From Amphiscolops sp. MND2022 (taxonomy: Eukaryota): a DNA stretch of 64,000 bases. The stretch spans positions 45,260,001 through 45,324,000 of the forward strand of contig OZ076418.1 in assembly GCA_964187785.1 (NCBI GenBank), written 5' to 3'. Of this stretch, positions 1 through 64,000 are shown piece by piece. The notes below the pieces were generated by a model. That model did not search any database, was not told the DNA's origin, and worked only from the letters and a program-made list of their open reading frames with translations. Numbering within the stretch: position 1 is the first letter of the stretch; each line of letters opens with the position of its first letter. The translations under genes and the position numbers were made by a program.

Positions 1-704
1 GAAGATTTTTCTTGAGAAAACAAAAACTGAACAAGCCAGGAACGGCATTGCCCCATTTAAATCTCAAAAACATAACATCGATTCAAATTCAAATCAGAAT
101 AAAAGGGTATAATTTGACTATGAAAATTTTATTCTGATACAATCTTACAAGTGAGTCTTTTTTTTGCTCAAACATCGATCACTTCGGCTTCATTTTTTTG
201 ATACAGCCCCTGTAGTTCACTACACAAAAACAGTGGAACCACCATCATCCAGTTTATAGCCGGTTTTTCAAAACGAAAAACTCTTGATCTGAGTAGAATG
301 AGAATGAAGTACACCGGACCCAATCAACTCAGAAATGCAAGCCTTCTTTCTTTCCCTTGGGCAAAACCAGAGGAGTTGGGATCTATTGGGTATCTTCATG
401 ATTCCCAACAGCTATAAACTATATTTCTCATGGCTAGCTTCAACCTCAGAAAGATTCAAGATGGCAAAAAGTTCTGATTTTTGGAAGAACACAGAATTTT
501 TTCTTGTTCATCATTTTTAGTTGGTTACAAAAACTTTGAATTTCCGCTGCGAAAAAGTGTTTTTCTAAAGAGTACATTACTATTTTAAACCCCCAACCCA
601 GCAAACAGCCCTTCTGCTGTGACGTTTAAATTAGTTCAATCTGGATTACTTTTCGTTTTATATAACATACTAAACAAGTTCATGGAGCCCAAAATTTGTT
701 GGTA

Positions 705-878
705 TCAGCACCGTTTAATGGTTACATTTTCCTTCTCTTCTAAGGACGTTAGACTTTCGAGGTCGAAAAGAGGTCTGACGTTGAAGTTTCCCGGTGGGTA
801 GTAGTGGCACACCACAATTTGCATGATCCCGCATCTCCCGATGCCACATCCAACGAACTTAGTACCCCGCCACATCAT
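705..878 (-). CDS. CAP/SCP (CRISP/PR-1/allergen V5) family gene, 3' coding exon
   Basis: Acceptor tttttcAG, then MMWRGTKFVGCGIGRCGIMQIVVCHYYPPGNF...; IVVCHYYPPGNF matches the CRISP_2 signature; stop at 705-707. Confidence 0.85.
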   Translation of the reverse strand: MMWRGTKFVGCGIGRCGIMQIVVCHYYPPGNFNVRPLFDLESLTSLEEKENVTIKRC

Positions 879-1865
879 CTGAAAAAGCTTGCAGATTATA
901 TGCAGGAACAAAAACTTGTGGACCAAATACTGAGAAAAAAGTTTTTGACCAAAAGACGTTTTATGACACAATCAATGCTGGAAATTGTTTCATTTCGGGA
1001 ATCTCCGCTTGGCGAGTTACAGTTGCGAAGAAAGTTTGAAGCTTCACTTGCAAGTTTTTTCTCTCCATTCGAAGCCGCGACTTCTAATTGAAGTAACAAG
1101 ACACTTAGAGTTCTTCGCAATGGATATCAAGTTTTCTTGAGTGCGTCTTGTGTAACCTGGGAAAAGACTATTTTTGCTTGGGTAGTAGTATTGCGAGAAT
1201 CCATCGATTTTGGTTTGGGTATTCAATGGTTCTTAAATTTACAGAAGTTGTTCCTGAGTTTGTCCTTAGCCCTATGTATTTCGAGGGAGGCGGAAATATC
1301 GTCGTCAGTAATATTATGTCAGAAATTTCGTCCTTTAAGAATAAACAACGTTGACGAAAAGAATTTTTTTCAATTTTTCGATTATTAAAATATTTAAATA
1401 AAATCTTAAGAACAAGTTTGATTTTGACAGCAAAATTGAGTGAAAAAGTTAATTGCATTCAATAACCTCATCAAGACGCTTATTGATGACGTCCCAACGG
1501 GACATTTTCAGTTCTGAACTATTTGACTCACCAACTTTTAGAAAGAAAAAGAGTTCAAAAATCGCAAAAAAGGTTTCAATATGTGTAAACGTAATGTTAA
1601 AAAATCTGTGATAATGGAAGATTTTATATTGGTAGTTGAAATTTTGTTAGCGAAACCTTTTTCTCTTAAAATCATAATTAACAGTGGTCAATGATAGCAA
1701 TTATTGCGCAATTAACAATAATTATTGAGATAAGTAGACTCAGTAATTTTTAATAGATAAGCTAAAATGCAACAGCGTTTAATAACAGAACGTAATTACC
1801 GAAAACGAAATTTGTGACTACGAAATTTCTGGCAATCGTATGTTGCACCTTTCGATGGTTCATAC

Positions 1866-2038
1866 CTGTGAGAAGTGACCAATCTCGAAGGGGTCCACGT
1901 CTTTGCATTTCGCATAGCCTATTCCTTCTCCGGGGTATTTGTACAGGTTGATCTCGTCGTACCAGATCTCTGAAGCCATCTTGCCCAAATACGCATCGGA
2001 ATAAGGTCTTCTCGATGATATGCGGAACATATTTTCTC
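1866..2038 (-). CDS. CAP/SCP family gene, internal exon
   Basis: Acceptor ttatttacAG, (G)ENMF...ASEIWYDEINLYKYPG...FEIGHFSQ, donor CAG|GTATG. Splicing to the 878 exon gives GHFSQMMWRGT (CRISP_1 signature). Upstream exons not located. Confidence 0.85.
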
Positions 2039-2327
2039 CTGTAAATAATAACTGGCATAAATTCATATTTCTCATAGCAAAACGTTTTTCCAGCATAGCG
2101 GGCAGTGTTTGCCTTGGTCTTTCGAGCCCCTCGAACAAATTGAAAAATGTTTTCCCAATAAGGTAGCCCATAAAACAGAAGCATTTTATTCTAACGAAAA
2201 GTTGATTTCAATCTTTTCAATCTGTCGGCGATCTTTGCTGAAATTGCCAGAACATTGAAGTCACTTTTTTGTGAGAGAGACAAACGCAAACAGGTATGGT
2301 TTATATTAAATTCATAGCGTATCATAT

Positions 2328-2398
2328 GGCAGTTGACCCAGTGGTTAGAGCAATATCTTCCAAAGCAGGAGGATGGTGTTTGAACCTGGCTAGTGCCC
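2328..2398 (+). other. Degenerate tRNA-like (SINE-head-like) sequence
   Basis: A-box-like TGACCCAGTGG and B-box-like GTTTGAACC at tRNA spacing; cloverleaf not intact. Confidence 0.35.
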
Positions 2399-5300
2399 GA
2401 CTTTGTCGCCCATATTGTTCTCAGTTTGCTTTTTCATGTTAAAGACTCTGTCCCACTTTCTTGTAATTGTGACAGCAGCGGATGGTAGTCGCGAAAAATC
2501 ATTGATTGTGGGAATGCAAAAATACAAAACGCAAAATAAGGTTAATTTCCGTTTCCAGGGTGCCATGGGAATAACGTCTAAAATTGCCAAAGTAGCTGTC
2601 GAACTGGAAAATATGGCAACAAAAATTGAAAATACATAATCATACCCATCAACATGGTATACCACATCCACATGGCTGCAAATATCAAACGAAGACTCAT
2701 TTTTCCTGTTTTTGCCACTAAATATAGCATAATGCCAAAATCAATTGAAACCGGGTGTTGGGATCTAGAAAAGAGTCTCCGAGAGTTTTTCACAGTCTTT
2801 ACGAGCAATCACATGCCCTGTACCACGTCACAAATCGAATAAGAATTGTTCATCGTATTTCTGAATATTTCCACTATCAACTGAATTTGTGTACCAAGGA
2901 GTGCTGTTACACAACTCCCCCGGCCTTAAGCATTACGTCCCTGTCATGCGGAGCAGCTGGCTTTGAATACATCTCTACATCCTCTTCGCAAGCTACTGGC
3001 AGTTCAAACTGGGGATTTTGCAAGGGTACAAAGTCACTAGCATCTTTTGATGATTGGGCCATAATGAGGTCTGGCTTCTTGCCATCTACAGAGCTCACAT
3101 TGTTCACCAACTGTCAACAATAGAACTAGCCCTCGAGTTATAATGCACGCACACAAAAATACACCTTGGAACGGAACAAATCCACTTCAAACGGAAATCC
3201 ATATATCAATCTTAGAGCATCACTTTGTTAGCACGAAATTACGGCATTGAATTTGAATCGGACTTTGCTAGCACAGGGTGTTTGGATGTTTGAAAATTTC
3301 ACGGAGGCCGTAAGATCCAGTGTTATGTTTGAAACCTGGTGAAAAATACTAAAAATCGCCAGGAACAAACGCAGGTTTTGCGAAAATAAAGAACAGCACC
3401 GTTTGGCAAAGCGTTACATGTAAAGTTGTTGGGTTTCTTATTCTAAATAAAGTAGTATCTATTTCAGACGTCTCGATGAGGCATTGAAACAAAATTTTGA
3501 CGATGTTTACACAGCTACCTAACGTTCCTAACGTTTTGGAATTCAAGTTTGAGAAAGCACTGCTTGAAAAGGAGCGTGACGCTGCCAAGTTTCCATTAAA
3601 AAAAGTAGCACTATCCTCCAATAGTTGCCCGGTTCAATTGTGGAAAAAGGGTGCTTTATCCTTGACTGGGGATTCCCGAATCTCACTAGAAACTCCGGAC
3701 CTTGGTTAAGGAGCACCCTCCTTGATGTGGAGATAGCATGAACATCAATTGTGTGAACAAAATTGAATGCCCAATACAAAAATTGAAGGAGAATTAATTG
3801 GGGTTCAAACGTCTGGAGATTTCTGATCCTTCCTTCGTTGGTATCATTTGAACGTGAAAAGTCTTCAAGGCACGATTAGCCGGAAGATAGGTGAATTGAT
3901 TTCAAGATTTCCTCAGATTTTCTCGTCGTAGAAATGATGAATCAGAAGAAAAGTAGAATTATTCCGACTACTATTTGCATACTTCCGCTTCCGTGAACTT
4001 TGGGAAGATTGTGGTCTCAACTCCATGCGATACAAGTGACTCTGTGTTTGGTACCCCGGCGCGTACTGCTGGATTCTGGTCGATTGAAAGCTTTTAAGAA
4101 TTTCAGCTTGCTGCAACTCAGTTTGATATTTTCATGCTTCTGTTCTATGGAACGAATTTTTACACTGAGTTTGCGTTGTGTTTTGAAATGGCAACAAACA
4201 GTATTCGAGGTTAAAGAACTTTTCCTAAATCTCATGCGCTGACAATTTAACTGCTGTTTTCAACTTGGTTGTCTAGATATCAGATTATCAAAGGCGATAC
4301 TATTTTTATTCCATATATACTCGATTGTGCTATTACAGTTTCAAGAGTGCTTCCTTTAGTCAAACGTTAGCAGCTGATTGAGCTATCTGGTTTATCGGCG
4401 TGAAGAATACAAAATCAAATTTCATTTTCGTCGTTTAATGTTCAAGTTTGGTATATGTCACTTGCGATCGATTCATTCAACAGTCTTGCGTTTGTCAGAC
4501 TTGCCTTTTTCTACCAGAATCACGAAATACTGGATGGAAATGCTGTCACACTTCTCTCCTTTTCCCCTATAGATTTGTTCTATAAGCGTTTAAAATTTCG
4601 TCATTTGCATCGGCATCGGGATTGGAATGTATCGTCGCTTTCAGTAAGGTATCCGCGCGAGTTTATCATCTCATGTTTTGAGCGAACCTTTATGAAGTCA
4701 AACGCGATTAGTATATTATCTTTTGGTCGGGTTTTTCAATTTTTTCCAATCCTGTCGAAGTGATCATGATGCTCTACAAGTAGCCGAAATGATTGGAAGG
4801 ATACTCTTTCAATTTATGAAATTCTCTCGACAAAAAGGAGATTAAGTGTTTTTTTGAAAAAATCTCTTCCACAAAAGGAACCTTTTTTTCTACGTTTCCA
4901 GCCAAAAACTATTTTCGAACTCCAAAGGCACTAAGTGTTTCCACTTTGAGATTTAGAATTTCTTCAAATGCAGTTGCTCTACGTTTTGGCAAGATTTTCG
5001 CTTCCTTAGCCTTAAGAGAGGCGCGGACTTTTGCCGTTACCGGCATTAAACATCATATATTTCACTGTTTCTGAACAATACGTTCCAAAACTTTTCAACT
5101 CATTGTGCTAACTTCGCAATTATCGTATTCTCGTTTTTCTAGGAAAACCAAGTTTTTTCATTGATATTTTTGTCATTTGTTTCCTTCCAACGTAAACACA
5201 TTCGTCAAAGTTGTATCTCATCTGCGGGGATTCAGAACCCAAAGTGCAATTTTCCGACTTTGCGGTTTCAGATTCATCTGCCGTCATTCCGAATCTGAGT

Positions 5301-6633
5301 CATCTGAGTGTTTTAATCCCGGAGCTTCTCAGTGCCTGGAAAAAACTTCATCGAAATTGGTGATGGCCGAATCTACAGAAGAATCTATAGAGTCATTGCT
5401 TCCGCTCGTTACTGAATGGTTTGGAAAGACCGTTCCAGGATAGTGGTAATTCTGCTATGAGAGAGCAATTTGACGAGAGTGGTGCATCGCTTTTTGACAT
5501 CATGTTTGGGCCATTTTAAAGAAAGTGCAGGACAAGGCAATAGAGAGATAGTTTAAAGAACTAATATCAGCAGATAAAACAAACTGGTACAGTATGTTTT
5601 GTTGAGATGAATTAAAACGTACTTAAATTAACATCTGCTCCCAAGCATTTTTGTCAAATGATATCCTCATCACAGCTTTGCTAAGACTACGAAATCCCTG
5701 GACCCTCTGTCGGGTCCAGAGAAATAATCCAAAAGTCTCTCAGAGTTGCATAGTTGTATCCTTTTTTTTCGATTTCATGATGTAACAAAGTTCAAATATA
5801 GGTTTATTGGTGAGTGAAAAAGTGAAACAAAATGGCCTCAAATGCTCTCACTCAGAGTTGGAACCAAGCACACGATTAAATGTTGCCGGGCCGGGCTCTT
5901 ACGAGCTTAATTTTTTCGGGCCGGGTATAATCATTTGGAAAATAAATCGAAAGTTTATACATTAAAAGGAAGCGCTGCAGAATTCCCTATGCTCAGTGTA
6001 GATGCTAGAGAAATATTCTCAGTGCAAGCAACCAGTGCTCAAAGTGAACAAATGAGACCAGTTCTCAAAGTCAAGCGGGTCTTATTCGCACAAATGTAGA
6101 GCCCAGATGTTTGCCAAAAAACTGTCTGATGTTGAATTTTTGAATTTTGCAAAAAATTTTCATGATGTTTATACCTGTTTATCATTTACAATTTACTTTC
6201 GGGTATCAAATACGTTCTCGGTCAGTTTCGTCGGGTATTAAAAATATTCAAATATATCGGGTCGTGTTAGGAATTTTGAAACGGGCTCGGGCCAGGCTTC
6301 GGGTAGAAAATCATGATCGGTTGTAACTCTGCTCTCAGTAACGTTGTTGCAACCATTAGAAATTGAAATGTGTTTTAAGAGCATCAAAATCAATGAAGAT
6401 ACCAACCTGGTCCTGTTGGAAGGTAAGACTGTGGCGAGTGTCTCATCCTCCTGCACTTGAAGAGTCCCACAAGATTCCAGTCTACGTATCTCTGTGACGT
6501 CATTTCTGAAGCCGATTAAAGGAACCATTAAAACTACCTGATTTTTCTGTAATTATAAGTCTAGGTCCAAGAGTTTGTTACTGACAAGTTTTTTCGGGTT
6601 TTTCGATCAAGTTGATCAGACTCTGTCCATAGT

Positions 6634-6865
6634 TGTTGTATTCTCTAGATCTAGATTAAGATGGAAAAGAATAAAAGTTATATCTCTAGTTTCGACTGCT
6701 CTATATCAAATCAAATTGTACATATGTATCAAAATGTATCAAATGTAATTTAATGTAGAATGAGTTTGTTAGTAAACAACTCTAGTATCTAGACTAGATA
6801 GTTTGTAGACCGAATCTCGGTAGAGGTTAAATGGTAGTTTGAACCGGTTTGAACCGAATATAACA
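6634..6865 (-). repeat. 3' LTR of element 1 (232 bp)
   Basis: Differs from the 5' LTR by a 10-bp duplication (aaaatgtatc) and two substitutions. Confidence 0.97.
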
Positions 6866-6894
6866 TTTCTCCCCCTATTCTTTTCACATCTTCT

Positions 6895-7004
6895 TCAATT
6901 TCGGTTTGAGGGGCCTGGGGTTGTGGATTCTTCTGGGAGGAAATCCGCTGGCTTTTGTACTGTCTCGGGTTTCGGTATTCCTTTGTGTCTGGTCCACACG
7001 GTAC
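6895..7004 (-). CDS. Putative small 3' exon/sORF of element 1, (G)TVWTRHKGIPKPETVQKPADFLPEESTTPGPSNRN*
   Basis: Follows tttaatttatattacAG just after the pol stop; 23/35 aa identical to 50582-50691, with 6 synonymous codon changes and the stop at the same position. Confidence 0.65.
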
Positions 7005-7031
7005 CTGTAATATAAATTAAACATTTATTTT

Positions 7032-9587
7032 CTATCCCCAAAAGTTTCCGGTATATGTTATACTACCGTATCTATTCGGTATTTTGCTTTCTCGGTTGGT
7101 TCGTCTTATTTGTGTTTTTGGTTTCTCACCCGTTATTTCGCTGTCGGTATGTAACTGTAGTGTGTCTTCTTCTTCCGGATTCGTCCGTATTGGCACATAT
7201 CTCCCGTCTTTCTCGGATGTGTCGTACACTACTGGTGTTCCGATTTCTTCCGGCATTTCTTCGTCTTCGTCGTCATCGTCTTCTTCGGTATCGCTATCTG
7301 CCCGCTTTTTGTTCGGGACGATTTTCAGTTTGCCGTTCAGGATGTCCTTGAGAATTTCATCCCACCGGGTGTGCTTCCCGTCCAGTCCGCGTATGCAGTG
7401 TCGGTTTTTTGGGTTTATTTCGCCGGTTGTGTGCAAGGCCGGCTCTTTTCTGATTTTTCTCTCGGTCTGAAATAATGGGTTTGAAATAAATTTTCGGTTT
7501 ATTATTTTTCCGGTATCGGTTTTTATAGTACTTTCGGTTCCGCTTATGGCGGTTTGGATTTTATTTTGGAATTTTCCTTCTAATGATTTTTTGTTGTAGT
7601 TTTTTTCGACAAAATGAAAGGGATATCTAACCGAATTTTTCTTTTTCGGTGACTTTGGTCCGTCGGCGAGGTGTTTTTCCTCTGTCTTCGTTCTCGCCAT
7701 CACAATGTGATTTGTGATGTCTCCATCCGCATCACGGCCCACATAGATTGGGATTTTCGGTTTGTTTGATGCTGAAACAGATAGTTCTGACCAATCAGAC
7801 AGGTATGATTTTCCGTCTTTAACAAAATTTGTTAATTCGGTTCTCGGTTTTCTACCGTGATGTAGTTCGAATGGTGTTAATTTTAGTCCGGTATGTATTG
7901 TAAATCGCATTACATGTAATGCTCGATTTACACTTTCGGTTAGGCTTGTGTTGTCTTCCATATTTGCTATAATCAGATTCTTCAGTGTTTGTTTTGCTCT
8001 TTCTACTGTTCCGTTTCCCGTATGTATTCGGGGGGTACAGTATTCGATTTCGATATTTCGGTTTTTGCAAAATTCTCGGTTTTCTTTGGAAACAAATGCT
8101 CCTCCTTTATCGGATTTAGTTTTTTCGGGTATTCCGTATAAAGTAAAGTTACTCGATAAAAAGTTTATGACTTCTTTTGTTTCCGCTGACTTGCAGATTT
8201 TTACGGTTGGCCCTTTACTAAATATATCTATCGCAATTAGTATTTGTATATCTCCGTTTATCTTTTTATTGTGTAATTTTCCGGTAAAATCGATTTGTAT
8301 TTCTTGGCCGGGTTCGGTTAGTTTTTCTAATTTTCCGTAATGTTTTTTCGGTAATTGATAATTAAGGTTTTTACCTGATGCGAGGCAGGCGGTGCAGTCT
8401 TTCACTTTATTCTCGATGTCCTGCTTCATTCCGGGCCACCAGAATATTTTGGCTTCTGCGTTCATTTTTGTTATTCCGGAGTGACCGAAGTGGATGATAT
8501 CTAGGAGTTTTCGTCTAAGGTCGATTGGTACGACGATTTGGTCGTCTACGAAGACCAGTCCCCATCTTATTGACAGTTTGTGGAATACTGTCCGGTAGCC
8601 ATCCGGAATTGTTTCCCGGTCTTCCTTCCTCATGCTGTTTCTGACACGGGTTAGTTCCGGGTCGATGGCTGTTTTGGCGATGAGTGTCTTCAAGTCCATC
8701 ATGAACTCGAATTCCGCCTTCTTTATATTTTCTTCCGTGATTTTCTTGTTGCCGGTTAGTTTTCCCACGATATGGTTAATTTGGATGTATTTCGCTTCCT
8801 TTCCATCCGTGTTGTATTTGCTGAGGTCTACTATAGGTAGATTGTCGCCCCGCATTATGATACTGTCTTCTTCGGTCTCGGCGTTTTCAATTTCCAGTTC
8901 ACCTTCTTCCCGTAATTCTTCCGGTTCGTCTTGTTCTTCTCTCAATCGGTTCGCTCTTCTCATTAACTCCGCATCGATTTCAGCAATCTCCTCTCTACTC
9001 CTTTTGTTAGGTCTTGATGGGGCGAATACTGTCCGTTGTGTGTATTGGTCGTACCGGCGTCGTAATGTTCCTGGCCGGGATAGTTGATTTCTTTGTTCGA
9101 CTAGTCGGCACGTCTCTGGGCTGTTGTTCCGTCTGCGGATAATCTCCATAATTTCCCGTGTGGCGCCCCAGTGGTAAAAGTTTTCACGATCCATTTCGGT
9201 AATTTCCGTATTTAATTTTATGCTTTTTTGAGTTTGATTTAAACTTTTAGCTTCTTTCGTTGAATGACTTCTCTCTAGCGTGCTAATTTCGGACTGCCCG
9301 GATGTGGTTTTCTTATTTCGTTGGTGTTTGTTCACGTTGTTTTTGTTCTCGAATGTTCTATTCTTCTGTGATTGGTTCGCGCGATTCTCATTTTGTTCTT
9401 CGGATGTATTCTTCTTTGTCTCGGTTATTGCTTTCTCGCTTTTTGATTGGTCGGCGAATATTGGTCCGTATTTTATGTTCAGTTTTGCTTGTTCGGATAG
9501 TATGTTGATGACGTATTCGTCGTCGTAACTTTCCTCCGGTGTAGCTCCCCCTACCGGATTTCTACTAAGGTAATCGGTGAATTTCAA
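7032..9587 (-). CDS. pol: pol 3' part: long RH-IN linker, integrase and C-terminal extension (851 aa open frame)
   Basis: HFGHSG...CTAC zinc finger; IDFTG / SDKGGAF / GTVER DDE motifs; terminal RRTNR..PNRY motif. Confidence 0.93.
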   Translation of the reverse strand: MKFTDYLSRNPVGGATPEESYDDEYVINILSEQAKLNIKYGPIFADQSKSEKAITETKKNTSEEQNENRANQSQKNRTFENKNNVNKHQRNKKTTSGQSEISTLERSHSTKEAKSLNQTQKSIKLNTEITEMDRENFYHWGATREIMEIIRRRNNSPETCRLVEQRNQLSRPGTLRRRYDQYTQRTVFAPSRPNKRSREEIAEIDAELMRRANRLREEQDEPEELREEGELEIENAETEEDSIIMRGDNLPIVDLSKYNTDGKEAKYIQINHIVGKLTGNKKITEENIKKAEFEFMMDLKTLIAKTAIDPELTRVRNSMRKEDRETIPDGYRTVFHKLSIRWGLVFVDDQIVVPIDLRRKLLDIIHFGHSGITKMNAEAKIFWWPGMKQDIENKVKDCTACLASGKNLNYQLPKKHYGKLEKLTEPGQEIQIDFTGKLHNKKINGDIQILIAIDIFSKGPTVKICKSAETKEVINFLSSNFTLYGIPEKTKSDKGGAFVSKENREFCKNRNIEIEYCTPRIHTGNGTVERAKQTLKNLIIANMEDNTSLTESVNRALHVMRFTIHTGLKLTPFELHHGRKPRTELTNFVKDGKSYLSDWSELSVSASNKPKIPIYVGRDADGDITNHIVMARTKTEEKHLADGPKSPKKKNSVRYPFHFVEKNYNKKSLEGKFQNKIQTAISGTESTIKTDTGKIINRKFISNPLFQTERKIRKEPALHTTGEINPKNRHCIRGLDGKHTRWDEILKDILNGKLKIVPNKKRADSDTEEDDDDEDEEMPEEIGTPVVYDTSEKDGRYVPIRTNPEEEDTLQLHTDSEITGEKPKTQIRRTNRESKIPNRYGSITYTGNFWG

Positions 9588-10881
9588 GTTATTTCCTGCG
9601 ATATGTTGTATCGATATATCAAAATGAGTTAAGCGGTCTAACCATCATGTTAGTCGCGCACTATATTGTTTATTACTCCGGTTTCTTTTAATTAATGGTT
9701 CTAGTGCTTGATGGTCGGTATAAAGGTGTACCTTTTTTTCCGTACAAATAAAATCGGAATTTTTCAAGTCCCCACACTACTGCTAGTAGTTCTAGTTCAC
9801 CGATAGAATAATTCTTTTCGGTATCATTCAAATATCTGCTTCCGAATGCTATCGGTTTTGTGTTTCCGTCGTCTTGCTTTTGCCACAGTGTTATTCCCAG
9901 TCCGGTAGTGCTAGCGTCCGTTGTTACTATGTTCTCTTTATCTTTTGCGTAGTGTGCTAAGCATGGGCCTTCAGTTAACATTTGTTTTATTTTTTCGAAG
10001 TCTTTCTGTTGTTCTTCTGCCCATTTCCATGGTTCGTTCTTTTTCAATAGTTTCCGTAACCGGTCGGTTTGTTCCGAGAGTTTCGGTAGGAATTTCGCCA
10101 TGTATTGTATTGCTCCGAGAAATGATTTTAGTTCTTTTGTGTTTTCCGGTGGTTTCAATTTCAGTATTGCTTCTACTTTTTCTTCGTTTAGTTTGATTCC
10201 GTTCTCATCGATTTCGTGTCCCAACCATTTTATCCGGTTCATAAAGAATTCTGATTTCTTTTTACTTGCTCGGTAACCGGCTTTTTCCAGTTTTTATAGG
10301 ACGTCGAATAGTTTCTTCTCGTGGTCTTGTCTGCTTCCCCGTGTTACCACAATTATATCGTCCAGCCATGCCGGTGTGCAGTATTCAAGTGTTCGGTCAA
10401 TTTTTTCTTGGAATTTTGTGGGTATATCGGCAAGTCCGTAAAACCCTTTTTTGAACCGGTAATATCCGCTAAATTTTCCTCCGGTTAGTGCAAATACGCA
10501 GTGTCGGCTTGTTTCTTCTGATAGTCTCATTTGACCGTATGCGTAATCCAAGTCTATTTTGGAGATGAAAAGTTTTACTGTTCTGTCGCGTGTTATTTCC
10601 ACCGATATTTGGTTCAGTAATTCTTCCATATTTGGCATATGGGGTCTCATTTTAATGCAACTGTCGTTCAATTTCCTTGAATCTAGCGCTTTTTACTGTT
10701 ATTACCACCGGTGATACAAAACAATCTTCATCTACATCGTTTATTTTTTCTAAGTGTCCGGATTTTATTAGTTTTTCTAATTCCCGTCCGACATCGTCTT
10801 GAAGGTGTAGTGGTATCGGTCTTGCTTTTTGTTTAACCGGATAGTGCCCTGGTTTTAATTGAATGTTTATCTCGGTGTCTT
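9588..10881 (-). pseudogene. pol: Disrupted RT/RNase H of element 1
   Basis: ALDSRKLN, KIDLDYAYGQ, WLDDII, TTDAS, ELELLAVVWG motifs. Lesions: 1-bp loss ~10910, ~20-nt deletion ~10690, TAA at 10294-96, +1 in an A-run ~9735, TGA at 9645-47. Confidence 0.92.
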
Positions 10882-12216
10882 TTATCGTTTCGTTGTTCTC
10901 AAATAGGTCCGGAATTTATTGAATACTTTCTCGCGTTCTGATTGGTTGTTTTCGGCCAATTGAATTTTACTAATTGTTAGTTTGAATTTCTTCATCCAAT
11001 CCATCCCCAGTAATGGTGTTATATCTGTTCTTTCGGTTATCAGGATTTCCATTTTCTGTTTGTTGTTTTCGTGTTCGACGTTTACCGGAATTTTCCCCCG
11101 GAATTTTACTTCGTTTTTGTTTACATCTTGATACCGGCTTGTTATTTTCTGTATTTCGGTTGATTTCGTTATTCTTTCGTCCGGTGGCATTAATGATATT
11201 GGTGATCCGGTATCAATTATAAATTCTTTCGGTATTCCGTTGATCTTCAGTGTTGTGGTGAAGTGTTTGTTTGTTTCGTCTATTTTCTTTATTTCTTTTA
11301 TGTGGTGTATGCTGTCTTCGGATTCACTTGACGGTTCGTCCGATTCGTTTGGTTCGTTTTCGGTTAGTCTTTTCACCGTTCGGTTGTTGTTCATTTTCTG
11401 TCTGCATACTTTTGCGTAATGTCCTTTCTTGCCGCATTTGTTACAATTGGCGTCTAGTGCGGGACATTTATGTAATGGAGTCCAATTAGGTGCATTACAG
11501 AATCTGCATGTTCGGTTTCCGAAATTTCTGTTTTTCGGTCTTGCTCCGAATTTTTCCATTCTCTGGATTGGTTCTTCCTTTATTATTTGCTTCTCTTTTG
11601 TTGATATAAAGGCTTCCGGTATTGTGTTCTTTTTGTTTTTCTTCTCGTACGTATTTTGCTTGATCAGTTCAATTATCTTCTTCAGTTCTAATGTTTTTTC
11701 TTTCATTATTTTGTCCCGTAATTTTTTGTCGGTGATTGCTGTCATATATTTTGATATCAACAATTCTTCTGCTGAAATAGTGTTAAAGTTACATTCTTTT
11801 TCGATTTCGATTAGTCGTCTCCAGAAGTCTTCCGGTGTTTCCTCTTCTGTTTGTTTCGCCCAGAAGAAATCTCCACGATTATGGTATGTATTTCTTTTTG
11901 GCATGTAGAATTCGGTGAATAACCGGATTAAGTCTTTCACTTTTATGCTGTCGGGTTCCGTTTTATATTCGGCCCTGGTTATCTGGTATAGTGCTTCCGG
12001 TCCCACTCCCCACAAGAATTCTTCTTGGATTGCTTGTTCTTTTGTGGACCATCCGGAATCTGTCATGTTTTCTCCTTTCACTAGTGGTGTGATGTCCATC
12101 TTGTGTTTCCGTTTGCAAAACTGCCAGAATCTTTCTAGCCACTGTCTCGGTGTAAATACCGGTTTCCCGTCTGTGGCTTTTGCTTCGAGATTTGGGACTG
12201 TATTTTTCTCCGCCAT
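10882..12216 (-). CDS. gag: gag-protease of element 1
   Basis: Zinc knuckles CRFCNAPNWTPLHKC and CNKCGKKGHYAKVC; aspartic protease FIIDTGS in the same frame. Confidence 0.93.
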   Translation of the reverse strand: MAEKNTVPNLEAKATDGKPVFTPRQWLERFWQFCKRKHKMDITPLVKGENMTDSGWSTKEQAIQEEFLWGVGPEALYQITRAEYKTEPDSIKVKDLIRLFTEFYMPKRNTYHNRGDFFWAKQTEEETPEDFWRRLIEIEKECNFNTISAEELLISKYMTAITDKKLRDKIMKEKTLELKKIIELIKQNTYEKKNKKNTIPEAFISTKEKQIIKEEPIQRMEKFGARPKNRNFGNRTCRFCNAPNWTPLHKCPALDANCNKCGKKGHYAKVCRQKMNNNRTVKRLTENEPNESDEPSSESEDSIHHIKEIKKIDETNKHFTTTLKINGIPKEFIIDTGSPISLMPPDERITKSTEIQKITSRYQDVNKNEVKFRGKIPVNVEHENNKQKMEILITERTDITPLLGMDWMKKFKLTISKIQLAENNQSEREKVFNKFRTYLRTTKR

Positions 12217-12271
12217 TCCGTTTTCTATGTTAAGAAATTTGTTACAGTTTAAAAATTGGCTGACTGCGCCA

Positions 12272-12493
12272 TGTTGTATTCTCTAGATCTAGATTAAGAT
12301 TGAAAAGAATAAAAGTTATATCTCTAGTTTCGACTGCTCTATATCAAATCAAATTGTACATATGTATCAAATGTAATTTAATGTAGATTGAGTTTGTTAG
12401 TAAACAACTCTAGTATCTAGACTAGATAGTTTGTAGACCGAATCTCGGTAGAGGTTAAATGGTAGTTTGAACCGGTTTGAACCGAATATAACA
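12272..12493 (-). repeat. 5' LTR of element 1 (222 bp)
   Basis: Direct repeat of 6634-6865, adjacent to the PBS. Confidence 0.97.
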
Positions 12494-13087
12494 ATAGTAT
12501 GGCACCATATCAATTGGTAATATTATCTCAACATGATCATATGTGAATAAATTATTGTCAATGCAATGCTCAGTCAGGAATCATGGTTTACGAAGTAAAT
12601 GATTAGCTTCTCCAAGTGAGGTTCAATTTTGCCAGTAGGCTAGCATTTAACCTTGGTATAACAAAAAGTGCTCAGTTCTCCATGAAATTCCAGTTGTTCT
12701 TTTTTGGTCAATTCATTGGTGAGCCGAGTTCAAGACATTGTTTAAATATTTACAAAGTACTAAATTGGAACCAAGCAAAGTATCACACAAAGTATCATTG
12801 AATTGGAAACCGCAAAAAATTGAATGAGGATCCTTTTGTGAAAAAATGTTTTCGGACGAAAATCGCACAAGACCAAAAAACCCACATTGGTTTTTTGATA
12901 CTGAGTTAAAGTTTTGATACTCTAAAAGCAAGAGTTAATTCAGAATAATAAAACTAACTACGAAAAGAGTGACTGTATTGATTTATTCAAAGAATCACCT
13001 GAACTGAACAACAGTTCTCAAAAATGCACTTGGGAACGGAATGGTGGACTCTCATTTCCTCAGGTACAATTGGACAAAACTGAAGAG

Positions 13088-13370
13088 AAACAAGACGCCC
13101 GCTAAGCACTGGGATGTTTTCCGCTGACAATATAAAGCATCAGCACGGGTTCGAACCCACGACCTAGTGCCTGCCAGACAGACGCACTACCACCTGAGCC
13201 AAAGTAACTAAATTACGTACTAACTGAAGTGGATGGAGATCTTGGAGACTTGGCAAAAATTGTAAACAAAACGAAACACAGATTATGATTTTCCTCACCC
13301 ATCACGACGAACAAATTTGTGGAGGTGGAAAATAACAATGAAAATGAGCTACTTGCTCAAACCATATTTT
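13088..13370 (-). mobile_element. tRNA-derived (SINE-like) dispersed repeat, copy 1
   Basis: 72-bp tRNA-like core at 13137-13208 with A box TGGCTCAGGTGG and B box GGTTCGAACCC; homologous to 49003-49265. Confidence 0.7.
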
Positions 13371-13899
13371 ATCTTTACAATCATACACAAAGCAGAAACA
13401 GAACCAAGAACTATTCCTTACCCACCAATTACCACCTGCAAAAAATCTGGGAAAAGGGGGTTGGGTTCCTAGTAGTCCACTAAGTTTGCAGTCATGCAAG
13501 TTAAACATGTAATTAGATTAGGTAAGACGTTTGACCTTTGACCGAAATACGAGTTCTAAAAAGACGAACTTTGAATGACCCTAGTACTTTGAACTTGAAA
13601 GGCTTGAGCAACGCACAATTTTAAAAAGGATCAATGTCAAATATGGTAGTACCTAAAATCAGTAACTACCAGTATATTCAATTAATTGAATTGAACGGTC
13701 AACTTCATTTGGTCAACGAAATTTTCATCGCGGCAACAAACGATCTTTTAAAAAAACTTTCATTTATTTCAAATGATTTCGTAGCAATTTTATTATATCT
13801 TGCTTGATGTTTTTGAACGAGCGCTCAACAAGATTCTGCATCACTACTTCATTCAACAGCAAGATCATCCCGGACACCATTCCTGATCAAAAGAACTAA

Positions 13900-15570
13900 A
13901 CAACTAGGCCAATGCAACAAGAGTAACTAAAGGGCGAGTCAACAATCCATTGGGAAAATTTGGGTAGCAAAGGGGACAATACCATCATCTGACAACAGGT
14001 ACAAAAGGGTATTGGCCTTTAGGACTTAAACAATCAACGAGCAAATGTAAACTGCTAAAGGAGATAGGTTCAGTTGAATCTATAAACCACATGGACCTGG
14101 CATACAGCTGGGCATCATATTTGTTGAGCCAACATCGCCAAGTCAATTCGGTATAACATTGAGCTGGACGAAAAACACGCGCTTATGGGAATGATCATCA
14201 TTGGTTTAAACTAAAACTTTATTGTGTGATGAGGCTTTTAGATCAATCACATTGGAACTCACAGCAGTTAGAGGTCGAGCGTTTACGAGCTACTCTACCA
14301 GACATAAAGTAGCCAACAAGATCTTTTCGGACGACACCGGCATTTCAAATCAGCGAGCATGCCATTTTCGCTTTACCTGACTGATCGCTTTCAAACGATC
14401 CGGAAACGGGCTGTAGCTGGAGATTAAACTTCAATTCGCAAGCACGATGGAACAAACGAGATATTATAGTGTCAAGTTGGGAGAGAAAAAGCAAAGTTCC
14501 TTAGCTCTTCTGAGCTGCTGCAAATATGATGTCATTATCTCAGGTAATCGTCTTTGAAACATCGCGACGTGCTTTGAACCTCTGAATAGCTAACAAGCAA
14601 AACACACTGGTGAGCGATTGATAAGTTCCAAATGATTGGCTCGGGTTCTTGCATACAAAAAAATCTTGACTTCGAATGGACCAAAGATATCTGAATCAGT
14701 GAATGCAAATGGCAGTTGACTGACACCAAATTGCTCACTTGGGAAGTCAGCCATTTGGGGTTCCACAAATTTAGGAGTTCGTTTTTTTTACACGACAAAG
14801 AAATGATCTTGTTACGACGAAATTTGAATATCAATTCGACAATCCAACAGTTCTGTTGAATAGTTGAACGCTACAATTCGATCCCTACATGGAATTTTTC
14901 AGAATGAATTTTGGTAAGAAACAACTGAAGAACTAGGTGTTAAAAGGAAAGAATGTAGGGATGTTTTTGATCAGAGCTCAAATTGGAAGCCCTAGGGCTT
15001 CTTCCTCGGGCTCTATTCAAACCATCAGACAAGAACGGGACTATTGGAGCAATGGTTGATTGGTCAAGTACATTGTTACCCTTTTCAAAAGAAACGTAAT
15101 CTATTGTAAATTGTTGCAGTTGAACGCCAAGTGAGACGTTCAGACCCATTTAGTTCCTCAGCTGTCAAAATGAAGAAGTTTTCCATTCCCTACTTGGTGT
15201 TTCTCTGCGTTTTTCAGAGAACTTTAGCTCCTTCAGCACAAAGCACAAAACTCGTTTCATTTTATTGAATCAAAAAGTTTTCTCAAAAATCCATCAAATC
15301 CTTTTTTTCAGCGGTTTGCAATAGGGCTCTGGCGCAAACAGCGGTTTTCGAATCAGAAAAGTAATGATGCTCTGGCTTTATGGGACATTGGTTGTTCTCA
15401 AAATTCAAGAAAGATGGTATACCGAAACTTTCATTATGTTTCAGTTCCGTTACATTCTTGCCGTTTTTGCCGATGGCGGGGTTTTTGATTCTCGGAACAA
15501 ATTGCCATTCATCAACTCTCGAGTGATCAAATAATTTCCTTAAAATGCTGGCAACAAAAACAGGCAAACG
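13900..15570 (-). mobile_element. Degenerate BEL/Pao pol relic (RNase H end, integrase, C-terminal domain)
   Basis: Broken frames give WQFVPRIKNPA (cf. W.HVP..NPAD), DNDIIFAAAQKEL (cf. SDNGTNF.GA.KEL), LCLVVELVNARPLTAVSS, DDGIV, TRPLVTL. Confidence 0.75.
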
Positions 15571-16149
15571 TTTATAAGACGGAGCAAACTTTTAAAAAAC
15601 AATAGAACTGTTACTCCAGAAGAAGGTTTCTTTTTGTCTGAAGTCACACGGCGTAGACCAATCAAGGCTGCAGTTCAAATATGTGAGCGACACAGAACCT
15701 TCCGATTAAAATTCAAGAAACTTGCAAACTTTGATCACAATAGACAGCACACATAGCAGACGGCATCAAGCAATAACAAAGACATGCAGGTGGGCTGAGT
15801 TATCGAATTGCCTCGAAAAATGCAACGTTCAAGTTTGATGTCGGAGATACTCATGTTTTCAACGTCCCGTTCAACACCAACAACTTTATATTCTTTTCAA
15901 AATTATTCTTTCCAAACGTTTCCTCCACGTGGCACTTTGTGAAAATGGTGACATGTGATCCAGTGTCAATACGGGCATGGAACTGTTTTCTGTTACTTTC
16001 CTTTTAGTACAAAGGGTTTATTTGGGTGGTACTCTTCATTTGTCTAAATGGAATTCCTCGACATGTTTTCCCGATTCGTCTTCTGAGCTACTCCAGGGGC
16101 TCTTTGATTGTACGATATTCAGTTTCGTCTTGGGTACCGTTCTGATTGT

Positions 16150-16930
16150 CTTGGTTTCAGTTCGGTTTGTTCTGCACAAATGGGAATAATGTCTGCTTTA
16201 TCTTTAGTTTTCGCACTCAGTGTTTTTCGCATTACAAAACGTTTGACGTCCTATAACACACGGTTTCTCCCCGAACTTGTAGCACTTGTTGCTTTTCTCT
16301 ACTGCAAATAAGGTTCGTCTTTTATGTTCGTTGTTTTCATACAAAGTTTCTTTCGTTGGGCACGTTGTTTGAAGTCTATGGCGAACATTAAGGCTTCTTC
16401 CGGACTGTCTTTAGGGTCGGTGAATGCTCTTTCTTGGACAATTGTGTTTTTGATACTAAATAAGATGTTATTGTAAACTAACCATGAGGTTCCAAAATCA
16501 CAGTTTGACACCAATTCATTTATGGCGTGCCAAAAATGTCCGAAACTTTCTTCATGTTTATGTTTCCTGTTTAGCAAATTCTGACGGTCCAAGAGCTTGT
16601 TTGTCTTTTTCTAGAGTGCCTAATTTTGTTTACTTTATGTCCTTGTTTGGCTTTTGTTCCAGATGGGCTTTTCTTGCTGCTTCTCCGAGAGCGATGTATA
16701 GAAAGCTAACTGCATGTTTGTGGACTATGAATTCGTTTGCTTCTTCGGCTCTTTCTTTCTGGGATTGCTTGTATCGTGCCTTGTTAGTTCTTCCAGAGAT
16801 GTGGAGCATTTTGCTAATAGTGTTGCTTCGAATAAGTCTCTATATCTGCTCCATTCATGTTGTCTCTCAGTTGGGGGACAAAATACGGTTATACCCGATA
16901 CAGGCTGGTTTTCAGTTCGCAGCGTCTTGT
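16150..16930 (-). mobile_element. Degenerate Gypsy-type gag relic
   Basis: RKHKHEESFGHFWHAINELVSNCDFG...VQER..DPKDSPEEALMFA, followed by a decayed CCHC knuckle; many stops. Confidence 0.6.
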
Positions 16931-18966
16931 AATGACTAACGGCTAGTGTTAAAGGGAGTGCGAATGTAACAAAAGGAATGTCAATTATCTCATACCTTAA
17001 TGGTGGTCTGTTATCTTTTTTTTTCGAACACTCTGTTCGCTTGCCAGGTACTTAGTCAACTTGACTACTGCTCTTCTACGGTCTACCACAGATTTTCAAC
17101 CTTTTTTTCAAGTCTTGAGGGTGACCTTCAATTTTAAATGCTGTGCGATTGATTTGATTTTTCCCAATAGTTGGGGAAATGACCTACAGCTTTTTCTGTG
17201 CGAGTTACTGCGGAAATTTTGTTTAACTGGAGGTTTGCAGCTTTGGTTTTTTAATCTTTTGGAGTAAACAAAAAGTTTGGATCCTACAATCTCACACCTA
17301 TTCTTTGTTTTGGCAACTTGCTGTTTTTTGAACAAAATTTTATATCGAGAAAGAATAAATTTGGAGTTTTGTGATATTTTCAGATCAAGTTTTTTTTACC
17401 CTGAACGGTCCAGTCTCATCTTTGACATTTCCTATTGAAACAATATTCGAGAATTATTGCAGTCGCTGTGCCTCTTGTTTTTATCTCATCTTGCTCATAT
17501 CTAAAATCGATAGGGTTTCTGACAGCTGTCTAGGTAAATGGCTAACTACTACCTGAAGTTCCAGCAAATAGCTGAAGAGCATCAATGCTGATCAACGTAA
17601 TGAACTTAGGTGAATGAAGGACAGTGTTTTTTTAATTGCTCATTTGGAGGTTTCTCGCGTTCTACATTTTCAAATGCCTAATATCTAGTTTTCAATTTTG
17701 GTAGTTTTCTAGACTTCGGATCTTAAAAATGTTTCTCCTCAGATGGTTTTTCCAGGATAACGCAACATAATGCCAGAAAATTCAGTTCAACTTTGAGATC
17801 CATCAAATTTAGGGCGAAATTGTATCGGAAACGGAAAACCTTTAGATACAGCGATGCCCGATCAGAAGATTTGAGTATTTAAACTGTTTTTCAACCAAAA
17901 CGGCAGTAGTCAGGTCTACGCGACGTGAAAAACTGCAGTTTTGGTTGAATGTATAGAATCCGCCAAAATTTCAAATATGGCCGTTTCAAACGAATTTTTG
18001 TGATCAAAAACTTTCGATTTCCATCGATGGGATCATCCTTCACAAAAACCCATCGATACGCATTGATGGGCCCAATGGGACTGCGATGGCCATCGATGAA
18101 CTGCGATAGGATCCCAGTACGGATATGTTGCGATTTGGAAAGTTGGGTCTTTTGAACTTACCTAAGTACAAACTCCATTTCAATGGACGGTACCCAGCGT
18201 TCCTGCGATGTGTATTGTGGACTCCCAGAACATTTCGAATTGTGACGCCAGTAGCTGCCGACAATCTGAAGCAACCAGTAACATTTTTCAGAAAAATTAG
18301 GGTCGAACTGGACTATGATTAGGTGATGACTAAACCTTCAAGTTTTTAGGTTAAACGGTATTGCTCGAATTCTGCCGAAAGTTGATTGTTCTAGTTAAAT
18401 CGCGCACGTTTAAAGCCAATTATTTTATATTTTACCACGGTGTTACCTGGTTTTTTTTAATAGTTTGATTTGACTGAGATATATTTGCTCTGGAGCATTG
18501 CCTACATTGGGGATTCGGAATGCGCGGTGCCGGAAAATGTCCTTCATGTTTCAGAATAATTCAATACCCCTCCGAATTCGGAAACACCACTAAAAATTAC
18601 AACCCTTATTTTGAACTATTGTCCGGAATTCAGCAGTGCTTGAAAAAGCTCCAAAGTTAACTGGGTGAAGCGCCGGTGACAACCTTTGAAAAAATGTCTG
18701 ATGATCCAAAATACCGGTCTCTACCGGTGGTCAGCACGGGTGTCACCATTTGCAGAGTTTACTGTTAAGATACAACATTGTACAGCACCTCAAGTATCGG
18801 GACTAGATCTGAGCAATCTCAAATTTTAAAGTAGTTTCAGACGCGTTTACGATCGATCAATATCATGATCAAAAACACGCGAGAGCAAAAAGCCGACGGT
18901 AAAAACAAGGAAAACTATCTGTAGTAGAGCTCATGTCTCAAGTAGCGTGAGAAACTTGAAGTGTAA

Positions 18967-21900
18967 TGAATGAATGAATATTTACTTCACATTTGTTACC
19001 CGACCGTGTCCTGTGTAAAATCAAAAGTTTGTGTTTTGTACGTAGGGTGTACAAAACACAAACTTTTGATTTTACACAGGACACGGTCGGTGATCAATTT
19101 ACAATACATACCGAGGTGCGTTAATCTTACTTTGCTTGTCAAGATCATCAGTTGGTCAAGTTTCAACAGACTGTGGTTTTGTTGATAACATTTGCTTAGG
19201 TATTTTGCACGTAAATCTTTTAACTGGGCACAGACCAGTAAAACGTGGTACTCATCAGCGTTGACCTGATTATTACAGAGTTGGCAATGCGTCTGCTTTA
19301 CCCCTGTGAAATTTTCACTGACTTCTGTTATAATCAGTGCAGCACATCGAATTCTACTCAATTCAATTCATTCTTTTGTCTTCAGGGTAAGAACATATGG
19401 CTCGATTCGATATTTATATTTATGTGAAGCATACAATTTGCAGAGTGAGTTGTTTTTCACTGATGTGTTCCACTGTTGTATTGACACATCCTGTAGCTTG
19501 TTATTGGTATAATCTCCAAAGTGAGCTTCAATAACATTTTCGAAAAAAAATGATAAGTACCGGGAATTCCGCTTTCTATCAGTTTTGTTTGAACACAAGA
19601 CAACCATTTTTCTGAATGGAAAACTTTTCTTAGGTACTTGTACATTAGGGACGAGAGTTTGTTTTTGTTCCTGCCGTCGCACAACCTTCTCCAGAATCCC
19701 AAAATTCGAAGCCAAACTTGATATTTTATTTCACTTGTACCTAATTCTCCGTAAATCATAGCATTTGGAGTACCGTTCCTAACGTTCAAAAGCGTTCGCA
19801 AAAAATTTCAATCTGTTTATAAAGTTCATGTCCTCAAACTTCGCAGTCATAGGTTATGATCGGTAAAATATATGAGTCGAACAAGTGTAGTTTTGTCTGT
19901 ATTGCAAGTTCATGTCCACTTGTTTCTGCTCTCAATTTGAATAACGCCTTCTTTGCTTTGTCAACGTTGTTTTTATCGTGAGTTGGAAGGCGTTGTTGTA
20001 CTTGAAAATCACTGCTAAATAGCAAAAACTGTCAACTCTTTCTATTGGGCTGTTGTTTATAAACATCACTGTCGACTTACGATCCTTTCCCTTGGAGAAG
20101 ATCACATATTTAATCTTCAAACAATTTCTTCGAATATTAAATATACTGCAATGTTAATATGCAGCATTTGAAGCTTTTTGCATGTTCTCTTCGCTTTCTG
20201 TCAAAATAATGGTATCGTCAGCATACAGAAGTGCAACGATTTTCTCGTCGACATCCAGGTTGTTTTTCATTGAATTCGACAGAAAACCCAATCCGTTACA
20301 ATGATTTTTCAAGTATGCTTTAAAGTCATTTACAAAAATTGTGAACAATAGTGGTGATAAATTATCACCCTGCCTGACACCAACCTCACATTTGCAAAAG
20401 CTAGAATAACAGTTGCCCACTTTGACAGATGCTTTTGTTTTTGAGTAAAGATCGCGTATGATATTGAAAATTTTCCCATTGATATTATGATCTTTTAACT
20501 TCTTCCAAAGAAATGCATGATCAACGAAATTGAAAGCTTTTTCATAATCGAGAAAGGTGGCGTACACTCCTTTGCCATTTGCCAAAAACAAAGATAGAAT
20601 TTTAGTCAGGGAGAAGGTGTGGTGCATGCAGCCGTATCTTTTTCTAAAACCTGTTCTGAACCAGTTCTGTTCTTTAAATCTAAATAGTGTTTGATTCTGG
20701 TACTGATAGTTGACGAGAAAACTTTTCCGATGCAATTAATCAACGAAATTCCCCGATAATTATTAGGGTCAGTCATTGGTCCCTTCTTATGAATTGGGCA
20801 TATAGTTGAGTGAACTTTTACTTTTCAAACTCCCTATCACCGACCAGTATTCTTTGGAGTTTTTTCATCGTAGTCTCAGTCGCTTTTCTTTGAAATTTCC
20901 CAAGAACGTTCTCTTTTTCAGGGGTAAGAAGTTTTTGTAACTTTTAAAAGCTGCTTTTTTTCGGGTATACTTCACGAGTTCCTACACATTCTTCTATATT
21001 GAGTCTTTTTTACATGACATTCCATGTCGACCCAATGATTTTTTCTGGGCACTCGACATGGGGTACGTAAAACATTCGATATATCTGCAGATTCAGCAAG
21101 TATACGTCTCAATTCTCGATCAATTTCCTTGATTTCGGACAACGTTGCAGTTTTTTTCTGCAGCAAATTACAACTGTTACTAAGGTCTTGATTTTCCAGT
21201 GACTTTAAAAAACTAGACTTTAACATGTCGTTCCAGAATTTTTCCCTCCCACCGATAGATTCATTGTTTTTTTAACTTCCACATCCACAGCTCTTACAAT
21301 TTCAATTTTTAGACCGCTGTGGACATCTGATTGACTTGGGTCAAACTGTTTTATTTCAAAATTTAACAATTTATCAATCAACGAGTTGTCAGCTATTTTA
21401 TAATCTACCACACTCTTTCCGTTGTAATTGTTACAAGTAACGTTACCAACACCTCTATCATTGCCACTTCGCCCGTTCAGTATCATCATATCAGTTGTCT
21501 TACATACGTCAATCAATGATCGTCCATTTGTATTTATTTTAGAATCTTTGTTGTCCGTTCAGATGGTTCAAGTTCTTCGCCATCTATGTCTATATAAACT
21601 AACATGGTGCCAGTTCTTGCATTGAAGTACCCCATTACTACGATTTCACTGTCTTTATTCGTCCTATATCCTCCAAAAGTGACGCGAAGGTATTTTTATT
21701 CCAGTTTCTAGAAATTTCACAGGGCATTTAAAACGAGCCTACCAATAGCGGAGCTTCGGAAGTTGAGATTCGAACCCATGACCAAGATCAGTTTCAAAAA
21801 AAATAGTGCGGTATATCTTTGCTAACCAAAATTGCCAGTCCATGATACCCTTTCAGTAGTTTTTGATCATCGCCGAAAAAGATTTCAAAACTCTCGAACA

Positions 21901-23100
21901 CTTTGGAAGGAAAACGGTTGCTTAGCGTTTCTGCAAAGCCAATTACATCGTATCTGTTAACTTGGATTTGTATTGAATTCAACCTTATTTTCGCATGCAG
22001 ACCTCGTACGTTAATAAAACAGCATTTTAGTTTCTTTTCGATAGATGCTGCGTTTTTACTCTCTTTTGACTGCTACTTGGTGAACACTTTCAACATTTGG
22101 TGTTTATCCCAATTCAGTTTAGTTTGCAGTTCAATGAGAGCGTTAAATACTCCTTTTTCATTGTCTTTGGAGTAGTTTAGTCGGGATTCATCCGTATAGA
22201 CGCTATAGCTTTTCTTTTTCAATTGATAAACAACGCGGGCTCTTTCTCGCGTCAAGTTTTCTCTGATGTACACAGTGTAGTGGTTATCAGAGAATTTGAG
22301 TTTGTGCGTCGCTGCGTACACCATTTGTTCAGTCGTCCGCCGAACAAACTTGAAAATAACGAGGCGTGGCTTTCCATACTGCCAATTTCTGGTTTGCAGA
22401 CGATGGCTGATTGACACCTCATCCACCCTGATATCTAGACCAATAGCTGCTGCTGTTTCAACGACCTTCAAGGTGGTGTTTTCCTCTCTTTCTTCAACGA
22501 GGCCCAAGAACATGAGACAGTCTCTCCTTGCATACTGTTTCAGTCCTCCTAACCTGCTTTCATTCTAAAAACAAAAGATTCCGTTCGCGTCCGTTCCAGT
22601 TTCTATCTCTATCTCTTTTCTTTCGTGCATTTCAGTAAGGTGTTGCTGTACTTTCGCTTGTGAATCTTCTAGTAGTTGAATCATTTGCTCTCTCAACTCA
22701 TTTACCATTTGGTTAACCACTACGGGTTGAGCTAAGTTCTCTCGCACCTGTCCAATTTCATTAGTGAGGTTGTTTTTGTTATTTTCCAAATCCTTTATAT
22801 ATTTTCAAATCTTTTGTTTCAACGGGTTCTTGATTGTATTTTTGTTCCTTGTAATTAATTTTCGTCGCAAGAGTCTGTTGCTCGGTCTTTAAATCCTCGA
22901 CTTTATCCGATAGGTTGTTCGATTTAGCGTCAATGTCATTGTTTTTTCTTCGAATGGAGTCAAGTTTTGGACAATATTTCCCAACTGAACGTTTATATTG
23001 TCGTTCAAACTTTCAAGGGATTCGTTTCTTTTGTTGGTGACGCTTTCGCGAATGTTTTCCACTACCAAAGGAGCGAGCGATGTAGCAATGTCTTCCATCT
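18967..23100 (-). mobile_element. Near-full-length decayed APE-RT LINE (RTEX-like; clade uncertain)
   Basis: ORF2 fragments: FINVRGL and FAET (APE); GVRQGDNLSPLLF and YADD (RT); TPNAMIYGELG; C-terminal CQLC..DEYHVLLVC; (TTCA)3 tail at 18967-79. Many stops and frameshifts. Confidence 0.9.
22073..23098 (-). pseudogene. LINE ORF1 (coiled coil plus L1-type RRM), frameshifted
   Basis: Heptad-rich N-terminal fragments, then SISHRL..KPRLVIFKFVRR..VYIRENLT, directly upstream of the APE. Confidence 0.8.
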
Positions 23101-23579
23101 CGAAGTGTCAAGACAATTCATTTTCGTTTGATTCTGACAAAGTTCTCTTCTTTGAGTGGCTAATTCAGTGTGACGAACTCTTTACCATCTGAATTTTCCA
23201 ATTTCTCAGATCCAACTACACTTTGCCCCAGTTTAGTCCGATCTTAGATAAGTGTTTGATAAGAGTTTTGATAAGACTTGATATGATATCTTTTTGATAA
23301 TACCATTCGGTAACTTACTTTTAACAGTTGATTTTGACATAAGAAAAGGCTAAACAGAAAGGCCTTCGAGAAACTAACCTCGAAGTCAACAAACTGAAAC
23401 GCTTTTTCTTACCTTATCAACTGTTAATTGCGTAGCAACTTTCGTTGGCGAGCTTTGCGTCGGCTTTGTGATATCTTTCTTTTTTTGGAACGTCTGTTCT
23501 TCTCCAGCCCCTTTAGGTTGTCCTTGTACTTTATCACAATCCCCAGTGACTTTTGTTCTAACGTTAGTTTTTGATGCAA

Positions 23580-24005
23580 CTATTTGTACTTGTGTAGTAT
23601 GTTTGGTATGCCTTGTTGTTTTTGTTTCGAGATTAGGTTGCGTGTGACACTGATGACCGGGACACTAGCTTTTTTCAAAGCGTCGTAAAAATCAGGTGCA
23701 AAAATCCGACGACAATAAATAACAGCAGCTAAACTCTTCACTTTTTTCAGGAGCTCAATATGATCTTCAATTTTGAGCGGTCGATAGTTATTGGATGAGT
23801 GAGGCGTAACACTGTTGTTCAATAGGTCATGCCAAATAACTACCTTTTTTCTTAGCTAGTGATCCGCGAAGTAAAAATCAAGTTGTTTGTATCGGGAGTT
23901 GTGGACAAAACTCAGACCAGGGATAGTCGTTACATCTTTTCTCAGGCTATTTTCCAACCTTTTGATAGCGTTGTGGAGCGAACTAGCTCCTATAACATGT
24001 ACCAT
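23580..24005 (-). pseudogene. SGNH/GDSL-hydrolase-like ORF (141 codons, one in-frame TAG at 23856-58)
   Basis: MVHVIGASSL...TIPGLSF...VVIWHDLLNNS has the spacing and character of SGNH blocks I-III, though non-canonical; read by extending the track ORF upstream through the stop. Confidence 0.55.
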
Positions 24006-26304
24006 TCATCAGTCGAAGAAAAAAAAACGAAAAAAAGAACGATCTCACCAAAGAATGTAGAACTGTTGGTCTGTAATTTCAGGGTGAAGAACTAATTAAT
24101 TACGTAACTCTAAACAACCTGTCAAAATATCACAATCTGGAAAATTAGAAGAAACTGCCATAATTCAAGCTACTTCACAATTCACACTTGCTTGTTATTC
24201 TCTTTTTCATTTGCAAAGTTCGTAGTCGTTAACACTATCGTTTGCGTAATTAAGATGCCAAACCTAATTTTTAACGGTTCTAGAGGACATAGTTTTTTTT
24301 TCATTACAACCCCAACAACGTGCATTAGCATGGTTTGCATGATTGATACGATGGTAGTCCGATTTTGCTATTTGAAGTGTGACCATTTTGTGACAGGTCA
24401 GTTTTCTTTTTAGGGTAAATTTCTTGTTGTTTTCAGTTCAAATTTTCCCAATTTTGTACCAACATTCTCAAGAGAATTTTTTTATGTTTTAAAAATCAAC
24501 GTACCTTTCAATGATTGAAGCGAAGCAAAAGATTGCCAGCAATTGACAGCGACCCGGTTTCATAGCTGCAGCTAAAACATCATCAGTTTCTTGATACCCT
24601 ACACGATGTTTCCTTGAGAATCACAAGATGGTTCTTTCTCAAGTCAGCACCTCGCTTTGAATTATGCTCATGAACGGGGTTCTTGAAAAGTTCTGCGAAA
24701 TCTCAGAGCGCAGAAACTATCAAGAAATCTCAAGCTGGACCCTTAAAGCTCGAGGTTGCCAAGCTGCCAAGAAAGTTTAAGAGGACACTTCGGTCCATTT
24801 GCACGCAAACCTAAGAAAATTGAAACCTTCGTGGGATTCGAATCCACACCTTTGAAAAAATTTTTTGAGCTACCAAAGTTTTTTTTTAAATGAAAACAAA
24901 CAAAATTGGAGGGGTCTGCAAAAAGTTCCTGCAGCCAACTTTTCCAGTGATAAAAGTAACTCACTATTTATTTCAGGGTCTAAAAAAATAACTCCCTTGC
25001 CGACGACGAACTGCTTGCATTGCAGGACACATTTCAGTCCTTTTCTCGGCAGGAACTACTGCACTTCACACTAAAAAATCTGTACTGTTCTGGAAACTAG
25101 TTCATGCATTTTTGCACAAAAGTGTTCCAACGCAATTCGGACAACTTAATTGTGATGTCTTCGTCCTGACAACATTGAGTAAAAATCGGGATAACGATGT
25201 TTCGAAAATCGGACGTTTTTTAATGCTCCAACAGGAAACTGTCGATTGTTCTTTTGGAAAATTTCTGGCCCTGGCCGAAATAGAAGACAACAAGCACCCT
25301 GCCGAAAATAAATGGTGGCGTTTTAAGTTTTGCATTGTATTTGAAAACAGTAATTTGGTTGTTCAAATTGAAAAAAATGTAATAAAATTTCGACATTGGT
25401 CTGATTTGAACCCGACAAAATTTCTGACAATAACGAAAATAACTCATAGACTTGAACAAAAAACGGATCTGAGAAAAACGAATCAGATTTGTTTCATATA
25501 TTTTTTTAAAAATTGAAAAGTTTTTTTTTCATTCATTTTATTCTTTTTTTTAAAATTCAGTTCAAGTTTCTGAGACTTGGTTCCCAAAAGCTCATTTTAA
25601 AAGAAACAGCAATTCTTCCTCGATGCTTTTGAGTCTGTTCATTTTTGCCACTCGGTAAGATTGACATTCTGTGCAAACTTTGTGGACAAAAAATGAGACT
25701 TATAAGGCTCGAGAAAAATAGAAATACAATAGTAGAGACTCAAAAACTTTGAAGGCACCTACTGAGAGGCACCCACGAGCAAGTATATTTGAAAGGGAAG
25801 AAAAAAGGAAAAACAATTCCGACACAAGTTTCTCAATTCTCATAGTTTGCTCAAAATCTGTTTATCAAAAAACTCAGTGGCTTCATTGGAGCAACGAACG
25901 TCTGAAAAAATGTTGCTGACATGAAGTGTAAAACTATACATATCAAAGTAATTTGTTTCAAATATTTAGGGGTGAATCAAAACTTACCGCTAGATGAAAT
26001 TGTATCTGGATACCACACAAACAAACGAATCAAAGAAAACATGTTATCGCTAAATAAAAATGTTAGTTAACGTTGCGTGACAATTTTGATCAAAGGGATT
26101 GTCATTAGTTGAAATATGGAATTATGCGAATCTGTTGCGTTTTTTTGCCACTCATCTAATCTGTTGCTTCATCTTCAAAGCAACGATGCGCATATTTTTA
26201 CTGAGCACCGATAGTGCGAGAAATCTTCAAAAGTATAAAAAAACTTTTTAAAGAACGTTTTAAAAGACTGCTTTGAAGCTAGTGACCGAAGTTTTATAAC
26301 TTAC

Positions 26305-26486
26305 TGAAGAGAGAATAGTCTAGACAACAGTAATTAGGTACCTGCCAATGAACTTACATTGCCCTCTAGACTATATTCATTTTGATGCAAACTTTACGTT
26401 GAATACAGCTACACTTTGTATGTTACATTACTTACTCTTTCTTAACTTGAGCATCCTACTTCAAACCTTTTATCGAGTCTACAACA
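26305..26486 (+). repeat. 5' LTR of element 2
   Basis: No differences seen versus the 3' LTR. Confidence 0.97.
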
Positions 26487-26525
26487 TGGCGCAGTCATAG
26501 AAGTACGAACAAGAGAAGAAAACCG

Positions 26526-27497
26526 ATGGAAAATACGAGCAACAACAACGAAACCGACCCAACGGCGGTCAACCAAACAACAGTCGAAAGGACTGAAAGA
26601 AACAAGTACAAGATCCCGATCTTATCGGATAGAGAAACTGACCTATCAAAAGCCAATCCCAAAATGTGGTGGGAACAAATATCCGAATACATAGATTTGA
26701 CATACCAAAAGAAACTGGACGAGCTGATGGAACAAGGGACGGACTCCATGGACCCTCATACAACCTATCACATCAAAGGTGATGTTATATGGGCACTGGG
26801 CCCAAAAGCAAAGCACGAAATTATGAGAGGTCAATGGGGAAAGGAACTTAAAGATATTAGTCTCCAAGAGTTGTTGAAACTATTCAAAAATACCTTCCTA
26901 CCAACCAGGAATGTATTCCACAGCCGGGCCCAATTCTTTAATATCAAGCAAGAAGATGGCGAAACCCTAGACGAGTACTGGAAGAGGCTGGTAGACATTG
27001 AAAGAAAGTGCGAATTTAACACCATCACACCCGAAGACATCATTTCATACAAATTTGCAGCAACCATAAACGATAAAAAAGCCCGAGATAAATTCATCAA
27101 AGGCCCACTGAAATTATCACTGATATTGGAGACCATTGAGCTGGACAACTATAACCGTAAATATGGAGACAAACAAACAACCTCCAAGAGACAGCGGAAA
27201 AACCCATCCGAAAGCACATCAGACGAGGAACAGGTCGGATACACAAAACCCGCAACGAAGAAGAAGGCCACGTTCACGGCTAAAAAGAAAAACACGGAGC
27301 GGAATTGCCACTTCTGCGGAAAATCCAACTGGACACCCGACCACACTTGCCCAGCACGGAAGGCGAAATGTAACAACTGTAAAAAGTCCGGTCATTTTGC
27401 AAAGGTCTGCCGATCAAGAACCGTAAACCGGATACAAGAGGAAGATACCGGTAGGATATCAATAGGATATCAACACGGAATCATGGCCAGAAATTGA
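26526..27497 (+). CDS. gag: gag of element 2
   Basis: Knuckles CHFCGKSNWTPDHTC and CNNCKKSGHFAKVC; frame break with duplicated taggatatcaa near 27452-27473. Confidence 0.92.
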   Translation: MENTSNNNETDPTAVNQTTVERTERNKYKIPILSDRETDLSKANPKMWWEQISEYIDLTYQKKLDELMEQGTDSMDPHTTYHIKGDVIWALGPKAKHEIMRGQWGKELKDISLQELLKLFKNTFLPTRNVFHSRAQFFNIKQEDGETLDEYWKRLVDIERKCEFNTITPEDIISYKFAATINDKKARDKFIKGPLKLSLILETIELDNYNRKYGDKQTTSKRQRKNPSESTSDEEQVGYTKPATKKKATFTAKKKNTERNCHFCGKSNWTPDHTCPARKAKCNNCKKSGHFAKVCRSRTVNRIQEEDTGRISIGYQHGIMARN

Positions 27498-27552
27498 CCA
27501 CATTCAGTCCGTCAACGGCATAAATCGAGTAGACTTCTACAAAGCCATCCTA

Positions 27553-30018
27553 TTGGTGGACGGACAACCAATTGAATTCATAATTGACACCGGCTCTCCA
27601 GTAACGATTATCCCACCAATTATCACTCCAAAACAAATCAAAGCGACTTCAAAGTGTTTCGTGGACGTAAACAAAAACCCGATAGAATTCAAAGGCGAAG
27701 CAATAGTTGAGGTCAAAACAGAGAAAACAAAAGTGATGTTGCCAATCCTAATAACCAAGAAAAAGAATACACAACCCCTGCTGGGATTGGATTGGCTAGA
27801 TAAATTGGAAATCGGTTTGCAAGGAAGCCACGAAACAAACATCATCAGGAGCATAACCACAAACGAAAAAGGTGAGAAAATTTTTAAAGAATTCGAGAAC
27901 CTTTTTAAAAACAATCACACCATAAAAAACTTAACCATAGACATTCAATTGAAAAAAGACGCAAAACCGATACAACAAAAGGGGAGACCAGTACCAATAC
28001 ACCTTCAAAAAATCGTGAAAAAAGAATTAGAAAAACTAATCGAAAAAGGACATTTGGAAAAAGCTGATAAAACAACTGAAAACTGCTTTGTCTCACCAGC
28101 CGTTATAACAATCAAAAAAGACAAATCAGTAAAAATTGCACTAGACTCCCGGAAACTAAACGAATCTTGCATAAAAAGAAAAGCAACAATGCCAAATATG
28201 GAGGAACTAATCAGTCAAATTTCCGCAAAAATTACACAAAATAACGGCGAAATTGGCGAAATTTGGATGTCCAAGATTGATTTAGATTATGCATACGGAC
28301 AGGCCAAACTATCCGCAGAAGCATCAAGACATTGCGTGTTCTCCATCATTGGCGGCGATTTCACGGGACACTACCGGTTCAAGAAGGGATTCTACGGCCT
28401 ATCTGACATACCAACGGTATTTCAAGAACATATAGATAAGGTCCTAGAATTTAAAACGCCGGTATGGTTAGATGACATCATTTGCGTCACAAACGGAACG
28501 ATAGAAGAACACGATCGGGAACTACGCGAAGTTCTAATAAAATTGCAAGAAGCCGGTTACCGAGCGAGTGAAAGAAAAACAGAACTGTTCAAAAAAGAGC
28601 TGACCTGGTTAGGGTACTTGATAAACCAAGAAGGGGTAAAGCCAATTAAAGATAAAACCGAGGCTATAACAAAATTAAAAGCCCCCACAAACACAAAAGA
28701 GCTAAAATCATTTCTGGGCTCAATACAACATTTATCAAAATTTTTGAACAACTTGTCTAAAAAGACCGACAGAATGAGAAAACTACTCAAGAAAGACGTA
28801 AAATGGGAATGGACGAAAGAAATAAACGATGATTTTGAACAACTAAAAAAGGAAATAACCGAAACACCATGTCTAGCACACTTCGACCCAAAGAAAGATA
28901 ATTTCATAACCACCGACGCCTGTAATACCGGATTAGGGGCAACCCTATGGCAGAAAGAAAACGAAACATTCAGACCGGTGGCGTTTGCCAGCCGATTTCT
29001 CACCGAATGTGAACGAAAATATGCCATAAATGAACTAGAATTGCTAGGCGTCTTGTGGGGCCTCGAATATTTCAGATATTACGTTTACGGAAAAAAAGTA
29101 AACCTCTTGACCGACCACCAGGCACTACAACCACTGCTAAAACGAAACAGGGCACACAAACAATACAGCGCAAGATTAACACGGTGGTTAGACCGATTGA
29201 GCCATTTCGATGTCAACGTGCAATACACCGCTGGTAAAAACATTCCGTTAACAGATTACTTAAGCCGTCATCCGATCATACACGAACACGAAACGGAAAC
29301 GCCACACGAAGGCGATGAAAGCGAAGCCGAAGAGGAATTCGTAATCAATCAGATATACGGCCTATTCGAGTTCAATCGTACGAACGGCAGTATTACGCAA
29401 CACATGCGACGACCACCACCGGTAAAGAATTCCGACCAATCAGAACGCAGAACGCAAGTACGCAAACAAAACGACCGCGAACATTCAATCCAAACTTTCT
29501 CACCGCAAAAAGATATTGACTCACCAAACAATTCAAACTTTGATTCGCAAGCACCGAAAATGTCAAAGATGGATAAAGTAAACGGAATCGATTTACAGTT
29601 TATATTCAAAAAACGGGGACACTCCCCAGAAACTAGTCGTCTACGGACCGAACGATTTAAACTTCTTCAACCAAATCGAACCAGAATTGTGGGAAAAGGC
29701 AAGGACAACGAGCGGATATTGGAATATCGTCCTTCGCAACAAGATCGAAAAGAAATTGAGAAATTAAACATCTTGATTTACAATAGATTCTTTTACCATT
29801 GCGAGAAACTCGGGACCACCCCACTCAGGGAATTTAACGAAAACCTACACGAATCTTGGATAAACACCTCGTCAGACAATGAAAGCCAGATTAGCCACGT
29901 AAAAACCGAAAAGTGCTCAACAAACATCCTCAAAAAGTTCAAAAAACATGAGAGCATCAATCTTATCAGATTGAAACAAACAGCGAAGCGAAATGTCCTG
30001 CCAGAAGAACGAAACTAG
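27553..30018 (+). CDS. pol: pol of element 2: PR-RT-RNase H-linker, ending at a premature TAG
   Basis: FIIDTGS, WLDDII, TTDAC, ELELLGVLWG, TDYLSR; the frame resumes after TAG 30016-18. Confidence 0.93.
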   Translation: MVDGQPIEFIIDTGSPVTIIPPIITPKQIKATSKCFVDVNKNPIEFKGEAIVEVKTEKTKVMLPILITKKKNTQPLLGLDWLDKLEIGLQGSHETNIIRSITTNEKGEKIFKEFENLFKNNHTIKNLTIDIQLKKDAKPIQQKGRPVPIHLQKIVKKELEKLIEKGHLEKADKTTENCFVSPAVITIKKDKSVKIALDSRKLNESCIKRKATMPNMEELISQISAKITQNNGEIGEIWMSKIDLDYAYGQAKLSAEASRHCVFSIIGGDFTGHYRFKKGFYGLSDIPTVFQEHIDKVLEFKTPVWLDDIICVTNGTIEEHDRELREVLIKLQEAGYRASERKTELFKKELTWLGYLINQEGVKPIKDKTEAITKLKAPTNTKELKSFLGSIQHLSKFLNNLSKKTDRMRKLLKKDVKWEWTKEINDDFEQLKKEITETPCLAHFDPKKDNFITTDACNTGLGATLWQKENETFRPVAFASRFLTECERKYAINELELLGVLWGLEYFRYYVYGKKVNLLTDHQALQPLLKRNRAHKQYSARLTRWLDRLSHFDVNVQYTAGKNIPLTDYLSRHPIIHEHETETPHEGDESEAEEEFVINQIYGLFEFNRTNGSITQHMRRPPPVKNSDQSERRTQVRKQNDREHSIQTFSPQKDIDSPNNSNFDSQAPKMSKMDKVNGIDLQFIFKKRGHSPETSRLRTERFKLLQPNRTRIVGKGKDNERILEYRPSQQDRKEIEKLNILIYNRFFYHCEKLGTTPLREFNENLHESWINTSSDNESQISHVKTEKCSTNILKKFKKHESINLIRLKQTAKRNVLPEERN

Positions 30019-31844
30019 AAAACAGCCGAAACGATCAGAAGAGCCGAAAGAGACTTTTCCATGGATTTACCTCTACTAGTTGAGGAAACTGCGCAGGACG
30101 CTAAAATACTTGACGCAATCATCGCGCTAGAAGCTGGAAAAGGAGACGGTATCTTCTACCCATACCGACCACACCGTGAACATCTGGAGACCAGATTTGG
30201 ACTACTATTCTACAATGATAGAATCGTCATCCCAGAAGCAATGCGGTCAACCATAATTGCCATGCTACACAGCGGCCATGTCTCGATTAACAAAATGGAC
30301 AAATCAGCAGAAGCATTTTGGTGGCCGGGACTACACCGGGACATTAGAGAAAAGGCGGAAAACTGCCCCAGTTGCCGAGTAGCAGGTAAGAATCTAAAAA
30401 CACAATTACCGCAAACGGAAATAAATAGGCTCGAACTTTTAACCGAACCCGGCCAAGAAATTCAATTGGACTTCGCTGGTCCAATCAAATCAAAATCGCG
30501 GGGAGACATTTACATTTTAGTAGCCATCGACCGTTTTAGCAAATGGCCAACCGCACAAATTTGCAAAAATACGGACTCTCGGACCGTAATAAGTTTTTAA
30601 CAAAATACTGCACCGACAACGGAACACCGAAAACGATACGCACCGACAACGGTAGCTGTTTTAAAAGCAACGAGTTTAAAGATTACTGCAACGGTGAAAA
30701 CATTAAACGAATTAGATGTACCCCGAATTTACATACGGGAAACGGATTGGTCGAGAGAACAATACGCACAATTAAGTCATTAACAAGAGCCAATTTAGAA
30801 GACGGCCTAACTTTTGAAGAAAGCGTCGCAAGGGCAATTAAAACAATTAGACAAACACCACATAACACACTGAAAATGACTCCCTTTCAATTACACCACG
30901 GACGAAAACCGCGCACACCGATCACCAATCTGATTGGACAACCCACCTGCCTATTAGCGGACTGGAAGAAAACATTAACTAATTATTTTTTAGCACAACC
31001 GGCGGAGCTACAAGTTTTTACAGTCCACGATTCCGACGGGGAACTCGCAGATTATTTGGTCCTCAATGAATCAAGGAAGAGGGGTAGATCGGTAAGAGAC
31101 AATTTTGAAAGTTACCAATTTTTTGAAAAGGAAACCAAGCCCAATGCAATGAAATGCAGGTTCAAAACCAATAAAATTTTAACCGCAGCTAATGAGACTA
31201 AACATACGATAACCACAACCGATGGAAAGGTTATCCACAAAAAACTAGCATCTAACCCCTTTAAATTTCAGCCAGCAAAGAAAACAGAAGAGCCGAGGAA
31301 ACCCACCAACAGATGCACCAGATGCGGCCGATTCAGTCACGATGATCTATGTGACACTCACAAAAGAATCCGTTCCGAACAACAGGGACAATCAACGAGC
31401 GCAGATAAAACAATCCCCACAATGCCAATTGAAAGGTCTGAAGCACGACCGGATATCACGGTAATATCCGACAGCCAGTCATCACACGCGGATGAATTAC
31501 CGAGCACGGCAAACATTGATCCGGAACTAACCATCACGGCCGAAATCAAATACGACGATGCCGTGAAACCAACAGAAGAGACTCGAGATAACGAAACTCC
31601 CGCCATATCTCCACCAGTGGACTGCAGCACGGAGAAAACAAAGCGTATTGCTAAGGACTTCGACAACACCCCTACTGGATCGCCACAAAAAATACACATG
31701 TCCCCAAATAGAGGTGTAGTAGAACTTAATTTAGACGGGGGGGGAAATATAGAAAACAAGGTGGTAGAAAAAGGGATCCGCAGATCAGATAGAATAAAAT
31801 CTGCAAAAAGAGTAGTAAAAATGGGAGGAATAGAATATTTCTAA
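30019..31844 (+). pseudogene. pol: Integrase and C-terminal extension of element 2, 1-bp frameshift ~30590
   Basis: HSGH...CPSC, LDFAGP, RTDNGSCF, GLVER; the split ORFs 30061-30600 and 30543-31844 join with a 1-nt correction. Confidence 0.92.
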
Positions 31845-31990
31845 CAAAATCTGAATTTAGATCCAAAGTCAAAGAACATCGGAAAAGCCAACGTCTCCCG
31901 CCGCAGCCCAAAGAACACAACAAAGACGGGAACTAACAAGAAACCCGGCGAGAACTGAGATCGCTCTCACCAATCCCGAGGAGGGGGGAA

Positions 31991-32172
31991 TGAAGAGAGA
32001 ATAGTCTAGACAACAGTAATTAGGTACCTGCCAATGAACTTACATTGCCCTCTAGACTATATTCATTTTGATGCAAACTTTACGTTGAATACAGCTACAC
32101 TTTGTATGTTACATTACTTACTCTTTCTTAACTTGAGCATCCTACTTCAAACCTTTTATCGAGTCTACAACA
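31991..32172 (+). repeat. 3' LTR of element 2
   Basis: Preceded by the PPT and followed by the TSD. Confidence 0.97.
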
Positions 32173-32981
32173 CTTACATTCTTTACACCCCAAAACATTC
32201 TTTTACATTTTTAAATTGTTCCAATTTAACAATTTTTTGAAATTCTCCAACATAAATTAGCTGTTACCATTTTTCACAAGTTTTGATTAATTGGTTCGGT
32301 AAGAAACGCTTATGGAAAGCCAAACACAAAGTGTTGATTATAATTTATCCATAGAAACAACGAGTATGCAAAAGCAAAAAGTAAAAACATTTATATAATT
32401 ATTTTTAGATGAATTCAACGGTCCAGTGGTGTTCTTCAGAAGTCCAAGTTTGCTCGCTCGAATTCTGATCAAAGGGAAGTTTTCACCAATGACCGATAGT
32501 TTTCTCCTCACCAAGATCTTTTCAGTTCAAAAAATCTGATACATCAAAAGGAACGCGCCAAAAAAGGAAAATAAATTACTAGATCAACGAACCGAACCGG
32601 AACAAAAATTGAGATTACTGGAAGATGAAAACATCTCCGCTAACGGAACTTTCAGCAGAGTTACTGATTATCCGTAAAAATTTAACTCAAAGTATGATAC
32701 AAATCTAAGTCGGTATGCTGTCAGTTTAAATGAATAAAAAAATCGGTGATGAAACGATGAAAAACATGTTTTATTTGTTGTTTAGTTTTATTTTAAAATT
32801 GTTCAGTTCGAAAAGTATACGAACGAAATGATGATTTGAAAACAACGAAGCGTCTGAGCTTACTCAGGAACCCAGTGTGTCGTAAATGAGTGTTTGTGTA
32901 GAGGAATATCTTGAATAAAAACCACAAACAAAAAGACTTGTGTGAGACTTTCCAGTGGTGTCGACTCCCATGTTGAGCCCT

Positions 32982-33260
32982 CCCTGCGAATCTGTACAGA
33001 TCTGTAAAGATCCTGACAGATATTCCAGGAATCATCAAAAATTAGATAGTCGTGAAAACAGTTTTGAAATTGAAATTAGCTGTTAAAAAGTGCTACAAAA
33101 GGTAAACACGACACCCAACTGAAGTTTTGGAAAAAAAGTTCCTGTGCGAATCTGTACAGATCTGTACAGATCCTGACAGAAACTCCAGGATTTGTCCAAA
33201 AATTAATAAGACGTCAATACTGCTTTGAAAATGAAATAAGTTGATGAAAAGTGCTCTACA
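32982..33260 (+). repeat. Tandemly duplicated ~130-160-bp unit with gatctgtaca sub-repeats (DNA-transposon-end-like)
   Basis: 32982-33110 and 33141-33260 are homologous; related motifs recur at 34130-34260. Confidence 0.6.
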
Positions 33261-33478
33261 AGACAATTTGTTTCATGTTCGATGATGAAACTCTGATCCG
33301 CCACATGATGGAACCTGCACCAGGCGAACGTGGTCGTCCGCCTTTAAATCAAGTCAGCGTAGAGAAATTGAAACAAGCTCTCTATGCGAGGTTCGGGAAG
33401 ACACCAATCGTTTGCGATCATGAAAGTGTAAACGAAATTGTTCTGTCTAAAGTCATAGAGGGTTTCGAACACGACTGA
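33251..33478 (+). CDS. Possible BEN-domain-like fragment
   Basis: MFDDETLIRHMM...GERGRPPLNQVSVEKLKQAL resembles the F..e.L....G...r.pL....v..lk pattern of BEN domains; judged by eye only. Confidence 0.3.
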   Translation: MLYKTICFMFDDETLIRHMMEPAPGERGRPPLNQVSVEKLKQALYARFGKTPIVCDHESVNEIVLSKVIEGFEHD

Positions 33479-36290
33479 TAGTAATTTTGCTCTTTTGATT
33501 CAACTTCGAAGAAAATTTGACCCTTTTTACACTTGCGAAAGATGGTTTTTTGCTGTTTCCGGTTGGGGAAAAATGGTTTTGAAGACTTATGCGTATCCCT
33601 TCGGGTATTTTTGGAGCTATAAAACGCGAAGAAATTTTAACAATACTGTTTTTCCACCCTTGGTTGTCAATATGATTTTGCTTATTTGGTTTTCTCTTGA
33701 AAAGTTCACAATTTTCTTCGCAAGTGTTTGCGAAGCACGGCTTCGCATCTGTGTTTTAAAATGTAGGAAATGTCGGAATTCCCGACATTTTAACGTCAAA
33801 TTTCTGGAAACTGTTTTGATTTAGGACTCACGCAGTAAGGTCTCCTCCAAACAGGATTCACTGCCAGAATTATGAGTGCGATGATCGAAAGTTGTCTTTG
33901 TTGTGCTTCAATTTCAATGAATTTGTTTTTAATTCTTTTGATGTGTTATATTCATTGTTCCCTAGTAAACTTTTCAAAGTTTCAGGTTTTTTTCAAAGAG
34001 TTTGCTTAGGTCTCCGCCAATGATGTCAAGCGTTCTGAAATTGCTAAGATACTTGGTAAAGTAGTTGCAAAAGCGCGAAAAATCAGTACATTGTTCCGCT
34101 AAAGGCTTTGAAGAAAAAAAATTCCTGAAAAATCTGTACAGAAAATCCTTGAACATCCTTAAAGATCCTTGCAGATCTGCAGTTGTCCTTAGGTAGCAGT
34201 GGCACGATCTTTACAGATCCTCAAGGAAAAGAGGCTCACAGATCTGTACAGATTCTCAAGGAAAGCTCAACATGGGCTACGTTCATTATTATATTTTGCC
34301 AGACCGTGTTTTTTTCGAAAAGTTTGATCTCTGGATTATATATTCTGGTTGACACAAATGCATTCCTTGCAAAGATCTTATAAGCTTCTATTAAAAAACG
34401 CATTACTTGAATGGTTTTCAAGGAAATTTTTCTTAGCAAGATCTTGCAAGGAATTGCTCCACATGTAGAGTCTTGCAAGGAAATTTTTCGTTCCAAGATC
34501 TGAAAGGAAATTGTTTCCGTAAAAGAACTTGATACTTTTCAAGGAGTGTAACAACCTTGATAAATTCTTCACAGACGCAAAAAATTACTTTATCTCATAT
34601 AATACAATCGCGGATGCTTGGTTAGCAACCCAAACTCGTTTCGATTATCACTTCCCAGTTTTCACAGTGGCCGAAATTGACTAAGCTTCTTTTTTTTGTC
34701 TAGACGTCAATTGCTGAAATGCAACTCTTTCAGCCATTTTGTCAGAACCAAAAGTTCATCCTCTTAGTAGACTTCCTTTAACAATGGCATGGCCACCTAA
34801 ACTTTGCACACGTACACAGAAAGTGACTAAACAACAATCAATCTGGTTTCTACCTGGAACTCACATTCAAAGTGAAAATCGAAGTGGGTAAACCTGCTGT
34901 AACTTCGACTGTTTTCCACTCTCTGTGTTCAAGTAACCTAACGTGTGAACCAATAAACCGACGTTATCCGGAATTAGTTTGACAGGCGATTTCACTCTCT
35001 ACTTTCCACTTTTCTTTATTAGTTAATTGTTAGATCATATCGTTTTCAATTTATTGTTACAATTGACTTTATAGATAGTAACAGCTAACAGGAACATTAA
35101 GAAAGCAGTTTTAACACGTATAATGTCTACTATGAAAAACTTTCAAAGATTACACGTATTTTTCACACAAATTACGTAAAGAATAAACATAATACGTGGA
35201 CTGTCTGAAATTTATTTAGGTTTATTTCGTTTTGTATTACCTTTCATTCCGTAACATCCTAATTTCAATTTTCTAAATGTAAATGCTATTTCATGCCACT
35301 TTTTGTTCGTTTTGCAATTCCTTTTCCTGCATACTTTTTGTCCGTTCCATGTGCTGAAATTACATTGACACTCTTTATTTCTATTGCTCATTTCGAGTAA
35401 GATTACCCCGATACTGTATAGTTTTGTTCAATCCAGGAAGTGAAATATTTACGTTATGAAGCTACAAGACGAAAGACTGTTTTGTTCAACTTGTGTGAGA
35501 GTCATTTTCTGACAGACCGAGTTGTCACTTTCGTGAGGTCTCTCACTGTCATCAGGTCGTTGAACACTATCCATCATTTGCTTGGCAACTTTTGTAACAA
35601 CGGTGAACTTTCGCACCAAAATCTGGACAATTCGTAGACAATAGCAAAGGAACGCAAAGCCCGCTGTAGGAAATTCAGAATCGAGTGTGGATAGCTTTTT
35701 CCAAGAATCTATCTATAACAGAAAGATTTTTTTGGTTGATGAAGTTTTAAGTTATTGACTAGCTCCGCTAGTTTTCTCTCTGAGATGCTCTTTGGCTTAA
35801 CACGATTGATTATATAATTTGGAAGCGCTGTGAAATAACTAATTGTGAAGAGATTATTCCAAAAAGGGTTTATTACAATCAATCAGTTACAACATAACTG
35901 GCTAGCATTGAGATCCACAATTCAGCCACTTGTAAAGTCTCAAAACTTTAGCTCAGTGGACGAGAAAACAACACAAACTAAATTACTGTGCAGGGTCAGT
36001 CTCAGACTCTAACATACGCTATCGAGAAAAGTGGTATCTTCTGAAGAAGTATCTTGCCTCCGCGAGGCTCAACTTGCTTCTACATCTCTAGGTTGTTTCT
36101 GGTAATTCAAGTAGATTCCATTTCCTCCTCAGTTAGATTTGTTGAGCGAAGGTACTTTTCGTGGCCTCAGCTTGACGTTCAATCATACATGACATTTACT
36201 TTACTGGGCGTCATTGTCTGGAATTGTCATACGGTTTTTTTCACGTTTACATATGTTTCTTTGGTATCCCCGGTACCGTATTACAAATAG

Positions 36291-36314
36291 TAAGTAAGTA
36301 AGTAAGTAAGTAAG
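36291..36314. repeat. (TAAG)6 microsatellite, the LINE 3' tail
   Basis: Direct reading. Confidence 0.95.
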
Positions 36315-36489
36315 TTAATTTATTTGGATGAAGTCGTACAAAAAAGATACAAAATAATGATACATACAAATAAGTATCAATCTAAAACATCCAAAAAGGA
36401 CAAGGAATGAGCATACATGCTCTTCGAGTCCTTGCCCCGAGAACCAATTATGACGAATTGAATATAGATTTTACGTTTTACTTTAAAGC

Positions 36490-39315
36490 CTAGAAAAAAA
36501 TTGAATAGAGGTGTTTGTTATCAACAATGTACAAATCAGTGAGATTTTTTGTATATTTACGCAATTGAACCTTACTGAAAGACTCAATATTTTCCGGGAG
36601 TAAGTTCATCCACTTCAACCAATTGAATGCTTTTCGCAGAGTGTTCCCAAGTGATTTCCTTTTTACTACAGTTCTGCAATAGGTTGAAGAAAAGAGTCCT
36701 TTTTGACTCCAGCGGGTTGTAGGTTTATTCTTTTCTGCTACTTTCTCAGGGAAAAACTTTTGTGGTGTCTCATTACGTAGTTGCTTAAACAACTCCTTGA
36801 CAAGCTCTTCCATGTAAAGTTCAAAAACTGTTAGGACTTTATTTTCCAATAACAAGTTTGAAATGGATTCAGATCGCTTTTTGAAAAAATAACTCGGATA
36901 ATTCTTCGCTGTGCGTTTTCAATTTTTTTTTCAAATTTGTTTTTGCTGCTGAGCCATACACTAAGATACCGTAGGAAATTATTGACCTGGCAAACGAATT
37001 ATAGAACATGAGAAGACATTTTCTCGGATACAAGTCTCTGACACGGTAAATTAACCACAAAATTTATTGAGTTTCTTCACAACGTAATTGATGTGTTCCC
37101 TGAATTTGAGACTTCCATCTAGATGTAGACCTAAGTATTTACATGAAGATTTGTAACATAGTTCTTCATTTAAAATAATTCTTTTTTCTGGCAATCCGCT
37201 GCCAAATGATATTGCTTCGCATTTATCTATATTAACTGTAAGTTTACTAGCTGTGAACCAATCAGTGATTCTATGTAGATCTTCGTTGAGTTTCCGGTCA
37301 GTATGTTTTCCAGATTTCACAATAGTTGTATCATCTGCAAACATCACTATTTGGCTGTCCTTCACAACTTTTTGTAGATCATTGATGTAAAGGAGGAAAA
37401 GGAAGAGGCCTAGTACACTGCCCTGGGGAACGCCAGTTTTAACACAGAGTTTTTTGGAATGATTTCCATTTTCACAAACAAATTGGTACCGGTCACTGAG
37501 ATACTCTCGGAGTATTTCTAAAACTGTTCCTCTGAAGCCATATTTCTCCAATTTGAACCTTAGAATTTCATGGTCAAGTGTATCAAACGCTTTCTGTAAG
37601 TCAATAAAGCAAGCTTGTCCTTTGTTTTTTGCCTCAATTTCATTTCTCATGAATTCTGTCACAGAGTTAATAGCGTCAATGCATGATCTTTTCTCTCTGA
37701 AACCATATTGAATATGTGTTAATATATTCTCTTTTTTGCAGAATTTGACCATACGTTTGTGCAAAAGTTTCTCGAAAATTTTTCCTAATGAACTCAAAAG
37801 ACTAATTGGTCGGTAATTGGATGGATCTGTTTTATCGCCTTTTTTGTGTAGAGGAATAACTTTTGCAGTTTTGAAACACTTCGGATATGTTTTTTCTTGG
37901 ATGCATTTATTAAAAGCAATTGCAATAAAATTTTCAACAATGGGAGAATAGCATTTGATTATTTCGTTGGTGATGCCATCTTCACCATAACTTTTTTTGC
38001 ACTTCATTTCGCGTATTATCTTAGTTACCTCTGAAGCATTTGTTTGATGAACAACCATTGTTTTTTCTAACCTGTCAATATCCGTTTTAATTTGGATTTC
38101 AGGTAATTTAGATGATAACTTCGAGCCAATATTTGCAAAATATTCATTTATCACATCAAGGTCAGGAAGATTTGAAACTTGTTGTTGCCGTTTCTTTATG
38201 CCTAATGTTTTGTAAATGGTTTTGGAATCCGGATTTTTACCTAGTTTTTTGAAATTATCAATTCTTTTAGCTTCGCGTATCATATGCGTGACTTTATTAC
38301 GATAGGATTTGTATTTCTTTCTATAGTCATCACACGGATTGTCAATCCACTTCTGATACAATTGGTTACGTTTAAGCAATGCATTTTTTATCGAATTTGT
38401 TATCCACTGATTATCACTATTATGCAGAATCGGTTGTTTCGGAGCCAACTTATCGATGCATTCCATTATTGCTTCAGACATTTGAACAATGAGGTCATCA
38501 ACGGGGGAGTCCAACGATATTCTCTTAAGCTTTTGATCGAGGAGAAAAAGAAATTTCAAAGCTCCATCCCCTTTAATTGTTTTCAGATTTCTCACGAATT
38601 GTTGTTCCCTGGTTTTTTCACGCCTTCCAGTCTTCGGAAATTTTGCTAGCACGCTGTAGTGGTCACTAATTGTTGTTTTGACTGTTTCTGTCAGAATGTC
38701 ATTCTGTGATATCATATGATCAATACAAGTTCTAGACTTAGGTGTGACTCGCGTTGGTTCAAAGTTTCTGAGCTGGAAATCATAAGCATTTAACAATGAT
38801 ACATAGTTTTCATGATCACAGTCGGTTTTTAGGGTATCAATATTGAAATCCCCAAAAATTATCGATTCATGAATGAAAGAGTTGATGAAATGCAAAACGT
38901 GTTCAAATTTCGGGAAAAATTGGGTCAATCTCATTGTCTCTGGTCTATAGACAACGCAAACTAGCTTCACATCGTCATCATTGAATTTTATTTCCAAAAT
39001 TTTGCATTCTATGTCTGTGTCAAACGCAATAGGGCTGAACTCGATACCGTTTTTCACATAAATAGCAACTCCGCCCGACCTCCGTTTGACGTTATGTCTA
39101 TGCTTTGATTCTATTGGCTGATAACCATCAATATTGTAATCATAGAGGTCATACTCTTCCGAAACCCATGTTTCAGCAAAAGCTAAAACTTGTGGTAGAC
39201 TCGGTAAACTTTTCAAAAAGATTTGTAGTTCATCTTTATGGTACCTTAAGCACTGGATATTTAGTCCTAAGATTAGATTGTTTGATAGCGTCATTGTTTG
39301 GTTCTCGTTAAACAA
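36490..39315 (-). pseudogene. LINE ORF2 (APE endonuclease plus RT); 754 aa intact, then two frameshifts (~37052, ~36925)
   Basis: LNIQCL, FAETW, GDFNID, CIDH (APE); NYRPISLL, QYGFR, DLQKAFD, GVPQGSVLG, FADD (RT). Confidence 0.93.
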
Positions 39316-39434
39316 AAAAATAATTGGGTTGTTTAGTGTATTTCAAGTTTCGACCAATGTAGTTGCAGTCAAACTTGTTTTATATAATTGTAGTTTACTT
39401 TTTGTTGCAACAGCACATTGAATAGTTTTTACAC

Positions 39435-40250
39435 TTAAGTAAGTTTGACCGCAAGGTTTGATTCATCTTCCAATTGTTCGGTGTCCATTCTAATCTGTTT
39501 CAACAGGGCAAGACTTTGAGCTTCATTGGGAGACTCTCTAATTCGCTTAAGAACTGATTTGAGGGCGTCATCGTTCTTGACTATTGGTGTGCTCGGTGTG
39601 TGAGGCTTTCTTTTTTTGGATGCACGCTTTACAGCAACGTTCTTTATGTCCTCTATAGCGCGAATACTTTTTACTGCTTTACTAGTAAACTTGCCATCAG
39701 TATTAGTGAACACTTTCACTTCACAATTTTGAGTGGTTGTTATCAAATCGTATTCTTCTGCTTTTTCTTTTATGAGTCTTTGATGAAGTGGAAGGCGCTC
39801 TCTCAAATAAATACTTCTTCCATTGAACGGATTAGGTTTGCCAGCGAGCCAAGATTTCCGGCCAAAGATTTCAGCTTTTTCACCAAAATACACAAATTTG
39901 ACGATGATTGGTGGCTGCTTTTTGCCTTTCTCGTATTTTCCCAGAAAATGACAGGCTTTGAAATTGGAAGGATTGGACTGATAATTCAAGTATTGTTTCA
40001 AAAAAGCACATACCTGTTCCTCCAGTGTAACCTTACCATGACCCAAAGGCATGTTGTCGATAATTAAACAATCTTTTGATGAATATTTCTCCATTTCCAA
40101 GACTCGTTCTTCCAGATTTTGCACTTGATTCTTCAGGGTGATCACCTCTTCATTCTTTTGCTCAAGTAAATTAACGAAAAGTTCCAGTAGTCCTCGACTT
40201 TGAGTTGATTCCACGTTTGTAATTTCATTTCGTAAAGTTTCAAGAGCCAT
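39435..40250 (-). CDS. LINE ORF1 (coiled coil plus L1-type RRM), intact 271 aa
   Basis: KDCLIIDNMP, ACHFLG, PPIIVKFV, IYLRERL. Confidence 0.85.
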   Translation of the reverse strand: MALETLRNEITNVESTQSRGLLELFVNLLEQKNEEVITLKNQVQNLEERVLEMEKYSSKDCLIIDNMPLGHGKVTLEEQVCAFLKQYLNYQSNPSNFKACHFLGKYEKGKKQPPIIVKFVYFGEKAEIFGRKSWLAGKPNPFNGRSIYLRERLPLHQRLIKEKAEEYDLITTTQNCEVKVFTNTDGKFTSKAVKSIRAIEDIKNVAVKRASKKRKPHTPSTPIVKNDDALKSVLKRIRESPNEAQSLALLKQIRMDTEQLEDESNLAVKLT

Positions 40251-43200
40251 TTCGATGATATCAAGCAGTCAAATAGAGCTGATGTTACGTAATCAATGCT
40301 AAGTGCAACAAAAGTTTTCAGTCAGAACCGACTGTTTGTCATCAATGTCTGAGATACAATAGTTCAATAATCTGTCTGAGGTTCACATTCCATATAATTC
40401 TAAGCCCTCCAACATCATTCGGAAGGAAAGAGGGTCACCCGTTGAACTTCCATAACATGAGGATCATGTTCTCCACACGTGAGGGCTCTACTCTCATCAG
40501 TATGAACGATAGAACGAGGTGTACCGCGAATCAATCCTGTACATTTGTTGCGAATCCTGGGGTACCGTTCCATTCGCGCTAGCAATCTACTTCATTCGGT
40601 ATTGGGACCCGTTTGAGACATTACAAGCCAAGGTCATTTGTTCTTTTTTTTACCGGCCCGGGGCCTGCGGGTCTGGTCTCGCCTGTCCTAAATGAACCAT
40701 CCTCAATTGTTGGATTGATTGTTGTAGTTTGCTACTTATGTTTGTTACTTAGGGCTGCTAGGTTGGTATCTTGGACAAGATTCATGATCGTAGAGTCGAC
40801 TGGAGATTTACTTAACATTCGAGGTGTGTTTACATAGGATCAGTCGGTCTAAATGTGCGCATGGGGTCCGAAGATGTTGCGCAAATGGCTCAATATGGTC
40901 TTTCGATTACGTATATAACGTAACTTTTTTTCGAGTGTACCGACACGAACTTAAAATCCTAAACTTAAAGCTGCATAACTTTTTGCTATGAAATTTGATT
41001 CCCCTGCTAATGTTGCAACTAGATTGTTCCTGTTCTTTTGGGCAGACTATTGATTGATCCTAGCCGAACAAAATTGTTTATAAAATATGGGGACACTGTG
41101 TAGCTTTTCGACAGTTTCAAGTTTCTGGCGAAAGTATTTTTTTGTGGAGCTATTTCGGTCATTTCGAACTCGAACGAATTGAAAGTGTTTTTGAAAGACA
41201 TATTCCATTTCAAAATTTGGTAGCCGAGAGTAAGGGTACCTTCAATGTTCAAACAAAGAAAGCAAACGGCTCAAGATAAAATAGCTACGGCTTATAGGTT
41301 GACTGCTATAGGCAAAAACAACAGACTTTCAATGATTTGTCAACAGAATTTTTGACGAGATTTTGATCACGGTGATTCGCGTGATTTTGGTCCTGAAAAC
41401 ACTCGTTCAAAACACTTGTGTTCAAAACAGAGTTCAAAACACTTGAAGCATCGACGTTTGAATATGATCATGCGCGTCAAACGTTGCATCGAACGCCGAG
41501 AAAATGTTGTACATTTCGAGGTGCAAACGGAACAATACATATTGGCAGGTGTTTGTCGAAGGCTAAGATCTCACCATATTTGTATAAATGACAACCATAA
41601 TCTCCATAAAACAAGATACTGGAAATCGCATTTGGCATTACTGGATTTTGTGGATCGTGTGCAGTACAAAAAACAGACTTGAATCAATCAAGTTGAACAG
41701 GTAATTCAGGTATCTGTTTTTCGTTCCTCATGATCAACATTACTCTCTTCTTGACACACCCTCATCAAGATTAAACCCGCGATATTTGCCAAGTATCAAT
41801 GTGGTACGGAAGGATACTTACAAGACTTTCACGAACTCTTGAAGTCTTAGCGTTCTTGAAACCGGTACCTCTTTTAGATAATTAATTACCTCTGGAGATG
41901 ATATATTTAGAGGTTCCATCAGCAGTGATACATAATAGCGTAGCAAGAAGATGACTTCCGTTAAAGTAGAATGAATTCACTATTTTATCCCAGCACACTT
42001 ACTTCCAAAATCTTAGTACATCGCTATGATACAACAACCAAGAAATCGTCAACGTCTCTGCAGTTATTGATGTTTTCCAATCTCTGGAAACAGAAGACTT
42101 TGCATTTCGTTTTTGGTGCTAAAGATTATCTGGATATCAAGTATCTTTTTTGGTTTGCAAACATTTGCAACAAAACTGCTATGAAAAAACTTGCAATATG
42201 CAATCTTCTTGAAAGATTGACGACATTTGCTTTCAACTGTGATTAACCCCTCCTTAAAAGACTCCAGTATGAACAGATCTGCTTCACTTCTTTGTTCATA
42301 TTTTTGTGAGAAAATGAGCCGAAACATAAAATCCAAAACTTCAAATGTAATCAAAACAAGTCAATCACGAAATGTTCAGTTGATGCGAGAAACTCTTTAG
42401 ACTAATTCCCATTCGAAGTGCAAAGTTGAATTGCGTTGTGCCGTCAAGCATTTCTAACTTCAAAACCAATGGCGCCGATTTTCTAGCTATGTCTAGACAA
42501 CCAATGAAACCAAAATATAAAACATTCCGCCCACTTTGATATTTCGACTTCTGCTGAAACTTTTCAAAAATATATAAATCGGGAAGAACTTGTTTAACAT
42601 GCTGAAACTTGTTCAACATGCTGAAACACAAACTTCACTTCAAAAAACAAAAAAATATATTAAAATAAAACTCTTTATGGCGTAAATTGGGTGGACTGAT
42701 AACTTCGAAAACATTTCATTTCAAGAAAGTCTAACTTTTTGCGTGTCAGGCCTTCACAGATACGACGGCTCTTGTTTTATTTAATACGAGCACTTGTGCA
42801 GTGAACGCGATTCTGATTTCTCTGACTCGAGTTGACATTACTGTGAGATAAGTAATCATAAAATCGCACATACACTATGGTATCAAAAAGCTAAAGACAG
42901 CTAATATCACACGAGAAAACTGTGAAAGCAGCCCATTTTTCTGAGGACATGCATTTGGGAAACAAGACGAAGGAGTAAACGTTTCTCTGACTTTGTGAAT
43001 TCTCTGATAGGCTCGTTGTGAATTTTAACTTAAGGTTTGGTGGTGGCGTTGGTGATTGAGGATTTGGTTCTGAAGCGTTGGTTTGGTCAAATTTAAGTTG
43101 GGAAGAAATGCTTGAAAGAGAGAGGTTGCCTAACGTAGGATTAGTCATGGTTTGAGTAACAGTAGTGTCAGGGTTAACATCAAATGTAGAAGCTGATGAA

Positions 43201-44866
43201 GCATTGGCTAAGATTTTGGTGAAGTGTTGGCTCTGACATCTAATTTGATAGACGTTGCACGGGAACAAGGAACATTGCTTGGAAACAGTACCTCTACGAA
43301 TGTTGGGGATGACAAGTATTGTCTATACTTTTTGCAAGGTGTTGGAATCTGGGAAATTAGAATAGCTGTGTGTATGCAACGGACAGAGAAAAAGTGAAAG
43401 ATTATGTAACGGTCACCCAGCATGGACATCTGGAAAATTCGTTCGAGGGACTGTATTTTGCCGATTTTGGTCAGTTGTCGCAGATCGCTTCCGTGTTTTT
43501 AAAAAAAACCTGCCAGGCGAATTAAAAAGGACTAGAGCGACACAGTGCGAAGATTAGACCCACTGAACGAGAACGGTCGGAAAAAAGCGAACCGAGAAAT
43601 CGCGAAGCACGCCAGAAGTAGACTCAATTAGCAAATCTGCTAATCACGCCGATACGGCTTCGTTTGGTTCGACGCTTTCTTTAGCAAGTTGCTACTTCGT
43701 TGTAATTACGTAAAATGAGTCAGTTCGCTTAAACAAGCATACGTGCTTGTGTGCCCCGCTAATTATTGACATGCTGTGCTAATTGTGCCGTAATTTACCG
43801 ATTATCTTGTTTAATTAGCTCGTGAGCTATTTTCCATCATGTCCTGTAACAAAGAAAATTACCTTGAGAAATTACAAAGAAAATTACCGACGAGCACTTC
43901 GCACGAGGCGGAATCCTCCTCTGACGGGCAGTTTTTACCCGAAGGAGGCCAAATGGCCTTTGGACGCTTGTCCCGGGCAAATACCCAAGCCATGGGATCC
44001 TCCATCTCTATGACTGAGCAGCGACAATGGCGAGAGCTTTCCGTTACATTACATGAAGTTTTTTCAATGGGGTTTGAAAGAATTCTATGGGAAAAGTAAG
44101 TTTTAGGTGGAATGTCAGGAAGTTGAACAAAAGTAGAGAGAGCGGTAGTTAGATGCCTATTGGTATGATGCGGTAGCTGTTAGAGTTTAGGAGTGGTTTA
44201 TGAGTGCTCATAGAAGGAAGGACTTAGCGATTTAGATTGTGGTTTGAGAAATAAAAACTTGAGACCTTGATAACATACAAATACTGGATGACGGAAATAA
44301 CTTTGGGAAAAAAGCAAGTAGAAGTTTCAAACGTGTGGAGTTGTTCTATGTTTGAAATGTCAAAAAGTGATGTCTTTTTGCAATGTTGCTTGAATAGAGG
44401 AAAGTCTAAATAGGTGTTGTGGTAAAACGTATTTTTATTCAGTCGTTCAGTTCAAAAAGAAGAAATAATTACTTTTCAAGAGAATGGTAGCGAAAAATGA
44501 TGTTCCTCGATAGGATGAAAGTGAAATAGCGTTTATCTCTGTCGCAGGCTCCTGTCTGCGATGGCAACATATATACGATAGACCAATCGGTTTGCCTGGG
44601 ACATTACCCCTATAAGAACTGAAGCTCTTAAATTCCTGTTGATATTTTGGAACTTTATAGTCTTTCCAATGTATACTATTATAATTGTTTCAACCATGTA
44701 AAATACAAGCTAAAAAATGCAAGCTATACTAACAGGCCGAAAAGAAACACGTTCCAATCTCTGCCTGTTCAGTATAGCTAACGTGACCGTCACCGGCTAG
44801 TCAGCCAATCATAGCGCAGAATATATTGGTTGCTTCTTTGTTATTTATCTAGCTGTACTAATAGTT

Positions 44867-46137
44867 TTAGCTGTACGGGGCTGAAATCCATCCTCACCTC
44901 CTCGTGGTAGTCCCTGGGGAGGCAGTTCAGGCTCGGAAGCACCAGAGAGTTCATTCTCTCGGAGCATCCGTAGTCGTATTGAACTGCTGAGCTAACGAGG
45001 CCATGGTATGCAAGAAAGCAATGGCAAACTACTTGCATTATTCTGCCAAGAAAATCCATGAAAGTCACCAAAAAGACTCGGAAAAACAGCGTGAATGGAA
45101 ATAGAAGACATGAATCCTCTATGGCCTTGCTCGGTCAGACTTCTGTTTCATCCGAGGACAACTCTGACCGTCATCAAGCTACTCGGATCGAATTGGAGTC
45201 CGACAAGGCTGTGTAGCATCCCCAATCCTGTATAATACCTTCAGTGAAAAAATAACGAGGTCAATAGAAGAAATGAAAGGTGTCAGCATTGGCGGGATGA
45301 ACACTGACAATCTTCGATTTGCAGACGACACAGCAGTGATCGCGGATTCAGAGGACAAACTGCAGTTGTTAATGACAACCTTGAAGGATGCATGTGAAAA
45401 GCATGGAATGGAAATTAACACCAAGAAAAACAAAACCGAAATAATGGTAATCTCCAAAGAACCGAAAAAGTGCTCAAAACATTTGAATGAAGAAAAGAAT
45501 AATCAAACAGAAACCTTCACTTATCTTGGGACGCTCATAACAGAAGATGGAAAATGTACAAAAGAAATAAAATGTAGAATTGCCCAGTCAAAAAGTGCAT
45601 TCACCAATTTGAAAAAGATCCTGACAAACAAAAAACTTCCCTTCAAAACCAGATTTAGAGTTTTACGTTGCTACGTTTGGCCGGTACTTTTGTATGCGTG
45701 TGAAACCTGGACACTCAATCTTGAGTCGAAGAAACTCCTTGAAAGTGTTGAAAAGTGGTATCTCAGGAAAATGGAGCGCATATCATACACAGCACACAAA
45801 ACCAATGAATTTGTTTTAAGTAAAACCCAGAGAAGTTGGATGATACTTAGAGATATTGAAACGAGACAATTTAAATTCTTTGGACATGTGATCAGAAAAT
45901 GCGATTTGGAAGAAACAATTTTTTCCGGATACATCAACGGCAACAGATCCAGAGGAAGAAGTAGAAAGACATATCTTGATGATATCTCGGAAAAATTAAC
46001 AAGAAGTCGGGCCGAGTGCATAAGAATCGCAAAGAAGAGAGAAGAATGGAGACTTTTATGGAAAGCCTATGTCTGTGACCAGACACGGCACTAAAAGAAG
46101 AAGAAGAAGAAGAAGAAGAAGAAGAAGAAGAAGAAGA
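44867..46137 (+). mobile_element. RTE-clade LINE with intact ends and a large internal deletion
   Basis: 10-bp TSD ACTAATAGTT (44857-66, 46138-47); 5' UTR and MALLGQ..SDRHQATRI joined directly to RIGVRQGC; (AAG)14 tail. Confidence 0.9.
45273..46094 (+). CDS. RTE RT C-terminal portion (273 aa open frame)
   Basis: NLRFADDT, GMEINTKK, FTYLG, EIKCRI, LLYACETW, FFGHV, GNRSRGR. Confidence 0.88.
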   Translation: MKGVSIGGMNTDNLRFADDTAVIADSEDKLQLLMTTLKDACEKHGMEINTKKNKTEIMVISKEPKKCSKHLNEEKNNQTETFTYLGTLITEDGKCTKEIKCRIAQSKSAFTNLKKILTNKKLPFKTRFRVLRCYVWPVLLYACETWTLNLESKKLLESVEKWYLRKMERISYTAHKTNEFVLSKTQRSWMILRDIETRQFKFFGHVIRKCDLEETIFSGYINGNRSRGRSRKTYLDDISEKLTRSRAECIRIAKKREEWRLLWKAYVCDQTRH

Positions 46138-46138
46138 A
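46095..46138 (+). repeat. (AAG)14 microsatellite, the RTE 3' tail
   Basis: Direct reading. Confidence 0.95.
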
Positions 46139-46586
46139 CTAATAGTTACGCGAAAAAGAAGAAAAAGCCAGGCAGTCTAGCCGGCCTTACTTGTCAAATC
46201 AATACAGTTGACGTTGCCTAGTTGCTAGAAGGTGCTCTACTCGAATAGAGCCTTTTCACTGATAATATAATAGCGAAAGTGTCACTTGCGCTATGAATGA
46301 CCCTGCTCTTGCATAAATATCATGGAAGGCCTGATACCGCCAGGTAGTCAGAGTGACCTAATGAATTTAATATGCATGAAATGTTGACATGTAAAATGTT
46401 GTTTCAGGTTCCATACTTTTTGCTAGACCGTGTTAGGATATACGTCACTGCCGCCTTTACTTTCCTACCGCGGCAAGTTTTACCTTTATAAACTATTGTG
46501 ACGACATTTCCTATATTTAGAATGTTACAATGTTACTTTTGCTTAGTCAGGAGCGTTTTCAGCAACATGATCCGGGTCAACTTGAG

Positions 46587-46845
46587 TGTCACGCCCGTTT
46601 AGGTATAAATACCCGGACCGGGCGATCGACAACACAAGATATCACGATATACTACGATACATGTTACTTTTATTTGAGCGTTCAGTGTACAATCGGATTT
46701 TGACAAATAGAATTAGAGGAATATTTTCAATATTTCCTCCTGTACAAGTATTCATGCCTTCTACAAGAAAACAAAAGGCCAAGAGTAGAAAAACAAGAGA
46801 GGTTGACATTTTATCCGAATACGGTAACATGGACGTCAAGGTGAA
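46587..46845 (+). mobile_element. Possible truncated LTR relic containing a gag-like start
   Basis: Begins TGTCAC and contains TATAAATA; frame MPSTRKQKAKSRK.. at 46754 parallels the MVNTRSQ start inside the LTR at 62028-62964. Confidence 0.3.
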
Positions 46846-47477
46846 AGTAGTACAAACTTTATAGACAAAAATTTTCCAATTTTTTTATCGTTTTCTATGC
46901 AATTTTTGCCACATTTTCGATAAAAATTGTGGATTAGAATGAGGGGGAGGTAGATTAGAAACAAGGGAAGAAGTTGTTGTCTAATTGTCTTTTATGAAGA
47001 AATAATAGTTGGGGAGCATAAAGTCAAACTGTTTCGAATTATTTGTTTCAGCTCGAAACGTATTCACATACAAAAAACATTCTCAACTTTTTTTTCGATT
47101 GAAACCTTCCAAAATTCTAAGGCTTTGATGACGAAATTGATTTGTTTCTTTTTTGAGGTTACAGATGTGCATACACGTCTTTTATTTTGATTTCTTTCAG
47201 GCGATCAAATTGTTTGTGTATTTGAAATCGATCTGTTTTGCTTTTATAGGCAAGATTCAGCCACAAAACAATTAATGCATAATGAGCTCTATATTTGATA
47301 ACATGTATTTTAATAAACTATTAAAAATTTCTTCCACTTGTTAAACATTTATTTCGATTCTCCAGCTTTCATCGTTAGTGCAGAAAACTTGGAAGAAAAA
47401 TCACTCGAAGCAAATGAGCTATCCAAAAAACTTCCAGCTTTTGAATAGTTGACATTCAATTTTGGTCGTCGGTAACC

Positions 47478-47790
47478 ATGCCAGATAGTGCAATGATAAC
47501 AATTTTCGGTCCAGCCATCTTGGCTCTAATTACTGGAACTTCTAGTTTATATCTCAAAAATTACCATGACCGAAAATCATTTCAACTTCAATCGGAGACA
47601 CTTTTAACCCCAGTACTTTGGACAAACAAATTCTCTCTTTGTTCCCGTTTTTGTGAAAAGGTCCTTATGAACACAACCTGGAGGTCGGATTTTTCACTTG
47701 AAAACGGGAAATGCTTCTGCTTTGGTGATGGTGACACGCAAATAATGGGATACCACTTGAAGTCGAAAAACTATGTGTCTTTGGTGAAAC
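47478..47790 (+). CDS. Secreted lectin-like gene, exon 1 (signal peptide plus PAN/apple-like Cys motif)
   Basis: MPDSAMITIFGPAILALITGTSS hydrophobic leader; LCSRFCEK..ENGKCFCF; strong phase-1 donor AAC|GTAAGT at 47791. Confidence 0.7.
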
Positions 47791-49002
47791 GTAAGTTTTT
47801 TTTCGTGGCATGGTAATAAGTACTATTCTGATTGATGGGAACTTTTAGCATAATCCCAGTGAGACAACTCTTGAAATTCGTGATAAGAAACATTTTTGAG
47901 AAACCCTAGGTATGAATCTTGGCAACATCCTTATCAAGAACGCCAAGAAAATCTTGCAAATCTTCCCAAAAATTCAAAAGAAAACTGAAAAAAGAACGAA
48001 GTGAACAAAAGTAAAAACCGACACCATCATCGACTTGATCAGCATACCGATTATGCCGCAGCAGTTGACAACTAACACTTTAAAGAATGAGCACTTTGTT
48101 AGCTGGCAGTGCGAACAAAAGCAAAGCACCTGTGAACAAAATTGTGCTTTTCAAGTTATTCATTTTCTTGACGTCCTTGATATGACTCGTACCAAGATCA
48201 CTATAGAAGAACTTCAAGAGGCTTTTGAGAAGCAAGAATGAACAAGATCTTATGAAAAGTTTCGAGCATAAACGGGAATATACAGTACTGTGATTAAGAA
48301 AACGTCCCCCGGGCGATTTCAGGCTCAATTTTCTCAAAATCGGTCAAGAATTTTGAAAAACAGATAAAACTTTCTTAGAATTTCATGTAGTTTACATTAG
48401 TCTTTTTTAAATTTTTCTGGGATAAAAATTGAGAAAGTCACAAATAGCTGATTTTGAGCAAATTTGGGACTTTTTGCCGTTTTTCCGATTTTTGACCGCT
48501 TTATCCACACTTGTTTTGGCAAGTTTTATGCTCAATTAACTCCCACAAATCTACTGAATTAATTGATGTATTTTGATTTCAAAATAGATCAACCGTTTCC
48601 GAATTATCAGGCTCAAAATGTAAAATTTCCTAAATTTACGTGAATTTCACTTGATGCGCCAATCAGAATTGAAAGTGAGACCAAATAAACAATTTTGATT
48701 GGTTGAGAACGTCATAGGAGGACGATTTCTTAATCACAGTACTGTATAAGAAGATGCAAGATGTTGTCAAGAGTTTCAAGATATTTGCACTGAGATGTTT
48801 ATTATTAAATGTGTTTCAGGTGGCACTAGAGAAAAAGCTGTTGCTAGTAAGTTTTTCTCCGCTTGTGTTTCATGAAAATAGGGTTCATCTTTTCCGAACT
48901 ACCTGATTGTCACAGTACCATCTAGATTCAATTCTCAATTCAGAAGAGGACACTGGTGCCTAATGAAGGCAAAATGCTGTTGGAACTAAACGACTCAAAT
49001 TA

Positions 49003-49265
49003 AAACAAGACACCCGCTAAGCATCGGGATAGTTTCCGCTAAAAATGTAACGCATCAGCAGAGGTTCGACCCCGCGACCTCGTGTCTGCCAGAAAGACGC
49101 ACTACCAACTGAGCCAGAGTAACTAAATTAGGTGGAAGCGGATGGAAATCGTGAAGTTTGGCAGAATTGGTAAAAAAACGCAACACAGATTATGATTTTC
49201 ATCCACCATTCACAAATTAATTTGTGGGGGCGGAAAATAACAAGGAAGCTATGACCAAATATATC
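49003..49265 (-). mobile_element. tRNA-derived (SINE-like) dispersed repeat, copy 2
   Basis: tRNA-like core at 49052-49123; homologous to 13088-13370, including flanks. Confidence 0.7.
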
Positions 49266-50479
49266 CTCAATTTGGAAGCTGCCTCGAATGACAACTTCAA
49301 ATCTAATGCCCAGAAAACACATTTCAAATCTGCCTATGAGCCCTCGTATTGCGCAAACTAGCAAATACTTTCAAAATAGAAAGTATCTGATAATTTAAGA
49401 ATTAGAGAACCTATATCAAAGGAAATATAGGAATTATTAGATTGAGTGATACTCAATGCACTGCACGTTATTAGGAATGAACAACCAGTCAAACTGTCAA
49501 TTTCGTTGTCTTATCAAATGCTTATCAAATCCAACCGTAAGACAAACTTACGAATATAACTACGGTACTACACAAAAATGATTGTGCGTTAACTCTCCAT
49601 GAAGGTCAAACAGAACTCGGTAAATCCAGCCTAACGTACGTTTTCTCTGAGCAATGAATCTAGTTAAAACAATGGTAATGCGAATAATGAAAAATTATTG
49701 AGGAACAGTTGCCGCTTCTCTCCATTATAAGCAAAGTCACGTCATGTTTATGTCACTAAAATTAGCATTGACTTTGTTCTATTCTACTAATCTAACTGAT
49801 AAGAGAAAAGAATATTGTTAAAATTAATACCTCTAGTTCTCAACAGTAGTGAACTATATGCAATTGTTTAAATGCATCATATGTGAATTATTGTATTTTG
49901 AGTTTGTTTATCAACAACTATATTTTTAGTCGGCGCTTTTCGAAGAAAAACGCAGACTATAGTAGTGACATTTTTTTTAAGACCAACGAACTGACAGATT
50001 TTATAAATTTTATAAGTTGGCACTAAACCGGAACTAACACTAAACTGTGCCACACTACTTCACTGCCACTTGGCCACTACGGCTTTTTCGAGGTCTGACA
50101 AGCAAAATGACATGGGTTCGAGTCCCGCCATGACCAAAATTTTTTTGTGCAGGTTTGTTTTCGGCTTTGTGAGACTTTTTTTCGCAAATTTTTTTAATGT
50201 CTCCAGAGGGTCCCCCTTCATTTTTTTCCCATTTTTCCAAAGAATGGATGTTCAAAAACTCCCAAATGCCCCCTTTTACATTTGTCGGCACTATGCGACT
50301 TACCGAGGACCAAAAAAAATCAAAAAAAATTTCAAAAAAAAATTTAATTTTTTTTCTAGTTTTTTCTCACGTGGGTTTTGTAGAAGAGAATACCTGACAC
50401 ATTGAAGTCCTTTTGCTATTTTTGAGCCTTAGATATGGCGCCGACTTGGGCCGTTCCCGGCTTGTTTCTAACTGGTACG

Positions 50480-51038
50480 TAGACAGTTTGTAGGTTTGTA
50501 GACCGAATCTCGGTTGAGGTCATGGAAGTCGGAGTGAACCGAATATGACATTTCCCCCTATTCTTTTCTCGTGTAGTTTCTCTAGATTCCGCTCGGGGGG
50601 CCTGGTGATGTAATACCCTCCGGGAGGAAATCCGCTGGTTTTTGAATCACCTCCGGTTTGGGCGTTCCTTTGTGTCGGTTCCACATGGTACCTGTATTAT
50701 AGATAATGTTCATTAAACATTTTAATTTCACCCCCAGAATTTTCCCGTGTAGGGTATACTGCCGTATCTATTCGGACTTTTACTATCACGGTTGGATCGT
50801 CTTATTTGTGTTTTTAAATTCTCACCCGGTACCTCGCTGTCGGTGTGTAGCTGCAGCGTGTCTTCTTCCGGATTTGTCCGTATTGGCACATATCTCCCGT
50901 CTCTTTCGGATATGTCGTATACTGTTGGCGTTCCGGTTTCTTCCGGCAGTTCTTCATCGTCATCATCATCATCATCATCGGTGTCACTTTCTGCCCATTT
51001 TTTGTTTAGGACGATTTTTAGTTTACCGGTCAGGATGT
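50480..51038 (-). mobile_element. 3' fragment of a diverged relative of element 1 (pol tail, 3' region, PPT, partial LTR)
   Basis: Pol tail PNRYGSIPYTGKFWG* (stop 50728-30); PPT at 50551-62; LTR edge at 50550. Confidence 0.9.
50582..50691 (-). CDS. Putative small 3' exon/sORF, (G)TMWNRHKGTPKPEVIQKPADFLPEGITSPGPPSGI*
   Basis: Follows ataatacAG; same 110-nt length and frame as 6895-7004. Confidence 0.65.
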
Positions 51039-52133
51039 AGAGGTTTACGTCAACGCTACGTCATTTCTCCAACCAATCAAACAGAAATGTATAAATTAAT
51101 AATAGTTGTATGGCTATTAAAGCCCAAAAAAAGTACATTCGGCCTGCTGAGAAAGGAATTTCTAACCAATGAAATAATAACCATGAAACCATATTTTCTT
51201 CAATCGTAAGTTCATTTCTAGATAAAAGGCCGCAGCTCAACATTTTTTGTACTCCGTATAAACAGTTCTTACATACATATTTTGTTCTGACATGCATATA
51301 TTTGAACGATTTCAATTTCGATTCATTCAGTTTCTGTTTTTCGTGTTAAGGACTATCAATCTCGAAGTTTGAATTTCAGTATTCGGAAATCTTTTTTAAA
51401 ATGACTACCAGAAAACACAAGACAGAAACAGCTGTTTTGGAAACAAGAAATTGTTAGTTCTTCGATTTGTGATTTTCTCCAAATCCAAATTGTAGAAATA
51501 GGAGAATGCGGGACCCTCCAGTGAGATCATTCATGCCCCTAGGAGATCTGAATTTGAAAAACTGAAATAGTCTTTAACAGAATAAGTTTCTGCCGAGATC
51601 GAAACTTTGTTCACTCAGTCTCAGACGGCGTTAATCCAGGTTTTAAAATCAGGAAATAAGAAAAAGTTTGGGGATGTGACAGAAACCCCTAACTGTGACG
51701 CTCCGAGGGAGCAATCTACTCCAAGTAGGGTCATACGTTTTGAAGACGTTTGAAAACTACGGACCTTGCGAAGTTCGTAACACTTATATATTTTGTGTAT
51801 CTTAAAACTGAAACCAGAATACCCTTGAAAATTCTTAGGAACCATTTGATTTCAAGCGGAAACGTTAAAAAGGTGTGAAGTAGGTATTTTGAAACTTCTG
51901 CTCCCAGTGGTTTTGAATTAATTCTCCACAAAAATTACCGAAAGAAAAGAAGGTTATATAGCTTGGAAAGAGCAAACAAAAATTTTCATTTGGGGCACAC
52001 TTTCTCTTAAAAGGATTATTCCTGTTCTCCAGATTGGTCGCCTCATTCCACAGCCTTCTTTTAAATGACGTACTTAAAAAATACACCTATTCTTGCAATT
52101 CCACAAGATTTGTAGCAATTTTCGTCATTTCAG

Positions 52134-52250
52134 ATCCTTGTGTGACGGGACAACATCCTTGTCATCACAACGCAGAGTGCACTTTCGATGGGAGTTCTTG
52201 TTTGTGTGCTTGTAGATATCTGCAAGGGGGCGATGGCTTGTATTGCACAG
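52134..52250 (+). CDS. Secreted lectin-like gene, exon 2 (EGF-like domain)
   Basis: tttcAG, PCVTGQHPCHHNAEC..CLCAC..GDGLYCT, CAG|GT; 117 nt, phase 1-1. Confidence 0.85.
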
Positions 52251-52564
52251 GTACTATTTTTCCAACCAGGGTAAATTGAGGGGAAAACCAGGCTGGGATG
52301 TTCTTTTTCATCTCCAGTTTTGGCCGAATTTCCTTCCTAAACGCGAAATCATAGTTGTTGCATTTGTCGTGTGCGACTTATGGCGAATAAAAAGAAAGAA
52401 ACTTACTACGATAACTCAAAAAAAAATAAACTCAAAACTTGTAACATGTAGTTTTATCTTTTGTAACTTGCGCAGTTTTATCTTTGTTATTTTCTCACTC
52501 AGCTCTGAATTATGAACACGCTCGAACGTGTTCACTCCCTTTGTCCAGCGACGCTGGACACATC

Positions 52565-52780
52565 CCATATTTGGTCATGACGTCAAATGACATCATTTTC
52601 TCGTGGATGCTTCGCCCACGAAATACACATACAAAATGATCTCGTTTGTCAGATCAAATGACTTGACGTCATATGACGTCATGCTCGTCAGCCAATCACA
52701 GTAGTGATTCAATTTTATTGGTTGACGAAGCGGTCAAATTTAGTATAAAAGCAGACCAAATTTTCACCTCTCAGAGTTCT
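52565..52780 (+). promoter_or_regulatory. Pol II promoter-like cluster
   Basis: CArG CCATATTTGG 52565-74; TGACGTCA at 52578, 52664 and 52674; CCAAT 52692; ATTGG 52717; TATAAAA 52744-50; Inr-like TCAGAGT ~28 nt downstream. Confidence 0.65.
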
Positions 52781-53050
52781 TCCTTTGGCAAAATACTAAA
52801 TTGATAAATCACTCATCTTCAACTCTACAATCTCCGTTCACGGGTTCAATCCCCATCTTCAGCGCGGCGCAAAATTTGTTAGTTAAACCTTTTCAATTTT
52901 CTTTTTGGAGCTTTCATTTTTCTAAGATATTTTCTTAACTTTAACTTTAATTCATTTAGTCTTTGTGCTTTTTGTCTAAGTTTTCAATCTTCTTCTTAAC
53001 TTAAACTTTTATCAATAGTTCTTAAAGTTTTACAAGTTTTGACTCAGTCT

Positions 53051-53450
53051 TGTCTGAGACGATTTTCGACACTGCTTCAAGTAAAACAAGTCTATCTTAA
53101 ACTTTCGTCAAGCCTGCTTTCTAGTTAAAGCAAATTTGTCTTAGACGATTTTCAACGCTGCTTCAAGTGAAGCAAATTTAGCTTAAACTTTTTTCAAGCC
53201 TGCTTTCTAGTTGAAGCAAATTTGTCTTAGACTATTTCCAACCTGCTTTAAGTAAAGCATTTTTATCTTAAAATATTTCCGAGCCAAAACAAGTTAAATC
53301 TTAAGCTTTTAAACTCTGCTTTAATATTGAAGCAATTTAAATCTTTAACTATTTTCGAATCTGCCTTCAAGTAAAGGCAAGCTAAGTTTTAGTCTTATAT
53401 TATTTTCAATCTAAAACAACACAAAAATCTGCTTTCATCGTTAAAGCAAA
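53051..53450 (+). repeat. Tandem repeat (86-bp dimer of ~43-bp units), each unit with a TGCTTT/AAAGCA-type hairpin
   Basis: 86-bp periods start at 53051, 53137 and 53223; hairpins at 53073, 53115, 53159, 53201, 53244, 53317, 53362 and 53430. Confidence 0.85.
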
Positions 53451-55419
53451 TCTTCTCTTACGTTGGAGTTTTAATTGACTTTTGACTTCGAACAGAAGCT
53501 ATAATACCGTCTTTGTTTAACAAAGATTGAATAGTCTCTGCTTTATAATAGACTCTAAACCAAAGTCTGGTAGATATACTGACTCTAAACCAAGAACCAC
53601 AGCTTCAGCTGGGTTATAGGAGACTTAAATAACTTAGTTTTTGTTTGACTCTTCAAGTCAAACTGTTCTCAATTGGAGACAAAGAGTAGCCGTATAGCAC
53701 TCTATAAAACCAGTACAACAATCTGTTGTTCTTTAATCAAGAGAAGCAAGTAGCTCTCTTTTCAGTCCGTGACAATCAGTGGACTATAAACACATTGCAA
53801 GCTATCGCTGCATCTTATAAAGAGGCTTCACCTCTTGATCTGGTAAAAAAATAAAAACAACTTAATAACTAATTCTTTTTCTAACAACTTATCTCTTATT
53901 ATTCAAAGATAGATTTCAAGTTTGATTTAATTATATTCCTTTGTTTATGCTTATTTGTGCACTTTACTTTTGTATGAGTGACATTTATTACAACTTTAAT
54001 ATAAACAAAGAAAGGTTCAATTTACATATTCTTAGACGAAAATACACTTTTCTCCCGGGTCATAGAAATAAAGTCCTTCCATCCGAACTCACACCTGAGA
54101 CAACCTTTGCTGAAGTGTAGGAAGGCACAGTCGCGAAAATTTTAAGTACGAGACTACTTTTAGATTTGGAATTAGAAATTAGACGAGAAGTGAACTAAGA
54201 GTTCACAAATTAGACTATAATTGAGACTTATAATTATTCTTGATCGAACTCACATAATTTTTTCAGAAAGTAAATCGAAAGTGAATTGAGAATTATATTT
54301 CTTTTCTTGATTAAACTCGTACACAAAAATCACCAGCGCAAAGCGCATGCATCAAAAATCTAAATAAGAAAAACTATTTTCAACCGAACACTTCACACAT
54401 TGAAATTGCTTCCAAGGTGAAAATTTTTCCAACAGTTTTTGCCAATAGCTACTAGAAGTTTTTGGAAAGCTAGAAAGTACTTTCCAATTGGCGTAGAGGT
54501 TAATTTGCGTTTCTCAACCTGTTGATGCATTCTGGGAAGCAGTAGAACGTGGGTCTCATTCCCACCCAAGACCAATGTTTTTTCGGCACTGTGTAGCATA
54601 CCTGGACAACAAATTGAAGCCAGAATGAACAGAATTACCCATCCTAAAAAGCGGGTTTTTTCTGGAAGGAAGTCGCAAACATAAGAGAAAGTTTTAATAC
54701 TTCAATCCAATTTTCGTAAGATATTTTTTCCAAATATCCTTAGAGACTCATATCCAAATGAACTCCAAGGTATTTTTAAAATTCTTTCTGTTTTATGAAA
54801 TGACCTCCAACATTTAACGTAGCGTTTTTGATTGAATTGTTTTTGACAGGTTACAGAAAACAATGAACTGTGTCTCGTCAGCATTTTTATTGAGACGGTG
54901 GGTTGCGAAAGTATCAGAAGGTTCTTTTATGCCTTTCTGCAGGTAATCAACGCCAGTTTCAATGTCAAACAATTAAGGTTGGAATGTGTTTTTTTCAAAC
55001 GGTCAGTTAGCGAAAAATTTGAAAACATTCACAGTGTCACTGCGCCTCTTGTTGATATTCGTGAGACAGTTGCGACATTAGGTTTCTATTACGAAATCGC
55101 CTTAAAATTCCTTTTTCGTGAAATTTTACGATTTGTTTTTCAGGTCATCGCAAAATTAACCCGTCGGCTTTTGACAACATCGCAGCTGCAAATATCTCTG
55201 AAGAAGGTTAGTTTGATAGGTTTTTTGTGATCTACACTTTTTAGTAATCAAACATTCATTGGTCTCATCAACTGACTCCCCAAATTTTTCAGGCATATGA
55301 TAACTTTTTGAAGGACAGACAAACTTTTATCATGAAATGATTATGTACGAATACTGACACTAATGTTGACAACCCATTTAGTTCCATGCATGATTCTGAT
55401 AAATAAAAGCATTGTTCAT

Positions 55420-55779
55420 CAGAGTTTTGACATCGCTAATCAGCGATTTAGCGAATTAGCGGCCGCGCAGGAATTTTTCAGCGATTTCATTAGCGATTCA
55501 AATTTGCGGTAACTAACTGACCCTCCAAATTCAAAGTTTCTTCTGTGTATAGACGGTGTTTCAAAATGAATTTCGGAAAAATTCCAACCCTTACCCTTGT
55601 AAAACACGCACAGTATAAAAAATTCTAGTCTTTTTTCTTCCAAAAACCGAATAAGTTAATTTGAAACATAGTTGAAGCTAAACATTTAATAGTTTGCAGA
55701 AAAAGCTTTTCAGCAAAATAGCGATTTTCAAATTAGCGGTTTAGCGATTAGCGGAAGAAATTAGCGATGTCAAACCCTG
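55420..55779. mobile_element. MITE with CAG.. TIRs and a 5-bp TSD
   Basis: cagagttttgacatcgctaat / attagcgatgtcaaaccctg; TTCAT on both sides (55415-19, 55780-84); subterminal tagcga repeats. Confidence 0.75.
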
Positions 55780-55995
55780 TTCATATACATGGCACTGCTG
55801 TTTTCGTTATGGAATTATATGGTCAATGCATGGATTTCAAAATATACAAAAACCTCACAGCAAATTCTCCCGGAAAAAATAGCAAGCCTATCAGAGATAC
55901 ATGAAAACAAGCTTTCCTGTCACTAGGTTTCAACCGTAGCAACGTCGGGGGAGATTCAAAACTCAGAGTTTCAGTCGGAATTCTGTTAAAATCTA

Positions 55996-56227
55996 CCCAG
56001 CGATCGAAGACACGCTACGCTTGCCAAGATCATGGTAATCTTGGTAAATCATAGTTAACCATGGTACCCTTGTCAAGATCATGGTAGAACATGGTACGCT
56101 CGGCTCGATCTTGCAAAATCATGGTATCCTTGGCAAGATCTTGGTAAGATCATGGTGAGATCTTTGCAAGGCCAGCTTGCGACTTACCATGGTTCTTGGC
56201 AAGCGTACCAAGTCTTCGATCGCTGGG
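55996..56227. mobile_element. MITE with CCCAG termini and TA TSD (possibly CMC/EnSpm-derived)
   Basis: Perfect 16-bp TIR cccagcgatcgaagac, extending imperfectly to ~48 bp; TA flanks; internal catggt/cttgcaag repeats. Confidence 0.85.
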
Positions 56228-56835
56228 TAACCACTTCCAAATGGTTACACATCTCTCCGTCGATTCCTGTTGATTACACAAGCAGAATTGTGCGAAGCGT
56301 TACCAAAATCATAGGAGTTGGATGTGAAATCTTCACAACACGTTCGATTCATAACAATAGATGGTAAAATTGCTGTCCGAAAGAGTCAATTGCTTTCGTA
56401 GAAGAATCTTGGATTAATTTTTTCCAAATAAAGCGAAATAAATGGCAGAGCGACTGTGTCTCTTGCTTGCAACTTTTTCAATAGCAAAATCCCGCCGCAA
56501 TCTACCGACAAAAGTCAGCTACCTAATCCGGTTATTTGATCGATTGGTGGATTCCCAAATAGCATAAAAACTAAATTAGTTTCATATAACATAAAAATAA
56601 AATTGTTTACGAGAAAGTTTTAGTGGTCAAAAGCATTCACAATTCCCTGAAAAATTATAAAAATTACAGATGAAATTTTGTGAGTTCGATTGTTAAACTG
56701 GGTTTTTGGTTTCATTTTTATGTTATGTGAAACTAATTTCATTTTTATGGTAAATGGGACTAATTTGGTTTTAATGTTATTTGCTCTTGTTATTTGGTAC
56801 GTAATCGATCGATTGAATGAGATATAATGTTTTAG

Positions 56836-57036
56836 CGGAATCTTTGCTGAACATTTTGGTAGATGGAGGTGCTGATCATGGCATTGAAACCGAAGTAAAT
56901 CAAACAAATGGAAACAAGAACGGCGTTCCAATTGAGGCCTTTGGGAATGCCACGTTTTGGCACATCAACATAACAATGAAGCACAGACATTTCATAGAAG
57001 CTGTCGGTATATTCAACCAACACTCAGATTCATCAA
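56836..57036 (+). CDS. Secreted lectin-like gene, exon 3 (first half of an F5/8C-fucolectin-like domain)
   Basis: ttttAG, (A)ESLLNILVDG...ATFWHINIT..FIEAVGIFNQ, CAA|GTAAT; 201 nt, phase 1-1. Confidence 0.8.
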
Positions 57037-60000
57037 GTAATCTTTTATTTTTTTCCTTCACAAATCTATTCTATATTTAACAAAAAAGTTTCCTGCGAGA
57101 CCATGGAAAAAGAACCGAATCTTTTCTTTCCAAAGGTACGAAGATGAAATAGACCGACCACCATATAAAATGTTGGAATCTTTACCATTTTACATGACAA
57201 ATGTTCGTCCCCTTTTGCCCTTTAATTGCATTTTAACTCACTTACTTATATTGTTTACGCTTCCTCTTGAAATATAAGTATACTTTTATTATTTTCCGCT
57301 CATATTCCATATGGTAAAGGAAAATATTTAAATCAAGCGGTTTTTAAACCAAATTTGTCAAGCACCAAAATTATATTCAACTCACAAATTTAGCTTCGTG
57401 CGACATGTATTTGTGAAAGGTTTTTGGGAAATTTGGAAATGACCCCATAATGACGGAAAATGACCCCAAAAGTCACAAAAATTCAAAAATTTCCCGATTT
57501 TTAACGTTTTTCATGCAATTTTTGCCACATCTTCGATAAATTGGTGGTAAGGATGATGTTCAAAACGTTCAACAAGGGAAGATATCGTTGTCCAATAGTC
57601 TTTTATGAAGAAATAAGGGCGGTTTTTTAAAGGAAAAATGACCCAATAACCTGACAAAAAATTCAAAACTTCCCGATTTATATCGTTTTTATGCAATTTT
57701 TGTCAAAGTTTTGATAGACATTAAGAAATACAACTGAGAAAAAACATCCTAAATGACCTCAAAAATCACAAAATTCAAAAATATTCCGAATTTTAACGAT
57801 TTTATACGATTTCTACGAAATTTCGATAGACATCGTGGATTAAAATGTTGAAAACGTTCAACAAGGCAAGAAATTCATGTCAAGTAGACATTTATGAAGA
57901 GATAGTTGCGTTTTTTGAGAAGAAAATGACCCAAAAGTACTTTCTGAATTGTTTTGGAGTCAGAATGCTGGAAAACGTTCAAAAACAACTGAACTCAAAA
58001 TCCACTAATTTTTTTAAAGACATATTTGCGGACTTCCGTTGGAGAAGGGCTCGAAAGTGACAGCAAAAGGTCGAAAACGTCAAAATTTTTGGTTGATTTT
58101 TCACTTGAGATTAGAAAATTTTGGCAAGATAAAAGCTCAGAAAAGACCCAGGTGATATATGTAGGTGCACAGTTTGGTTTTCAAAAATAACCTTGCATTT
58201 TTCAGGGATGAAAGTTTCCTCAGAATGACCCAAAGTATGCGGGAAACTCGAAATTTTTGTTTTTAATGCTTTATTGGATTTTTTTGTAGAATTTTTGAGC
58301 AACTTCCTGGCATAAATTGGTTCGAAAACTCAGCAACGTCAATTTTTGGTGTTCAGTAGGCGTGTTTGAAGATATAAAAAGTCACCGCATTTTAAAAAAC
58401 CACAAAAAACACGTTTTTTGACACATTAATCCCAATTTTTGTCCAAACAACAAAACGTTTTGTAGAAAAGAACTTTCATTGAACTGAACGTTGAAGCAAT
58501 GGCGTATTCAAAACGCAATTTGTGAAAGAAAGTGGGGCAAAACTGCTCCAATTTGACAACAGAGGTGCCAAATTTACTTTTATCAGAAAACACTTAGGAT
58601 CAGGATTGAAACTTGTAGCTCCCGGTAGTGTTTCGAAGAGATATCGGACAAGTTTATTTGCACAACTGCTAAAAAACTTCACTCGAAAACTTTATTTTGA
58701 AACTTTTCTGTTAAGTATTGAATTTTCAAAAAACTTCCAGCAGAATCACTAGGTATGGGGTACGCCTTTCAAAAGAAATTGTTTTTGCAGTTCCCCACGT
58801 AGGAAGTAACATGAGAATGACCCGGAAATCAGGAACACTTTGACGTTTTGTAGCAATTTGTTTTTGAAATTTTTCGGTCTGTTTGTTGGTTAGAATAGTA
58901 AAAACATTCAACAACAACTAAACTTGGTTTCTTTTAGCCTTTCTAGAAGAAAAATCTGTATTTTACTTTTGGAAAAATTAGTCAAATTGACCTCAAAACT
59001 GTCAAAAATATCGAACTTTGACACTTCTTGCGACGTTACGTGCAATAATATTTCAAGCAGGACCGACCCAGGTTGGCACCTCGCTCAATTTTCCTAAACT
59101 TGAAAAAAACTAAATTCAAATTTTTACCTTTTTTGTCAGTGCCAAAAAGTACCCCAAGAAACACGCCTGAGACTCGGAAACTATTTTTCCCCAACAGAAA
59201 AGGACATTTTTTGAATTTTTTCTGAAAAAGTCCCTCAGTGCCAAAAAACGTTTCAGCTCGCAAAACTATTTTTTCTCAAGACAAAATCAGCTTTGAAGTG
59301 AGGGGTACCCTTCGATCTTCGATCAGATGAATGTTTCCGAAGAACACACAGAGGCGAAAAAAACCTGAAAAGAGGTTTTTTCCACAATCATTCAGAAACT
59401 CATCAGTTGCAGAGGATCAAAAAACAACGAAGAGTTAACACTCAAGACTCGGAAAACATATTTTTCCTTTACAGAAATCCTCCAAAAAGAAAATTGCGAG
59501 AAACATGTTTCGAAAATTGTTTTCTGATTTTTTTTCAAAAACTTTCTCTAAACTCTGTAAGTCGCAGAGTGCCAAAAAAACTCGAAACGTTGCCAGCTAT
59601 GCTTGGAAAACGCTGTGGTTTCTGCTGAAAAACGAGGGAGGGAGTTTTTGATTGCAAAAAATTGCAAAACAAAGTCGCATAGTCTTGAAGAAGTTCTAAA
59701 GGAGGACCCTCCGGTCTTCCCTACTTTTCCAACATAATAATTTTTTTGGTTGAGTGCGAGATTAGCTTCTAACACTGCAGGAAATCCGCGTTAACCACTA
59801 GGTCAAGTGGCAGTGGAAATTTACTTGAAAAGTTGAAGAACTTTTCGCGTTAACTCAGGTGATATCGAAAAAAATACTGACGAAAAGCCATGACTGTAGT
59901 CGCTCTTTCCTGACGAGAAGCGGCGACTGATAATTTGGTACGTTAGATACGTGTATCCACAAAGTTCAACAACAAAACAATTTGATCTTGAACCGCAAAT

Positions 60001-60283
60001 TTATGTCGTTGTAGAACAATTTGTGGCGGAAATTTTCTCGCTGCTCAGCGGGCGAACCCCAGAAATCAAAGAAGATTGTAAAATTGGTGACAAATGATAG
60101 AGTTTTGATCTGCCTAAATGAAGTTTGTCGAATCATTCCAAAAGTTTTTTTTACCCAGCAATCTTTTGTAAAACTTACATTTGAAAAGCCCTTCGAAATC
60201 CGAATTTTGGTCATATAATTTTCCTATAATTTGCAAACAATTTCTTGATGCTTCTTCTTTTAAACCAGCATTTTGTGTTACAG

Positions 60284-60505
60284 CAAACTTGGACTCTGTC
60301 AATATCAGCGTATTAGTTTGTGACTGGTTTTGGTGTGAAGAATGCGATCTGGTGTCTGACAGTTTTCTTTTGAGCGGGAAGACTGATAGGAGTTTTGTCA
60401 CCTGTGGATTCATTGGTTTCATCATCAAAATCCAATTTACAACAAATACTGAAGGAAACTCGACTGTTTCGAAGATACGCAACGTGGCAGTTTATGGTCA
60501 AGCAG
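60284..60505 (+). CDS. Secreted lectin-like gene, exon 4 (second half of the domain)
   Basis: gttacAG, NLDSVNISVLVC..TCGFIG.IIKIQF..IRNVAVYGQA, CAG|GTTAG; 222 nt, phase 1-1. Confidence 0.8.
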
Positions 60506-61244
60506 GTTAGAGTTATTGTTATATTCTAAAATCTAATTTGGGAAGAAACAAATATTGTAAAATAAGAGTCCCTTTTTAAACACAACTGTATAGTATCAAA
60601 CTATATCATAACAATGTATACTAAATGTAGTTCTTCGTTCAAGTTTGTTTGTCAACGATTTGCTAGACCGAAGCTCGGTAAAGTTCAAACGGATAAGCCG
60701 TGTGACAATCATAGTCAAAAGCTTTTAGTTTTTTGAAGAATCAAAACCCCTGTTTGGCAGTCAATCGCAGTCCACGGGTGGACTTTCGAGATGGCAGGTT
60801 TACTCCCAATTAGCAATGTTAACCTAATTAAACCTAATTAAACTAATCAACCTAGTTAAACCTAATTAGAAATGTCAACAAGGTATCCACGTTGAAAACA
60901 CAGGTGACCGAGCGTTGGAAACACTACACGTTTTTTCGAAGCCTGTTAAGTCTCAGAACGAGAAATAAAATTTTCAAACTACTTTCCAGATGTTTTTCAG
61001 AAAATATGGAAGACTTATATCACAGTAACAAGATTTCTAGTACCAGTTGTATTAGTAACACTGTTTCCTATAGCAAGTTCACTGAATTTCTGTTAAAATT
61101 CGGTAATGATTTTGTTTTTTTTTCATCATACATTTGCTCCATCCTTCAATTTCGGAAGCTGTTTTTGAAACGTTTTTGTTTGTGAACTTAATACTAACAA
61201 ATTCCGCATAAAAATATGAGTTGTGTTTTTAGTGCATCCTGTAG

Positions 61245-61597
61245 GCAAAATGGTTGTTCCCGTGTCGGGTGTTTCTTACCAAGGTCCGGAAGAATACTCA
61301 GTGCCTCGAATAATCAATCTGGACAACTCTGGCACTGGCATCAGAAGCGAAGACTTAAATGATTGTTTTCAAATGTCTCAAGCGATCGATTCAGAAAGCA
61401 CGATCCTGCGAGTTCAATTGGAAGTGACAACAAACATTTCTATCGTACAAGTTCTGACACCCATGCAAATCAACCAACGTTTGTTTGATTTTCGAAGACT
61501 TCCGGAGTTTGGCCTTGCTAGAAACAATAGTTTTTTGTCTTTCAAAGTTTACGGTCTTAAAGTAACAGATGAACTCGAAACACGTTGTATCAAGTAA
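61245..61597 (+). CDS. Secreted lectin-like gene, exon 5 (second F5/8C-like domain); 3' boundary uncertain
   Basis: cctgtAG, phase 1; SVPRIINLD..DCFQM..LRVQLEVTTNISIVQVL; ends at TAA 61595-97 or at a GTAAC donor (61562 or 61594). Confidence 0.7.
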
Positions 61598-62027
61598 CAA
61601 TGTAAATTACGAACTTTTCAGATGCCCAAGGTTAATTTTTTTGAAGCTTCTCAAACTACCGACACCAGAGCTGAGTTTTGAAGCTTTTTTAAAAACGACT
61701 TAATGGCAACGACTTTTCTCACCTATTTTGAAGAAGTGGCTTATCCGAAAAAGCTTCCCCAAAAAATGAAAATTCTGCACTTTTATTTTATTCTTTTAAA
61801 TCACCGGGTTAATTTATTTTTTCCGAGTTTTCATACTTTCATGAACCTGTTCTTTCATTTGCGTTTTCGTTCTCTCTATCAGTCCCTGAATCTATCTGTG
61901 CCTGTATGACTTCAAATGTGTGAGTTTTCTCTAAATCCCAAGACACCCCCACCATACGGAGAACCAAATTCCTAAATAAGTATCTCCTATGAAAATGTCA
62001 TCGCAGGCGAAACTAGGTTTCGCTTAC

Positions 62028-62349
62028 TGTCAGAACGGGTCACGTTCGTATTAATAACGGTGTTGAGTCCGCTACATTCGGTTGTCGATGATGATATTTT
62101 CTCAGTAAGGGCTAACACAATGTTTGTTAATTCACTGATTTGTTTGTTCATCTCCATGAAACGTTGATCGACAGAATTCAAACTGGAGTTATGTCTAACA
62201 TCGATTAGATCTCCATTCTCGAATTCATTTATCTGATTTCGTGATAACGTGTTAGGGAAACTATATCCGCTCTCGTTGTCACTATTTTGTTCCATTCCGC
62301 TGGAACACGCTGCATAACTATCTACGTTTTGAGATCTAGTATTGACCAT
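62028..62349 (-). CDS. Gag-like N-terminal ORF encoded inside the LTR (MVNTRSQ...NVTRSD)
   Basis: 107 open codons running to the LTR edge, with a coiled-coil-like QRFMEMNKQISELTNIVLAL. Confidence 0.6.
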
Positions 62350-62964
62350 CTTCGAATCTTCGAAAGGAATTGTTGTTTTAAAGGTTTATTGATACAAATT
62401 GAAAATATGAATATCAAGTTTTGAGTAAATCAATGAGGTAAGCAACACTACGTCAGGTGATGGTAAATTTTGTACTGATGGTACTTCAACGCTTGTCGCA
62501 ATTTTCACTGCAGCTGGTCACGTGACCGCATTGACCAATAGTGTTGCGCTATTGATTAGGTGTTAATTGGTGCGTCCTGCTGGTAGCAACGTAAATGGCG
62601 TTTAGTACAAAAGGTAGCACCGATATGTTACCATGGTTACATGAATAATCTATTACTTTAGTATTGCGTTGGTTGATGCAAAATTGAGTCTATGATGGTG
62701 CACTACCATCGTTATATATGATACTACATTTTACTGATGAAATTAAATATGATGAAAGCACTTGTACGTAGCGTGTAATGAGTAAATGATGTCAACGTTT
62801 ACAATTCGTTTTTATTTTAGGAAGTAATAATGATGATGGGATAGGCCCGTCATTGTTCAATGGTAATTCATGGTTATTGAAATATCAAGAGTATTACATT
62901 TAACTGAGTTTTTTAAATGTTTAGAATGTTTTTTATCAGTTTCGTTCATGCTTCCGGCATGACA
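62028..62964 (-). repeat. 937-bp 3' LTR of a Gypsy-type element
   Basis: Termini TGTCA..TGACA; PPT AAGAGGGGGAG immediately upstream; AATAAA at 62385-90. Confidence 0.8.
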
Positions 62965-64000
62965 CTCCCCCTCTTTAGAAGAAAAAGCGGTGTGCAGGGT
63001 CTTTGGAAATCTGGTGGCGGGGAGGTGTGGTAAATGTAGCAGCTTTATTTATGTAGGAAGTGTTGGTTGTCTAATCTTTCTACGAAGGTTATTTGACTGG
63101 TGTAGTGACTTCAACTACTTTTGGATTGTCCGTTGCGGATGATGTCATAGCAACCTCATCGGCAGTGGTGAGTCGCTTTTATGGCTTGGAATATTCGGAT
63201 TGGTTGGGACCAATTGTTACTTCGATTCGGTTCAGCAATTGAGAGGAAGAGAATGAATTTAGCGTGACGAATGAACCACCTCGGTAAAGAGTAATTGTAG
63301 AGTCGGTGTGGCGAGAGTAGCCACGTCATCCAATTGTGCGCGTCGTTTGTAGTAAGAGTTTAAGTAAGAATGAATCTGCCGGAAATTAGTTGAAAGTGGC
63401 AGCGTGGTATAATTACTCGGCTAATTCGGTAACTGTTCGGAAGTGAATGTAGTGGAACATCGTGCGCTTTGTCAACAAATCTTCGTCGGTGCCAAATACG
63501 AGATCAGGAAGTAAGCTTGGTTACAGTTGATTCAGTTGTTGATTGAAGTTGTTATTGTCCAGTTAGCGGTATACCAGGTGGATGTAATTTGACTAGCAGT
63601 AAATCGGTTCAGCGATGCTGTCTGCATCTAGGTTGCTCTGCGTGGAAAACTCAATTGCAGTGTATTAAGACTTTCGAATTTGGCATTTTGTCTTCTTGTT
63701 TCCCTTTTCCTTTTTTTTTGTTTTGAGTAGATTCCGGCGATCTTTAGTATTCGAACGAAATCGTTCTTTGAGTTTGAATTTTTTCCAAGTGAACTATTTT
63801 CGAGTAAATTCGGTTGGAATTTCTCTTTGTGATATTCCGGTGTCTTGTGAACACAGAGGGTGTGGGTGATCAGACCACATCTCGTATCGTCAAAGACGCT
63901 GAAGCCTGGTAGATTGCGAATTCTACAGTTATAGACCTTTGTTGTCTCGTTCGCCATTCGTTGTTCGTGATTAGTTCCATTACTTTAATGTTATCACCTG
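62965..64000 (-). mobile_element. Internal 3' region of the same LTR element (continues beyond the window)
   Basis: Adjacent to the PPT; decayed coding-like sequence. Confidence 0.65.

Follow-up and report, generated by a model that had tools for sequence, protein, structure and literature searches.

The window analysed here, a stretch of 64,000 nt, carries on its minus strand a retroelement behind whose pol stop codon lies a short reading frame of its own, which raises the question of what this frame encodes and by which route it becomes part of a protein. The host is a Ty3/Gypsy LTR retrotransposon, with two TG..CA LTRs, a 5-bp target duplication (ACTAT), a primer-binding site, a polypurine tract and the Pfam domain order PR-RT-RNase H-integrase, and its top PDB profile match is Ty3 Gag-Pol. 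The parts of the element, and of a second, diverged copy in the window, are the following.

12272..12493, minus strand: 5′ LTR, with the primer-binding site (TGGCGCAG..) and a leader of 55 nt downstream of it
7032..12216, minus strand: gag-PR-RT-RNase H-linker-integrase, a single frame in the family but interrupted in the window copy
12282-10882, 10692-10294, 10293-9688 and 9644-7032, minus strand: open pieces of this copy, with three breaks
6895..7004, minus strand: terminal coding exon, phase 1, consisting of 2 nt that finish a codon, 35 codons with the motif KPADF and a stop (from selection and genomic joins to 7130)
6866..6885, minus strand: polypurine tract, recognized by its sequence
6634..6865, minus strand: 3′ LTR (TG..CA)
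50494..51038, minus strand: 5′-truncated fragment of about 545 nt from a diverged subfamily, with the intron 3 donor (D3) at 50825, an intron 3 of 134 nt and the terminal exon at 50691-50582

The indels between gag and PR are each private to one copy and related elements have single frames of 1750-1874 aa, from which it follows that the family is single-ORF. Some 230-250 residues (about 9510-8780, minus strand) separate RNase H from integrase and include a conserved block that begins MDREN..HWGAT; no match to this linker was found in Pfam or the Atlas, and the conserved sites that bound it appear to resemble protease cuts. The window also contains a LINE with an ORF upstream of its endonuclease and RT (37051-40268, minus strand) and, from a different non-LTR element, a fragment of the RT (45168-46094, plus strand).

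The pol frame closes with TAG (7034-7032, minus strand), which is followed by an AT-rich spacer of 27 nt (7031-7005) ending in TTACAG and then by the 110-nt exon (7004-6895), which closes with TGA 9 nt ahead of the polypurine tract. The sequence thus agrees with the initial annotation, which had described AG|GTACC and 110 nt of reading frame about 27 nt past the pol stop, and a recount of the second copy returned the features claimed for it, namely the same AG|GTACC, length and stop position, 23/35 identical residues, six silent codon changes and an early closure of its phase-0 frame, at codon 15. The two exons are identical at 80/110 nt and differ additionally by a stop swap (TGA/TAG), and the spacer of the second copy is 36 nt. 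The exon is hydrophilic (best 19-residue hydropathy −0.83) and has neither a signal peptide nor a transmembrane segment; it had rightly been called not env-like, and its identity as an env ORF was rejected. It ends in (T/S)PG(P/T)S, which we take to be a possible degron. A 34-aa peptide starting at an ATG/GTG codon, previously offered as one form of the product, did not hold up: the codon is GTG in 38/48 copies and ATG in 10/48, and an equivalent is absent from seven diverged families; an independent small ORF was rejected on this lack of a conserved in-frame start codon.

Selection on the exon was assessed in 60 loci from two DNA searches, the best-scoring of 1050 and 874 candidates. Of these, 56 were sorted into four subfamilies (A–D), with L038, L041, L055 and L056 omitted as truncated or degraded, and in 4/56 copies the exon is not 110 nt long. 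In pairwise comparisons between the four subfamilies, the dN/dS of the exon is 0.12-0.39 in the phase-1 frame versus 0.87-2.55 in the other two sense frames for the same pairs. Purifying selection is therefore confined to the phase-1 frame, as expected of the unannotated selected product that had been proposed from the window alone. Shared variation lies at 21/35 third positions versus 14/70 first and second positions (48 copies, four subfamilies), with a Fisher p = 7e-5 that is only indicative because the copies are related; silent sites are near saturation (pS up to 0.64), and all five codons of KPADF vary silently (13 copies). RNA structure, which had been considered as a source of the conservation, is not supported, RNAalifold on five copies giving −10.8 kcal/mol with a penalizing covariation term and 1/19 pairs compensated. 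Antisense coding was rejected, as the antisense frame that shares third positions is stopped in 4/4 B and 3/3 D copies. The Pol tail upstream of the D3 donor has a dN/dS of 0.07-0.22 and that downstream of it 0.17-0.35, which together with the exon values indicates that both alternative tails are selected.

Tandem arrays of internally deleted family copies occur at G000:C13:32.83-32.84 Mb (L007, L008 and L030; spacing about 5.4 kb), and like arrays occur at C5:38.99 Mb (L046 and L055; about 2.1 kb) and C3:53.90 Mb (the triply spliced L162; about 2.3 kb). At L063 (G000:C6:40734400-40740900), tandem 2.2-kb 5′-truncated non-LTR copies with RT and C-terminal C2H2 fingers sit in a GAC/GAT Asp run of the Gypsy Pol tail, a 58-nt target piece being repeated after each; this non-LTR element may target the GAC/GAT microsatellite.

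The exon is joined to Pol by splicing and follows the last of three introns that all lie in the integrase region, a set that the initial annotation had overlooked.

7772..8374, minus strand: intron 1, 603 nt, in frame, phase 1, CAG|GTAAAA..TTTCAG; exactly lost in L118, L121, L162 and L163
7632..7771, minus strand: exon between introns 1 and 2, 140 nt
7467..7631, minus strand: intron 2, 165 nt, in frame, phase 0, CG|GTTAG..TTTCAG; exactly lost in L118, L120, L162 and L163 and, in other families, in L229 and L230
7130..7466, minus strand: exon common to all forms, with a small conserved block, an acidic run and an HTDSE motif before D3
7005..7129, minus strand: intron 3, 125 nt, GT..AG, with acceptor A3; exactly lost in L118, L119, L120, L121, L122 and L163

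Retained intron 3 encodes the basic 31-residue Pol tail and contains the pol stop and the 27-nt spacer. The initial annotation had suggested a phase-1 exon spliced onto Gag or Pol; the part concerning Pol stands, with a donor GG|GTGAGA at 7129 and exact joins, whereas the part concerning Gag does not, since a gag-to-exon GT-AG intron was found in no copy and no conserved splice sites were found in gag, PR, RT or RNase H. In a site scan of 20 longer copies, GG|GTGAGA at 7129 was the top donor (GT in 19/20) and 7004 the top acceptor. A pattern for the exon start preceded by a non-acceptor sequence had seven matches, five being exact 7130|7004 joins and two mutated acceptors, against 146 exon starts that fit the same pattern; spliced copies are thus rare (5/146 for this one pattern). 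The corresponding patterns for the acceptors of introns 1 and 2 had six and one matches, of which four and one were exact joins and two were unrelated DNA; they added L162 and L163, and every exact-join locus found in this way also lacks intron 3. L162 has, besides the loss of intron 3, 2 nt missing within the exon. A first junction pattern, which covered other donors in subfamily A only and could not match the 7129 join, had no matches.

In total, 15 intron-sized losses were found over seven loci, all at the three GT..AG pairs and one with a changed base at −1, in the combinations of intron 3 alone, introns 1 and 3, introns 2 and 3, and all three; the remaining 33 deletions of at least 40 nt include none that is GT-AG, as judged on the window copy, and none that recurs. 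In a tree built from 39 real copies, the closest neighbour of every one of the seven spliced loci is an unspliced copy, and the losses are therefore independent events. A two-motif pattern found nine copies without intron 3, four already known and five in other families, which brings the intron-3-less loci to twelve, seven of them placed on the tree. Among those of other families, L228 is 98.8% identical to its own family with exactly intron 3 missing, intron 3 is missing from L231, introns 2 and 3 from L229, and introns 2 and 3 and probably 1 from L230, and in L232, whose nearest reference is only 74% identical, the junction of the missing intron 3 was placed approximately. Two full LTRs and a target duplication are the mark of an element's own reverse transcription and integration. 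In L121, L163 and L228 both LTRs are present and the 5-bp duplication is perfect (in that of L119 and L122 one of the five bases is mismatched), and spliced RNA was therefore reverse transcribed and integrated; for the copies without a catalytic core, the known LTR life cycle suggests that integrase came in trans. L163 and L121 run from gag to the zinc finger without any intron-sized deletion, and in the triple-spliced L118 and L163 a single frame passes through all three joints into the KPADF tail. Two ENA proteins that contain the join (P0001 and P0002) are not independent evidence because they are 100% identical to ORFs of L163 and L118; a 50%-cluster search with P0002 found more KPADF-bearing fragments.

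The spliced genomic copies attest to the existence of spliced RNA in the germ line, and introns 1-3 have the marks of spliceosomal introns, namely conserved GT..AG ends, a T-rich acceptor context and exact removal via an RNA stage. We regard the terminal exon and its splicing as extremely likely. A further 5′ splice would go unseen in retrocopies because RNAs without the primer site are not retrocopied; over the polyprotein of ten families, no conserved acceptor was found upstream of that of intron 1 (A1).

These ten families, whose integrases are 43-93% pairwise identical, were used to gauge the depth of conservation; a protein search detected many more families in the same genome. Over the whole polyprotein the best conserved donors of the ten are D3, D1 and D2, and gag, PR, RT, RNase H and the linker contain no site conserved to a similar degree. 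The intron 2 acceptor (A2) is absent from this polyprotein-wide scan, yet TTT CAG is found there in 10/10 families. Among 12 invariant Gly columns, GGT, which makes up 22% of Gly codons, is used in 10/10 families only at two donors; CAG is used in 10/10 only at A2 among five invariant Gln columns, and GAG is fixed only at D3 among 26 invariant Glu columns in eight families. Judged by codon usage in the ten families, the splice sites are held against codon bias, rare codons being fixed only there. Intron 1 is 567 or 603 nt and intron 2 165-183 nt in length, multiples of three in 9/9 families. In seven families with integrases 68-78% identical to that of the window copy, a YAG follows the pol stop after 16-26 nt, and the phase-1 exon contains KPADF, a motif that is invariant in eight families. 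The distant families of L168 and L197 have all six splice signals and a 10-codon phase-1 exon without KPADF, which suggests that the removal of integrase parts is the older feature. In these families (L218 and L225) the Pol tail is not closed by a stop, the frame continuing via the polypurine tract into the LTR, and A3, lying within the ORF, opens the 10-codon exon, the stop of which is conserved. A distant sister element is present in the window itself.

26305..32172, plus strand: distant sister Gypsy element, with D1 at 30386, A1 at 30994, D2 at 31092, A2 at 31272 and a candidate A3 at 31861 (predicted only)

Its LTRs are identical and its splice signals sit at homologous places; among its copies, intron 1 measures 609 nt in 22/30 and intron 2 180 nt in 26/30. 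The candidate phase-1 exon from 31861 has 33 codons and is basic, without KPADF. Two strict patterns gave no matches to spliced copies of this element.

Intron 1 begins directly after the HHCC zinc finger and contains the whole catalytic core (Pfam rve, about 8315-8028), and intron 2 comprises 55 residues of the C-terminal region. PDB sequence searches with the integrase region gave matches over the zinc finger and the core only, the AlphaFold model of the region has a mean pLDDT of 40.9, and the intron 2 segment, which may be an SH3-like domain, had no usable match in the Atlas. Removal of intron 3 exchanges a basic tail with 7 K/R in 31 residues for a 35-residue exon with 5 K/R and 4 acidic residues. 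From the copies that lack only intron 3 (L228 and L231) it follows that RNA for an active, KPADF-tailed integrase is produced as well.

The reading that we prefer, with a probability of roughly one half, is that the three integrase introns serve to make a stripped product with the KPADF tail, which would act in trans as a noncutting helper or brake. The unspliced RNA would be the genome and the supplier of active integrase. The spliced RNA, very probably translated, would yield Gag-PR-RT-RNase H together with the stripped integrase, and, since translation would end within the last exon, a premature stop would be avoided. Protease may then free the last piece, of about 300 residues, comprising the zinc finger, the acidic region and the KPADF tail, in which KPADF may serve for docking or for degradation. 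The element has no frameshift, and Gag, PR and RT might in this way be raised over active integrase; the integrase-stripped, noncutting second protein would be likely to help to regulate the element's own spread. More tentatively, and leaning slightly towards doubt, this env-less Gypsy clade may practise multiple splicing in integrase in the style of complex retroviruses, with three ancient introns and a KPADF-bearing regulator of RNA export, particle make-up or copy number.

Two other explanations accept the splicing and differ in what it is for. The form lacking only intron 3 might be the one that matters, KPADF replacing the basic tail of an active integrase and altering its tethering or localization, with introns 1 and 2 as secondary switches. 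Intron 3 is missing at every spliced locus, even at those found with the intron 1 and 2 patterns, copies that lack this intron alone exist, both tails are under purifying selection, and in Ty1 short C-terminal integrase motifs guide targeting, as stated in the available part of a review (PMC12786077). We nevertheless consider this explanation unlikely: D1, A1, D2 and A2 are conserved as well as D3 and extend further, to the sister element and to L168 and L197, and the prevalence of intron 3 losses is biased because most of the junction searches were aimed at intron 3. Rather less probable still is a Rev- or CERV-like factor, in which the freely exported spliced RNA would give an integrase-derived product that helps to export or package the unspliced genomic RNA with its three retained introns. 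An element with three conserved introns must export unspliced RNA somehow, and the logic would be like that of CERV in Cer1 of Caenorhabditis elegans, also a single ORF with a multi-exon mRNA and one exon in its own frame, where CERV is needed for export of unspliced RNA according to the available text (PMC10309623). Splicing, however, discards the part most likely to mediate nuclear import or nucleic acid binding, namely the basic tail, and the product would remain fused to Gag-Pol until cleaved.

Explanations that dispense with splicing fare worse. The exon frame could be reached by a −1 frameshift before the pol stop, by stop-start reinitiation or from its own ATG/GTG, and in subfamilies A–D the spacer is indeed 27 or 36 nt with the exon frame open across it, and in subfamily C an ATGA spans the pol stop. 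In the seven diverged families, however, the spacers are 16, 17, 18, 19, 24, 25 and 26 nt, five of the seven not being multiples of three and one of the remaining two having an in-frame stop, while the peptide is always in phase 1 relative to the AG. Such spacers exclude frameshift or read-through as a general route; neither a slippery site nor a start codon is conserved, and exact spliced copies exist. The −1 frameshift and the own start codon were thus rejected as general routes, and we judge that a reading frame entered without splicing is very improbable. The chance that there is no splicing at all, and that recurrent microhomology deletions during reverse transcription or conservation of an RNA structure account for the data, is close to negligible. 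The sequence shared by the intron ends amounts to 4 nt in intron 1 and 3 nt in intron 3, by which template switching could mimic loss; yet intron 2, with a homology of 1 nt, is precisely missing from six loci that belong to several families, as many as three introns can be gone from one copy, and it is only at the splice sites that rare codons are fixed. The near-saturated silent sites of the exon and its single compensated pair in 19 likewise speak against an RNA structure.

To our knowledge, the known answers to protein balance and self-limitation in single-ORF LTR elements act at the gag/pol border or degrade Pol. The clade of the window element points to another answer, in which conserved introns hidden in the integrase coding sequence would yield forms of the protein that lack catalysis or have a different tail. 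Even without RNA data, hidden splicing can be revealed in other elements too, by rare codons that are fixed at splice sites taken together with intron-less copies, and an ORF without integrase in a genome of this kind may have been copied from spliced RNA rather than have arisen by decay.

No report of conserved introns inside a Gypsy integrase was found in the main texts of the open-licence literature. Errantiviruses make env from a spliced mRNA, and the intron of Ogre, a plant Ty3/Gypsy element, lies between PR and RT. Like errantivirus env, the exon of the window family has its acceptor right behind the pol stop and lies ahead of the polypurine tract; unlike env, it has 35 codons, is hydrophilic and is joined to the Pol tail rather than to a 5′ leader. 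Spliced env mRNA is ascribed to retroviruses in general in the available portion of the Cer1 paper (PMC10309623). Ogre, whose functional intron is cited in the accessible part of a review (PMC12786077), shares with the window family a functional intron within Ty3/Gypsy, but its intron is single, lies outside integrase and has no alternative tail, and for Arabidopsis Ty3/Gypsy elements the accessible sections of one study state that no conserved splicing was found (PMC5580714). The same sections describe Gag-only subgenomic RNAs of the single-ORF Ty1/Copia elements Drosophila copia, Arabidopsis EVD and barley BARE1, in which one intron at or after gag/PR ends translation early (PMC5580714). Conserved splicing changes the protein ratio in these elements and may do so in the window family, where, in contrast, three introns keep the frame, spare PR, RT and RNase H and add a selected C-terminus. 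Copia-type splicing gives an excess of Gag over RT, which the loss of integrase parts alone does not, and membership of the Gag-only class was rejected, no conserved splice site being found ahead of integrase in the ten families. Ty1 p22/p18, a truncated element protein from a subgenomic RNA that acts as a trans-dominant copy-number brake in the portion of the paper available (PMC4599808), has the kind of role that the stripped integrase might have, but it is Gag-derived and comes from an alternative transcript, not from integrase splicing. Closest in architecture is Cer1 cerv, which in the available text likewise combines a single-ORF genomic RNA containing splice signals with a multi-exon mRNA mostly in the polyprotein frame and one exon in its own frame, its acceptors being conserved over related elements (PMC10309623). 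CERV consists of gag pieces and a large post-pol ORF, whereas the window family keeps gag to RNase H whole, has all three introns in integrase and a last exon of 35 codons; and the role in RNA export that has been shown for CERV (PMC10309623) is a candidate role for the KPADF-tailed product.

What the first reader, a model, noticed from the sequence alone, without database searches (positions are those of the whole stretch)
53051..53450. Array of ~43-nt repeats each holding a co-varying stem-loop: candidate structured non-coding RNA
Seen: TGCTTT-ctagtt-AAAGCA (53115), TGCTTC-aagt-GAAGCA (53159), TGCTTT-ctagtt-GAAGCA (53201), TGCTTT-aagt-AAAGCA (53244), TGCTTT-aatatt-GAAGCA (53317), TGCCTT-caagta-AAGGCA (53362), TGCTTT-catcgtt-AAAGCA (53430), plus one imperfect copy (53073). 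Loops and linkers diverge in sequence and length (4-7 nt) while stems persist, with two different compensatory changes. The T-G pairs work as G.U only on the plus strand, the strand the upstream TATA promoter would transcribe. Inference: selection on RNA hairpins forming a multivalent protein-binding, packaging or localisation scaffold. Alternative: DNA palindrome repeats acting as origin or enhancer.
Basis: partly seen in the sequence, partly recalled or inferred. Interest (0 to 1): 0.75.

Follow-up and report, generated by a model that had tools for sequence, protein, structure and literature searches.

The report
Hairpin repeats inside a solo retrotransposon LTR
The repeated small hairpins are real, but they are not a stand-alone RNA gene: they sit in the transcribed leader of a 2-kb long terminal repeat left behind by a high-copy, virus-like retrotransposon, and whether the hairpins act as RNA is only weakly supported.

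Summary
Window 53050-53448 holds a 43/86-nt tandem array with eight 6-bp inverted repeats (TGCTTY-N4-7-RAAGCA) at the stated coordinates, far above chance.

The array is not an independent locus. It lies in a 2,033-bp solo LTR (52365-54397, TGT...ACA ends, 4-bp target duplication CATT). In other loci of the same assembly this LTR flanks a Ty3/gypsy-type element with gag, pol, a Monjiviricetes-type fusion glycoprotein and a MATH/TRAF ORF. The "TATA promoter" is the LTR's U3 promoter. The array lies between it and the primer-binding site, so it belongs to the R/U5 leader of the element's genomic RNA.

- Arms are much better conserved than flanks between old paralogous units (0.87 vs 0.62).
- Arms are slightly better conserved than linkers between copies (pi 0.073 vs 0.130).
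- Spacer length varies from 4 to 7 nt, which argues for a fold rather than a duplex protein site.
- Covariation is not significant (2 double changes vs 0.6 expected, 39/500 shuffles; RNAalifold covariation term positive).
- The G.U strand argument fails across copies (19 T.G vs 12 C.A cells).
- No RNA data were available.

A 1,266-nt ATG-free run on the plus strand is conserved in the less diverged copies. The scan did not note this family before.

The parts
52361..52364 (+). Left copy of the 4-bp target-site duplication CATT
   Evidence: Sequence read. The same CATT follows the LTR at 54398-54401.
52365..54397 (+). Solo LTR (2,033 bp) of a high-copy Ty3/gypsy-type, env-carrying retroelement; starts TGTCG and ends CTTCACA
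   Evidence: Full-length blastn matches of 83-95% identity to LTR copies in L086-L093, with homology starting and ending at these bases. Single-copy contigs stop at 52392 and resume at 54429; summed depth in between is 100-1000 times higher. No second copy and no internal region in the window.
52365..52775 (+). U3 with pol II promoter: TGACGTCA at 52578-85, 52664-71 and 52674-81; CCAAT at 52692-96; inverted CCAAT at 52717-21; TATAAAAG at 52744-51. The end of U3 (transcription start) is inferred about 25-30 nt after the TATA box.
   Evidence: Sequence. TATAAAAG sits at the same LTR position (376-396) in 7 of 8 full copies. The transcription start was not measured.
52684..53946 (+). ATG-free run on the plus strand (gap of 1,266 nt between ATGs at 52681 and 53947)
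   Evidence: Longest ATG gap in the window (next is 510). Dinucleotide shuffles expect 8.9 ATGs and 0 of 2000 shuffles reach zero; the same stretch has 8 CAT. Runs of 1,354 and 1,348 nt occur in L087 and L089; more diverged copies are interrupted.
53050..53448 (+). Tandem array of 43/44-nt units. A and B units form an 86-nt higher-order repeat, followed by older units U5, U7, U8 and U10 and two degenerate units without a hairpin (about 53285 and 53411).
   Evidence: The number of hairpins per LTR copy varies from 5 to 10.
53073..53088 (+). Hairpin 1, TGCTTC-AAGT-AAAACA, imperfect in this copy
   Evidence: Other genomic copies read G at 53086, which restores the C-G pair (table 3).
53115..53132 (+). 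Hairpin 2, TGCTTT-CTAGTT-AAAGCA
   Evidence: RNA MFE -4.5 kcal/mol.
53159..53174 (+). Hairpin 3, TGCTTC-AAGT-GAAGCA (inner pair C-G)
   Evidence: RNA MFE -7.3 kcal/mol.
53201..53218 (+). Hairpin 4, TGCTTT-CTAGTT-GAAGCA (inner T.G)
   Evidence: RNA MFE -4.9 kcal/mol.
53244..53259 (+). Hairpin 5 (U5), TGCTTT-AAGT-AAAGCA
   Evidence: Other copies have a 5-nt loop, CAAGT.
53317..53334 (+). Hairpin 6 (U7), TGCTTT-AATATT-GAAGCA (inner T.G in all copies)
53362..53379 (+). Hairpin 7 (U8), TGCCTT-CAAGTA-AAGGCA (pair 4 is C-G instead of T-A)
53430..53448 (+). Hairpin 8 (U10), TGCTTT-CATCGTT-AAAGCA; stems unchanged in 8 of the 9 copies aligned (L093 reads AAAACA)
53449..53850 (+). Non-repetitive part of the leader, holding further short inverted repeats (53510, 53644, 53715, 53820)
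   Evidence: The 53449-53950 alignment that contains this part has 93% mean column identity in 10 copies. Perfect 6-bp inverted repeats are listed. RNAalifold gives no covariation support (term +2.05).
53947..54120 (+). First ATG of the presumed transcript opens a 57-codon ORF inside the LTR; probably not a real protein, used here only as a handle to fetch other copies
   Evidence: Protein identity of 72-89% is about what neutral DNA divergence would give. The copies were found through this ORF, so its retention is ascertainment-biased.
54067..54072 (+). AATAAA, candidate polyadenylation signal about 330 nt before the LTR end
   Evidence: An AATAAA/ATTAAA motif 328-340 nt from the LTR end in 8 of 10 copies. 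A second candidate, ATTAAA at 54310-54315, is also conserved. The AATAAA at about 53850 is private to this copy.
54398..54401 (+). Right copy of the target-site duplication CATT

Best explanation
Window 52365-54397 is a solo LTR, the remnant left when the two LTRs of an inserted retrotransposon recombine. It belongs to a high-copy Ty3/gypsy-type, envelope-carrying retroelement. The 43-nt hairpin array lies downstream of it and upstream of the primer-binding site seen in full copies. It is therefore part of the R/U5 leader of the element's plus-strand genomic RNA, and if R is as long as the conserved poly(A) signals suggest, it is also present at the RNA's 3' end. These points are shown. What follows is inferred. 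In active copies the conserved 6-bp arms most likely fold as a row of small RNA hairpins (-4 to -7 kcal/mol each), separated by U-rich linkers, in an AUG-free leader. They would serve as repeated cis-acting sites for an element or host protein, in Gag/nucleocapsid binding for packaging, RNA export, or R-region strand transfer. Unit number would change by template switching within R. I put about 0.4 on this RNA-level function. The copy in this window is a dead relic with no internal genes and at most a stray promoter.
For: Identity as an LTR:
- Summed contig depth is 100-1000 times higher exactly over 52393-54428.
- Full-length homology starts at TGTCG and ends at CTTCACA in eight other loci.
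- A 4-bp CATT duplication flanks the window copy.
- Copies in L087, L088 and L093 are followed 3 nt later by the conserved TGGTGCGACCAGTGAGG, then by gag, protease, RT, RNase H and integrase.
- Copies in L086, L089 and L091 are preceded by an env-like ORF (Monjiviricetes_fusion, E 2e-39) and a MATH/TRAF ORF (E 5e-23).
- TATAAAAG is conserved.

Constraint on the arms:
- Identity between six old unit types is 0.87 for arms and 0.62 for gapped flanks.
- Within single arrays, arms are 0.81-0.91 identical and flanks 0.51-0.62.
- Between copies, stem pi is 0.073 and linker pi 0.130 (permutation p 0.025).
- 96% of stem cells are paired in orthologous hairpins.
- Spacers of 4, 5, 6 and 7 nt occur between unchanged arms.
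- Double-sided changes occur at pair 6 (A units), pair 4 (U8, and U7 in L092) and pair 3 (L088 unit 1). A read-derived variant TGCTCT..AGAGCA affects pair 5.

Plus-strand use: the 1,266-nt ATG-free run occurs on the plus strand only and is kept in the younger copies.
Against: - Covariation is not significant: 2 double-sided pairs against 0.6 in shuffles (39/500), and paired cells 96.3% against 95.7% (65/500). The RNAalifold covariation term is +0.32.
- T.G cells (19) and C.A cells (12) are similar in number, so there is no strand signal from wobble pairs.
- The minus strand folds with a better z-score.
- Two units in every array have lost the hairpin, and the number of units varies from 5 to 10, so no fixed architecture is required.
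- There is no Rfam match.
- No RNA evidence is available.
- All copies come from one assembly, were found through one ORF, and are only 5-17% diverged, so power is low.
Confidence: 0.6

Rival explanations
1. The arms act on double-stranded DNA. The array would be a cluster of transcription-factor, enhancer or insulator sites placed just downstream of the LTR promoter, comparable to the Su(Hw) site array in the Drosophila gypsy 5' UTR or the 40-bp repeats of ERV9 LTRs.
For: Arm sequence, not only pairing, is strongly conserved: pair 2 is invariant and pairs 1, 3 and 5 nearly so in 68 hairpins. A conserved unpaired C precedes every 5' arm. A-type linkers hold a second DNA palindrome, GTCTTAGAC. 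U3 of the same LTR is also rich in palindromic sites. There is no strand asymmetry of wobble pairs. Repeat arrays with regulatory roles are common in retroelement LTRs and leaders (my own knowledge, not tested here).
Against: The spacing between the two half-sites varies from 4 to 7 nt with unchanged arms, which a dimeric duplex-binding protein would not normally tolerate. Several double-sided complementary changes keep pairing rather than sequence. No gypsy-type TGCATA motif is visible in the array (sequence).
Confidence: 0.2
2. The array is a neutral minisatellite. One ancestral unit happened to contain a palindrome and was multiplied by slippage or template switching in the LTR, so the hairpins have no function.
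For: Copy number is unstable: 0-3 A/B pairs and 5-10 hairpins per copy. A contig joins 52977 to 53250. Two units have decayed in all copies. Covariation is within the range of shuffles. Tandem repeats are frequent in LTRs (my own knowledge).
Against: The old unit types U5, U7, U8 and U10 have diverged to about 60% in their flanks and have wholly different loops, yet keep 11-12 of 12 arm bases. Homogenisation of whole units cannot explain this. Stems are less diverse than linkers between copies.
Confidence: 0.17
3. It is an independent structured non-coding RNA gene with its own promoter.
For: A TATA/CCAAT/CRE promoter, an ATG-free plus strand, and hairpins.
Against: Promoter, array and downstream sequence are one 2,033-bp unit with LTR ends and a target-site duplication. 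The unit is present at very high copy and flanks gag-pol-env in other loci. There is no Rfam family.
Confidence: 0.03

Closest known systems
Solo LTRs of Ty3/gypsy (Metaviridae) envelope-carrying retroelements ('errantivirus-like'), as surveyed across metazoans in eLife RP108449 (PMC13524379)
   Same: TG...CA ends, a 4-bp target duplication, a U3 TATA promoter, and a TGG-starting primer-binding site after the 5' LTR. The internal region encodes gag, protease, RT, RNase H and integrase plus an env-like fusion glycoprotein.
   Different: The LTR is unusually long (2.0 kb), with a leader of more than 1.2 kb before the first ATG. The element carries an extra MATH/TRAF-domain ORF between env and the 3' LTR. 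In that paper, 'tandem repeat' and 'MATH' gave no hits.
R-region and leader hairpins of retroviruses (HIV-1/HIV-2 TAR and poly(A) hairpins; multi-stem-loop Psi packaging signals such as in MoMLV)
   Same: Small stem-loops in the transcribed R/U5 leader of an LTR element, several in a row, and a leader free of AUGs. This resemblance rests on my own knowledge and was not tested here.
   Different: Here the hairpins are 5-10 tandem copies of one 6-bp stem inside a 43-nt repeat, with loops that are not conserved. There is no sequence or Rfam similarity, and binding, packaging and transcription are untested.
Su(Hw)-binding site array in the 5' untranslated region of Drosophila gypsy; 40-bp tandem repeats of ERV9 LTRs
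   Same: A tandem array of short degenerate units with a conserved core, lying in or next to the LTR of a gypsy-type or ERV element, with a variable number of units (my own knowledge).
   Different: Those arrays act on duplex DNA through non-palindromic or fixed motifs. Here the core is an inverted repeat with variable spacing, lies inside the LTR downstream of the TATA box, and has a different motif.
Hairpin arrays in a Helitron-like transposon of the same genome (earlier scan note s1-175701)
   Same: Same genome; repeated stem-loops carried by a mobile element, with the DNA-versus-RNA question left open.
   Different: A different element class (rolling-circle), a different core sequence (CCACG-N5-CGTCGA) and a different position (after genes and at the 3' end). 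I did not re-examine that note.

Membership tests
LTR of an LTR retrotransposon (here as a solo LTR) | The same sequence occurs as direct repeats flanking a gag-pol internal region | tested here: met
   5' position in L087, L088 and L093; 3' position in L086, L089 and L091. No single fetched locus spans both LTRs of one element.
LTR of an LTR retrotransposon (here as a solo LTR) | TG...CA termini and a short (4-6 bp) target-site duplication | tested here: met
   TGTCG...CTTCACA, with CATT on both sides of the window copy.
LTR of an LTR retrotransposon (here as a solo LTR) | A primer-binding site starting TGG just after the 5' LTR, and a polypurine tract just before the 3' LTR | tested here: inconclusive
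   The conserved AAC-TGGTGCGACCAGTGAGG follows the LTR in L087 (twice), L088 and L093, but the matching tRNA was not identified (no tRNA gene in the window). The sequence before the 3' LTRs (GAAACCCGGGTGAGA) is only partly purine-rich.
LTR of an LTR retrotransposon (here as a solo LTR) | U3 promoter and a poly(A) signal inside the LTR | tested here: met
   TATAAAAG is conserved in 7 of 8 full copies. AATAAA about 330 nt and ATTAAA about 88 nt from the LTR end are conserved. Actual use was not measured.
Ty3/gypsy (Metaviridae), envelope-carrying | gag, aspartic protease, RT, RNase H and integrase in that order, plus an env-like ORF after pol | tested here: met
   Retrotrans_gag (E 1.3e-6), Asp_protease_2 and Monjiviricetes_fusion (E 2.2e-39). 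RVT_1, RT_RNaseH_2, Integrase_H2C2 and rve from precomputed hits. No RT phylogeny was made.
Any described RNA family (Rfam 15) | A covariance-model match at the gathering score | tested here: not met
   No hit in the whole window. Only two chance-level hits (E 0.1-0.2) in the LTR.
Conserved structured RNA (by comparative criteria) | Significant covariation of the proposed pairs across homologues | tested here: inconclusive
   Two double-sided pairs against 0.6 in shuffles (39/500), and none in the slid controls. RNAalifold covariation terms are +0.32 and +2.05. The copies are too similar (89-93% column identity) for a powerful test.
Conserved structured RNA (by comparative criteria) | Transcription of the strand that folds | not testable with these tools
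   The only runs that hold the stretch are contig sets not recorded as RNA.
Retroviral packaging signal / TAR-like element | Binding of Gag/NC or a trans-activator, and a requirement for packaging or expression | not testable with these tools
   Needs experiments.

The most novel reading that the evidence does not exclude
The array is a functional, multivalent RNA element in the unusually long, AUG-free R/leader region of an unannotated family. The family is an envelope-carrying Ty3/gypsy retroelement that also carries a MATH/TRAF-domain gene. The 5-10 hairpins would act together as repeated binding sites for packaging or export of the genomic RNA. That would be a modular, copy-number-variable counterpart of retroviral Psi or transport elements in an invertebrate endogenous virus.
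Probability: 0.3. Interest if true: 0.55.

Novelty: new member of a known kind. Interest (0 to 1): 0.3.

Why it matters
The main value is negative. A striking "structured RNA gene" candidate is explained as part of a solo LTR, so it should not be counted as a host non-coding RNA. The family itself has some interest. It has a 2-kb LTR with a leader of more than 1.2 kb without AUG. It holds a repeat whose inverted arms are kept across old paralogues despite variable spacing. Its internal region combines gag-pol with a negative-strand-RNA-virus-type fusion glycoprotein and a TRAF-like MATH gene. If the hairpins prove to be RNA binding modules, they would give an easily dissected example, because unit number varies naturally, of how invertebrate endogenous retrovirus-like elements mark their genomic RNA.

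Tried and rejected
- Rfam gave nothing at gathering score on the window, and nothing meaningful at a permissive E-value on the LTR.
- blastn against phage records found no match.
- Two exact-pattern scans of viral contigs and one of metagenome contigs, using the promoter or array sequence, gave 0 hits.
- A generic two-hairpin pattern in metagenome contigs gave 83 loci. None shows any blastn similarity to the element, so they are unrelated palindromic repeats and were dropped.
- Look-ups of two small ORFs of the element by exact protein found nothing. A word search with the 59-aa ORF then succeeded.
- A DNA transposon, MITE or Helitron was considered. There are no terminal inverted repeats and no TC...CTRR ends, and the idea was rejected once the LTR ends, duplication and PBS were seen.
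- A heat-shock-type promoter was considered. The GAA/TTC blocks at 52514-52534 are a 7-bp inverted repeat with the wrong spacing (sequence).
- The AATAAA at about 53850 was considered as the poly(A) signal, but it is private to this copy.
- The 57-codon ORF was considered as a real protein. Its protein identity is no higher than neutral DNA divergence predicts, and the copies were ascertained through it.
- The wobble-pair strand asymmetry is not present across copies.
- Two of four literature searches ran: one gave nothing useful on hairpin repeats in LTR leaders, the other found the two env-capture papers cited in the report. The other two failed on term format.

Full report
**1. The observation**

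- Tandem Repeats Finder reports a 44-nt period (4.7 copies, 73% matches) and an 86-nt period (2.6 copies, 86% matches) over 53050-53272.
- The repeat finder follows degenerate copies to about 53450.
- The inverted repeats TGCTTY-N4/6-RAAGCA occur five times exactly, only here in the 64-kb window, against 0.01 expected for each pattern.
- With the two variants TGCCTT/AAGGCA and the 7-nt loop, plus the imperfect first copy, there are eight hairpins at exactly the coordinates given.
- The array has a higher order. Units with a 4-nt loop ('A') and a 6-nt loop ('B') alternate as an 86-nt repeat. Four older units follow (U5, U7, U8, U10), with two degenerate units that have lost the inverted repeat.

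**2. What the locus is**

Laying contigs of four public runs of the same organism on 51001-57000 showed a sharp change in depth.
- Single-copy contigs (depth about 50-100) end at 52392 and resume at 54429.
- The stretch between them has summed depths of 7,000-100,000.
- So the promoter, the array and about 1 kb downstream form one high-copy interspersed repeat.

The window has no second copy, and public phage, viral and metagenome collections gave no relatives.

The window turned out to be part of contig ctg183553 of ENA assembly ERZ25074608. No gene is called inside the repeat there. A word search with a spurious 59-aa ORF of the repeat (53941-54117) then found nine near-identical 'proteins' from other copies in that assembly. 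Eight of these loci were fetched.

**3. Evidence that it is an LTR**
- blastn shows homology that begins at TGTCGTGTGCGAC (window 52365) and ends at CACTTCACA (window 54397) in all full copies.
- In L087, L088 and L093 the repeat is followed after 3 nt by the conserved TGGTGCGACCAGTGAGG, a primer-binding-site-like sequence. After that come gag (Retrotrans_gag, E 1.3e-6), aspartic protease, RVT_1, RNase H and integrase.
- In L086, L089 and L091 the repeat is preceded by three ORFs: a 695-aa ORF matching Monjiviricetes_fusion (E 2.2e-39), a 153-165-aa ORF without a family, and a MATH/TRAF-domain ORF (E 4.9e-23).
- The window copy is flanked by CATT on both sides (52361-52364 and 54398-54401) and has no internal region.

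The window copy is therefore a solo LTR of 2,033 bp from a Ty3/gypsy-type, envelope-carrying retroelement of roughly 17 kb. That size is my estimate from overlapping partial loci. Envelope-carrying Ty3/gypsy elements are known across metazoans (PMC13524379), and capture of chuvirus-type glycoproteins by retrotransposons has been described in mosquitoes (PMC7642597).

The LTR appears to lie in an intron of a plus-strand host gene. An EGF-like exon ends with a GT donor at about 52250 (EGF_3, E 2e-4, below Pfam's cut-off).

**4. Where the array sits in the LTR**
- The TATA box (TATAAAAG, 52744-52751), two CCAAT boxes and three TGACGTCA sites form the U3 promoter. The TATA box is at the same LTR position in 7 of 8 full copies.
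- The array starts about 300 nt downstream of the TATA box and about 950 nt upstream of the LTR end.
- The conserved poly(A)-signal candidates lie 330 and 88 nt before the LTR end. The AATAAA at about 53850 is private to this copy.
- By architecture the array is therefore in R, or at least in the R/U5 leader, of the plus-strand genomic RNA.

Consistent with use as a scanned leader, the plus strand has no ATG from 52681 to 53947.
- This gap is 1,266 nt; the next longest in the window is 510.
- Dinucleotide shuffles expect 8.9 ATGs, and 0 of 2000 reach zero.
- The same stretch holds eight CAT triplets.
- The run is 1,354 and 1,348 nt in the least diverged copies and is broken by one or two ATGs in older ones.
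- In L087 the remaining 820 nt before gag contain five ATGs. Either gag is translated despite them or the leader is spliced. A GGTAAAA at 53843 is conserved, but this is untested.

**5. Are the hairpins under selection, and as what?**

Evidence for constraint:
- Between the six unit types of one well-preserved copy, the 12 arm bases are 87% identical while the flanks are 62% identical, even with gapped alignment. Loops are unrelated.
- Within whole arrays the figures are 0.81-0.91 for arms against 0.51-0.62 for flanks.
- Whole-unit homogenisation cannot produce this pattern.
- Between nine copies, stem columns are less diverse than linker columns (pi 0.073 vs 0.130, permutation p 0.025). The fraction of variable columns (25% vs 37%) does not differ significantly.
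- Spacer length ranges over 4, 5, 6 and 7 nt with unchanged arms. This fits a fold better than a dimeric duplex-binding site.
- Each hairpin has an RNA folding energy of about -4 to -7 kcal/mol.

Covariation:
- Double-sided, pair-keeping changes exist at pair 6 (A units, C-G), pair 4 (U8; U7 of L092, with the half-changed form in L088) and pair 3 (unit 1 of L088). A read-derived variant, TGCTCT..AGAGCA, affects pair 5.
- On the orthologous alignment A1 this amounts to 2 pairs with double changes against 0.6 in shuffles (39/500), and 96.3% paired cells against 95.7% (65/500). The slid controls show none.
- RNAalifold finds the four hairpins but assigns a covariation term of +0.32.
- By my own count on the six unit types, the chance of seeing no mismatch given the column contents is about 1/12.
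- Together this is suggestive, not significant.

Strand:
- Over 68 hairpins there are 19 T.G and 12 C.A cells, and nine of the T.G cells are one inherited event in U7.
- 53 hairpins are fully paired as plus RNA and 46 as minus RNA.
- The minus strand of the array folds with a better z-score.
The LTR architecture does.

The non-repetitive leader after the array (53449-53950) is the best conserved part examined (93% column identity) and holds more short inverted repeats. Again there is no covariation support.

**6. Interpretation**

Shown: the locus is a solo LTR, and the array lies in its transcribed leader.

Inferred, at about 0.4: in active copies the arms fold in the genomic RNA as repeated binding or chaperoning sites. 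Possible roles are Gag/nucleocapsid binding, RNA export and R-region strand transfer. Unit number would drift through template switching in R.

Rivals:
- A duplex-DNA regulatory array (about 0.2). It is favoured by strong sequence conservation of the arms and the conserved flanking C, and disfavoured by the variable spacing.
- A neutral minisatellite (about 0.17). It is favoured by unstable unit number and decayed units, and disfavoured by arm-specific conservation.
- A free-standing non-coding RNA gene, which is effectively excluded.

**7. Limits**
- All copies come from one assembly, were reached through one ORF, and differ by only 5-17%.
- No RNA data were available: the single run search found only contig sets not recorded as RNA.
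- The transcription start, poly(A) site, splice sites and the tRNA matching the PBS are not established.
- The host species was not identified. The contig naming and the metagenome-labelled assembly suggest a host-plus-symbiont HiFi assembly, but that is a guess.

Noticed in passing
L086:1324-2301, L089:1812-2102, L091:7655-8602 (just upstream of the 3' LTR): The retroelement carries a MATH/TRAF-domain ORF (TRAF-mep_MATH E 4.9e-23 in L086) after its env-like gene. It looks like a captured host signalling-adaptor domain, in the position where retroviruses keep accessory genes.
   Followed up: partly
L091:5078-7165; also L086:1-727 and L092:12689-13726 (minus strand): The env-like ORF matches Pfam Monjiviricetes_fusion (E 2.2e-39), a fusion glycoprotein type of negative-strand RNA viruses. 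L092 holds a second element, in the opposite orientation, with the same kind of gene.
   Followed up: partly
window 52681-53947: A 1,266-nt stretch without ATG on the plus strand only, conserved in the younger LTR copies. It ends at a 57-codon ORF inside the LTR that is probably not a real protein.
   Followed up: yes
window 52034-52250: An EGF-like exon (EGF_3, E 2e-4, below the cut-off) ending in a GT donor on the plus strand. The solo LTR seems to lie in the following intron, in the same orientation as the host gene.
   Followed up: partly
window 55420-55774, 56000-56200, 56588-56806: Three further short stretches with summed contig depths of 100,000 or more and many internal-deletion joints. 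They look like very high-copy small repeats (MITE-like), some built of AATTAGCG-type units.
   Followed up: no
window 6634-12493 (minus), 26305-32172 (plus), 37051-40250 (minus), 45273-46094: The window is dense in other transposons: two gypsy-type LTR elements with near-identical LTR segments, a LINE with an endonuclease-RT ORF, and an RT fragment.
   Followed up: partly
L092:484-4370 (minus strand): Polinton-like genes (a DJR-like capsid domain and a Pox_A32 packaging ATPase) lie a few kb upstream of a truncated copy of the LTR, with other ORFs between.
   Followed up: no
window 24526-29497 = L084; window 35273-56094 = L085: The window is identical to part of contig ctg183553_116x_l (232,842 bp) of ENA assembly ERZ25074608, a record held among metagenome assemblies. 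This is how other copies of the element could be fetched.
   Followed up: yes
L001-L083: The generic pattern of two TGCTTY..RAAGCA hairpins 20-32 nt apart hits 83 metagenome contigs, mostly as larger palindromes. None is similar to the element.
   Followed up: partly
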